From contig JBNZDD010013458.1 in NCBI GenBank assembly GCA_050575255.1, positions 376,432 through 440,431 on the forward strand: a DNA stretch of 64,000 nt. The letters are read 5' to 3'. Each line of letters opens with the position of its first letter. Positions within the stretch are counted from its first letter, which is position 1. The DNA comes from Harriotta raleighana. Its lineage: Eukaryota. This document shows positions 1 to 64,000 of this stretch, piece by piece. Position numbers and translations under genes: made by a program. The notes under the pieces are model-generated. The model saw only the letters and a list, made by a program, of their open reading frames with translations. It did not search any database and was not told where the DNA came from.

Positions 1-155
1 TCCACAACTGTTAGTGAGACACTGCTGTGCGCAATTGGCTGCCGCATTTCGCCCACAAATATACAGTCAATTCACTTTACAGTAAATTCTGTGAAGCGCT
101 TTAAGACATCTAGAAGATATGAAAAGGACTATCAAATGCATGGATTATTATTATC
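1..155 (+). mobile_element. Deu-type SINE, 3' part
   Basis: Core CTGCTGTGCGCAATTGGCTGCCGC, then TTCTGTGAAGCGCTTT...(ATT)n tail, as in the full copy at 51539. Confidence 0.85.
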
Positions 156-435
156 ACTAAAATATCTAGGTGAGATTGAGCTAACTGGGTGTTTTATAGG
201 AGCGGTATTATTGGGTAGAAAATAATTGGCTTCTCTTATGAAGCACTCACCCAAACTAACCAGAATATTTAGTTCTTGTGTGAAGACAGAGTTGAGATCT
301 CTGAATACAGTACAATGTAAGTTGCACGAATATTGTTCTGAGGTCTGCAAAGCAAAATCACTCCTACTTTCGGGATTTCTTGAGGTGGAGTTAGACTTGA
401 GAGAGTTTTGCTCTGTATTTACTCAATATTTGTAG

Positions 436-583
436 AACACTGCCATGCGTAATTGGCTGCCACCCACAAAATATACAGTCAATTCACTTTGCAGTATATT
501 CATATACAGTATTCTGTGAAGTGCTTTGAGATGTCTTGACGATATAATGAGGCGCTATCAAATGCAAGGATCATTATTATTAC
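436..583 (+). mobile_element. Deu-type SINE, 3' fragment
   Basis: Same core and GCAAGGAT...(ATT)n tail. Confidence 0.8.
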
Positions 584-876
584 AGTATTACATAATTGTG
601 CAATATTTGGCCTGGAAATTTTGGATGTTGACACTGGCTACCTTGTTGGCAAATTGAATCAATTCCTATTATAAGATGCCAGTGTCCAATTTCTAATGAA
701 TCTTACATTCTCCAGACATCCTGAGGAAAACAAGGAAAGCTTACGCCTCTCAAATAAACTTCTCTCATGTTTTTTTTCCAGTCTCCAAGGTCACCATCTC
801 ATAATGGTTAATGCAATAACATGTTTCTAACTGTGCTGGGCTTCTCCAAGATCCAGTGCTCAAACATCCAGTCGCA

Positions 877-1650
877 ATGGTTCGCAATGTGGACGACCTT
901 GATTTCTGCCTTCCCACCCACCCACAGAGTATTCTCGATGGACTAAAATCCTTGAGGTTGAACCCCAAGCTGTCCGATGTTATTATCCTGGTTGGCGGCC
1001 ATGAGATTCCCTGCCATCGGAGTGTCCTGGCGCTCTGTAGCCTCTACTTCAATGCCATGTTCACTGGGGACTTTGTGGAGAGTATATCTGCCCGGGTGGA
1101 GATCAAAGAGGTAGAGCCTGTGATAATGGAAACACTGATTGACTTTGCCTACACTGGAAAACTTACTATAAACCAAAAGAATGTGGAGTCTCTCATACAG
1201 ACATCCAAACTGCTGCAGTTCACTACAGTTCAAAAGGTGTGCACCCGCTACCTTCAGCAACAGATCGACCACACAAACTGCCTGGGCATTTATGAGTTTG
1301 GAGACATTTATGGTTGCCCAGAGGTCAAAGCCAAAGCTCGCTCATTTCTCCATGAGAATTTTAAGGCTGTGTCCCAGAGCGAGGAGTTCCTACAGCTGGA
1401 GAGCGACAGGCTACTTGGGTGCCTTGGCTCAGAGCTGCTAGAGGTACAAGAGGAGCAAAGCCTGGTTGAGGCCATTCTGGGCTGGGTAAAATACAATGAA
1501 GCAGACAGGAGTCGTTTCCTGCCAGAGCTCTTTCAGCTGGTTCATCTACCCTTGTTAACTGCGGAGTATATGAGAGACCATCTATTGCATGAGAAGGTGA
1601 TCCAGGACTGTGAACTATGCAGATCAACAATCGAGAAATATCAGGACAAG
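877..1650 (+). CDS. KLHL30: Kelch-like protein 30, coding exon 1 (BTB + BACK domains)
   Basis: [23 protein letters not shown]... matches the KLHL30 N-terminus; BTB motif [17 protein letters not shown]; donor AAG|GTACAT at 1650, phase 0; likely acceptor ...CTCCAAG at 850 implies an upstream non-coding exon. Confidence 0.96.
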
Positions 1651-3435
1651 GTACATCTTATAACATGATATTTTAACATTTTAACATCTTAAGCACCATC
1701 CGTGTCAGACACCCTTGTATTTTTCCTTAAAAATACATATCACTCTGCTAATAAACCAGTTAGTAGCTTTTATGTTACATTCAAATGTTATCAGTAGAGT
1801 CAGAAAATAAATCCTGCACAATTTATGTACAAGGCTGCAATATTCTGGAGTGAATTGTAAGTTGAAACCGAATTGAGGGGTTCAGTTATATCTACAGAAT
1901 CAGATCCCTGGAAGGGAGTTTGTAAGTTGGAATCTAACCAAGATTTCAGTTTACGGAAGTCAATTCAAAATTATTTGAGTTTTGATCCCAAAGTATACGT
2001 CACTGGAGCCCTTAGTTTACGGTTTGGCTTCTTATACACGGTTTTTGTTTAACGTTGTAGTGTCGTTTGTCCCACAAAATTCTGTATACAGTCAATTCAC
2101 TTTACAGTACTGTATATTCTTGGAAGCGTTTTGAGACGTCTCAAATACGTGATAAGACGCTATGTCAAATTATTAGATAAAAGAGCCTTTGCTGTACAGG
2201 GACACTGAATAGTGTGTCAATAGCTCGGAAGTTTGATGCCATCATATTCATGTGCAAAACAACATTTGATCTAGTGTGAGATGTTGTGGAGAATAACCAG
2301 CCTGAGTGGCAGAACTAAATCCCTTGTACACAATCTCCCAGCAACCAGAGAAGATTTAGGCATATATGGATTTCAGATGGCAACGCCTTTGTAGAGCTGT
2401 ATTTTTACATTTAAAGGCCAGATGATTGGTTTTACTTCCATTTTTGTTCAAGAAAGGAGACTTTCAATGAAGTAAGATTGAATCCCAATGTGTGTCAGGG
2501 CTTGGGTGATATTTTTCTGGCAGGTGCTTTCAAATGCACATGGGTTTGGCAGCACATTCTGTGTTGTTGATGCATGACACATTCCAGTATTTAAGACATT
2601 CAAGCCCACTAACAGAGTCTGCTATTAAATATTTCATTGAATCTCAGCTGCCCCCCCCAACCTACCCACCCAACACATCATCCCACCTACTCCCCCATTG
2701 AAACTCCCTCAGTTTACTGTCCCCAGATGCCCAGCTCCCAATAAGATCAATTCAATGCCTCTGGGATACATTAAAATAATATAACTGAACCCACTCCTGG
2801 AAAACATCATTCATCATGGCTGAGGTGCTAGCGAATAGTAAAATCTAAAAAAATCATAATTTGATGTGATTGAACCAGGCAAAACAATCTTTCAGATCCG
2901 TTCTATATTCCTGACCTACTACTAATGACCAGTGAACAGACTTCTTACAACTTTCTTTATATATTTACAAGCAATAAACTCAATATCCAACCCAACTGAA
3001 AGAAAGCAAGGACTTAGTGTGTAACCATAATTAACTTTATAATATTGCTCTTTTATCCACAGCCTAGTAAGCAGATGAAGCACGAATACAAGCTGCTATG
3101 GATAGCCCACAGGCCACTTAACATTGTTGTTTTACTTGTTAGACTCTCTTTATGTAATGCAAGTGCAGAAAGTGATCCAATGAGTATGAACTGTTCCAAG
3201 GCATTGTGGACAAAAAAATCCTTCTGAGTGTAGTGACTTTAAATTTAGATTTGTTGGCAAAAATATATCCCCAAATATTTAAAGTTTATTATGAGTTTAT
3301 TTAACACAAATGGGCAGTGGACTGCAAAGCCAATATATAAAATATCACCAAGATTGTTTGTCTTTCTCCTTACTTGTTGCATTATAATTATATTTGTATA
3401 CAAATGTAACTTTATTGCTGTTGTTATATTTATAG

Positions 3436-3595
3436 ACCAAAGCAGGAACTGCTGCACAAAGGCATCTCCCCTGCCTCAAGAAACTTCAGGAGGTCCTGGT
3501 AGTAATTGGAGGACGAGCAATGGAGGAGTCAGATGATGAAGATGAGGATACCCCAATGTTTTCGAGAAATGCAGGGTTTTATAATAACATGATCA
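3436..3595 (+). CDS. KLHL30: KLHL30 coding exon 2
   Basis: TTTATAG|ACC acceptor; reads TKAG...LQEVLVVIGGRAMEESDDEDEDTPMFSRNAGFYNNMI; donor A|GTGAGT. Confidence 0.92.
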
Positions 3596-3990
3596 GTGAG
3601 TTAATGTTATACAGGGCTTCGGGATATTAAGTGATATTTGCTGCAATTTTGAATCTTTGAATGCATGTGGCCTCGGTGATTGTATCTGATGAATGTTACT
3701 GCATGTCCTTATATATATGTTTTACAGAAAGTAATTCCCTCTTTTCATGGCACTGGAGTTACTTACTCCTGTCTAATCCTTTCCAATGGTGTATCTCATT
3801 CTTGTTGATCCATGTTGTAGTTCCTAGGATGTTTTTATTGAGTTTATTGGGAGTGGGAGGAGAGCTTTATACTGGCTTGAAGATCACTAGAAATACAATT
3901 ATTACTGCATTGTCTGGTGTCTGTATGTTTCACAACTTCTTATTTGTAGCTGATGATTTTACAGTGAATTTTATTCCTTTTTACCTTCAG

Positions 3991-4077
3991 GACGTTGGTT
4001 ACTGCTGCCAGATTTTCCTGATTACAACAAATGGGGATTTTCTGTTGTAGCCTTAAACAATGATGTATACATAACTG
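3991..4077 (+). CDS. KLHL30: KLHL30 coding exon 3 (Kelch)
   Basis: CCTTCAG acceptor; [28 protein letters not shown]; donor G|GTAAGA. Confidence 0.94.
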
Positions 4078-4434
4078 GTAAGATTTCCATCTGCAAAGCA
4101 TTAGTCAGAAAATGACCTAGAGCAGATTTTGTTGACTTGTTGGAAATCTTTAAACAGACTATGAGAAAGTGCTAATTAATGTTATTGAGATCCATTACAG
4201 TAGGGAAATTTCTACATCTCAAAACTTTTAAAGGATTTGCCGTAAAATATAGTGACTGTGTATTTTATAGGCAAAAGCAAAAGTTAAGTTTCGCACAGAA
4301 ATATTCCACTTGGATGGGAAAAGCAGAACAGAGCCCTTAATTTTTTTAAATTAAGGAAATGAATGATGAGATTTATTCTTTAAAATGTCTTCAATTCAAC
4401 CATCATCTGATGTTTTCCTTTATTGTCTTTCCAG

Positions 4435-4590
4435 GGGGATCCAGAGGAAGTACTCATGATACCTGGTCCACAACACAAGGGTGGAAATTTGATTCCAAAG
4501 AAGGGGTGTGGGTTCCGATTGCACCTATGTTAAAACCCAGAACCAACCATGCTACAGCAGTGTTGAATGGAGAAATTTATGCTGTTGGAG
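4435..4590 (+). CDS. KLHL30: KLHL30 coding exon 4 (Kelch)
   Basis: TTTCCAG acceptor; [17 protein letters not shown]...[23 protein letters not shown]; donor G|GTATCA. Confidence 0.94.
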
Positions 4591-4882
4591 GTATCAGATC
4601 AGGGATCACAGAATGAATTAAATGTGATATTGGAGAGGATGTAACTGAGAAATAATTGGAAACATAGTACAATAATTTGAATATTTACTTCACATTCCCA
4701 TGGAAGTAAAATACCGTAGTCTCAAATTGCCTGAATTCAATTTAGTTTCTAAAATGAGGAGTTCTGTTAATTCTAATAGTAGTCATAGCTGTATCACATT
4801 TTTGGATACAATATCCTAATTGTAAGAAATAGATCAACGTAGCTTGTGCTGTAATAAACTTTGATTTCTGTCTGAATTGTAG

Positions 4883-5071
4883 GGACGACATCAGATGTTG
4901 TGGAAGTGGAACATTACGATCCATACAATAACAACTGGTCTCTGATCAGCCCGACAGTGAAATATGTCAGTAACTTTACTGTGACAGGGTGCACAGGAAA
5001 GCTCTATGTGATTGGCTCCTGTGCAGCGAAGTACAATGCTCTCACTCTGCAATGCTACAATCCTGTTATAG
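4883..5071 (+). CDS. KLHL30: KLHL30 coding exon 5 (Kelch)
   Basis: TTGTAG acceptor; [18 protein letters not shown]...[25 protein letters not shown]; donor G|GTGGGT. Confidence 0.94.
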
Positions 5072-5231
5072 GTGGGTGTCTCACAGAAACAAAGAGAAAA
5101 TCACTAGTCCAAAGAATTTGATGTGCTCCATTTAGGTGTAAAATAAACAATAGCTTTGGGGGAAATTCAGGTTTCCTACATCCAGCTATTTTTTTTACTT
5201 TTTCAGTTGATACATTCAAATAAATACTACT

Positions 5232-5390
5232 AATATAATCCTTATACTTTATATAGCACCTTATCATATTTTCGAGATGTCCCAAAGCATTTCACGGGAT
5301 ACACTGTCAAGTGATATGGCTGTATATATTTTGTGGTTCAATTTGCACACTACAATGATCCCCAAGTAGACATGGAGTAAATGACCAATA
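5232..5390 (-). mobile_element. Diverged SINE 3' fragment
   Basis: Reverse complement of the SINE tail and core. Confidence 0.65.
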
Positions 5391-5886
5391 CTGTACATCA
5401 ACAATAAAGCTGCTCAGACAACAGCAGGAAATGTAATAACAGTATCCCTATACAACACTTAAATAAATGGTGAACAAAATGAAAAGAAATACAAATTTAA
5501 CAATAACTGCTGTTGATTCTCAGCATCTCATGTAGTTCGCGAAAGAGTGACATCAACAACAACAAAATTACATTTATAGAGCGCCTTTCAGGATGAGAGC
5601 ACGTCCCAAGGCACTGAACAATTAGGGGTTGGGAAGTAGTTTTCAAAAGCATGACACTCCTTACAAGAATGCACTATTAACTCATAATTTCTTCACATCT
5701 GTTTATTTCATCATATTAAGTACTGAATAATTATCTATTTAATCTATATAATAGAGGTTCAAAAACTGTATTGGAGCTCATTGTTTTTTACTACAAAGGT
5801 TACATTTCAAATCTTTTGAACCAGATGGTTGAAGTGGCTCGCAGAAACATATTATATCATCTGATGCATTTTATTTTCCTATCCAG

Positions 5887-6032
5887 ATAGCTGGAGTGTC
5901 ATTGCGTCTCCCTTCATTCCAAAGTACCTATCAGCACCTCGGTGTGTCTCTGTGGGTGGAGTAATTTATTTGATTGGAGACAACACAAAGAAGGTGTACC
6001 TGTATAACCCAGAAGCTAACATGTGGCAGAAG
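5887..6032 (+). CDS. KLHL30: KLHL30 coding exon 6 (Kelch)
   Basis: ATCCAG acceptor; [48 protein letters not shown]; donor AAG|GTGAGT. Confidence 0.94.
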
Positions 6033-6590
6033 GTGAGTCTAAAGAGTGTGACTCAGAAACAATTTCATTTTGGGGGGATTTCTTCTATACTCTCCTGCCC
6101 TGACTGAGTGAGAAGGTTCAGCAATTCATGAAGCATTCCATCGAGTAATGACTCAACTAAGAACTGCTCAATTTCATTCACAGAGACAAGTTGAATCTGA
6201 ATGTGGATTTGTACATGGAGCCATTTAATGGGAGTCAGTGACTTTTTCATTGGAGGATTTTTTAGTATATAGAATTTTTTAGTGTTCTGGAGTTTTTTTA
6301 CCTGAATGACTTGGCATGTTTATCTTGTGGAAAGCTAAGCCTTACAGATTTATTTTTATAGCGGGATATATTTGAACTTATGGTCATTTAAGAGTTAAGA
6401 TTATATTTAGTTTATATTTGCAATGACTGGCAGAGCCTGAGACAGAAAAGATATGTGACAGTGTGTCACATGGGGAATCCTGATCTATGATTCAATCCAT
6501 GTTATGCCTGCACCTGTTTAAACAGCAGATCAGATAACTCAGACTGAACAGAATCACATTGACACAGGTCCATCTGTATCAGCTCCATCT

Positions 6591-6870
6591 GGAGCTCCTA
6601 TAGCTCATTGGTTAGAGCACTCGACTTACAAGCATGAGACCTGTGTTTGAATCCAGGCAGATCAGGGTGAAACCTTAATCCGTTCAAAAATAAACACGTT
6701 AATAAAAATTGGTCATTTCAATCCACAACTGTTTGTGGAATGCTGCTGTGTGCAATTGGCTGCCGCGTTTCCCCCACAAATATACAATTAATTCACTTTA
6801 CAATATATTCTGTGAAGCGCTTTGAGAAGTTAAGAAAAGAGCAATATCAAATGCAAGGATTATTATTATC
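6591..6870 (+). mobile_element. tRNA-derived SINE, near full length (duplicate at 7690-7969)
   Basis: A box TAGCTCATTGG, B box GTTTGAATCC, Deu core, (ATT)n tail. Confidence 0.88.
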
Positions 6871-6944
6871 TTGACAACAACACTGTGGAAATTACAATAA
6901 GGTGATAACATAATTAATTCCTACTTTTGTTTATCTTCACAGAA

Positions 6945-7306
6945 CCTTGTTTTCAAATCCCTCCACTCCTCTGCACCTCCTACCTCTCTGACCTCCTTTC
7001 TCCTCAAACCAGCACCTGTTGCCTTTGCTGCACTGGGTCTGACCTCCTCCTTGTCCCCCGTATCCTCTGCTGCACCATCGGCGGCCTTGCCGTCAGCTAT
7101 TATGCCCCGAGGATCTAGAACTCCATTCACCTCTCCCCCTCTCTTCCCAGTTTCAAGTCTCAGCTAAAGACCTTTCTCTTCGACCATGCCTTTGGTCACC
7201 TTTCTCTCCCTGCCCCTGGCTCACCCCCGGGATCCGTTATCGTGAAGCACCCTGAGACGCGTCTGGCATGGAGGGCGCTATATGAATCAAAGTTTTGTTG
7301 TTGTTG
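6945..7306 (+). mobile_element. L2-clade LINE 3' fragment (duplicate at 8044-8405)
   Basis: Degenerate L2 ORF2 C-terminus (FKSLH..APYLSDLL, LKTFLF) and (TTG)n tail. Confidence 0.85.
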
Positions 7307-9196
7307 ACTAGTGTAATTGCCACCAAGCAATTGTTCCTGAATTTACCACTGAATGTTACCTGCCATGATTAGGTGCTAAGCTGTAGAACATTTGATATAT
7401 NTGAATGACTTGGCATGTTTATCTTGTGGAAAGCTAAGCCTTACAGATTTATTTTTATAGCGGGATATATTTGAACTTATGGTCATTTAAGAGTTAAGAT
7501 TATATTTAGTTTATATTTGCAATGACTGGCAGAGCCTGAGACAGAAAAGATATGTGACAGTGTGTCACATGGGGAATCCTGATCTATGATTCAATCCATG
7601 TTATGCCTGCACCTGTTTAAACAGCAGATCAGATAACTCAGACTGAACAGAATCACATTGACACAGGTCCATCTGTATCAGCTCCATCTGGAGCTCCTAT
7701 AGCTCATTGGTTAGAGCACTCGACTTACAAGCATGAGACCTGTGTTTGAATCCAGGCAGATCAGGGTGAAACCTTAATCCGTTCAAAAATAAACACGTTA
7801 ATAAAAATTGGTCATTTCAATCCACAACTGTTTGTGGAATGCTGCTGTGTGCAATTGGCTGCCGCGTTTCCCCCACAAATATACAATTAATTCACTTTAC
7901 AATATATTCTGTGAAGCGCTTTGAGAAGTTAAGAAAAGAGCAATATCAAATGCAAGGATTATTATTATCTTGACAACAACACTGTGGAAATTACAATAAG
8001 GTGATAACATAATTAATTCCTACTTTTGTTTATCTTCACAGAACCTTGTTTTCAAATCCCTCCACTCCTCTGCACCTCCTACCTCTCTGACCTCCTTTCT
8101 CCTCAAACCAGCACCTGTTGCCTTTGCTGCACTGGGTCTGACCTCCTCCTTGTCCCCCGTATCCTCTGCTGCACCATCGGCGGCCTTGCCGTCAGCTATT
8201 ATGCCCCGAGGATCTAGAACTCCATTCACCTCTCCCCCTCTCTTCCCAGTTTCAAGTCTCAGCTAAAGACCTTTCTCTTCGACCATGCCTTTGGTCACCT
8301 TTCTCTCCCTGCCCCTGGCTCACCCCCGGGATCCGTTATCGTGAAGCACCCTGAGACGCGTCTGGCATGGAGGGCGCTATATGAATCAAAGTTTTGTTGT
8401 TGTTGACTAGTGTAATTGCCACCAAGCAATTGTTCCTGAATTTACCACTGAATGTTACCTGCCATGATTAGGTGCTAAGCTGTAGAACATTTGATATATA
8501 GTATCAAGTTGTTGTATTGTATCTTTCCTATTATTCTACTTTTTTTTTAAAAAGGAAGCTCACTTCAATTTCAACCTTTCCTGCAGGGATGACTTGTGCT
8601 GTGTGCAATTGATTGCTGTATTTCATCCACAAAGTATACAGTCAATGGACTTTATAATATATTCTATGACGTGCAATGTCATGGTGAGGTGCTATATCAA
8701 AAGCAAGGATGATAATTATTATAATTCCCGCCCTCTGTGGCATATTGCTCAAATAATACTTCTCTATTTATGAGCCTGCCTATTCCACTCTGTTTTATGG
8801 TAATGAACAGATAATAATAATAATCTTTTCATTTGATAGAGTGCCTTATCATCAATACATAACAAGTCTGACCAATTGCTTCTTGCTGGTCTATATCACA
8901 AATCTATTTTTACATGCATCCAGCTTGATGATTTTTTATAACACTGATGAAACTATCTAGAAATTCAAACAAATATAATTTATCAAATAAAATAATTTCG
9001 AAACCCGGTTGTATTACATCATTGACCTAACCAATTATTTATTGTATATGTATCTTATGATCTGTTGTAGATATATCTCTTTGCCTTTGTTCATGTTCAT
9101 ATCTGATAATCCCACTGACCTATTCTTCCACCAATTAATTAATACACTGAACTTCTACCTGTCTCATGATCCATAATTTTTTTTCTCCTGTTGTAG

Positions 9197-9445
9197 GTTC
9201 AGCTCCTACACAAGCTACATGAGAATGGAGGTATGGTGGTGATTGCTAGGAAGATCTATGTGACTGGTGGCCACTGGAAAGGAATGGAAGGAGACTACAG
9301 TGTAGAGATGGAGATGTATGATTGCACTAAAGATGTATGGAGCATTGAAGGCTTCTTGCCTTGCCATTGGTTCTATCACAGTTCCTGTTCTATTTTCATC
9401 GATCCGTCCAGATGGACTGAGCCATTTCCACAGAGCAATGCCTAA
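9197..9445 (+). CDS. KLHL30: KLHL30 last coding exon
   Basis: TTGTAG acceptor; [42 protein letters not shown]...PFPQSNA-stop; the 7 exons total 1761 nt = 586 aa plus stop. Confidence 0.94.
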
Positions 9446-10482
9446 AATAATGATCACAAACTCTTCTGGATTGAGGTCTGTTGTCACCCCCAAAGTAACC
9501 AACATATTACCAAATATTAGAACAGTTTGTGGAAGATATTGCAGTGAATTGTACGCTTTCAGAGGTGACAAAACTGAAGGTGTGAATGCTTTCCATGTAA
9601 AGCTTCCTCTTTATATGCTGTGTGGTTAAGTTAAAGAACTACAATACCCTTATGCTAAATGGAGGCCATCTCTGGAAATCCCTGAGGATAAGATTCACTT
9701 ACTGACGAGAATGCACTGCCTGGGGTCTGTGCCCTATCTAGCATTAATTTGAACAAAGTGAAGCTGAACACCTTATTTATTTTAAGCTTAGTTGCAAAAG
9801 TGAAAGACTAGATTATCGATTTAACTGATGAAGCTCCTGGAGATAGGCCAATACTGGACAGTAACACTAGCGTCTACCGTACAGTAATTCTAGTTCCAGC
9901 AAACTCAGGCTCACCAGCATGGGTGCCTCTGTTGGAATCCTGCAACAGTACAACACTCACCATTACAGTAACAACAAGGTGCTTCGAACAGTAACAACTC
10001 GGTCCACATAAAATGATAAAGCACTTAACAACAAAAGCAATTACCCACATCTTTCTGCAGGTTTAAGAGCAGAAATAGCAGGGAATGCTAAAATTCCACC
10101 AGTCATGTTTTTCATGTTTGTAAAATATTTCTTCTCCTTGACAGTTTCCTCAGCTGAAGGCCAGGTGTGACCTTGTTTGCAAGAGTTAAAGGAGTTAAAT
10201 GGTTTGACCCTCTCTAATTTCCTCTCCCAGAGCTTTGCCAAATTCACCTCAGGGGGAATTTTTCTGGTATCCTGTCAATCCATTGCAGGAAATATGCCAA
10301 GCTACCGATCGGATATTCCCCACGTCTCTGGTCTGTAGGAGTTCCTGATTAAACACAAACAACAATTTGCATTTATAAAGCCCCCTTCACGCAGTGTAGC
10401 ATCCCGGATCACTTCATAGTGGCAGAGACTGATACTGAGCCAGGGAGAGATGGAGTTTATGGAGGAGGACAGAAGCGTAATC

Positions 10483-11277
10483 AAATTTGGGAGAAGAAAT
10501 GAAGGGAGGCAATATAGACTAGATAGTGCAAATTTAAATGGTGTGAAGGAACAGAGAGACCTGGGGATTTGTGTTAGTGACTCGTTGAAGGTGGCAGGTC
10601 AGGTAGACAAGGCTGTTAAGAAGGCATATGGGATTCTAGGCTTTATAAATAGGGGTATAGAGTACAAAAGTCAGGAAGTGCTGACTAACCTCTATAGAAC
10701 TTTGGTGAGGCCTCAGCTGGAGTACTGTGTTCAATTCTGGTCACCACACTATAGAAAGGATGTGAAGGCATTGGAAAGGGTACAAAGAAGATTTACTAGG
10801 ATGGTGCCAGGATTGAGGGACTTCACCTATGAGGAAAGGCTAGATAGGCTAGGGTTATTCTCTCTAGAACAGAGAAGATTGAGGGGAGACCTAATAGAGG
10901 TTTATAAGATCATGAGGGGTTTCGACAGGGCAAATAGAGAAAAACTATTTCCACTTGTGGGCGAATCTGTGACCCGTGGTCACAGATTTAAAATAGTTTC
11001 AAAGCGAAGTAGAGGGGAGCTGAGGAGAAACTTTTTCACTCAGCGAGTTGTTCGAATCTGGAATGCATTGCCTGAAAAGGTGGTGGAGGCTGATTCGATA
11101 ACAACTTTTAAAAGGGAATTAGATCTTTATTTAGGGAGAACAGGTCTATTAGGCTATGGGGAGCGAGCAGGGCAGTGGGATTAAATCGCTCTTTTCAAAG
11201 AGCCGGCACAGACTAGATGGGCCGAATGGCCTCCTTTTGTGCCGTAAACTTCTATGAATCTATGAATCTATGAATCT
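10483..11277 (+). mobile_element. CR1 LINE, 5'-truncated, open ORF2 C-terminus, inserted into an older L2 fragment
   Basis: LYRTLVRPQLEYCVQFWSPH...RRLRGDLIEVYK...FFTQRVVRIWNALP; (ATCTATGA)n tail; L2-like minus-strand sequence on both sides (10353-10482, 11278-11350). Confidence 0.95.
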
Positions 11278-11802
11278 AAATCGGAAGGTCTTTAGGTGGG
11301 ATTTGAAAGCGGGATGGAGAGCTCACAGTGAAGAGCATTCCAGAGTTTATGTCATCCCAAACATTAGGGATGAAATACATGTATGCTACATCCTGTGTCC
11401 CAGGAAAGCTAAAGAAAATTAGGTCTGGGGTTGAGAAATTTCAAATAAAGCAGCAATATTCAGCTCATGTGTGGTTTGACAGATTTTGATTGCACAGTGC
11501 TGATGATGAGACCAACCCTTCAAAACAACAACAGTTTGAAGGATAATGAACGAGGAAGGCAATAAAGCTGTCAATCAATCTGAAGGACCACACAATTACC
11601 TGGTATTACCTGTGCAGCTGGATAGATTTTGAGCACCAGCCATTGTGGTGTTAAAGAGCAGATTGCAAGGGGTGCAGGGATTGTAAATAGAGTATTCTTT
11701 AAAATACAGTGTGAGGATTTCCAAAATCATTGCATGAATCAGCAAAGTAAAACCTGGTGCTAGAAAAGGTGGGGAATCTGCACAAGAAGAAACAGCTGAG
11801 TG

Positions 11803-12135
11803 AACAACAACAACAAAATTATATTTATAGAGCGCCTTTCATGTCAGGAGGACATCTCAATGCACTGAACAGTTAGGTCAAGACCTGAGCAAGGGGGAGG
11901 TGCAGGGTAGTGGGAAGGGGAGGGAGAGAGTTGGGAGGGTGGCAGAAGGCATGATCGAAGAGGAGGGTCTTGAGACCGGCCTTGAAGGACGCAAAGGAGG
12001 AAGCAAGGTGAAAGGACTGTGGTTGGAGTTCCAGATTGTAGGAGCAGAGAGGCTGAAAGCCCGTCCAATGATGGTAGGGTGGGTCAGGCAGGGGACATGG
12101 AGCAACCGGAGCCCGCTGAAAGGAAGGGGCGGGGA
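11803..12135 (-). mobile_element. L2 LINE 3' fragment
   Basis: (CAA)n tail on + strand; GRAFSLSAPTIWNS and LKTLLFDHAF on - strand. Confidence 0.88.
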
Positions 12136-12239
12136 GTTTCATAAGGAGACAGCAGGTCGGAGTGATCTTGATGCATGGTGGAGTCATGGTACCACATGCA
12201 ATGTAGCAAATTATAGTACTTTGAATTCACTCACAGATA

Positions 12240-12980
12240 CCGTTAACCCTCGTTGATTGCGGGGGTTACGTTCCTGGAAAACTGCGCACTCAATAAAATC
12301 ACTTTGGGTAAGCTTAAGCAGTAATGGGAAACAGAGGGTTAGGGGAATCCAGTCACAGGCTACCCACCTCAAGCCGTAGAAAGCCGCTCGAGGGGGTGGG
12401 GGGGGTTGGCAGAGAGCCGCTCCGATTGGGGGGAGCAGAGAGCCGCTCGGGGTGCGGGGGAGCAGAGAGCAGCTCGGAGGTGGCAGTGGAGAGCAGAGAG
12501 GCGGGTGGTTGGGGAGTAGAGAGCTGTTCTGGGGTGGACGGGAGGCCGGCTCCGGCTTTGTTATCGTTTTATTGTTACAAAGCGATAACAAAGCAGTAAA
12601 GCAATAAAAAGAAAGCAATAAAACCACAGTTAGGCTCTCTTGAGATTCTCTCTCTGTCTCTTTTGTTTACTCTGCAATGCCATCAGGATGCTCCGAGGCC
12701 GAAGAGTTATCGGACTTACCCAAGAATGCATTGCGCGCAGGGCCAGCCAGCCAAGGAATCATCGGCTTTAGTTGGGATCTGCCGGCCTTGTCAAAAGTGC
12801 ACATGCGCACGGGACCAGCCATCTGAGGAATCATCAGATTTAGTCGGGAGCTGTCAGCGTCCTTACCAGCCAGCGTGTATACACAAGTTTTACGCGCGCT
12901 GCACAAAAAAGTGATGCTTTTGTTTCGTCGCATATATTGAATTTGCAATCGATAAAGTCTTCTTTGACGAGGGTGAACTG
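12240..12980. mobile_element. Tigger/pogo-like non-autonomous DNA transposon
   Basis: TA|CCGTTAACCCTCGT ... ACGAGGGTGAACTG|TA imperfect TIRs with TA target duplication; MER2-like GGGGGTTACGTTCCTGGA near the left end. Confidence 0.75.
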
Positions 12981-13339
12981 TACTTAGAACTTCTTTTAAC
13001 TGCAGTATAGTTATTAACATGCAGATTTGGTAATATTGACTTTGAAAAAATTGTGACATGAGCTGTGAAGTAATGGAGCAGATAATATTAATCGTTGAAT
13101 ATGACAACACTAAAACAATTCAAAATGTTTCACAGATAGCTGCTGTCAAGTGTAGAGACTGTATTTGTAGACAGATAAAGCAGGCAATATGCTCACAGCA
13201 TAATCCCACAAACAGCCTTGACGTGAATGACCAATTTTCTTCAATGAAAAGACGGCAAGAGTACAGAGTATTCACACTGGCGCTATTGAAATCTGTATCC
13301 ACTAGATGGAGCTGGAATCTACAATGTGCGACAGTTTGG

Positions 13340-13722
13340 CTCAGTTTGCAGCACTTGCATGTTGGTGAGAGGGTTGTGGTTTAATCACACAGGCAGACAT
13401 TGAGCTCAGAATCTAGGTTGAGAGGTGCAATTTTGAGGTACCGCAGAAATGTCGGAGATTTGGATGAGGTGTTAAACTGAAATCCTGTCTGTGGTTTCAG
13501 GCAGATGTTAAAGATTCCACAAGCACTCTTTGGGAGAAGAGCAAGTAGTTCTTGCTGTGTTCAGGCCAATATTACTACCTTATTCAAACATACCCAGAAA
13601 CAGATTATTTGCCATTCATTTTGTTGTTGCTTGTACACTTTCATAGTACAGATCAGCTGTTCACCTACGTAGCAGCAGTACTACACTTCAAAGTAACTCA
13701 TCTTTTGACATTGATAAGATAT
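13340..13722 (+). mobile_element. Ancient full-domain DeuSINE (SacSINE1/AmnSINE1-like)
   Basis: Degenerate Deu landmarks GGATGAGGTGTTAAAC, CAGATGTTAAAGATTCC, GAAGAGCA, GGCCAATATT, CAGATTAT, CTACACTTCAAAGTA. Confidence 0.7.
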
Positions 13723-13723
13723 A

Positions 13724-14725
13724 CAGGCAGTCCTCTAGTTACGACGTTTCGAGGTACGACAATTCGAAGTTACGACACTTAAAATCAGTAAAATTACGTC
13801 CGAGTTACATCCAAGTTCTCGAAGTTACGACACTACTATGTAAATGCTTTAGTTGCCCCACGCGCGATAGAAACCTGGAGTCGCCGCCCTCAACACTTAC
13901 GGGACCACGATACGCGTTCAGGAACAGGATGGAGGCGAGACGCGAGTGTGTACTGTACAGGTACTGTGTGAGTCTGAGCATGGCGGGACAGTACTCTCCA
14001 GCCTTTAGACTGCGCTACNNNNNNNNNNNNNNNNNNNNNNNNNNNNNNNNNNNNNNNNNNNNNNNNNNNNNNNNNNNNNNNNNNNNNNNNNNNNNNNNNN
14101 NNNNNNNNNNNNNNNNNNNNNNNNNNNNNNNNNNNNNNNNNNNNNNNNNNNNNNNNNNNNNNNNNNNNNNNNNNNNNNNNNNNNNNNNNNNNNNNNNNNN
14201 NNNNNNNNNNNNNNNNNNNNNNNNNNNNNNNNNNNNNNNNNNNNNNNNNNNNNNNNNNNNNNNNNNNNNNNNNNNNNNNNNNNNNNNNNNNNNNNNNNNN
14301 NNNNNNNNNNNNNNNNNNNNNNNNNNNNNNNNNNNNNNNNNNNNNNNNNNNNNNNNNNNNNNNNNNNNNNNNNNNNNNNNNNNNNNNNNNNNNNNNNNNN
14401 NNNNNNNNNNNNNNNNNNNNNNNNNNNNNNNNNNNNNNCGTGTGATCTCCTGTGTTGCGCTACATCGCGTGTGATCTCCTGTGTTGCGCTACATCGAGCA
14501 CCAGACTCACAATGAAGCCAGGTAAGTACATAGTAATATTTTATTTTATTTACAGTACTGTACATATTAGGAGGGGTGCAGGGGAGAGAGGGCAGCTCAC
14601 TATACACTACAACCAATCACTGTATGTTACTGTAAGCATTATAGGGGGGTGACTCGACTTATATACAAATTCAACTTACACCACATCTTAGGAACCTAAC
14701 CCTGACGTAACTTGAGGACTGCCTG
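13724..14725. mobile_element. Tigger-like DNA transposon spanning a 420-N gap
   Basis: TA|CAGGCAGTCCTCTAGTTACG ... CGTAACTTGAGGACTGCCTG|TA; 20-bp TIRs with one mismatch and TA TSD. Confidence 0.88.
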
Positions 14726-15517
14726 TATCAAAAGAAGATATTATTTATCTCTGTGCCCTATCTCTGTGTGGATGGATAATGCTGTGATCCTGAACTCTAT
14801 TTTTACCCTCCAGATAACAGCATCTAGTCAACTGAAAGCTACTTTAGATTAGAGCACTATCAGTTTATAGTGATCTGGTCAAGTCATAGGTGGAAGAAAA
14901 ATAGTTCTTGGAACATTTTGGAAATATATATTTCACGAGTTTGTAAAATTATATGAACTTGAGACTGTTAAGCTGTTGCTTGCAGGCCATGTGAGGTTGT
15001 GAGATGAGATAGCAAACATGATACAGTAGAGTGCTACAAACTATTTGCACTTTCAGATTTAAATTGGTATCAAGCACAGAACACAGAGAGTAAACTAACC
15101 AAAACACAAAAGATTGCATTTATGTAGAGTTTTCATATTGGGAGGACGTCCCAAGGGGGAAAAAAACAGCTCTGACTGGCATTGTAAAGTTTGTGCTTGG
15201 CTGGGGCAGCTCTTGTGATAGGTAGAGCACACACCAGTTAAAGGGGATGGTATGCAAGTATCTATACTGCTAATGTGTGCTGGGTGAAGAACACAAAAAT
15301 TGTCTCAAAAACTTTATGAAAAGGGTGCCCATTATAAATTGAAAATGTCACTCAGACGAGTAATTATTCAAACATTATTTTTATGTGGGTGCATATTGCT
15401 TTGTGTATATGATTGTGTTTCCATGCTGATATTCAAACTTGCAGAGTAATGTAACCCTGCATATTCATTGATCAATATTGTACCATCACACTAAACATGA
15501 GGTTCTGTATCCAACAT

Positions 15518-15912
15518 AAACAACAGCAACAGCTTTGATTTATATAGCGCCCTCCACGCCGGGCGGCGTCTCAGAGCGCTTCACAATAGCGGATCCCAGG
15601 CCTGAGCCAGGGGCAGGGGTAGAAAGGTGACCAAAGGCGCGGTCGAAGAGAAACGTCTTCCGCTGGGACCTGAAACTGGGAAAAGAGGGGGCAAGGAGCA
15701 GGGAATGAGGAAGGGAATTCCAGAGCCTCGGAGCATAGTGGTTGAAGGCACGGCTGCGAGGGTGGAGCGGAGGATTCGGGGGACATGGAGGACGCCAGAC
15801 CTGATGGAGCAAAGGCAATAGATGCTGGTTTGAGGAGAGAGGAAGTCAGAGAGGTAGAGAGGTGCAGAGGAGTGGAGGGATTTGAAGACGTGGGTGAGGA
15901 TCTTGAAATCAA
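15518..15912 (-). mobile_element. L2 LINE 3' fragment
   Basis: IDFKILTHVFKSLH...RAFNHYAPRLWNSLP...KTFLF; (TTG)n tail on - strand. Confidence 0.9.
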
Positions 15913-16083
15913 TCACTTTATTCATCACTTTATGACATAATATCTGTGCAATTGACTTAGTTTGAATCCAACCATTTGCATGAACATAACTCCCTTCACA
16001 ATGGATAACTCTTGGAGTGTTGAAAAGCTGCTGCATTTTTAGAGATAAATGCACTGAATAATTAGATGATATTGCAGTCCCAA

Positions 16084-17215
16084 ATACAATAACAACAACA
16101 ACTTTGATTTACACAGCGCCCTCCGCGCCGGATGGCGTCTCAGAGCGCTTCACAATAGCGGATCCTGGGACCGAGCCAGGGGCAGATAGGTGACCAAAAG
16201 CGCGGTCAAAGAGAAAGGTCTTCAGCTGTGACCTGAAACTGGGGAGGGGGGTGAGGCGAAGGGAGTGAGGAAGGGAGTTCCAGAACCTCGGGGCATAGTG
16301 GCTGAAGGCACGGCCACCGAGGGTGGGGCAGAGGATTCGGGGGACATGGAGGAGGCCAGACCCACAAGAGCGAAGGCAGTGGGTGCTGGCTTGGGGGTAG
16401 AGAAGATCGGAGAGATAGGGGGGTGCAGAGGAGTGGAGGGATTTGAAAACAAGGGTGAGGACCTTGAAGTCGATCCTCTGGGTTAGGGAGCCAGTGAAGT
16501 CTGGCAAGGACTGGGGTAATGGGGGAGCAAAGCTTGGAGCGGGAGGCAGAGTTTTGGATGAACTGGATTTTATGGATTGTGGTGGAGGGGAGACCGGAGA
16601 GGAGGGCATTGCAATAGTCCAGCCGAGAGGTGACAAAGGCATGGACCAGGGTTTCAGCGACTTTTGGAGTGAGGTATTGCTGGAGATGGGCGATCCATCG
16701 GAGGTGGTAGAAGGCAATGCTGGTAACGGACCGGATGTGGAGGAGGAAGGACAGTTGGGGGTCAAGCCTAGTTTGCACACCAGTTCAGAGAGTTTTAGGG
16801 GCAGGCCGGGAAGATGGAGGAGGTGAGAGCCGTGTGAATGGAGACATTGATGAGAGCCAAAGATTATAGCCTCTGTCCTGTCGACATTCAGCTGCAAGAA
16901 ATTTGCGCTCATCCAGCCCCTGATGTCTGAAAGGCAGGATGACAGAACATCAGGGGACTGGGGATCGCAAAGTGAGGTGGAGAAATAGAGTTGCGTGTCA
17001 TCTGCATACATGTGGAAGTGTGCCCCATGTCTGCGGATGACATCCCCAAGAGGGAGATGAGGAAAAGGAGGGGGCCAAGGATGGATCCCTGGGTTACCCA
17101 ACAGGTAACTGGGTGAGAGTGGGAGAGAAAACCGTTTGTGGAGATATACTGCTGGCGGTTTGTGAGGTAGGACTCGAACCAGGTGAGTGCAGTCCCACTG
17201 AGGTGGACCGCACTT
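16084..17215 (-). mobile_element. L2 LINE, 5'-truncated, RT C-terminal half with frameshifts
   Basis: PLGDVIRRHG.FHMYADDTQLY, LVHAFVTSRLDYCNALL, RIDFKVLTLVFK; (TTG)n tail. Confidence 0.93.
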
Positions 17216-17459
17216 CAATAGATGCGCTTCACTGAAATAGAGGGTAAATAATACCTAAAGAAATTATGAAAGCGGTTGGAGAAAGCACACTTTATATGGG
17301 TTACCAGTAAATGTTCAGAATGTAGTACCAAAATCAAGAAATCAATAAAAAGGGATAATTAAAAAGCTTCTGAAATTACATGGAATTCAGCACAAAACTT
17401 ACATGAAGTCTAATAATAGCCAATTGGAAATGTGAAAAATATTTTTAAAGTAGCAATCA

Positions 17460-17695
17460 GGGTAGATTTCCTTTCAAAAGGTAGTAGATTTACCAATAGT
17501 GGTTTCAATGTACTGATTGAAGTTGTTCTGGAATGGCAAGAAAGGCTTTTTGGCATCAGCAATATGTCATCAGTGTTTCACGCTAGACAGAGTGCCTGGC
17601 AGGAGGTAGCATACCATGTAAACACCGAGGAGGTCACCAGACAAACCTGGACTGAGGTCTGGAACAAACTATGACTTGAAATCAGTGCCAAGGTT
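17460..17695 (+). pseudogene. Myb/SANT-like (NAIF1-type) ORF fragment, probable PIF/Harbinger remnant
   Basis: RFTNSGFNVLIEVV...LFG...ARQSAWQEVAYHVN...RQTWTEVWNK, then DLK after a frameshift, then AAG|GTTAGT. Confidence 0.65.
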
Positions 17696-18469
17696 AGTAT
17701 CAACATTTATGCGTGCCAAGGGACCAAGTTTATATAAATGATGCAATGCAAACGCTGCTTTATGTGATGCATTACGATGAAACATTCGTCAAGATTAACA
17801 TTGCAACAAATATTTTGTTTAATTCAATACTGTAGCACAACTTATTTCGACATAAATATATCCAGTGCTCATGAAGCTATGTAACTAGCAGTAATCTGAT
17901 TCTAAATCTGTCTCATTCCCAAATTGGTAAACAGAATATATATAAAACACTCCAAGTTTGGATGTAGAAGACCCTTTGGCAAACTTAATCTCATATTAAT
18001 AATAATAATCATATCTGTTGATATAGTGCTATATCATGTCATTGAGTCATCTCAAAGTGATTCGCAGAATATACTGTAAAGAGAAATGACTGTATATTTT
18101 GTGAGAGAAATGCAGCAACCAATTATATTGAGCAAGCCTTATATGATCAATGTGTTTCTTAAACGAGTCTACTGTCCTGTCTTCAATCTCCAATTAGCTA
18201 ACCTCTGCTCAATGATATGTTTCTTGATATCTACCTAGGTGTCTGCCTCTCATATCCTGACCGCTATCTCAATGTATCTGAAAATGTTCCACATTTATCT
18301 TCTCTATCCATTAAATACCTCTATAAACTAGAAGATTCCTTTGGAAATATTTCTTCTTGGGACTGAAAAGCCATAGAGTATCCTTCCATTCATCATAACT
18401 AATTTCTTTCAAATTAGTATCAGTCTTGAAGTTCTCCTCTATACTTCCTCAGAAGGCATCCCGGTTATA

Positions 18470-18722
18470 GAACTAAAACAAAAAACAGAAATTGCTGGGA
18501 ACATTCAGCAAGTCGGGCAGCATCTATTGAGAAAGGAAAGTGAGTCAACGTTTCTGGTCCCCGACTCTTTGTCAGGACTTCTGATGTCCGTTCTGATGCC
18601 ATGTACCCAAAACGTTGACTCTCTTTCCTTTCTCTATGGATGCTGCATGATCTGTTGAGTGTTCCCGGCGATTCCTGTTTTTGTTTTAGACTTCCAGCAC
18701 CTGCAGTTTTTTGTATTCTATT
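18470..18722. mobile_element. Penelope-like non-autonomous palindromic element
   Basis: Inverted arms AAAACAGAAATTGCTGGGAACATTCAGC...GAGTCAACGTTTC and AAAACGTTGACTC...CCTGTTTTTG, with decayed hammerhead cores. Confidence 0.75.
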
Positions 18723-20565
18723 TATAGAACTGTTGAACAAGCTGACGAGAGCGCTGTGCAATTTTAGGATGACTTTCTGTTTTACTTGAATGTGACTGAT
18801 TTGATCATGTTGCCTATATTCGTCTCTCAATCTCTTTGTGACATTAGAAGCATCATTGGGTATCTATACTGATGGCTCTTCTGTGTCGGCAGACACAGTT
18901 CACTCAACCAGTTAGTGGCCACAGTTTTTTGTAATCTTGAATCAATTGATAGCATCTGCACCAAGTTCTGGTGCCAAATGTGAGAACATTGAGGTCAAGG
19001 TCATTGGTGGGGTAACCCATGTTCAAAATGTTTGGATTGGGTTACCATCTCTTGTGTAAGATTTGAAAATTGAATTGATGATGGGTTAAACACAATTATA
19101 TCATTAATATAAATGTAAAGGATTACAGCAATGCTTTCATTAGTTGTGTTGAATAAGAGCAATGCTGATAATAAAACAGCCAGTCAAGGTTGTCGGTAGA
19201 CTTGGAGAGATAGATTTGGAGCAGGGATTCTTTCTACTCAGGTCTTGTTATCCCGACAGCTAAAGCCCCAATGGCGAGGGTTGTGCGAGCTGGACAAACA
19301 GCGGGGAGTTTGCCAGACACTCTGCTAGTTGGTCCAACATATCTGTTTCTTCCATAAATCACTAGCAATTGATCTTATCATAGATAAGGTACCTCCCACT
19401 TGTTCAGTGATACGGAGAAAATCTCAGAACAAGAATGGGATAGAACCAGAGTTGATCTCCCCCAAATAAAGCAATGTCACACCAACATCAACAGATTACC
19501 CTGGTATAGCGCTGGTCATGTCAGAAAGACTTCCCAGGGTCCTGTATCAAGCAGATGTCGAAAAGGGACAGGCTAGGATAGATTCAAAATAAAGCTCCCT
19601 CTACACTGTCCCAGGTCATGTACAGCACTGGTTAAATGTGAATTAGGTTCTTACTGAACAGGAGCTGACACTGCAAAATAATGCTGTGTACTGTAGTTGA
19701 CATTTGTTAACATTTTGTTTCAAAACAAGCATGGGGAGGAATGCGGTTGTGACAGAGTTAATTTCTACAGCTTGGAGTAGGTGTGCTTTAGGAATGAGAG
19801 ACAGTCTGTAGTCTGGGAGGGCTGTGGTGGAGCATGAGGCGGGAGCAGGATCAGATATTTACAGAGAAAGAAAGACCAGCAGAGGCAGGCAGACAAACAG
19901 AGAGAGAAAGAGAGAAACAGCGGAGGGAGCAATCTCTACATATTCAACTGAAGCTAATGAGAGACAGAATCACCTGAAGAACAGAGAGAGAGGAAGACAT
20001 CAGCTACCACAGCAAGACTACAAAGTGGGTCATTTCACTGCCTCTTAAAGCAAAACTCACTCTCAAATGAAACCCTACAATGATGAGAAGTGAAGGGTCT
20101 GTTGATGTAGGTGAGCTGATATTACCAGCAGAGTGTTTCTGTGAGGAGCTGCTCTGAGAAGTGGGCAGTGGATTAATCACCATTGATTCTCCAGACACTT
20201 TGTCCAAATGAACCTGAGCAACAAATAACCAAAGAGGGAGAGAGACCAGCGATCACCAAACAGCAATACCCAGGGGGAACGGAAACCTGTCGCTCTTGAA
20301 CTTGCTTCACGAGATCAGTTTTTTTTAAAAAACTAAACGACAAAGTTTGTGAATGAGAATTAAGAGTGAGAAGAGGAACCGTTGCAATGTGAATGCAATT
20401 CACCTGCAATTCAAAGCTGAGAGTTAATCTATTGATTCCAATAAGAAATCTTCTTTACATGCGCTCACCCGTCCACCATCATCTCCAGGCAAACATTTGA
20501 AACCTCAATATTTATATTTTTCTATCTATTTATCTTGTGGTGGGCAGGACCGTGCACAGGGACAA

Positions 20566-20724
20566 ATGGCATTGATTCTGACTGTGACACTGTGTGTGTA
20601 TGTCATGTTGTCTAAGCCATCACTGGCAGATCGGGGTGGCATTAGGTCCATGGACAGAAAACCCCCACCGCCCGACAAACATCTGGAAGAAATAATAAAC
20701 ATTCCCGAGTTCACCGGCCGGCAG
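20566..20724 (+). CDS. ERFE: Erythroferrone coding exon 1 (signal peptide)
   Basis: ATG in ACAAATGG context; hydrophobic MALILTVTLCVYVMLSKPSLA signal-peptide-like N-terminus; consensus donor CAG|GTAAGT in phase 0, matching exon 2. Confidence 0.8.
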
Positions 20725-21349
20725 GTAAGTGAGAGCCCAGCAGCTGTTTGATAAAAATGTTGTGCACAGTGGAGTTTTCCATGTTTGGTTTCACTTTTTG
20801 CCGCTTAAGTGAACAGGATCATTGAAATAGATCATTAGACAGTGAATAACACGATTTCACACACAGAGTTGCAGGATGCAATCTAATCGAGGATTTAAAA
20901 TACTTTTTTCTTAAGCGGAATAAGAGATCCCTTAGAGAGAGCTACAAGCTGCTCAAGTGGTTTACATGTGAAGTAACACACCCAGCAGTGAGTTTCAGGT
21001 TGGAATCGATGGGTTTGGAAGTGTTGCATGAAGGATAAGCTATCATACTAAAACAGTAACAATCTAATTAAGGGGTGGGGGGAGCAGAAGAAACAGTAGG
21101 AATGGAGATGAAGCGATAACTTCTCTGTGGTTTGCGAGCTGTTTTGTCTGTCAGTCTCACGAATGGTGGAAAGTAGGTGATCCCACGATTGTTGGCGAAT
21201 AACAATTCCTGATTCATATTGATCTGCCAGGAAACTTCATCAAACCTCGAGTGATGAGCGTGAAATCAGCTAGAGTTAGTGATCACTGCTGCGATGCATT
21301 CCAGAGACCTTCACAAGGGGAGCAACTGCCTCTTTAAAGGAACAGTCCC

Positions 21350-21495
21350 GTGTGTCTGTGTGTTTCAGTGTGTGTGTATATCTGTCTGTGTGTGTCAGTA
21401 TGTGTCTGTGTGTGTGTCAGTGTGTCAGTGTGTCTGTGTATGTGTGTGTCAGTATGTCTGTCTGTGTCTGTGTGTTTGTATGTGTCTGTGTGTGT
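21350..21495. repeat. Compound (TG)-rich microsatellite
   Basis: TGTGTC/TGTGTA iterations. Confidence 0.9.
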
Positions 21496-21539
21496 AACAT
21501 TCGATGCATTCCAGGACCCTTGAAATTGTGCCCCTGCCT

Positions 21540-22700
21540 CTGTTTATCAGCACACTGAGGGACAGCTCTGTGCTGTTTATCAGCACACTGAGGGACAGCT
21601 CTGTGCTGTTTATCAGCACACTGAGGGACAGCTCTGTGCTGTTTATCAGCACACTGAGGGACAGCTCTGTGCTGTTTATCAGCACACTGAGGGACAGCTC
21701 TGTGCTGTTTATCAGCACACTGAGGGACAGCTCTGTGCTGTTTATCAGCACACTGAGGGACAGCTCTGTGCTGTTTATCAGCACACTGAGGGACAGCTCT
21801 GTGCTGTTTATCAGCACACTGAGGGACAGCTCTGTGCTGTTTATCAGCACACTGAGGGACAGCTCTGTGCTGTTTATCAGCACACTGAGGGACAGCTCTG
21901 TGCTGTTTATCAGCACACTGAGGGACAGCTCTGTGCTGTTTATCAGCACACTGAGGGACAGCTCTGTGCTGTTTATCAGCACACTGAGGGACAGCTCTGT
22001 GCTGTTTATCAGCACACTGAGGGACAGCTCTGTGCTGTTTATCAGCACACTGAGGGACAGCTCTGTGCTGTTTATCAGCACACTGAGGGACAGCTCTGTG
22101 CTGTTTATCAGCACACTGAGGGACAGCTCTGTGCTGTTTATCAGCACACTGAGGGACAGCTCTGTGCTGTTTATCAGCACACTGAGGGACAGCTCTGTGC
22201 TGTTTATCAGCACACTGAGGGACAGCTCTGTGCTGTTTATCAGCACACTGAGGGACAGCTCTGTGCTGTTTATCAGCACACTGAGGGACAGCTCTGTGCT
22301 GTTTATCAGCACACTGAGGGACAGCTCTGTGCTGTTTATCAGCACACTGAGGGACAGCTCTGTGCTGTTTATCAGCACACTGAGGGACAGCTCTGTGCTG
22401 TTTATCAGCACACTGAGGGACAGCTCTGTGCTGTTTATCAGCACACTGAGGGACAGCTCTGTGCTGTTTATCAGCACACTGAGGGACAGCTCTGTGCTGT
22501 TTATCAGCACACTGAGGGACAGCTCTGTGCTGTTTATCAGCACACTGAGGGACAGCTCTGTGCTGTTTATCAGCACACTGAGGGACAGCTCTCTGCTGTT
22601 TATCAGCACACTGAGGGACAGCTCTGTGCTGTTTATCAGCACACTGAGGGACAGCTCTCTGCTGTTTATCAGCACACTGAGGGACAGCTCTCTGCTGTTT
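21540..22700. repeat. Minisatellite, 35 x 33 bp (CTGTTTATCAGCACACTGAGGGACAGCTCTGTG)
   Basis: Counted from the translation, ([11 protein letters not shown]) x 35; only 3 units near the 3' end carry a G>C variant. Confidence 0.97.
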
Positions 22701-23384
22701 GAGGGTCGGCAGCCTCTGTGACAGTCAGTGCCTGCTGAACACAATGCATTCCAAAGCCTGTTAAACTGCACTCTTAGTTCTCTAAAGGAGAGCTGCTGTG
22801 CTCACTGCATACGATTCATCCCGATATACGTATTGTCAAAGAATACAGCTGCCTGTTTAAATACCGTGCTTCTTCACAGTCACTACTGGCAGGAAATAAA
22901 TAAGCGAATTAAACAGCGTTTAAACATTGAAGCGAGTGAAAAGGCTTACAATATAATCAAATTGTTCCGCCTCCTCCTTCCATGAGTAGTGATTGCAGCA
23001 AGTCCCCATCTCCCCCCTGACTGTCACCCTCTGTGGTTACCCTCACTGATGCCTTTACTGTATATGAAGCAGCCAAACAAGGAGGTGCAACTGGAGTAAC
23101 TGTAACAAAAATGGATGTCGCACAAGTCTGACTCCAGACTGGGGATTTTCACAGTCTGCTGCACTGTCCCGGAGCATTCAATTGTAATGTTAGACCTTCT
23201 GTATGTTGGGATCTCACTGTATAAAACACGACAGAGTCTGCTAGTTTACTGCGACATGCAGTGAAATAAACTATGTTAGTAAAATCATAGGATTCCACTG
23301 TCACCAACCCTGGAACCGCACTTATCAAAACAATCACCAAGAACCTGAGTTGCTCTGGCCCATTCCCTCTGATGTATGTTTATC

Positions 23385-23711
23385 CAGTAAACTCCTGATA
23401 ACTCGTCATTCCCAGGAAAAATGGCTCAGTGATGAGTTATCCAGAGTTAAGCACATATAGCATATATAGTAGATATTATGTTTGTTTACAGCATTTAAGA
23501 ATATATAAACATACATATATATACACATACATATATATCTGTTAATTCGACTCTAGCTCAGTTAACTCTGACTATCACTTAAGTCATCATACTGTGAGTA
23601 TTCTTACTGTATTATTTATGCATTGATACATACACCTAACTTGCTACTCTGGTTAACTGGTCACTGAACCCTTCCTTTTCCCTGGAGTGACAAGTTATTA
23701 GGAGTTTGCTG
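23385..23711. mobile_element. MITE with long imperfect TIRs (Tigger-like CAGT end)
   Basis: Left CAGTAAACTCCTGATAACTCGTCATTCCCAGG...CAGAGT versus reverse complement of the right end CAGCAAACTCCTAATAACTTGTCACTCCAGGG...CAGAGT; TA on the right. Confidence 0.8.
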
Positions 23712-23834
23712 TACATCAATAAATGCAGTTGGAAAATCAACATCATGACTCATCATGCTGTCAATTTTCCGTCCTCATTTATTTAAAAGTGGGAGATATT
23801 TATGTAAGTGGTTATGACCAGTTAAGCCAGGGTT

Positions 23835-23972
23835 GAGTTCTGATGAAGGATCGTGGACCCGAAATGTTGACTCGCTTTCCTTTCTCCATGGATGCTGCCT
23901 GACCTGCTGAGTTTCCTCAGCAACTTCTGTTTTTGTTTCAGATTCCCAGCATCTGTAGTATTTTGTGTTTTG
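23835..23972 (+). mobile_element. Penelope-like terminus with minimal type I hammerhead ribozyme motif
   Basis: GAGTT-CTGATGA-AGGATCGTGGACCC-GAAA-TGTT-GACTC followed by GATGCTGCCTGACCTGCTGAG... Confidence 0.75.
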
Positions 23973-24289
23973 TTTGAGTTAGCAGGTGTTGTATTAGAAA
24001 AAAGAACAGTATTGATTAGCTGATTAACATGGCACACAAGTGCTTTTGTATGTGATGCCATCTGAACCCTCTGATGTTAAGCTAAATAATTGTCTTCAAT
24101 TTAACTAACATTTAATACTTGATTCTAAAGGTTTTCCTTCAACAAAATAGGAAACTGAGTACAGTATATGTTTACTCACCAGTGGAGTATCTCACTCCTC
24201 CAAGTTAAGGTATCATCATTAGACAGTTGGATCATTAGAGTGGCAGCAGTATATAATGTTTACAAGTATTTGAGTGGTTGTCCCATAGA

Positions 24290-24560
24290 CACAGGTCACC
24301 ATATCGTGAGTGATGAAGACCTTCTTCATGTACGAGCCCTGGCTATTAGTGTTGGCACATTATGTTACGATGGACATGTCACAGTCCCACTCTCGCTATC
24401 AGCTAATTTTGCAGCAGGGATCAATGGATAATGATCAGGGGTGGACTGAACACCGGCTGATTTCTGTCCCAGTTCAGGGACAATGAGGTCAAAATTGCAA
24501 TGCTACCCTGGCTGAGATCAGTCTATTCAATAGACTAGGGGATTGAACCTAAGTGACTGA
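24290..24560 (-). mobile_element. AmnSINE2-like ancient SINE
   Basis: Minus strand AGGTTCAATCCC...CTGATCTCAGCCAGGG...AAATCAGCC...CCTGATCATTATCC...CCCTGCTG...ACATGAAGAA. Confidence 0.65.
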
Positions 24561-25577
24561 ATTTTACTGATGTGTGTTTCAGATTGAAGACAAGAAAACA
24601 GGAACAGCAGATCATTACTTAAGCTCTAAACATATTTTGAAACTTAAAATATTGGAATAGTAATGTACATTGTAAGTGTAGTATTTATTTAATAAACTCT
24701 GTATAATGAAGATTAAATGCATGAGGATGGGATGATGAGATAAAGGAGAAAGGCAGAACAGAAGCACTTTTAAATATATATATTTTCATTTTAAATTGTG
24801 CAAGAGACATTTATATGAGAATACCATTGATAGTTCAGTAATACACATGTGGATTCTGTATAGCTCTCTTTCATCCCAGTCAGTCAAGTGACAGACGTAG
24901 CCAATGGGGAAATCTGCCAGATCAATCTTTAAGAACATTTGGGGGATAAGTTATGGGCAGCAAAGTGATCAAAATTCAGTCAAAACAAGTTATTTTGCAT
25001 TAGTGGCAGGTAAAGTCTCAGTTTGAGTGTAAATTTCTGTCTGTGTGACTTGTTGGCTCTCTAAGTGTAAATAGAACCACATTTTTACATTGACAGTTTA
25101 TGAAGGAGCTCAAGCCGGGACCATGTCTGTTGCCGGCGATTAGTGGTCAGGCTTCCAGCCAGCTCTGATTACGTTTATTTATATTCATATTAATGTTTTA
25201 AGTGCTAAAAAAAATCCAGGAGCAAGAAATTTAAATTAACTCCCTGGCAAATTATCAAACTAGGTTTGCTGGGGCTGTACTTGCCCAAACATTTCATTTT
25301 AATCTCCACAACTAAGATTTTCAAGATAAAGTTCTGGAGAAAAGTGAAAGCTGCCTCTGCTGAAGCCATAAGAGGTATGAATATACTGTCCTTGTTTATA
25401 GTAGCTTAGAATGATATTAAACTAATACAGTTACACAATTGATAGAATAGAATTTTCTTCTGAGCATAAGTGCGCATAGAATGTGAAGAGGTAATTTGGC
25501 CCAAATTCACAACTCTTCAGACTCCTACAATCTGCTGCATCACGGACTCTAATTATCTCCATTCCATCAACTCATAT

Positions 25578-26258
25578 GGAGTCCTGTTGCACATTGGTTA
25601 GTGTGATCGACTTGCAAGTGAGAGGACCCAAGTTCGATTTCCCCGGACAAGGCGAAACCTTAGGCAAGTTTCTTTACTCCACACTCCTCCGTTACCTAGC
25701 GGTGAGTAGGAACTCGAATGGCACAGATTGCTTTCCAGGATAATAATCGCTAAAAAAAAAAATTGGAGTGGTCATTCAACCCAAAATTGTTTGTGGGATA
25801 CTGCTGTGTGCAATTGGCTGCCACAGATCACCCACAAAATACATTGTCAATCCACTTTAATAACAATAATAATTCTTGCATTTGATATAGCGCTTTTCAC
25901 ATCTTATCGACATCCCAAAGCGTTTCACAGAATACACTGTAAAGTGAATTGACTGTATATTTGTGAGTGGAACGCGGCAGCCAATTGCGCACAGCAGTGT
26001 CCACAAACAGTCATGGATTGAAATTGACCAATTTTATTATTGTGGTTTTTTTGGAGGGATTATTAGGCATGTGGAGTAAGGAAACTTGCCAAAGGTTTCA
26101 CCCTGATCTGCCTGGGTTCGAACACAGGTCTCACACTTATAAGGCGAGTGGTCTAACCACTGAGCCACAGGAGTTCCACAATATATTCTGTGAAGCAATT
26201 TTGAGAGTCTCAATAATGGGTTCAGGCCCTACATCAAATGCAAGGATTATTATTATTG
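25578..26258. mobile_element. SINE(+) interrupted by a full-length younger SINE(-) at about 25860-26178
   Basis: Plus-strand head and core stop at CCACTTTA and resume at ACAATATATTCTGTGAAG; an inverted complete copy lies between. Confidence 0.85.
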
Positions 26259-28069
26259 TTTTCTGCCGAAAGGTTTTGTAGGTCCTTTCTGCCCCTCAAA
26301 GCTAAATAAAACAAAACTGATCAAACTTCACATCCTACATTACACATCCCTGATTGGCTGTCTTCCTTGGCATGATGTTTTTGTGGTCTCAACAGTTCAG
26401 GAGACACTGTGTAAGATTCATTCATCGCCATCTATACTTAACCATCCTAATCAGATATGCAATGAACTATTTTTAATTTGAACATTATTAGCTTAGACAC
26501 TTGCATTCTATTCCACATATTCACTGCTGTGTGGAAACAAAATTCTTCTTGCCTAAAACCTTGCTTGAGGTTTGTTAATGTTGTACTTGTGTCCACTGGC
26601 TCTGGGCTCACAGTCCAAAATAAATAACCTGCTTACGTCTGCATTATCCATTTTTCTCAACATTCAAAAACCTGTGTTGTATCTGCACTGCCTTTTCATT
26701 TCTTTAATGAAAACAAATCAATTTTATAATCAAATCTGTGATGTGAATAGAATACTTAGTAAGTTACTGAATCTGGATTGTATTAGGCTCATTGGTATGA
26801 TCCACAATCGCTCATAAATATTGGCCAGGGATCTTTGCTGTCAGTTCTGTGCTTTTGTGAATAAATTCCATATTTAACACCTTGCCATCCAGTATCCTCT
26901 ATAAATTCTCATAAAAATGTAGCCTGATAATATTACTTAGTGAGCCGGTTGTCTCCACTTTGTAACTTTTATATTCTTTTTGGTGTATTGTTTCTCCTAC
27001 AGCTGATCCAATCTTATCTATAATCTAGGCCACTGTCAAGGCAAATAATAAGTCCTGTTTCTACGATTGAAATGCTCAAGCTCTTTGTATTCCACTGCTA
27101 CTGTTTTGCCATTAGCTATGGCTTGAACCAGTTTGTTTTATTTATACACAGCTCAGAAACACGTTTATTAAAGGTTAGATATTTATGGACACAATTAATG
27201 TACAAGGTATCTTTGAGCACAGGTCTCAAAAGATTGCTGGATTCAAATGAGAGGCCGTCTCAATTGGCAAATGATTCATCAATTAGTCTGAACATCTTTT
27301 GTTGATAACTTTGAAACGCATACTCACTGATCCTATCCACCAGGGGGATGCATGTCTGTCTGATCACTTCTTAAACAGAGACGGAGCCAGAAACCTTTCA
27401 ATAAAATAAGACACGTACCTGATTATTATTAACGCAACTGAAAATGTTGCTGTGCTAATGAGCATCTATTAGAAAACACTGAAGATCTTCATTTAGTACC
27501 AGTCAGTGCCAGTATTGCACTGTGAGCTCATAGCCATTGGGAACTTTACCAAACTTTATTTCATAAGGGATCCTTACACCAGACAGAGAATACATTCCTC
27601 CCATCATCTGCATTGGTTTCAATCCCAGGTACAGAGATAAAAAGGGCAGTACATTGGCCTGTTGGCCATCCAGTGCCTGTTGTTGAAATCAATATTGATC
27701 TAATAAGAACGACTGTAGAAGTCTTTGCGTGAGAGGATGAGTTTTTTTAAAAGGAATTTGTACAATGGTACAGAATGCATCACCAGCACAAACCACATGA
27801 TCACAATGATTTAATCATGTTTTTCTGAATCAAATTATATTTTGACAATACAAGCAGGAACCTGCTACTAGTCAGGGTACAACTTCCCTTTTACAAATTC
27901 CTTCAGATTTCCCTGAGGAGACTGGAGTTTTTCTGGCTAGTTTTCCATTTACATCTTCTTTTGTTTCTGAGTCAGGAAATGAATATTAAATCATATACAT
28001 TTGCATGGATTTGGAATCAGTTATTCCTCGCAAAAAAAGTTTTAACACGTTTTAAACACTATGTTATCT

Positions 28070-28180
28070 CATGCATGAAATTGGCTGCCACATTTCGCAC
28101 AAAGTGTATTCTGTGAAGTGCTTTGAGACGCCTTGAAGACATGATGAGGCACTATATCAAATACAAGGATTGTTATTATC
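28070..28180 (+). mobile_element. SINE 3' fragment (another at about 28575-28688)
   Basis: TTGGCTGCC...TTCTGTGAAGTGCTTTGAGAC...AAGGATT tail. Confidence 0.7.
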
Positions 28181-30319
28181 ACTGACTGTTTTGCAATCTT
28201 AATTTGTTGTTGTTCAGTGATTTTTTTCCCTTGCTAGTGTTTTGAGCTCTGCTGGCTTCCTAAAACCAAGTGAAACTGCGAATCCAGTGGTATTTTCATA
28301 GCCTCAGACTTGTAATTTCATAGAACTACCAGATGAGGGTGTAAAAACCTGCCTGTTAGAGAATATGGGGCAGATACTGATTTCTGACCAGTCCACTTTA
28401 GAGCTCTCAGCCAGGGTCCTGTAAAAACACATGCATGCCGGTGTTTTCCAAAAACCTGTACCATAATTCTAAGTAGGAAATCAGTAGCTGAGATTTATTA
28501 CTCATGTAATAATTTACAGCCACATTCAAACCTAAATCAACTTTTTTTCCCCTTGTTATTATGTACATTGTTTCACCAACAAAACATACAATCAATTCAC
28601 TTTACAGTATATTCTGTGAAATGCTTTGAGATGTCTAGAAGACATGATGAGCGCTTCATTAAATGCAAGGATTAATATATATTATTACAAGCCTTCTCCA
28701 GAATTTATTGGCTCTGATTAAAGAGATTTTATAGAATAACGGTCTCCTACACCTACATGATGATGGGTACAACAGAAAGTTTGTGTTATGCATTACCAGT
28801 CATCAGTCGCCAATTCCATTGTTCTAATAGTCCAACTGGGTTCTTCGGCATAGAAGTTGTTAAATAGCCTGAATTCTTTCTTAGCCATGTTAATAACATA
28901 TAAGGTTATGAATATTGCATACAGTTTTATTGGAAACTGTCCTTTAATCCAAATCTTCCTGGTTTCTTACCATCTTATCATGTTCTCTCTTGAATTTATT
29001 TACTGTTCGCTCTTCAGTGATAATTCCTGGCAATTTATTAAATTCATATAATCACACCTTATGTAAAATTGTTCTCCCTTAGTTCCTAATCTATTCCTAA
29101 TTTTTATTCCATTGAATTATCGCCTACATTTTCCCATTGTATTTAATTGTCTGTTGTTGTTGTTGTTGGATCACCTCTGTCAATCCATTTTATTCATTTG
29201 GAAATTGCAATGGAAAGAAACCTAAATTATTTCCTAATATCCTTGATATGTGTGTCTTGGTTTCATCTTAATTGTTTTACTGCACTTTCCTAAGGTTTTA
29301 ATCCTTTGTGAAGGACACGGGCATATAATGCTCTAAATAAGTCTAACCAGTACTATGGATCATGGCAATGAGAGCTGATTATGAAACCCAGTTCTGTGTT
29401 TAATGACAGAATAAGGGATAAAATTCCTATTCACATTGTGCTCTGAAACAGAATGTATGTAGAAAACATGAACGATCACTGAATAAAACATGGGATAACT
29501 AATGCTGAGATTATGTTATAATTCTCAACAGAATATTTTACAGCAAATATTTACAGGACATCAGTCATCACAGCAATCAGATAGAAATCAGTCACTACAG
29601 GAATGTAGATATATGTGCCAGATCAATCACTAAAGCAATTATCTACGGTGCATCAGTCATTAATGCAACCATACCCTGGACCTCAGCCATTGTAGAATTC
29701 TGGATAGAGAGAATGGTACTAATCTCAGATATCAGTTTTTACTATAAATAGCTAAGAACATCAGTGAGTGTATGAGTATGGCTAGGACTAGGGGGCACAG
29801 AATATTGGTCATTGCATTAGTTGGCTGTTGGAAAGCCATCCTCACATCAATCAGAATCAGACAATACGGCAAATTATTGAGTTTAGATCCCTAATGTTTT
29901 TAAAGTGGTTAGTGAGGGTATTCAGTGCTTACTTACAAAGGTTATGTTTGAATTATCTTGGTTAAATAGATGGTTCAAACCAGGGACAAAATTCTGGGAG
30001 CATGGGTGTGAGCACTTATGCTGGGTATGAGTTGTGATCATACCTAGAATGGTCAAAACTCAAAACATAATTGACATGAGGAACTGTCATTTTTTTTAGA
30101 TTGGATCAATCACATTTGAGTTGCAATTGAACAAGATGGAATAGGATGGTAAGTTTGTAAACTGTAATGTTGGATTCATATTTTGTGTTTGAATACTCGC
30201 AAAAGAGTTAGTGATTTGTTTATTTATTCAGAGGATTAGCGGTGGTGGGGCATCTTCTTTGGAACATTGAGTAAATTGTGAAAAGATTGTGATGGGCGCT
30301 AAAGAGAGATGAATGATAA

Positions 30320-30590
30320 AAATAATAATCCTTGAATTTGATATAGCACTTTTCACGTCTTCTAGACGTCTCAAAACACTTCACAGAATATACTGCAAAG
30401 TGAACTGACTATATATTTGTGGGCAAAACGTGGCAGCCATGGCAGCAGTGTCCCACAAAATCATGGATTGAAATTACCAATTTTATTATTGTGGTGTTTT
30501 TGGAGGGATTATTATTAGGCATGCGGAGTAAGGAAACTTACCCAAGGTTTCGCCCTGATATGTCTGGATTCGAACACAGGTCTCATGCTG
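30320..30590 (-). mobile_element. tRNA-derived SINE, lacking its extreme 5' end
   Basis: Reverse complement of the 51539 family from tail to B box. Confidence 0.85.
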
Positions 30591-31659
30591 AGCTGAATGG
30601 TCTTTTTTCTTCTCGTCCATCAATATATTGCACAGAGAATCTGAATCCTAAATAAAATAAATCATTTACATGTAGTGATCCCAGAGTTTTACACACTGAA
30701 CACTATAATTAGCTGCATGCTAACTCCAAGTTACAGTAATTTCTCGCTCATTCACAGTGTTCAGGCACAGGTGTCATGCAGGATTTGAACATCTTTCCAG
30801 GGCATGGACAGGAGCTCATGCACATACATACACGTGCACAACACATACAGAATCAAACAGCAATTAGTACTCCGTCTTATCTGATGTACTTCTGCAAATC
30901 ATGTGATATATTGGAATTTCGCAGTATAACGCAGAAGTCAGATTCTAACCAGACATAAACATCAGTCTCATTAAATCCCCAATCAGTCATTAAATCCCAA
31001 ATCAGTCCTGTTTAGATACACAGTATAGATTATATTCATGACATTATAGTATATTTAACTTAAATCTGAGAAATTCTTGAGTGTGTCTGACTTTTGAAGA
31101 TACTGGGAAATTGTGTCCTCAAATATTTCTTAGCTGGTTCTGCTTTGCTTATAATTTTGTCAGTTTTCTAATTTATTACTTTTATAAAATGAAATGGAAT
31201 ATTTCATTGGAAATGATTCCATTGGCGAATTACATTGCTGTTATTGTATTCAGTGAATTAGTGCCCCAGCTCTGGCGCCAGAGTGTTTACCTAACGGCAT
31301 AGCTCGGATAGCAGTCCAGGAGAACCCAACACTGCACTCGTCTGAAGGAAAAATAAATTATTCACGCATTAGAAAATCAGCAGATTTCATTAACCCCTCT
31401 AATGGTGATGACCCTCAATGTGAACAATGTCTGCAACTACCGTGTTGGCAAATACAGTATTTTATGGAGCGGTGAGGTTCTTGGGGAATTGTTGGTAAGA
31501 GTCAAGAACACTTAGAGATGTGGAATTGGAAAAACAATGCAACTCAGTTCTTGAAAGGTTAGATATTTGTTTTCAGGAAAACCCTCCAGTTTCTCCAGAG
31601 TCTCCAGTTTCTCTTTCTGTGAAAGACGGCTCATGAGAGACGTCTCTACCCATTTCCTC

Positions 31660-31790
31660 TTCAGAGTTCTGTCTACGGTCTATTCTGAGTTTAGCTAATT
31701 TCAGCCAGGGCAGCAGTTGGAAATCTATAATTAGTTGAGAGAAAATCAGCCAAGGTATGTATTCAGCCACTTGCTGCCCAAGAGGGAGCA
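31660..31790 (+). mobile_element. AmnSINE2-like fragment
   Basis: GGTCTATTCTGAGTTTAGCTAATTTCAGCCAGGGCAGCAGTTGG...CTATAATT...GAAAATCAGCCAAGG. Confidence 0.6.
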
Positions 31791-32974
31791 TTGGTGGATA
31801 CTTGCAAATCAGCCTATTTTTGGAAACAATTCCATGATTCCATGAATTTAAAATTCCCACATAATTTTGCTGATCTACAGGCAGCAGAACAAGGCACTCC
31901 CAAATATGCATTGTATGATGATTTTCTTTCTCCTTTTTTCCCCTTTGATCATTTTGGAAGTTAGCAATGCACAAGCCCAACACATGGAATAGATATAAAG
32001 AGGTCATTGCTTTACTATATATAACACTGTTCCATAAAATGTACTCAAATCAGTTATTGCCAGAAAATCCTGCAATAGTTGCCAAAAGATGCTGAATGCT
32101 TGGATCCCATCTGGGGTTTGAAGTCTGACATAACTACAATTGTGTTGTACTGTATATAGTGGTTAGTACTGTTAATAGTGCCAAGTTCTCTTTTCTGCAA
32201 TTTCCCTGTAACATTGTGACTCATTTCTGTAATTTTCCCTGTCCTTAATTTTCACGTTTCCCTTTGAATCCCCCTCTCCCCTCCCTCTCAATAAAAATCA
32301 AAGCTGTTCATTGCTTTACTATTGTCCTTCCCACTAACCAATGACAGAATCCACAGACAGAAACTGTGGAGACTTTGACTCATTGCTTCCCTCCGTCCCC
32401 CATTCCTGGAGGAGGATTCATAGCAAACAGAAAAGAAAATGCAATAAATAGGAGAAAACCAGGAAAAACAGGGAAAATACCTTTACCTACTGTATTATCA
32501 GAGGCAGTTCGACCTCAACCACATCCTCAATCAGAATTGACTCATACTTTTCCCTGATCTACTTAGCTTTAGAATAAGCCCTAGTATTCAAACTGAACAC
32601 TTTGTCTTGTTAATTCTGTAATGCACCAGAAATTAATTTTATGCAGACTGTGGTTTTTCTGATCAATGGAAATTGCTATCTTCTCAGTGTGTGGCACTAA
32701 TTACATTTTCCATGTCATGAAAGGAGCAGTAGTGGCCAGAGTAAGTTGATCCCCACTATTTCAAAATTCATATTATAGTAGTAAATAATTTGACATGCCA
32801 ACACTTAGGACCTTCAGAGGCCTCAATAAATGTAACTTCGTGAGGTATTGTATTTATTAACATCAATCCAACTAAAGAGATGTGATAGCATATATCTTCT
32901 ATTAAACTAAACATAGTGTTGGGACAGCAAACCTCTCTTTAATTTTTCCAAAGTTCAGTACCTCAGACTACGAC

Positions 32975-33487
32975 ACTGCCTCACCCCTCACGCTGCTGAA
33001 ATACTAGTTCACGCCTTCATCACCTCAAGGCTGGACTATGGGAACTCTCTCCTCGTGGGGCTTCCCGGCTCCTCCATCCACAAGCTGCAGGTCATCCAGA
33101 ACTCTGCAGCTCGTGTTCTCTCCCGCACCAGGCTTCGAGACCACATCACTCCCACCCTCGCCCGTCTCCACTGGCTCCCCATCCCCCAGAGGATCGACTT
33201 CAAGATCCTCATCCTCACCTACAAGGCCATTCACGGCCTTGCTCCCTCCTACCTCTCCGACCTAATATCCCCCTATCTACCTGCCCGTACCCTCCGTTCC
33301 TCTGGCTCTGGTCTGCTCCACATCCCCTGCCNNNNNNNNNNNNNNNNNNNNNNNNTCCCACCCTCCCCCTCCCCCCTCGCCCTGAACATTTCCCCCTGCT
33401 CGGGTCTTAAATCATCTGTCCAGCGCCTTGGGACGTCCTCCTGACGTGAAACGCGCTCTATAAATGTAATTTTGTTGTTGTTGTTGT
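32975..33487 (+). mobile_element. L2 LINE 3' fragment (24-N gap at 33332-33355)
   Basis: [13 protein letters not shown]...[24 protein letters not shown]; (TTG)n tail. Confidence 0.92.
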
Positions 33488-34705
33488 TTTACTGAGACAC
33501 TGCGACCACTTTCAATATGGCAAGAATTATTGAGAGCTTTATATTATTTGAATGAAATACAATTGTGATTGTGGCTACTCTACAGTACGTATGCCACCTT
33601 CAACCAAGATTTTAGCTCAGCTCGTTCTGTCCTTTCATCTGGCCTTGAAGTGATGTCTCAGGTTCTCAGTTTCATTGATTACTTGAAATGGTACTTAGGT
33701 ATGCTGCATTCATAGTTTGCTAATTATAAGCTAACTGCTGTTTAACACTATTTTAGTGTTCAATGTTCAGTGTTAAGTTCAATAAGATATCATTGAGGCA
33801 TTGTAAGAGGCAGCAAAGGATCATAGCAATTGTACTACAAAAATAAACAAAGTCTTGAACCTTTCGAGCCTCCAACTGCTCATTATATTTACATACTTAC
33901 TGTCTGTTTGAACACTTTCAGGATTTTTGGGAAAATTGGGTTTGATTCTTTCAAAAATAAAATCCACAACCCTTTGACTCAGCAGACAACATACTATCAA
34001 TATTGTCACATCAATGTTCTATTAATCTAGTCTTTGGATAGTTAAAATTCCAATGTATAATTACCAAAAGAACTCAAGCTGTCTAACTAGCATAGTATTG
34101 AAAATAAGCTTCTCTTTGTCAGAAATGGTCAAGTTTAACTATTATTTGCTAATCAATGATCACCCGAGCAGGCAAGGACTATAAGAAACCTGCTCCGTAC
34201 TATCCAACTTATCCAGGTTTATCTCTGTTGCCAGGGAACCAATTATATACAATTAACACTACATGCCCGGATCTGATGTCTACAGGATCATTCTTAGGGT
34301 TTAACAGCAATAACAAAATATAGAAGGTCTGGGAGGGTGCAAGGCAGAAGGGTTTGGGAAGATTGTGGTGGCAAAGCAGCTGAAGGCTTGGTTACTGATG
34401 GTAGGATGGAAAGATGAATGCAAGATAGATCAGTTTTGATAAATATGAGCTCTAAAAATTCCTTTTAGGCACATCAAATGCAACTGTAGACAATATGCTC
34501 ATCAACCTCATCAGCAAATGAACCATCACTTCACTGCATTTCTTTATGTCAGATGGAGATCAGGTCATCGCTTGATCTCATCTGCATCTGGCATAAAAAA
34601 CTCTTGGTTTTGCTGATTCTACCATGCAACATTTGTCAATTTCAAACGTTTGATTTCATCTTCAAAGCTATTCTTGGGAAAATCCTCTTATACCTTGAAG
34701 TTTGT

Positions 34706-35430
34706 GGAGTCCTGTAGCTCAGTGGTTAGAGCACTCACCTCGCAAGCAAGATACTTGGGTTTGTTCCCTGCAGGGCAAAATATGAACATAAGAATTAGGA
34801 GCAGGAGCAGGCCATTCGGCCTTTCGAGCCTGCCCCGTCATTCAATAAGATCATGGCTGATCTTCTGACCTAACTCTAATTACCTGCCCTATCCCCATAT
34901 CCCTTAATCCCTCTATTTAAAAAAAAATCTATCAGTCTCAGCCTTGAAAATGTTCACGGACTGAGCATCTACAGCCTTCTGGGATAGTGAATTCCATAAA
35001 TTCACTACCCTCTGAGTGAAGAAATGATTCCTCAATTCTGTTCTAAAAGGCTGACCTTAATTTTAAGACTGTAACCCCTGGTTATAGATTCTTCTACCAG
35101 GGGAAACAGTCCCTCAGTGTCTACTTTATCTAGCCCTTTAAGAATCTTATATGTTTCAATAAGCTCCCCCTTAATTTTCTAGAAATGTTGGGCAAGTTTC
35201 CTTACTCCACACGCCTTTGCTTACCTAGCAGTAAGTATGCATCCGTTTGTTAGTTGATTTGCGGATCACATTTCCATTTCCTTCAAAACACTAATTATAA
35301 TAATTTGGTCATTCAATCCACCACTGTTTGTGGGACGCTGCTGCATGCAATTGGCTGCCGTGTTTTACCCACAAAATATGCAATCAATTCACTTTCCGAT
35401 ATATTCTGTGAAGTACGTTGAGACGGCTCA
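34706..35430 (+). mobile_element. Older SINE split by a CR1 3' fragment on the - strand (about 34780-35185)
   Basis: Head GGAGTCCTGTAGCTCAGTGG...CAGGGCAAAA resumes at TTGGGCAAGTTTCCTTACTCC; insert starts ATGAACATAAGAATTAGGAGCAGGAGCAGGCCATTCGGCC. Confidence 0.8.
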
Positions 35431-35451
35431 AAGATATGATGGAGTGCTATT

Positions 35452-35785
35452 AGGAATCATGTGGCTCAGTGGTTGGAGCACTAGCCTGACAACCATGAGA
35501 CCTGTGTTCGAATCTAAGCAGGTCAGGGTGAAATCTTGGGCAAGTTTCCATACTCCACATGCCTAATAATAATCCCTCAAAAAAAAATGGGCAATTTCAA
35601 TCCACGACTGTTTGTGGGACACTGCTGTGCACAATTGGCTGCTGCATTTTGCCCATAAATATACAGTCAATTCACTTTACAGTATATTCTGTGAAGCACT
35701 TTGAAATGTCTAGAAGACCTGAAAAGTGCTATATCAAATGCAAGGATTATTACAAAATATCAAATGCAAGGATTAATATTATTAT
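35452..35785 (+). mobile_element. tRNA-derived SINE, full length
   Basis: A box TGGCTCAGTGG, B box GTTCGAATC, Deu core, partly duplicated tail. Confidence 0.9.
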
Positions 35786-37539
35786 GCATCAATATCTGTG
35801 TCAGAGTTTATTTGCTGGAAGTGATACAGACCAATGAGTTGTGTGAGGTGAATGGCACCTTTCAGACAGGTTTATGATAGAAAATGTGTCTGGCAGAGTC
35901 CTGGCATCAGACTATGGTCAGTGCAACCACTTGACATACCATTTGCATTGGTGATGTGACCTTTCTGGACCTAGAATATGTTACATCTGATGGAAGAAAT
36001 GTGTCTGCCTTACAAACTCTACTGACTGATTGGAGGAGGCTGCTGATAAAATCAGCTTGCATTTTAGTGTTGAAAGGACGACAGAATGTTTTTTTTCCCC
36101 AAGTGAACCAAGGTCTCTCTGACCCTGAACCACCATCGCACATTACAGTAGCACATTCTAATATTCAATGGGTAAATGAATTTAAATACTGCACGTAGCT
36201 TTCCAGAATCATCAAGGTCAAAATCATGAGACATCTATTCATCTGCTTTTCTTATAATTGCCTTTGGCTGCAGCTGATTGTTATGGCAACACATATGCAA
36301 CAAAAAAAGTTAGTGATACGTTTGATAAATATTGTATGAAATCAACTCATAAAGCAAGTTGAGGACACTTAGGACAGAATATCATTATTGCATTAACTTT
36401 GTCTCCAGCTTGGCTCCTGAAAATTGGATACAGGAGTTTGGATGAGTTCCTAGTTTCACAATCCTAAATCTGACAATTTGCCAGATCCAGAGTTTCCATA
36501 GAAATAACAATTGGTCACTGAGGTCTTAAACACAAATGATTCAGTAATAAGAAATATTTCAAGTTTTGGCACTTAATTAACAGAGAATTATAACATTTAA
36601 ATTCAGTACTATAATGTCAGAGCCACGGTAAAATGCCCATAAGTATCTGAGGAGCCTAAGGGTACTAAGAGCATAGTTGGTAGGTAGCCTAGAGTCTGGA
36701 AACATTACAGAAATGACATTCTGTTTCAAAAATGATCACTGAAACAGATGGGCTATTGTTTTGGAATAATAAAATATAATGTTAATGGAAACTATACTTC
36801 ATCACTAAAGCACACAATAGGTAAAGTTGTTTACTGTTATTTTTACAACTATAACATATATTGCAAACAGCAGAAGGTATTTCATTTTATATCAGCGGAT
36901 GTAAACAAAGAGATGGCATGGATGGCAGGTGATTGTTTGCATTCAAGATTAATTCCAATGTGATATACCATTGAGGGGGAGGTCCCAAGCAGAACCTAAA
37001 ATATTCCCTTCCATCCATTGGGAGGAAATGAAAATTAGAAGAAGTGAAACTTTAGACAGAGAAAGAAAATATAACAAATTAATAATAAAGAGGAGAACAC
37101 AATATACATTGTGGTTGCACACTAAATCAGGAAAAGGGTTCAGAAGAAAATCAAGTTGTACTTGTTGGAGATAGTTAAATAGTTGTTCACCTATCGACAA
37201 GAGATGTACCAGATAAGCAACCATACATTAAGATGTGGCATTGCAGTAACGTTGCCCAAGAGTCATCACAGTAGAGTACCACGTCTTTTTAATTTGAAGT
37301 TGTCAACATAGACAGAATTCTGGTTCACTTTACATATGGGACCCAAAACTGCTAGACAAATTTCACCTCTTTATGTATTTTTCTCACATCTCAATGTGGG
37401 TACAAAGGATTGGGAATTAATGACCACACTAGCTACCATATCCAAACATGATTTAACGAAACACAGTGAGGTATTTCCAAAGATCTTGGAGGGATTGTAA
37501 ATGAGTCTTTTCCATCGGAACAATAAAGGCTAAGTGGGA

Positions 37540-38935
37540 TCTAACAGAGATCTTCAAATTTCTGAACTTTTGAGAGGATTTGTGAAAGATTATTCTGCAA
37601 TGAGTAGGTATGATCTCAGGATTGTGGCTGGAAGAGATAAGGAAGAGGTTAGAAGCAACTCTTTCATGCTGATAGTTACCATTATATGGAATGCTTTGTC
37701 ACAAATAGCTTCAGAGTTTGATAACTTTTCAATCAATCAATCAATCCAAATTACATTTATATAGCGACTTTCAAGTCGGGAGGATGTCTCAAGGCACTGT
37801 ACAGTTAAGTAGGGATCAGAGCGTGGTGGGGAGGGGGAAGGAAAGTAAGAAAAAATGGATTGTATATTTGTGGGCGAAACACGGCAGCCAAATTGTGCAC
37901 AGCAGTGTCCCACAAAAGTCATGGAATTGGGGTTAGGGAGAAAGGGGGGAAAAATGGCAAGAGAAGGGGTCGGGGTAGGAGAGCAGGAAAAACTAACTGT
38001 ATATTTGTCGGCGAAACGCGGCAGCCAAATTGCGCACAGCAGTGTCCCACAAACAGTCGTGGAAGTAGGGCCGCGGGAGAAAGGGGGAAAAGAGGGTAAG
38101 GGGGGAGACGGAGGGAAACGCGGGGTGGGATAAAATAAGAGAGGAAAAGGGGTGAAGAAAGGGGGAAGGGGGAAGTCAGGGAGGAAAAGGAGGAAGAAAG
38201 GGGCGCAAGAGGGAGGGAAAGATGAGATTTTTGGCTTTGCCCATATAGATATATTATTCCAGCTGTGCTTGAATGAATGAGTAAGTGAGTGACACAGTAC
38301 GACAAATTTCAACTCTACTTATAAAGGTGGGTGGGGGGCAAAATCAGGAAGAAATGGGGAGAAAGTAAGGTAAGAGGGAAGAGGGGGTAAGAGGGGGGAA
38401 GGAGGGAAGAAGAAGAAAAGGAGGGGGAAAGGTCAGGGGGCAGGGGCACCAAACAACAGAAACAAACCACAACATTAACAACAATAAACAAAAAAAAGCA
38501 ACAGCAACAACAATCAACAACATTCCAGCAACCACTCCCTGTCCTCGCCGCCCGCCTGGACAATATTGAAAAAGGCGGGATCCAGGCCCATGTAATGAAA
38601 GGCCCCAAAATCGACCGGCTCCTCAGCTGGTGACCAGGTGAATTCGATGAGGGCTCTGGTACCTCGGATATGGCATGTCTGGCCAGTTCATCTGCAGCAA
38701 CAGCTCGACCGCCGTCGGGATCTCCTGCAACGAGATGGTCTCCCGTGATGAGATGGTCCACTTTAGATCTTAGCAACATTTAAAAAGGATTTGGATCAAC
38801 ATTTGTAGGAGAATATAAAAAATGTACAAGGAAAGAGCAGGGTCTTGGGATTAGAGTAACTGTTGTTAGTGGAGGAGCTAGAAACATATTAAGCTGAAGG
38901 GCCTCAGGGCCTCTTCCTCTGATGTGATTCCTATG
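37540..38935 (+). mobile_element. Old CR1 3' end, interrupted at about 37729-38765
   Basis: EVRSNSF...VTIIWNAL left of the insert; TFKKDLD and 3'UTR GGAAAGAGCAGGG...GCTGAAGGGCCT right of it. Confidence 0.65.
37729..38765 (-). mobile_element. Composite retroelement: L1-like ORF2 C-terminus, pyrimidine-rich 3'UTR with two Deu cores, L2-type tail with (TTGA)n
   Basis: Frameshifted RETISL..PTAV..EL...E...ILGPFITW on - strand at about 38590-38760; Deu cores at about 37856-37925 and 37996-38063; tail CGCTATATAAATGTAATTTGGATTGATTGA. Confidence 0.6.
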
Positions 38936-39714
38936 AGAGTGAATAAATCCATAGTTGTCTCAGGCTTAGAGCACATTTGTGATAGAAATATTTAAAAATC
39001 AGACTCAAGAGCTTGGATGATTTATTTGAATACGTAACAATGATTCTTGAAATAAGGACTAAAAAAAGAAATGTGTGGAATGCAGCATTGAAAGTAATAT
39101 GTGAAAGAGTTAGTGTGAGCAATCAACGAGACGAAGTTCTAGTCCAAAATGGCTTGCCAAACTCACTCTCCATATATCATGCCCATATTTGCAATGTGGA
39201 GATTTTTGGCTTTGCCCATATAGATGTATTATTCCAGCTGCGTTTGAATGAATGAGTAAGTGAGTGACACAGTACGACAAATTCCATCTCTACTTATTTT
39301 ACAAAAGATTTCAACAATTCTGCTCAATAAATCGACTATACTTGGTTTGCCCTCACCATCATTTCACAAAATGTATTCATTTAAATCCACAGGATACTGT
39401 ATATTGTATAAATTGGTTATGAGCAACAATTAAAAAATGTTAATTACAATGAAAATCAGCTTGCTGGTAATTAACTTAGACAATGTTGTGAAAAGCGTGA
39501 CATACTCACTGAGAATGCTGTGTTGGAATTCTTTCACCTATACTGTGTTATCATCACTTCTTTCTTCATAAATACTGTGTCCCATAGTGTGGTGACATGT
39601 GGTCATTAGTATACAAAGCAATCAGGAAATCAGGAAATCAATCTAACAGGGATCAAATCTGTAATAAAGTGAAAAAAATTGAGTTTATCCTAATTTGATA
39701 TACCATCTATAACA

Positions 39715-40045
39715 ATAAGCATTTACATCACAGAAGGTTAATCAGCCCTTCCTTTTCTGTGTTGTCTCTTTGAGAGAGCAATTCATTCAGTTGAATTAAC
39801 CTTCCTTTTTCACCCAGTCCCTGCAAATTACTCCTTTATCGACGTATATCTAGCTCCCTTGAAAATATGGATTCTGCCCCAACCACCATACCAGGCAGTA
39901 CATTCCATATCCCAATAACTTTCTATGCAAAGAATTATCCTCCTATATTCCCCCTTTCCTCTTATACTAATGAAGTGATAGTCTCTGTCACATTGACCAG
40001 TGCAAATGTTTTCTCACTATTGACTCTAAAAATAATCTCTGAATT
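39715..40045 (-). mobile_element. Highly decayed CR1 3' fragment
   Basis: CCAACCACCATACCAGGCAGTACATTCCATATCCCAATAAC is the reverse of the IWN.LP region. Confidence 0.55.
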
Positions 40046-40360
40046 TAGAAGACCTTCACCATGCCTCACCTGGTTTAACCTGTACGATGTATGTCTGCCA
40101 TGTGAGAGATTAAGCAGGGGAGAGGATGCTTTATGCTGTCATCTTACTGTAGCTTTTGCACCAAATACCTGTGTTTGTCACAGCAAGACTGGTTTGAGTA
40201 TAAATATAACTGATGCAAATCAATTTCAGCTCTGCTACCAAATTAATTCCAGCTCTCCTTTAAAGGTTCATATTTACAAAAGGACATTTGCCCATTTGAC
40301 AAAGTGTGACTGTGTTTCTTTAGCATAGTCCCTTCTAATTTTTCATAATTTCTTCTGCAG

Positions 40361-40471
40361 TTACCGGACACTGTGGTGGACCCACATGACACCTGGCTTC
40401 TTTTTGTGGAACATTCAGAGAAAGGGGTTAACGACAGGAGGAGAAACAAGGGAAAAATTAGAAAAACACAG
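40361..40471 (+). CDS. ERFE: ERFE coding exon 2
   Basis: TTCTGCAG acceptor; LPDTVVDPHDTWLLFVEHSEKGVNDRRRNKGKIRKTQ aligns with human [26 protein letters not shown]; donor CAG|GTAATT. Confidence 0.93.
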
Positions 40472-40907
40472 GTAATTTATCCACGAAGATTGGTGTGCAG
40501 GAGGTTCACTCTTCCAATTTTTTTTGTGGCACTCTTGCATTAAATTCTATTCTGTTGACACGACCTATATTAAACTGAGGCAGATGTAGTTTTGCCAGAT
40601 ATAAAAAGCCTCACCATGAGAAAGCACCTTGTGAGGGACGATATCAGTGAAAGAGGCCTTGAATGTTGATGGGGGATATGTTGGAAGGGAAGATAAGTGG
40701 AAGCAATAACAGGGCAACCCAAGAGAGTTCATTGTGAAAGCCCAATGCTGCAAACCAAAAGGTCCAGCTCATCTACTGTGGCATTCATAATAGCCTTTGG
40801 GAGTTGAAATTTGACCCAAAATTCTAAATCAACACCATCATTGTAAATGGAACCAGCGAGCTCAGAAACTTGCTTTAACCTCCTTCATTATTGTTTGTAC
40901 TTTCCAG

Positions 40908-41019
40908 CATGGACTTCCAGGGCCAGCTGGCCCTCCAGGACCCCAGGGACCACCAGGGCCACCCGGTGCTGTGGTCACAAAGGAAGCGTTGCTCCAGGAA
41001 TTCAAAGAGATGGTGAAAG
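40908..41019 (+). CDS. ERFE: ERFE coding exon 3 (collagen-like)
   Basis: [37 protein letters not shown]; TTTCCAG acceptor; G|GTAAAG donor. Confidence 0.95.
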
Positions 41020-41469
41020 GTAAAGAACTGTTTGACATACAATATGAACTGTGCTAAAACGGGGGCTGGCAGAGTTTGAATTTGCAGCTAGTTTGAATTT
41101 GTAAACTTATTTGAAAAATACTTTCCCTCTCAATCATTTCTATATTTATTAAATGCTCTGAGACAACTTCACTTTGGAAAGAGCCATGAATCATAATCAC
41201 GGAATGCACTCCCAGCCTTTTCTGAACTCTGCAGCACTTATATCTTTGAGCACTTGTGCTCAGTTTCTACTGGAAGTGATGCAATGTCACTTCCAATTGT
41301 AAAAGGATTAAGCTAGAAGAGACTGATTTATATTTTCTGAAATTCCATTAGCTTTAGGGTGAAGATAGCTCTGTGTGTGCATCACTTGTTTGGAAGATTA
41401 ACCGGGATTTGTTTTGAACAATTGCTTCCCTTTCTCCTACCATCAGTCTGAGCTGATACTTCCAATGTA

Positions 41470-41845
41470 ATCTTTCAGATGAGATGTTAAACCAAGGTCC
41501 ACCTACCAACAACAACAACAACAACAACAACAAAATTGCATTTATAGAGCATCAGAAGGACATCCCATTCTGGTGGACACCTATTCTGGTGGACGTTATA
41601 GATCCCATCTCACAATTTGAAAAGAGAATAGAATTTCTCCTGGTTTTCTGTCAACAATTTTCCCAAATAAAATTTGTCATTCATTTCTTGGTTGTTTTCT
41701 GGGACTTTGCCACGCATTATTGTGCTGCTGCACTTGCCTACAGATACACAGTCACTACATTTTACAGTAATTCATGTGAAGCACTTTCAGAAGTCCTTCT
41801 GATGTGATAAGATGCTATACCAAATGTAAGGAGTATTATTATTAA
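41470..41845 (+). mobile_element. Ancient DeuSINE with a short (CAA)n L2-tail insertion
   Basis: CTTTCAGATGAGATGTTAAACCAAGG...GGTGGACGTTATAGATCCCAT...GAAAAGAG...CAGTCACTACA...GTGAAGCACTTT. Confidence 0.7.
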
Positions 41846-41877
41846 TACTCCTTGGGAGTACTCCTTGGAATACTCCG

Positions 41878-42195
41878 TGGAGCTCCAGTGGCTTAGTGGT
41901 TAGAGCACTCGCCTTACAAGCATGAGACTTGTGTTCGAATCCAAGCAGATCAGGGCGAAACCTTGTGCAAGTTTCCTTACTCCACACACCTAATAATAAT
42001 CCGTCCAAAAAAAAACAGCAATAAAATTGGTCATTTCAATCCATGACTGTTTGTGGGACGCTGCTGTGCGCAATTGGCAATTGGCTGCTGTGTTCCTCCC
42101 ACAAATATACAGTCAATTCACTTTACAGTATATTCTGTGAAGCGCTTTGGGACTTCGATAAGATGTGAAATGTAAGGATTATTATTATTATTATA
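41878..42195 (+). mobile_element. tRNA-derived SINE, full length
   Basis: GGAGCTCCAGTGGCTTAGTGGTTAGAGCAC...GTTCGAATCC...(ATT)n. Confidence 0.9.
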
Positions 42196-42360
42196 CAACA
42201 TAGATTTAAGATAGCCACAAGAAGATCTTAGAAACTGCCAAGCAACGTGATAGAGGCATTCTATTGTGGGTTGCAAGAGAGAAGCAGATACATATTTGAA
42301 GATGTATGGCAATACACAGGGTAGTGAGATTGAAAGTATAGCTTTCTCTGAGCACCAATA

Positions 42361-42964
42361 TTACTACTCCTCAATTAACATTGGGGATGTGTTCTTGAAA
42401 AGTGTGATTTTAACTGAAATGATTTGTAATGAAACCTAAATTACCATAGCCCTAATGATGTAAATAGAGGTTATGTTCCCTCGGTACATTTCTTGTCTAA
42501 CTATTCTTACACTAATATTAAATAAAGAGCAAAAACAACACTACTACTATTGAGAATTGAAATAAATGTTTAATAAATACCAATACACCAATTAGATAAT
42601 AATATGAGAAAACGTACTGGAGATGGTTGATGCGGTAGTGGGCAACAGTGAGTGGCGGGGGTGGAGTCATTCAGATGAGGCGGATGGCCATTTAATAAAC
42701 CTTCCAGTGTATGCTGAACTGTTTTTTTCTCTCTCCTGGTATAACTGCTTGTAGCAGATAAAGCCACTTGTTATTATCCTGTTGGTTGCTGACCTGCGTT
42801 CTTTGTTTTGGTCCCCACACAGCTGATTGCTAGCACGTGTTTGCGCACATTTTTTCTAAACTTTACGACAGTTGTAGTAAAATTACTGCATTTTGTGATT
42901 ATTTCATTAACAACACGTAATCTAAATAACGTACATTGGGACAACGTATACCGAGGAGTTCTAG
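42361..42964. mobile_element. Diverged Tigger-like MITE
   Basis: TA|TTACTACTCCTCAATTAAC ... GTATACCGAGGAGTTCTAG|TA; GGGGATGTGTTC subterminal motif. Confidence 0.55.
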
Positions 42965-43029
42965 TATAGACTTGATGAACTGAATTTTTTTTGTGTATCG
43001 TTTATGTATGTGAACATTTTATGTTTACG

Positions 43030-43295
43030 GGTTTGATTCTTGGCCAGGGCGAAACCTTGGGCAAGTTTCCTTACTCCACTTGCCTAATGATAATCCCTCA
43101 AAAAAAGAATAATAGTAATTTGATCACCCAATCTGCGACTATGTGAGGAGCACTGCTGTGTGCAATTGGCTGCTATTTTTCGCCCGTAAATACAGTATAC
43201 AGTCAATTCACTTTACAGTATATTCTGTAAAGCGCTTTGAGACGTCCAGAAGACATGAAAAGCTCTATATCAAATGCAATCATTATTATTATTAT
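43030..43295 (+). mobile_element. SINE ending about 50 bp upstream of ERFE exon 4
   Basis: CAGGGCGAAACCTTGGGCAAG...core...(ATT)n. Confidence 0.85.
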
Positions 43296-43342
43296 GCACT
43301 GTAAATTTCTGATTCTATGATTTCTATAAACTTTTTTTGTAG

Positions 43343-43545
43343 AAGTAGTTGAAGAAAGAAACAGATACACACTGCAAGAAAAGTGCCAGGAATGTTCCGG
43401 AATGGAGGAGAACTCGAGATTTCCTACTTCCCTACCTGGGACGCTGGGCCCATATCGCAGGCTGCAGGCTGGCTTCCACTGTAAGCTGAAGGATGACCTG
43501 GCCATGGACAGGAGGAGTGTGAGGGAGCTGCAGAATTTTCATATT
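43343..43545 (+). CDS. ERFE: ERFE coding exon 4
   Basis: TTTGTAG acceptor; ...KCQECSG...PYRRLQAGFHCKLKDDLAMDRRSVRELQNFHI; donor ATT|GTAAGT. Confidence 0.93.
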
Positions 43546-44537
43546 GTAAGTAGCTTTTCAGCCTGATATACTGACAAAATACATTCATCTCTTACTAATG
43601 TACCAGACAAGAAACCAGAGTATCTATGCAAAACATGACACCCCCAGTCCCCACCATCTCCCCTCCACACACAACACCCTTTCCCCTTTGGGCAGTGCAC
43701 TGTGTAAGACATTCTACTTTTACCTAATGGACTTGGTTCAAAACCCGATCCAGAAGTCCACATTGACTCCCGTCTGAGGTGAGAGACTTTTACCACTGAA
43801 CCTCCACCTATCTCAAGATATAGAGGCAATATCAACTATGTTCCAAACGCCTCTACTTCAGCATATTCTGGCACTAACCGGCAATCTTACTAAGAGAGGT
43901 GACAAGGATGGATAGGAGAGGAAATGGATAAATAATGTTTGCTCCAAACCAAGCACCAGCCTCCCAATAATAACTTGTAGCCCTCCTCCACTGGCACAGA
44001 TGGAGATGGTGTAGGTCCCAACTTGATACTGTTGGCTGGTCCTTTAGAGCATACAAAGGGGTCTATTATACACCGATTGCTAAATAAAGTAAAAAATATT
44101 TGCTTATAATGGTACATGATCTGTGCCCTCAACTTCTTATAAAAGAAATGATAATAATATTAGTTGCTATCGAAGGTAGGAATCTTTCAGGCTGGAGTAT
44201 TATCTGAGCTGGTATTGGCACTATATTGTATTGGGATTTTATATGCTCTGTGTTCAATCACCTTGGTTTATACTTATCCTGTGTAACTTTAATTCCTTCC
44301 ATAAATAGCTACCTTAAATTAACCGATGCTGCAAAAACGAATTGAATAATATTTTAAATTAAACATATACTACTATGTGGGAAAATGCTTTTGATCTATC
44401 ATCCTAGTCATTTTGTTTTCTTGCCTTAAGTCCCAGCATTGGAAATTAAAGCTACATCTAGATTTTTTTGTATAGAAAAGTGTGTACTTTCAGAAATTAG
44501 TAGAGTGAGTTACAAAATATCATGTGTTTCCTTTCAG

Positions 44538-44646
44538 CCTGAGAAAGACGGTGTATTTCTACGAGGAATTGGCCTGAATCTGACCAGTGGTCTGTACTTA
44601 GCCCCACTCACAGGATTCTATCAGTTCTCTGCCAACATCCATATCG
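44538..44646 (+). CDS. ERFE: ERFE coding exon 5 (C1q/TNF-like domain)
   Basis: PEKDGVFLRGIGLNLTSGLYLAPLTGFYQFSANIHI; CTTTCAG acceptor; G|GTAGGA donor. Confidence 0.95.
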
Positions 44647-44968
44647 GTAGGATATTGCGCATTAGAGGATCAATAAAGGAACCACTTGATGTATAGCCAA
44701 ATCTATGACAATTATTGGCAAAATTTTGCATTACAGTGATCACTAACCTAGTCCAAATTTCGTATATTCAAAGAATTTGTGGGTCACACTAGCTTTCAAT
44801 GAATAAAGTTGAATAAAAAGGTTTCATGTCACCGTATCCAAATTAAGGTATTGTGTCATGACATGTGTTTGATACATTAGTTGGTGTTGGATAGTGCTTG
44901 ATAAGACTGGTCAGAGGTTAAAAATTTGCTCTGGGTTACATCTTTACAGATAAATTCCCCTTTTTCAG

Positions 44969-45059
44969 AACACAGGGAAAACCAGAGAAGGCGACATACA
45001 CGACCTCACGATAACATCCGAGTACTTATCTGTATCGAATCTCTCTGTCAGAATAATGC
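44969..45059 (+). CDS. ERFE: ERFE coding exon 6
   Basis: HRENQRRRHTRPHDNIRVLICIESLCQNN; TTTTCAG acceptor; GC|GTAAGT donor. Confidence 0.95.
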
Positions 45060-45254
45060 GTAAGTAATGGTATTCATCTATTCCTGAACACAACCCTATA
45101 ACATGATGTGAGTAATCAGTTCATGATAATCAGGATCTATACCTAACTGGGAAAAAGCTAACCATAGTGGTCAAAGTAAGGACAGAACATATTCAAGAGA
45201 AGTTTGTAAGTTAGTATGTTACCAGCACAATGACAAAAGTTACAGTATTCAGTA

Positions 45255-45834
45255 CATCCAGGCTCGACTACCAAGCTTGTTGGCCTTCCCAATTCTTCCC
45301 TCCATAAGCTGCAGATCATTCAGAACTCTGTGGCCCGTGTCCTCTTCCGTTCCAAGCTCTGTGACCCCATCTCTCACATTCTCCACCGACTCCATTGGCT
45401 CCCCATCACCCAGAGGATTCAATTCAAGATCTTGGTCCTCACATTCAAAGCCCTCTATGGCCTCGCCCCAACCCTACCTCTGCAATCTCCTAATCCCCTA
45501 CCAACCTACCCGCCATCTCCACTCAGCATGCCTGGTCTGCTCCATGATCCTCGACCTACCCGCTCCCCAATCGGCAGGCGAGCCTTCAGCTACGCAGCTC
45601 TTAAATTCTGGAATTCTATCCCACAGTCCCTCCGCCTCATCCCCTCCCTAGCCTCCTTCACATCCCACCTCAAGACGCTCCTCTTCGATGGTCCCATCGG
45701 TCACCCCAAATCCCCGCTTTTCCCTCCACCCTCCCCGATCCCGAACACAGCTCATGTCTGAATCATTGGCTGTCCCGCACCTTGGATCCTCCTCCCGACT
45801 TGAAAGTTGCTATTCTAATGTAATTTGTTGTTGT
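45255..45834 (+). mobile_element. L2 LINE 3' fragment
   Basis: LHRLHWLPITQRIQFKIL...GRRAFSYAALKFWNSIP...LKTLLF; (TTG)n tail. Confidence 0.9.
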
Positions 45835-46043
45835 ATTGTACTTGGAATTGGAATAACAAACTAGAACAAGTAGCCTTAAGACGGGAAAGATTTAAGAGAC
45901 AATGTTTGTAATGTACTTAGCCTCACAGAACAGACATAACTAAATGACAGATTTGGGATTGTAAACTGGCAAATTTAATCGTGACAACAATTTTTAGAGT
46001 GTTAAGCACTCTAAGGGAACAGCAGACAAACAAAATAATTGTT

Positions 46044-46860
46044 CAAGTGGCAGATGACATTTAATGTGGAGAAATGTGAGGTGATGCATTTTTGGAGGAG
46101 AAATGAGGGGAGGCAATATAGGCTAGGTAGTACAATTTTAAAAGATATGAAGGAACAGAGAGACCTGGGGGTTTGTGTAAGTGATTTTTTGAAGGTGGCA
46201 GGACAGGTAGACAAGGCCGTTAAAAAGCATACGGGATATTAGACTTTATAAATAGATGCATAGAGTACAAAAGTTAGGCAGTTCTGACTAACCTCTATAA
46301 CACTTTGGTTAGGCCTCAGCTAGAGTACTGTGTTCAATTCTGGTCTCCACACTTCAGGATGTTTAGGATGTTAAGGGTACAGAGGAGATTTATCAGGATG
46401 GTACCAGGAATAAGGAACTTCAGTTTTGAGGAAAGGCTAGAAAGGTTTGGTTTATTCTTGTTGGAGTAGAGAAGGTTACGAGGAGACCTAATAGAGATTT
46501 TCAAGATCATGAAGGGATTCGATGGGGTAAACAGGGAAAAACTGTTTCCACTGGTGGGTGTATCAGTGACTTAAGGTTCACAGATTGAAAATAGTTTCAA
46601 AAAGAAGCAGAGGGGCAGTAAAGAGAAATTTTTTCACTCAGTGAGTTGTTCGAATCTGGAATGCATTGCCTGAAAAGGTGGTGGAGGCCGATTCGATAAC
46701 AACTTTTAAAAGAGAGGTAGACATTTATTTGGGTGGATGGGTTTGCGTGGTTAAGGGGACAGAGCTGGGGAGTGGGATTGAGTTGTTCTTTTCAGAGCCG
46801 GCACAGACTCGATGGGCCGAATGGCCTCCTTTTGTGCCGTAAGATTCTATGATTTTATGA
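46044..46860 (+). mobile_element. CR1 LINE 3' fragment, degenerate
   Basis: WQMTFNVEKCEVMHF...; 3'UTR GATGGGCCGAATGGCCTCC; TTCTATGA tail. Confidence 0.92.
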
Positions 46861-47962
46861 AATGATATCAATTAGGCACAGATAAAAATACTTAGATTGG
46901 TAAGAGTTTAGGTCATTATTAAACTTCAAATAAGAGAACTAATAATAAGAGGTCTAATAATGCAGATGCAAACCAAAAGATATGGAGGGCTAAGTGTTTA
47001 TGAAAGAAAAAAACAAGAGATGACATAAAGGAAAAACAGCATAATAGCAAAGGTATAAACACAAGAGGAGCAAGAGACTAGCCAGAGATGCCTGGGACCA
47101 TTAAATTACGAAGAAGGTTTTGTGAAACAGAGGCAGAGATGCTTAACTAGTATGTTGTAGTTTTTTATAGACCAGGGTGACAGCAAGAGTAACAGCAAGG
47201 TGTAGAAGAACAACAATATAAAGGTATAAATGTACACCAGCAAAATCTAGTGACAGAAAATCATTCTTGTAGGACTTTTTAGTTTTATATCATTATCTTT
47301 CCTATTTGAGATATTCAGTCCTTTTCAAAAGGTCTAATTGGAATACTGTATTATCCTTCATTTGGACATCTTGTTCCAACATAAACTCCAGTTTGTATCT
47401 CAATCACTCCAAACATCATAGAATAGCCAGTGGCAGCGAGACCTTATCTCCAGCAATGATTCAAGAGAGGGAAGAACCTTGGAGGAAAAAGAAAAGATAT
47501 TTGAAATGATTCAAATGAGATCTGTTTACAGGATCTGTGCAGTTACTGTGTGCAGGTCATAATCTTTGCATCATCCTCACGTCCCTTTCAGTATCTGCAA
47601 CAAGAATTCAAACAAAGCTCAACTCTGTCTGATGATATAAAAAAAAGGACCCTTTCACCAGCTGTGGCCAGTCCTCCAGCCAATCCCTGCAGTTTGATGC
47701 TGTCTTGTCCAGACAAGCAGCAACTGGAACTCCAAGAATAGTCATTTCTACAATTGAACAGACTTTACCTTTCATTATATGCTGTACACAGCCATTATAT
47801 GGATAAAGGTTGATAACTCTTCCCTCTATAATATCAATCCTAGTTTATCTCAGAGTGAACTTCTGTTCAAGGAAAGCAAACACTGGGAACATGGAATCGA
47901 AGAGGGAAGAACAATTGCGCTTTCAAACATAAAATGTAGTAATTTCTTCTACTTTCCAACAG

Positions 47963-48041
47963 CTCCCTGGAAGCAGTCTATGGCCTGGATGGTAACAGCA
48001 ACATGTTCACTATGTTTGTCAGTGGTGCCCTCTATCTGCAG
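47963..48041 (+). CDS. ERFE: ERFE coding exon 7
   Basis: SLEAVYGLDGNSNMFTMFVSGALYLQ; CCAACAG acceptor; CAG|GTAAGA donor. Confidence 0.95.
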
Positions 48042-48169
48042 GTAAGAAACTCACTCACACAAACAGTGAAAGTTGTTCTTTTCCTCAGGAATTTACAGGA
48101 ATACACTGTAACATGTAATGATAGTGTATTTTGTAGGTAGCCATGAGGTTGTGTAGGACTAGAATCAAT

Positions 48170-50335
48170 ATTATGTAATAACATACGACTGAGATATGAT
48201 AAGTGTCAGGCCCAGAATACAGAATTCAACCAAAATCGGAATATAGGAAGTGCCGGAGAGAACTAAAAAAAGAAAGATAGAGGGGCAAAAAGAATGCATG
48301 AGAAACAATTAGCAGGTAACATTATAGGGAATCCTAAGGTATTTAACAAACATATTAAGGGTAAAAAGATTGGCCAAGAGTAGGGTGGGGCCAATAAGGG
48401 ACCAAGGAGGAAATTTTGGTTGAGGGCATGGCTGATGTACTGAATGAGCACTTTGCCTCTGTCTTCACAAGAGAAGAAGATGCAGCCAATGTCACAGTAT
48501 TGGAGGAGAGTGTAGTATAAATGGATAAGATAAGCATAACCAGAGAGGAAGTACTAAAAAGGTTGACGGCGCTCAAGGTAGACAAGTCACCCGGTCCGGA
48601 TGGGATGCATCCTAGGTTACTAAGGGAAGTATGGGAGCAAATAGCAGAGACTCTGGCCACAATCTTTCAATCCTCCTTGGAGACAGGGGTGGTACCAGAG
48701 GACTGGATGGTGGCTAATGTTACTCCCCTGTATAAAAAGGGGCAGAAGGACAAACCTGGGAACTACAGGCCAGTCAGTCAGTAGTGGGCAAACTTCTAGA
48801 GTCTATAATCAGGGACAAAATAGATCTTCACTTAGAAAAATATAAGCTAATAAAGGACAGCCAGCATGGATTTGTTAAAGGCAAATCTTTCCTTACAAAT
48901 CTAATATAATTTTTCAACGATGTAACAGAATGGGTGGACGAGGGCAGCGCAGTTGATGTAATTTACATGGTCTTTCAAAAGGCATTTGACAAAGTGCCGC
49001 ATGAGAGACTTATTTGGAAGGTAGAGGCCCATGGCATTAAAGGCTCAGTGGCAGAGTGGATCCACAACTGACTGCGAGACAGAAAGCAGAGGATTGGGTG
49101 AGAGGCTGCTTTTCAGACTGGAGGGAAGTGTGCAGTGGCATCCCCCAGGGATCAGTTTTGGGACTATTGCTCTTTTTAATATACATTAATGATTTGGGTT
49201 TAGGGAGTATGATTTCCAAGTTTGCAGATGATACTAAGTTAGGGAGAATAGTAAATAGTGAGGAGGATAGTAGCCATCTGCAAGAGGATATAGATAAAAT
49301 GGTAAAGTGGGCAGACACATGGCAGATGAAGTTTAATACAGAGAAGTGTGAGGTGATACACTTTGGGAGAGGAAATGAAGGGAGCCAATATAGGCTAGAT
49401 AGTATAATTTTAAGGGATGTGAACGAACAGAGAGACCTGGGGATTTGTGTTAGTGACTCTTTAAAGGTGGCAGGACAGGTAGACAAAGCCGTTAAGAAGG
49501 CATATGGGATACTGGGCTTTATAAATAGGGGTATAGAGTACAAAAGTTAGGAGGTGCTGATTAACCTCTATAAAACTTTGGTTAGGCCTCAGCTGGAGTA
49601 CAGTGTACAATTCTGGTCACCACACTTTAGGAAGAATATTAAGGTATTGGAAAGGGTGCAGAGGAGATTTACTAGGATGGTACCAGGAATGAGAGACTTC
49701 AGCTATGAGGAAAGGCTAGATAGAATAGACTTATTCTCTCTAGAACAAAGAAGATTGAGAGGAGACCTAATAGAGGTTTTTAAGATTATGAGAGGTTTCA
49801 ACAGGGTGAATAGGGAAAGACTGTTTCCACTGGTGGGCGAATCAGTGACTCGTGGTCACAGATTTAAAATAGTTTCAAAATGAAGCAGAGACGAGCTGAG
49901 GAGAAATTTTTTCACTCCGCGGGTTGTTTGAATCTGGAATGCATTGCCTGAAAAGGTGATGGAGGCAGATTCCATAACAGCTTTTAAAAGAGAACTAGAT
50001 CTTTAATTAGGAAGAGCAGATCTGTTAGGTTATCAATCAATCAATCAATCAAAATTTTATCTATATAGTGCCTTTCACGTAGGGAGGATGTCCCAAGGCG
50101 CTGTACAGTCAAGTAGGGGGGAAGGGGTCGGGGGAAGGAAAGTAGGAAAAATTGACTGTATATTTGTGGGCGAAACGCGGCAGCCAAATTGCGCACAGCA
50201 AATAATGTCTATGGAGTGTGTTGGTTATGGAGAGAAAGTTGGGCAGTGGGATTGAGTTGATCTGTTCAAAGAGCTGGCACAGACTAGATGGGCCGAATGG
50301 CCTCCTTTTGTGCTGTATAATTCTATGATTCTCTG
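48170..50335 (+). mobile_element. CR1 LINE, about 2 kb, 5'-truncated, disrupted RT
   Basis: DKSPGPDGMHPRLL, PGNYRPVS, GIPQGSVLG.LLFLIYINDL, FADDTKL, RPQLEY; CR1 3'UTR; interrupted at 50034-50222. Confidence 0.95.
50034..50222 (-). mobile_element. 5'-truncated copy of the (TTGA)n-tailed composite element, inside CR1, with GGTTAT TSD
   Basis: Collinear with 37729-37905; GGTTAT at 50028-50033 and 50223-50228. Confidence 0.85.
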
Positions 50336-51538
50336 ATATTTAATTTATTTAAAAGATATGTAAGCATATCAAATATTTAAAAAAAATCTAAAGTAGTTAA
50401 TAATAATCCTTGCATTTGATATTGTGCCTTTCACATCAGGAGAATGTCTTCAATCACTTTATAGGATATATGCAAAGTTAATGTCTGTAACTTGTAGAAT
50501 GTTTTGAACTAGGTTAACACAAATTCTGAAACTATCCCCAGGAAAGGATGTTGCTGTCTGTGTTGTGCAATCTTTACTTTAAATCATTTCATTTTATGTC
50601 AGGTCAGTGTCAGCACACTCCATAGACATTATTTGTGTAACTATCATTTGTATTGAACTGTGACAAAAAAGAGTCAAATATACTTAGATAAGATTTCAAT
50701 CAGCACTGTGTTCAGGGCTATGGTTTGATCAGAATATAATTTAGTGTCTCACTGTACATTCCGATTAGATACCAGGAGATAATGTGGCCTGTGACTGATC
50801 AGCATTATATCAAACCACAAACGCTCATACCACAAAGACATGCAGGGGATGTAACCCATTCAAATTGATGTTTGGGACATTTTCTATTTGCAATGTTTCT
50901 TTGTGAACGCCTGAGAAAAGGTATATTATTGCTCTCTCTCTCATGGGAATGAATACCAGTTGAGCAAAAGTCTGCATATAGGAGTAATACAGTATTTACA
51001 AGGTTCCCTGTTTGTGTCATAACATAGCAACTTATAGGAGTTAATTGATCCTTTAATTTGACTCAAAGTGTGTACATTGTCCAGTAAACAATGTTTTCAA
51101 TTACATCATCAATCCTCCTTTCAACAATATTGAGTTGAAGAAAACCAAAATAAGACAACTTAAATGTAATTACAAATATTTTTATATGTTTTAAGGGGTC
51201 GTGATGGTAAGATTTTTTCTGTGGAGTGTTCTATTAAGGAAGATCACTGCAATTTGGGAATTTATATAAACATTAAGTCAAAATCTCTCAATCCAGTCCC
51301 CATGAAACCATTTTTAACAAGCAGTGTATATATGTTCATGAAGTGCAAGAATATTTCTATTACAGTATCTGGTTTTCCTTGAGACTTACCAGTTTTAAAC
51401 CTCCGATTCTGTGTTTATGGTTAAGTTCACTAATTAATTTCTATTCTTTAAAGGATCTAGACTATGTTCAATATTCATTTAGCAATTAAAACAAATTCAG
51501 CTCTTTGGGTCTTTCTTGTTTGTAACACGTATCTTATA

Positions 51539-51875
51539 GGAGCTCCTGTGGCTCAGTGGTTAGAGCACTCGCCTTACATGCCTTACAAGCATGAGGCCTG
51601 TGTTCGAATCCAGGCAGATCAGGGCGAAACCTTGGGCAAGTTTCCTTACTCCACATGCCTAATAATAATCCCTCCAAAAAAAACTACAATAATAAAATTG
51701 GTCATTTCAATCCACGACTGTTTGTGGGACACTGCTGTGCGCAATTGGCTGCCGCGTTTCGCCCACAAATATACAGTCAATTCACTTTACAGTATATTCT
51801 GTGAAGCGCTTTGGGACGTTGATAAGATGTGAAAAGCGCTATATCAAATGCAAGGATTATTATTATTATTATTAT
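51539..51875 (+). mobile_element. Young full-length tRNA-derived SINE (CORE-like + Deu core + L2 tail; resembles SINE2-1_CM)
   Basis: A box TGGCTCAGTGG, B box GTTCGAATCC, CCTTGGGCAAG, TGTTTGTGGGACACTGCTGTGCGCAATTGGCTGCCGCG, tail GCAAGG(ATT)n; CpGs intact. Confidence 0.92.
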
Positions 51876-52186
51876 TCTAACCTTAGGTCTTAGTGCACTT
51901 ATCTCTGAAATCTTCAGTGCATGAATATTCATTTGAAGCTAGGCCCTAAACTGCATAGTATGTTCTAAATGTTGCCTCACCATTCATATGAAATGCAAGG
52001 ATTATTGTTACCTACTTGAATCAAGAATAGTTTGTTTTTAGTTATGTTAATGAATAGCTAGTACATCTGAGATGCTCGCTGGTGCTTGATCCAAAGCTTC
52101 ACATTGCCCGCAAGAGTATTGGTTATGATAACGCGATTAATTCAGTAAAGACATTCCTGGTGATTTCTTTCCCTGTTTTTCTGCAG

Positions 52187-52285
52187 GCCTTACAGTACAT
52201 TTCTGTATTTGTTGATAATGGATCCAGCTCTCCCATCACCATTCAAAATGGCTCAGATTTCACAGGAATCCTCCTGGGCATGTAA
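52187..52285 (+). CDS. ERFE: ERFE last coding exon
   Basis: [32 protein letters not shown]-stop; TTCTGCAG acceptor; the 8 exons total 963 nt = 320 aa plus stop. Confidence 0.95.
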
Positions 52286-53109
52286 AAGCAGCTGTTGTCT
52301 CCCCCCCCACCCCCTCCCCTCTCTCTCTCTCCTTCTCCATCCACGTCTTACTTTGCCCCGCATGCCATATTGACCAGGAAGCAGATTTATTGTAATACTG
52401 AGAAAACAAGGGATGAGTTCAAGGACTGCTGGAAATTAAAAGACATTAGCTGGATTTTCTGATCTAAATCCTTTGGATGTTATAGAGAAATATTTTCATG
52501 TATTGTTCTTACATTTTTTTCTCTGGATCAGCGCCTGGGTTGTCGGTCACTCAGTCGGGACCTTTCAAAGCTCTTACAATGCCAGAAAGCTCTTTGCAAC
52601 TTGAAGTGACCTTATGAATTTCCAGAAACTTGAGTATTTTCAGGATGAGTAGGCCATGTTTTTATCAAGAGTGCAAACTCCAATGAGCTTTTTCACTCAG
52701 TCTCCCCTCCTGCCCTATGTCTTTAACCTAAAACACTACGCTTTTCTTCCAGGAAGCACGTCTCCAAAGTTCCTGCTTACTCCTCTTTTTTGGAAAACAA
52801 TAATTTATGAAATCTTCAAGTCACAAACCTGTTCTAAGCCTCCTTCTGTTTCTTGCTGCTTTGGGTTTTGTATTGGTTAATTATGCTGCTCAGTCCTGTT
52901 ACAAGGCACTCAAGCATCCATATTCTTGTCAAGAGACAAAAAGGCACAGTTTATGATGAATTTCTACAAATGAGCAGGCTTGTGTGATAGAAGTTTCCTG
53001 ATTGCCATATCTTTTCCCAGAGAATTGGAAAACTGGTTAACATTTATGATTGGCAAGAATAACAGTTTTCAAACCCATATGAATCTACAACTGTAAGGCA
53101 AACAATTAA

Positions 53110-53400
53110 ACTCCCCTAGTTGCTCAGTGGGTAGAAGGATGGAAATTGAGTCAAACAAACCAGAAAGTACTCAGATTCATGAATGCCCTGATAAATTAGC
53201 TGATTTGGGGAGCTACAATTGGCCACATGCACGTGCTCAGGACGGGAGAAACATTAACAGGAGATCCTGCTTCTACTTGCTATCCAGTGCTTCCTGCTGG
53301 GAAATGCATATCAGGTGAAGGATAGCATCAGCCACAACCAACATGACCCCCAAAGTTGAACCTCACTGACATGGATAGTCATTGATTGAAGCAGACCTTT
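53110..53400 (+). mobile_element. AmnSINE2-like ancient SINE downstream of the ERFE stop codon
   Basis: GCTCAGTGGGTAG...TGAGTCAAACAAACCAGAAAG...TTAGCTGAT...GCTACAATTGGCC...GCTATCCAGTG..CCTGCTGG...ATCAGGTGAAGG. Confidence 0.65.
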
Positions 53401-54874
53401 GGGAAAGTGGAAAAATCAGATTTTACATTGTACGTGAAACAGCGATTCACAGGATCACTGATCTCCATCATCCCTGATTTTGTTCAGATGCATAAAAAGA
53501 AAAGATCCAGGATCTTATGGATCAGCACATGTTACAAAATATTCAATATTGATATTTGAGTTATTGCTTCATGATGTTCCACTATGTAGTCTACTAATCC
53601 CAATGACCTGAATTAGGAAGGCTTCCCTTGAAGAACAAAGGTCAAATTGCAGAGAGAATAACTCCAAGGAGCTCATCACACATCTCTCATTGGCATTGAC
53701 GAAGTCCAATGCCAATCCATGTGATGGGAAATGGTGTGTTCTTTAGGAGATGTTAAAGAAGGGAACAAAACCTAATTAAATACAGAACATGCATTGGGGA
53801 GAAACTGTTTCCAGAATGTAAACCATGGATTAATGAAAGGGCATGTTACTCTCAATTATTCAGCTTGTTCACAAAACATTACTTTCTGTGGCAATTTTAA
53901 GTTTAATTACGTGGTGATCATTGGCTTGGTGCTGATAGTTTTATGATCCTGTATAAACTGAAACAATCAACAGGAAAGAAAAATGAATCAGAGAGGGGCA
54001 AACCGATTGGATTTGATAGAGGAGGGGAATCCTGCTCAAGGAAAGGATTAAAAGAGAACATGAAAAACAAAGAGACAGTGAATGTGTCTGAACTGAAGGA
54101 CTGAAATTTGCAGGAAGGATACAGAAATATAATGGAAAGAGGGAAGAGGACAATCTCAGTAAAAAAAAACACAGATGTATCTAGGAGAGAAATACATTGG
54201 AAAAATAAGGTATAGATTACTAACTTTGAGGGTGATCAAGACAATGAAATCCCCATCACTATTGTAAATTCCTATTGTTTTCTTTACCTTCAGTTCTTCA
54301 ATGGTTAAACACAGATATAAAGTGATGTTTTGGGAATTAAATAAGATTATTATGGTACAAATATGATTATAAATGTTTGTATAAATCACAGTACAAAAAT
54401 ATTGCAGTAACCATAACAGATATCAACTAAATCTTACAGTGCAATTGATTTACATTAAACACTCCAGTCTCTCTCGCCATTTATTGTGCAACCTGTACCC
54501 TTAATGCATAACTGCCGTATTATATATACCAGAGAGTAAATTTTTCTGTGATAAATTGTAAAATATAGCTTGGTAAAACTACATGTCTCGTCCAATTACA
54601 TCTCCAGGTCCTGACACAGCATCCCATGCATCTTTGGGTTTCATTTATACTTTAAGTCTCATCACAGGATGAAATATACCTTCAGACCGATCTCATTGTC
54701 AATATCATACCTTCACACTACATCTCATCAAACCAATTTGAACTTCATATAAGAATGTACACAACCAAAGACAATTATTGCTCAAGTGACCAATCCTAAA
54801 ATTCATCCAACTTCCAGCCCATTTTCACATTGGATTACATTTATACTCTCCAATCTCACCCCAATTAGAACCCT

Positions 54875-55370
54875 AATGCAGAAGAAGGCCATTCGGCCCT
54901 TGGTATCTATTAAGAGCAATCCTTTCATTCCTAGATATCTGGTTTGTCACTATACATTTTTAATATATTTATATAGCTCCCTTTTGGAAGCTAATATGGA
55001 TTCTACCTCAACATCTGCTCCCATTAGTACATTTGATATCCTAACCATTCTGTGTGTAAAATAAAATTCTCCTAATCTCCCCATTTGCTTGTTTGCTAAT
55101 TATCTTAAATTAATCCCTCTAGTTACTGACTCACCAGCCACTGGGAATAGCTTCCCAAGATTGACTCTATCCAAACCCCTCATAATTTTAAAGACCACTA
55201 TCATGTCACCCCTCAACCTTCTTTGTTCCAAAAGAAAAAAAAGCCATGTTTCCTCCATTCTCTACTCATAGGCCAAACCACACATTCTCAGTATAATCTT
55301 AGTAAATCTCTATGTACTCCCACTATTGCCTTGATGTCTTCATTCCAAGTACAATTCTTCCAAGTGCACC
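54875..55370 (-). mobile_element. Old CR1 3' fragment
   Basis: GAAGGCCATTCGGCCC...CCCCTCATAATTTTAAAGACCAC...CCCCTCAACCTTCTTTGTTCCA (reverse of RLRGD.I.VFKI). Confidence 0.7.
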
Positions 55371-55374
55371 TTCA

Positions 55375-55485
55375 TATAATAATAATCCTTGCATTTGATG
55401 TAGCACTTTTCACGTTTTATCGACGTCTCAAAGCGCTTCACAGAATATACTGTAAAGTGAATTGACTGTATATTTGTGGGTGAAT
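55375..55485 (-). mobile_element. SINE 3' fragment
   Basis: Reverse complement of the SINE tail. Confidence 0.85.
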
Positions 55486-55559
55486 ATATCACCCCATAAG
55501 ACTATTATGCCCTGAATGCTCCGTTAACACCGGCCTTGGGTCAGTGCTTTGCACCACAC

Positions 55560-55990
55560 TGAGAGGAATCTGTTGCCTTTTACATATTGAGCAATTGATG
55601 CTTAGAACAGCAGCACAAGCAGTGGATCAATGGAAGAAATAGTACAAGTATAAGACAAGGTAAACTAAGAACTGTGGCATTACTCAAATAAACTACAAAA
55701 TACATTTACCTTAACCATTAATTAATCTAGAATTGATTCCATTTACAGTGCCCCTCACTATGGAGTGTTGTAACAGAGTGCCCACTGTTATAATAGTTGT
55801 CTTTAAGAACTACAATGCCCATATTTCAGCTGCAAGGGAGTTCCTGTTCTTTGGGCATTGGTGATTACACCTTCCCACTGTCAACAATATCAAGCACCAA
55901 TGATGCCTGAACACCACTTCGCTGGTGGCGTCAATCCCAGATCCTGTGCAACAGCAGCAAATTATAAAGGCGGTGTTGGGGGGGAAAGAG
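55560..55990 (+). pseudogene. Putative fossil PIF/Harbinger transposase
   Basis: Ordered decayed motifs (G>stop)AID, HYSN.LQ and LR...IF...QG...IGDYTFPL. Confidence 0.4.
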
Positions 55991-56199
55991 GATCGGGTTC
56001 TGGAATTAATTGACCCGACAAGTCTGACCCTTATTCAAAAATTTTTAAATGTTAACAGTGGAATGCCACAGCATGTCACTCAGTGTCTTGAAGAGAACGA
56101 TAGGTTAATGTTTCAGACATAATCTTTTATAAGAACACATCTTTGCCTCTTTCAGCTGCTGAATAACCTTCTGGACATTTCCAGGATTTATAATATGTA

Positions 56200-56475
56200 A
56201 TGATAATCCTTGCATTTGATATAATGCTTCTAGACACATCTAGATGTCTCGAAGCACTTCACAGAATCCACTGTAAAGTGAATTGACTTTATATTTGTGG
56301 TTGAAATCCAGTGGCCAATTGCACACAGCCGTGTCCCACAAACCGTCGTGGATTGCGTGGCCGAATTATTGTTGTTTTCTTCCTTGAGAAATAATTATCA
56401 AGCATGTGTAGTAAGGAAACTTGCCCAAAGTTGCTTGCTAAGCAAGTGCTCTAACCACTGAGCTACAAGACTCCA
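56200..56475 (-). mobile_element. SINE inserted in a decayed Penelope-like terminus (about 56060-56505)
   Basis: Reverse SINE from tail to head; flanks GGTTAATGTTTCAG...CTGGACATTTCCAG and ATTTCTGGTTGTATTTCACATTTGCAGC. Confidence 0.7.
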
Positions 56476-59469
56476 TGATTTCTGGTTGTATTTCACATTT
56501 GCAGCTTTAAAGATTTGGGGGGGCATTCTCCCAATGCGGAATTTTCAGCCTTCATCTGGCGAGCATGTTGTTCAAAAGGGAGAAGAAAAAAACAAATGGA
56601 TTGAAATACCCACCATGCACCCAGAAAGCGATGTTCAATAAAATAAATTTTAAAAAAACTACAACATATATCTGAAAGCTGAAAGATGTCTGTGAATACT
56701 CATTTGGCATAAAGGTATTCGCTTAACAATAAAAAAAATGTGTGTAGGTTTCATCCATATATTTTAGTGCGAGAGATGTTTATCTGGGAAATTAATTTGA
56801 AGAACATAGTTGTGCACTAAACCTTTGTTTCTTCAATGTCAATAGAGAAAGTGCTGGGCACCAAAAATGAGAAGAGAGTGGGGCTCAATAATTCAACCAA
56901 TATAGCATAAGGCAGATCTTAGGGTGAGAGAATATTTGAACACAACTTCCAAATCTTGACTTGTGTTGCAAGTACAATTTTCTGTGAATGATGTGGCTGT
57001 TTCGCAATATATCACATGTCACTCACACCCGTAACTAGCTGGTGATACTGTCATATCCTACCAGTAAACTGTCTGTACCAACCCCTCATATTGTGATCTG
57101 ACTGGCAGGAACTCACATCCTGCTTTAAATGTGTTAAACTTGACGTGCTTATAACCTGTTAATAAAGGTCTTCTCTGAAACATAACATCTGTGGGACGAA
57201 GGTGACAATCAGATTCAAAAGTGAAGTCATTGTGCGTAATACCGTGGAGTCTTTTGGAATATAAAGAACAGATTCTGGGATATACATACATATATTATAT
57301 ATATAATATGAAGTGAAGTGCTTCGGAACATCTCAACACCGTGGTAAAATGCTATATCAAATGCAAGGATTATTATTATATAATTGTATATATTTATCCT
57401 GATGATAAGGAGCAGATAATTCTAATAGTCCTATATATTTGATAGAGTTCTGTATCATCTATTGGAGATGACTTCATGGGATTTACTCTGAATTGTAGTG
57501 ATTGTGTATTTGTAAGGAAATGTGGCAACCAATTTTGCATGAAGCAATGAGCCAAAAACAGTCATGAAGTGAAAGAACTACTTTATGTGAACACTGTCAT
57601 TCCTTCTGTCTACTAGATTCCTCATACCATTCTTTACAAAGCTTCATATACTGTAATTGTATTTGCTAACAGTGATAATTTTTCTATTCTAAACAGAAAC
57701 AGCATTTTGTGGCCAAGCTTTCTTGCGAGTCTGGGAATCCTAATTATAGTCAGACAAGGTCCATTTACTTTATCAATCTTATGAAATCAATGAAAACTAA
57801 GGTAAAGATTATACTGTTTCTTTTTTCAAAAACTCTTGCCATATACAAATTGTTATTTTTTGAAAATCAAATTATGTTTACAATTGATAGGATATTGAAA
57901 ATTACAAAGTGCTTCATACGAAATACAATGTCTATGGAACCAATTCTAATTTGAATTTCAGTACTAAATTTTAACATGTGAACCACAATTAAATTACTGT
58001 AGTGTACTTTTTAATCTCTTAGATGGCATAATACACAACAGCATTAAATCATTTTTAAAAATAGTATTTTGATATGGTCTATCTGGTGTTCAGTTTAACA
58101 CCATTATTCATTTTCTTCATGTCCACTAGGTTTTGTAATCAATAGCTTCTAAATCATTGTTGATTTACTTAATGGATTCTTTCCTACTGATTAATCTGTG
58201 CTGGATTCTCCCATCACTCAATCATAAATACTGAATATTGTATTTTCTTTCACAATCCAAGCAAGCTGCTGGTGCTCAACCCACTTGATTTCTTAACAAT
58301 TGTTCTTGTTTCAAATCAATGGTGTGTACTCACATAGGCATCCCATCCTACCTGTAATTCACTCTGAGTATTCATAACACTCAAGGAAAATAGTCACCCT
58401 ATGTAAAACTCGTCTGAAAGATTTGAATTGTACGTCTAGTCCCCTGGCAAATGAGATTGAAACTGTAAATTTATAGGTGTGTTATGAACTTTGAGTTCAA
58501 TATAGATTGGAGTGATGGATAAGCAAGTAAAAATATATATTTTTTAGTAAGATCAACTTCATTTACCTGTTTTCTTTCTGCATTCCTTAATCTACTATTT
58601 CTAGAAAACTATACTTGTTGAACCCTCTGAATGACAGTAAGTCACCTGATATAAGGTGAAAGATGCATTCGCAGGAATGTGAGAGCTGAGCATTACTCGG
58701 GCTCCACCAACAGAGGCTATAGGCAATGCCAGCCTGGCAGCTTGGTCAATCAATACTGTCAGAGAAGAACTGCATCCCCCCAACACCACCCACCTCCTCC
58801 CTCTGCATCAAGTCTTCTTTTCATTATAACAAACAAAATACATAGAATGAAACCAGCCTTACAAATATCACTGGGCTGTAACTGTCTAGCTACATCAAGC
58901 TGGTGCACTCATTATTTGCAAAGTATGTGGGCTGACTTGGTGGCGGGTGGGGGGAGTCAGCTCAGTGATGGGATGGGAGATTCTGCTCAGCCAGTTTCTG
59001 ATAGCACAAGAGAGATCAGAACGAGAGATAGCCTCAGTGTGGCGCCTGAATCTCCTGCTAGACAGAACATACTGTAGCTCTGTCCTCCTGGCAAATACAG
59101 CTCCCCCAGCATTATTGATCGACAGATTTACTACAGTCCAGATTAAGGGCTCTTTAACCCTGTCCCATTCACAATAGCCCCAGTGCTGAAGAGACACTTC
59201 TCTCCTCAGTAGTGGAGTGAGAAAGAGAGGAACAGGGGAAATTTCCATTTAAGGAATTTTCCGTTATAAGGCAGTCATGTTAAGGTAACTAAATTTACCA
59301 ATTGCAGAAGATCATTCAAATTCAAAGCCTAATTTAATGATTTGATGATGAATACAAGGGGTCATTTTAGAGACAGTGATATTGCAGTAATCAATTTGTA
59401 CTGTAGCATTCTTTGTCATGCTCTGTGAAATACTGTACAATATTTACTAATGTGGTTTAGCATCAGGCG

Positions 59470-60256
59470 CTGGCAGCATCAACCTCCATGGTTTCTCACT
59501 CGACCTCACCAAGCCAGTCAGGAACCTAGGTGTCTTGTTCGATCCTCAACTGCCCTTTTCCTTCACATCCAAGTAATATCTGGTTCTGCCTTTCCCCATC
59601 TCCGCAACATTGGCTGACTCCGCCATTACCAAGGCCGCTTGAAACCCTCATTCATGCCTTCATTACATCCTGGCTTGACTATGCAAATGCCGGCCTGTCG
59701 GCCTTCTCAATTCCTCCCTCCACAAGTTGCAGATGATCCAGAACTGTGTGGCCCGTGTCCTCTACTGCTCCAAGCTCCGTGACCCTATCTCCCCCTTCCT
59801 TGCTCGACTTCATTGGCTTCCCATCCTCCAGAGGATCAAATTCAAGATCCTGGCCCTCACATTTAAAGCCCTCCACAACCTCGCCCCACCCTACATCCAT
59901 AACCTTATAACCCCCTACCAATCTGCCCTCCCACCCCACAGGTTCTGGCCTGCTCCACGTCCCCCAACCCACCCACCCGACCATTGGTGGACAAGCCTTT
60001 AGCTACTCTGCCCCCAACTCTGGAATGCCTCCGTCCCGCAGTACCTCCATATCAGCCCCTCGCTGGCCTCCTTCAAGTCTCACCTCAAGACTTTCCTCTT
60101 CGATGGTCCCATTGGCAACTCCTAATCCCCTCTTCCCTCCCCACACCACCCTCCCTATCCCCAGCTCAGGTCTGAAACAGTGACTTGAAGGAGGCCAGCA
60201 TCTTGCGACATCCTCCTGAAGTAAAAGGTGCTATAAAGTGTAATTTTGTTGTTGTT
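59470..60256 (+). mobile_element. L2 LINE 3' fragment
   Basis: LETLIHAFITSWLDYANA, QNCVARVL...[18 protein letters not shown]; (TTG)n tail. Confidence 0.9.
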
Positions 60257-61704
60257 GGTTTAGGGGAGCATTTATGTTGAATTGGATTAGTGAATGGAAA
60301 GCGATAGGCTCCAATATTTGGACAGTGTTTTACTTTTAGCATCTGTCATGATCAAAAGTGATGCTGCAATACACATTAGGTACAGGGTGGTGAAATGTTT
60401 TGGAAGATATTTTGTAGAAAACAGAGAAATATTGATTTTTTTTCATAATGGTTACCACTTCAAACAAGTTTCACTCTGCTTTATCACAGCAACTAATTTA
60501 CAAAGGGGCTCCTGTTGGCGAGACACAAGATAAACGCCATATATTACAAAAAATTGCAAAAACATAGCCTTATCTTTTAAGCAAATACAAATTCACAGAT
60601 AAGAGTGGGAAGGCTCAGTTCAAGGAATATTTAATTTCAAAAGGTATAGGTTACAAAATGAAGGGCTGTCTTGAAATAACACTTGGCAGAATCCCGTTTA
60701 GGTATGCTATTCTTTAAAGACTTTCTACAAACAGAGTTTAAATTACAGCATTCTGCTTTCCCACCATCTCGGCTGCCTGCTTTTAATGGAATGGTTTTAT
60801 TTGTTGGGTGGGAGTTGAACCATCCATCTTACAGAAACAAGAGGCCACACTTTAATCAATATGATGGACATTAATCTCATTTTATTCTGTGTTATGTTGA
60901 AGAGCAGCCTTGGTTTCTCTTTCTTATTCTGCAATCAGATCTATATTTTGTACCTACTGAAGAGGAAGAGTTGAATTTGGGCTGTACCTTTGGAAATTCA
61001 TCTGGATAAAAGATCCCAGGACCACATTGGGATCAGCAGCAGAGGAGCATGGATCCACAACATTCAGTGAGTTGCCTCATCTTGGTAATTCAACAACCTT
61101 TAGATCTCGCTTCTCAGGACCAGCGAGTTGAGTTTGAGTTGGGAGAGGGATCTGCTAAACACTGTAGTGTTGTGCTTGAGTTCCCACTAGTTACCTGGGA
61201 TTCTGAGTTGCTTTGTACAATGTAGCAATTTACAAACTATCTACTGTTATTGTCAGTTGTACGCCTGTGATTTCACACATGCAGCTTGAAGTGTCCCCTT
61301 TTTCTAGGTGTGAGTTGATTTTCTATAGTTGACTAAGCAAGTTTCTCATCTCCTGTCTTGGTCAGTATGAAGGCTTTCTTGTTTGAGTGTCTCGATCCTT
61401 ATTCCAGATGCTTTTGGTTTTGGAGGACTTGACTCATCTTGGCAGAATTTGCATAAAACTCTGTTGCCCTCTGAGTTTTTCACACTCTCTGACGAGAGAT
61501 TAATCCCCATGTTCTATTAGGTTAGATTCGACCACAGGGAGATTAAAAATCTGTGTGCCTAATAGATCATGAAAAGGCATGGTGGAATGCATCTCAGGGA
61601 GATGTAAAGCGTGTCCATTCACTTGATCTGATGTAACAAAGACATGTCAAGTCTCCCTATGCTGCTCCCTTAAAATAATTGTCACTAAATGTTCATCTGA
61701 GATT

Positions 61705-61822
61705 AATATTAATAATCCTTGCATTTAATATAACACCTTATCACATCTTTCAGCCTTTGCAAAGTGTTTCACAGAATATACTGCAAAGTGAATTGACTGT
61801 ATATTTTGTGGGCAAAACACAA
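61705..61822 (-). mobile_element. SINE 3' fragment
   Basis: Reverse complement of the SINE tail. Confidence 0.75.
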
Positions 61823-64000
61823 CTCCTTTTGCACCATGACCCTTTTGATCCCAGTCAGTTTTCCAGCAACTTGGTGTTATTAAGACTTTAGTTTTTCATC
61901 TTTTCCATTGCCTGTTTTTAATTGGGAGGAAATGTAACAAGACTCCTTCTTTTAAAATGTTAATAGGAATCTTGACATGGTGCTGAGGAGATGCTATTGT
62001 TAACCGGAGCTGGGTAATATATTTTTGTAAATCAACAGAAAGATATCTGCCAGAACTTGATGAATTCTCTAAAAGAATCCCAAAAATGATAGATTAAAAC
62101 AATTAAACAACTTGCCAGAGCCCTGCTACTGCTCAAGTGCAGGCCAAAGCCTCTCAGATTACTTTGCAGAGATTGCTCCTGATGACCCCACTGGCCTCTC
62201 AAATGACAGCCATCCTGCTCCAGGCAGCATTTCTCTGGCTTCTTATTGATTCTAATAGTCTTAATAGAGAAAATAGGCTGGGACGTTCAAGCCAATCAGT
62301 CTGCAATCAGTCTCTGGGTCTCCCCAGCTGGAGCCAAGCAGCAAGCCTTGGTAAACAGTCAGGAGACTGTAAACAGACCATCGGAGCCTGGAAAGTTTAA
62401 CAGATCCCATCCTGTGCAGTCTGGTAGAGATGCCTCTTCCCTGTGCTCAGTAACTGCTGTATCATATTAATACCACTCTAACTGACAACCACATAAAACA
62501 GTATCTAATTGCTCCCACTTATCTGTCCCATCACTCACCAATTTTCCCCCAGAAATCCTTTTAACCCCTCACCCTTACCTCTAGAAACTCTGCTTCCTCT
62601 TCATTATATTAAGGATGGAATCTCTCATTTGGGGATTAATGTCTTAATCAATTCAAATGGAATACAGCCAATATGTAGGGTAAGACGATAATATTAGTTT
62701 CTATACTATATATTAGCTTCTATACTGTATATATGCCAAAAAGATAAACATCAAGTGTAACTGAATTAAATACATTTGAAGATGTGGCTAAAAGTTCTGT
62801 AGCCTCCTCTATCACCAGCCTATTCTGTCCCAGAGTTTCCATTTGTCTACATCCAATCACACAGGATATTATTCAACTTCACTCCAGAGGTTTGACCTGA
62901 CATTAGCAGAAATTAACACAGTTTCTCCAATGGGCACTTTTGGCACAAATAATGTTTAATCAAATGGGGAAGGATAGTGATGGTGGTCAGATGGACCAAG
63001 TGCAGTAAACCTCATGTAAACATGGCAAAAAGTAAACTAACCAAACACAAGGATTATTATAATATTGTAACAAAACTGCAATTGAAGTACCAAAGGCATC
63101 CATACTGAACAGTTTTCATTCCAAGTTCCAAATGACAGTTTCATAGCTTACACCCATAGTTCTACTCAGCCATTTCATTTTTGTTAGTGTATTCAATCTG
63201 TTGGATTAAAATGATTGAATACTCCTTCTTCCATTTGTAGATTCTAATGATCATTTTATACTAGTCTATTGGAAGTAATGGAAGCAAAGCATGCAACAAT
63301 TATTCCAGTTGTATAGTTATTGAGAGAGAGACATTTATATTTATTCAGTCTGGTTGTGGGACTGAGAATAAGCACAATTAGGCACAGTATTGAGCTGGAA
63401 ATGGAAATTAGTTTTCTGATAATGTGAAGCATTTTTAAGAGCAATCAATGAACCACCCAAAACTTTTCAACTCAGATTTTTAAATATAAAGTGCTGGAAT
63501 CATGTAGTACAGACATGAAAGGTGCTCCAAAATAATATTGTTGTAGTACAACCAGATTCATGCTGAGGCTGATGGTGTCAAACCATTCTTGGTTGAAAAT
63601 CTATGCCCAGAAACTGTATTTATGCTGCACTGTGTAAATGGGGGCTAAATTGAGCCTCAGTCAGAACGTTTGTTATATGGCTTCACCACACTTTTGGTTG
63701 GCAGTGACTGTGTTCCAAGTTCTACACACCTTCCAGAAAAGTTTGTCTTTTTTTTCCAGATATTGAAACGAACCAACAACTTTCCCTGGGACTCCCAATT
63801 GTACAGAATGTCATTTTCTCATCACATCTAGCCTCACCATTTCTTGGTTTTCTTTTGTGAAATTCAAGGAGTCTTTTATGACTGGAGCACCACAGCTCAA
63901 AACCCTCCAATCTGCCTAATTCCACATTCAAGGGCAAGACTTTATAATTGCCACTGACTTTGTCTTTTAACATTTATTGTTTTTTTATTATTTATTCCAA

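Follow-up and report, generated by a model that had tools for sequence, protein, structure and literature searches.

SVA_F1 is an L1-driven retroposon. Splicing joined MAST2 exon 1 to SVA to create it; its 3' end is poly(A), and about 84 copies are present in the reference (PMC12593883). In platypus, a chimera of a small non-coding RNA (a snoRNA) with an RTE partner has reached about 40,000 copies (PMC5499810). Holocephalans carry the CmiSINEs (SINE2-1_CM) and SacSINE1-CM, with tRNA heads and Pol III boxes, and the tails of holocephalan SINEs are tied to the LINE L2-2_CM (PMC5499810). In Pseudocercospora, a histone H3 gene carried as cargo in a hAT DNA transposon has given rise to hundreds of dead copies (PMC6710886). 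In bipartite LINEs, presumed to be transcribed by Pol II, a LINE supplies both ends, and the cited part of PMC5786205 reports such elements from no groups other than RTE, Ingi, Vingi and R2. It also describes SINEs with a 'GC-rich head of unknown origin' and without a known small-RNA head. As far as the cited passages go, described SINE heads derive from small RNAs, and, mammalian-type L1 aside, LINEs are believed to copy no RNAs but those bearing their own tail (PMC7245038, PMC5786205); a structure in the tail of the RNA is presumed to be required by non-L1 LINEs (PMC7245038).

The window, that is, the whole stretch of 64,000 nucleotides of Harriotta raleighana DNA analysed here, contains one copy, truncated at its 5' end, of a non-autonomous retroposon family of ~1.1 kb. 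The front half of this family consists of a histone H2B variant joined to part of RUNDC1 exon 1, and its back half ends in an L2-type tail. We consider it probable that the family is copied by an L2 reverse transcriptase (RT) and has a Pol II start at a YY1/TISU-like motif in its CpG-rich front end. As in SVA_F1, the first exon of a host gene regularly forms the 5' part of members of a non-autonomous retroposon subfamily, but the Harriotta family joins two host genes without splice joints, bears an L2-type tail and numbers thousands to tens of thousands of copies. With the CmiSINEs and SacSINE1-CM, whose partner is L2-2_CM, it shares a holocephalan host, non-autonomy and an L2-related tail, and its 70-nt module comes from a SINE of their general build; unlike them it has a head derived from mRNA and contains T runs, and the cited portions of PMC5499810 make no mention of H2B. 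The platypus chimera likewise joins a cellular RNA to a LINE tail and spreads like a SINE, whereas the Harriotta head comes from a protein-coding mRNA. In Pseudocercospora, too, a mobile element multiplied a histone gene; here, however, a retroposon has the histone sequence as its front end. The elements of PMC5786205 are alike in presumed Pol II transcription or in a GC-rich head, but the GC-rich head of the Harriotta family is traced to host genes. Topical literature searches gave no description of an H2B–RUNDC1 retroposon family; Repbase and Dfam may contain it unannotated.

The window copy and its sister copies

The window copy runs from 38760 to 37729 on the minus strand (Table 1). An extent of 37729..38765 had been given in the first-pass annotation, of which the 3' end stands and the 5' end has to be moved to 38760, AAAGT being present at both junctions. 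The 5' junction is spanned without differences by one contig from another sample. The observed/expected ratio of CpG is 0.77 within 38540-38765 vs 0.32 in the whole window, and the copy diverges by 9.3% (5.9% outside CpG) from the majority sequence of the youngest group. Rfam gave no match above the gathering score in the window copy, and ARAGORN found nothing.

Table 1. Parts of the window copy and related elements in the window
Feature	Position	Strand	Remarks
H2B-variant CDS remnant, from last third of fold to penultimate codons; frameshifted, 5'-truncated	38624..38760	-	aligns to H2B-variant retrocopy L087
RUNDC1 exon 1 remnant (~residues 27-104), with internal deletion typical of later subfamilies	38525..38623	-	aligns to RUNDC1-only copy L197 and basal copy L193
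(GTT)n-rich tract, directly 3' of RUNDC1 piece	38452..38524	-	tandem repeat, period 3
Pyrimidine-rich degenerate repeat units, part 1	38327..38451	-	
105-bp insert, from local flank 39199-39303, orientation kept	38222..38326	-	~95% identical, 5 differences
Pyrimidine-rich units, part 2	38064..38221	-	
SINE module, copy 1; common to 3' half of local tRNA-headed SINE	37991..38063	-	69/73 columns identical to SINE 51539-51872
SINE module, copy 2	37854..37925	-	self-match 81.6% over 136 nt
L2-type 3' tail	37748..37805	-	48/57 nt identical to end of LINE 32979-33487
(GATT)n terminal microsatellite	37729..37747	-	
Probable 5-bp target duplication AAAGT	38760..38764, partner 37724-37728		short, hence modest support
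Second copy, 5'-truncated: part of module, spacer, tail, ~22 extra nt	50034..50222	-	
Local tRNA-headed SINE, donor of 70-nt module	51539..51872	+	
3' fragment of young L2-type LINE sharing the tail; candidate partner lineage	32979..33487	+	

The duplicated SINE module and the L2-like (TTGA)n-type tail noticed at first reading are both present, the tail as (GATT)n and the module with a duplication unit of ~138 nt, spacer included. What had been read as a T/C-rich UTR is indeed pyrimidine-rich, but it includes a 105-bp copy of DNA from ~440 bp outside the window copy. This sequence occurs at just these two places genome-wide, and in 0 of 29 other copies of the family. Its five differences suggest that the insert is of the same age as the element insertion or younger, and it seems to be a templated copy, made in a repair-type event or by a template jump. 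The second copy, also claimed earlier with a target duplication of its own, is flanked by GGTTAT at 50028-50033 and 50223-50228 (6 bp), and it interrupts a LINE that we take to be CR1-like. The label 'Deu core' given to the module is doubtful, because the module (positions 172-244 of the 333-nt local SINE) sits in the last 160 nt of that SINE; in the cited part of PMC5499810, the last ~160 bp are a 3' end that SacSINE1-CM has in common with CORE-type CmiSINEs, and the Deu match is located apart from it, at SacSINE1 positions 124-258.

Elsewhere in the window, a 1098-bp tandem pair (6303-7400 and 7402-8499) is 100% identical with a single N between and is probably an assembly artefact; a 66-bp tandem array of ~17.6 copies, 98-99% identical, lies at 21540-22700; and a palindromic MITE-like element at 18473-18689 has a second partial copy at 23836-23975.

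With the 5' half as query, a genome search yielded 3452 first-look candidates. Forty were scored, and 29 other loci were fetched. The module and tail lie downstream in 27 of these 29 loci, which bears out the co-occurrence of the two halves and the earlier suggestion of a composite non-autonomous element with an L2-type tail moving as one unit. Two or more modules are present in 18 of the 29, and 23 of 28 tails at sister loci end in GATT. A full copy reads, in order, an AA(A/G)ATGGCGG start, H2B, RUNDC1, (GTT)n, pyrimidine units, one or two SINE 3' modules, ~57 nt of L2 tail and (GATT)n. When the tail was the query (3596 candidates, 29 other loci examined), the module was directly upstream in 27/29, the H2B or coding-like part was reached in 3/29, and a LINE ORF lay directly upstream of the tail in 0/29.

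To estimate copy number, 60 stretches of large contigs, placed at round-number positions (578,094 non-N bases in all), were sampled. They contain 15 tails, all of the H2B–RUNDC1 family, 3 RUNDC1 remnants and 1 H2B remnant, and most of the 15 copies are 5'-truncated. Extrapolated genome-wide from these 60 stretches, there are ~29,000 tails (16,000-47,000), 5,700 RUNDC1 remnants (1,200-16,700) and 1,900 H2B remnants (50-10,600). An excess of tails over RUNDC1 and of RUNDC1 over H2B is what 5' truncation in a LINE-driven element would be expected to produce. Four sampled loci (L244, L257, L260 and L270) form a sub-branch that ends in (TAAA)n rather than (GATT)n and has near-identical spacers; it is possibly the youngest branch. 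Segmental duplication was considered as the source of near-identical pairs and rejected, since in 5 of 6 pairs similarity does not extend beyond the element; the exception, L097/L098, is a duplicate.

Host-gene sequences in the front half

The peptides RETISL/PTAVEL, ELARHAISEV and NSPGHQLRSRSILGPFITW reported in the first-pass annotation exist on the minus strand, in two frames, but the origin proposed for them, the end of an L1/Tx1 ORF2, gives way to matches with H2B and RUNDC1; the motif ILGPFITW, taken for the L1 ORF2 end, is a RUNDC1 remnant. The frame of the window copy has H2B as its best PDB match (E 0.2), and no L1 ORF2p is among its matches at E<=1. Sister copies match H2B at E 1e-10 or better; the open frame of L020 has 174 PDB matches at E<=0.01, the best 60 of which are H2B-length chains, almost all named H2B. 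None of the decayed H2B and RUNDC1 frames passed the Pfam cut-off (0/14, 0/5 and 0/4), whereas sequence searches did match. Used as a genome query, H2B gave 150/150 scored matches, with 7 intact genes on top followed by a long series of ~50% identity, and the latter carry the other parts of the family.

One locus, L087, is a whole H2B-variant retrocopy fused to the 3' half of the family, and it led to intact Callorhinchus proteins annotated as 'late histone H2B.L4-like'. The majority of four basal copies agrees with one Callorhinchus variant, P0125, at 70/75 residues, vs 57/75 with the intact local variant L067 and 58/75 with canonical H2B, and it carries 8/9 diagnostic residues. P0125 is also the best-scoring H2B for 82 of 90 element loci, and with tblastn it matches the window at 38751-38695 and 38707-38663 (E 0.002 each). 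L067 was rejected as the parent, with 11 vs 15 diagnostic bases in addition to the residue counts. An intact orthologue of P0125 was not found in the Harriotta raleighana assembly. The second intact variant (L067/L068, on contig C13217) lies near H4 and H1-like genes and has its own retrocopy, L156; L160 is a further H2B-variant pseudogene.

In basal copies the frame runs on into RUNDC1, with 338 proteins at E<=0.001 and Callorhinchus RUNDC1 as the best; basal copy L172 shows 81% identity to the latter over 95% of 62 aa (E 7e-20). The host RUNDC1 gene is on contig C13201, 90% identical in its last exon; its exon 1 was not found in the assembly, in which the C13201 region has gaps. In the family, the H2B and RUNDC1 parts meet at a short CCAG..G overlap, where a stop is created two codons before the natural end, and in later subfamilies, the window copy included, ~100 nt of the RUNDC1 piece are deleted. 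Two copies on contig C13349 (L197 and L199), which represent one event tandemly duplicated, contain RUNDC1 residues 2-111 and no H2B and end at the same (GTT)n joint as the family. This RUNDC1 5' retrocopy is a candidate for the precursor state.

The 5' end and the subfamily ladder

Where an RT might have been expected on extension of the consensus, the copies share one 5' end ~260 nt upstream of that of the window copy, and no RT is present. Among 76 copies with a complete fold start, at loci chosen by 5' queries, 48 reach the head; 28 of these begin with AA(A/G)ATGGCGG or a near match, the ATG motif being absent from the other 20, and the bases 5' of position -4 differ little from background. 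The head is GGC-rich and aligns to the N-tail of the H2B variant, which is rich in glycine. The first bases may derive from H2B or from RUNDC1, because RUNDC1-only copies start with AATGGC too. The front half is a CpG island (68% GC, 63 CpG in 506 nt). In the four full copies examined, T4-T8 runs start ~400 nt into the element, which speaks against Pol III transcription; a Pol III box had no match in three of the four, and one stray hexamer occurs in the fourth.

The TISU core AAGATGGC, located between +5 and +30, is a transcription element of YY1 (PMC2518114), and a YY1 site is required for accurate L1 initiation (PMC8535693). The 5' motif of the family resembles both, and together with the CpG island it makes an internal Pol II promoter of YY1/TISU-like type plausible. 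It could be proposed further that the family is Pol II-driven, SINE-like and self-renewing, its promoter and head having originated within histone coding sequence of the host. A YY1/TISU site in the glycine-rich tail of the H2B variant would have made a two-gene retrocopy into a master whose copies could in turn give rise to masters at any site of insertion; this we hold in about even balance.

Trees of the fold DNA (89 rows with >=200 profile columns out of 117 hits, and 27 of those 89 rows) have the shape of a ladder that leads from H2B genes through L087 and basal copies to nested younger groups, and four starred nodes along the ladder in the 27-row tree have values of 99/98, 100/99, 100/99 and 99/96. 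Copies in all groups are 6-11% from their own majority (non-CpG median), and in the youngest group the median is 10%, or 7% outside CpG. On the divergence clock of ~1e-3 per site per Myr in PMC5499810, the youngest group would be roughly 60-100 Myr old, and far older at the slower rate that this paper also quotes. If the family lacked its own promoter, a single chimeric retrogene or a few of them, under host germline promoters, could have produced it as a burst of processed pseudogenes with the same parts and L2 tail. A single ageing master locus would also yield a ladder, and extra upstream bases common to the members of four pairs (L004/L050, L051/L059, L041/L055 and L074/L075) indicate that transcripts can start in flanking DNA. 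These extra bases, however, differ between pairs, which points to several source loci; the majority sequences have drifted by ~0.2 per site from basal to youngest, which set against the 6-11% divergence of copies fits repeated rounds of copying or concurrent masters; and the 5' end is sharp at the YY1-like motif. We thus regard a family without its own promoter as unlikely.

Protein constraint was lost along the ladder. Between H2B genes and the basal majority, dN/dS is 0.24-0.31, and between the basal and the youngest group it is 0.98. It is very unlikely that the copies are by-products of a functional H2B-RUNDC1 fusion gene, or that translation of the RNA was needed for movement. In favor of a fusion gene are a continuous 170-aa frame in L033, which opens at the 5' ATG, crosses the H2B fold and continues in the RUNDC1 frame, several large indels in frame, and a synonymous excess among shared changes, which appears as a small excess over all non-CpG changes of the youngest group (0.348 vs 0.291, P 0.0005). 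But the ratio of ~1 along the masters does not fit, the whole fold is kept in frame in 1/77 copies, and a reading frame maintained from the 5' ATG is rejected, this ATG being in frame with the fold in 6/24 youngest-group copies. Private changes in copies are neutral and without synonymous excess, and the pN/pS of 0.5-0.75 in copies was rejected as a sign of constraint because mutation spectrum explains the private changes.

The tail, the candidate partner and the place of the family

The 57-nt tail is identical at 48-51 of 57 nt (84-89%) to the end of the young LINE family represented at 32979-33487. Forty scored copies of this LINE are 99% identical, other copies have an RVT_1 reverse transcriptase upstream, and no match to L1 ORF2p was found in PDB. 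The loci L126-L155 and L278-L307 belong to the same family; their copies are 99-100% identical, and the family has therefore been active very recently. From its C-terminal pattern we take it to be of the L2 clade; this C-terminus is not recognised by Pfam. The name L2 would also be consistent with the lack of a PDB match to L1 and with the link to L2-2_CM in the cited part of PMC5499810. This LINE family ends in (GTT)n, and LINEs ending in (GATT)n were not encountered, so it is a candidate partner. Across 36 tails of the element, the LINE and the SINE, a stem of 7 pairs is conserved; covariation is weak (one double change at 3/7 pairs), and folding z-scores are +0.17 to -1.49. Some basal copies end in (GTT)n or in the (ATT)n tail of the SINE, which indicates that tails were swapped. 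Judged from the tail sequence, mobilisation by L2 is likely.

Another LINE, CR1 or a different L2 branch, might instead move the RNA, the tail match then reflecting descent from an L2-dependent SINE. The terminal GATT, against GTT in the L2 family found, and the related tail of the local SINE would agree with this, but the close match of the tail to the LINE's own end and the visibly different CR1-like end at 11220-11280 make it extremely improbable. An L1/Tx1 element with an acquired L2/SINE 3' end has nothing in its favor beyond a motif likeness and merits virtually no credence, given the H2B and RUNDC1 matches in place of an ORF2 C-terminus, the discrete 5' end, the lack of an RT and the GATT rather than poly(A) ends.

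Returning to the origin from two host mRNAs and an L2-type tail, the RUNDC1 5' piece would first have been joined to the (GTT)n tract, and H2B-variant mRNA would have been added by template switching at the short overlap. The tail stem-loop would then be recognised by the L2 enzyme, and copies retaining the 5' motif would be able to become new masters. On the features tested, such a family works like a SINE and is built like SVA_F1, and it falls outside SINEs, SVA, L1, bipartite LINEs and simple processed pseudogenes. It has in common with SINEs the tail shared with a partner LINE, non-autonomy and the lack of a working protein; a strict SINE, with a small-RNA head and Pol III boxes, is rejected by the alignment of the head to the H2B-variant N-tail. 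A processed pseudogene would have a single parent mRNA and poly(A), and its copies would radiate from that gene; two parents, a LINE tail and a ladder of masters do not fit this. An SVA-like composite with a VNTR core and poly(A) does not fit either, as only low-score short repeats and a GATT end are found. In a bipartite non-autonomous LINE the 5' part would come from the partner LINE, whereas here, beyond the first ~10 nt, it is derived from H2B.

These results have a practical side as well. Only 7 intact genes are among the 150 scored H2B matches, so histone gene counts and variant calls in chimaeras will be inflated unless the H2B–RUNDC1 family is masked. In this family, pieces of ordinary mRNAs were provided with an L2 tail and multiplied into the thousands. 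Because intermediates survive in the genome, the steps by which a non-autonomous family is born can be traced. If the self-renewing Pol II-driven reading is true, it would add a class of heads from protein-coding mRNA, served by a type of LINE thought not to copy mRNAs.
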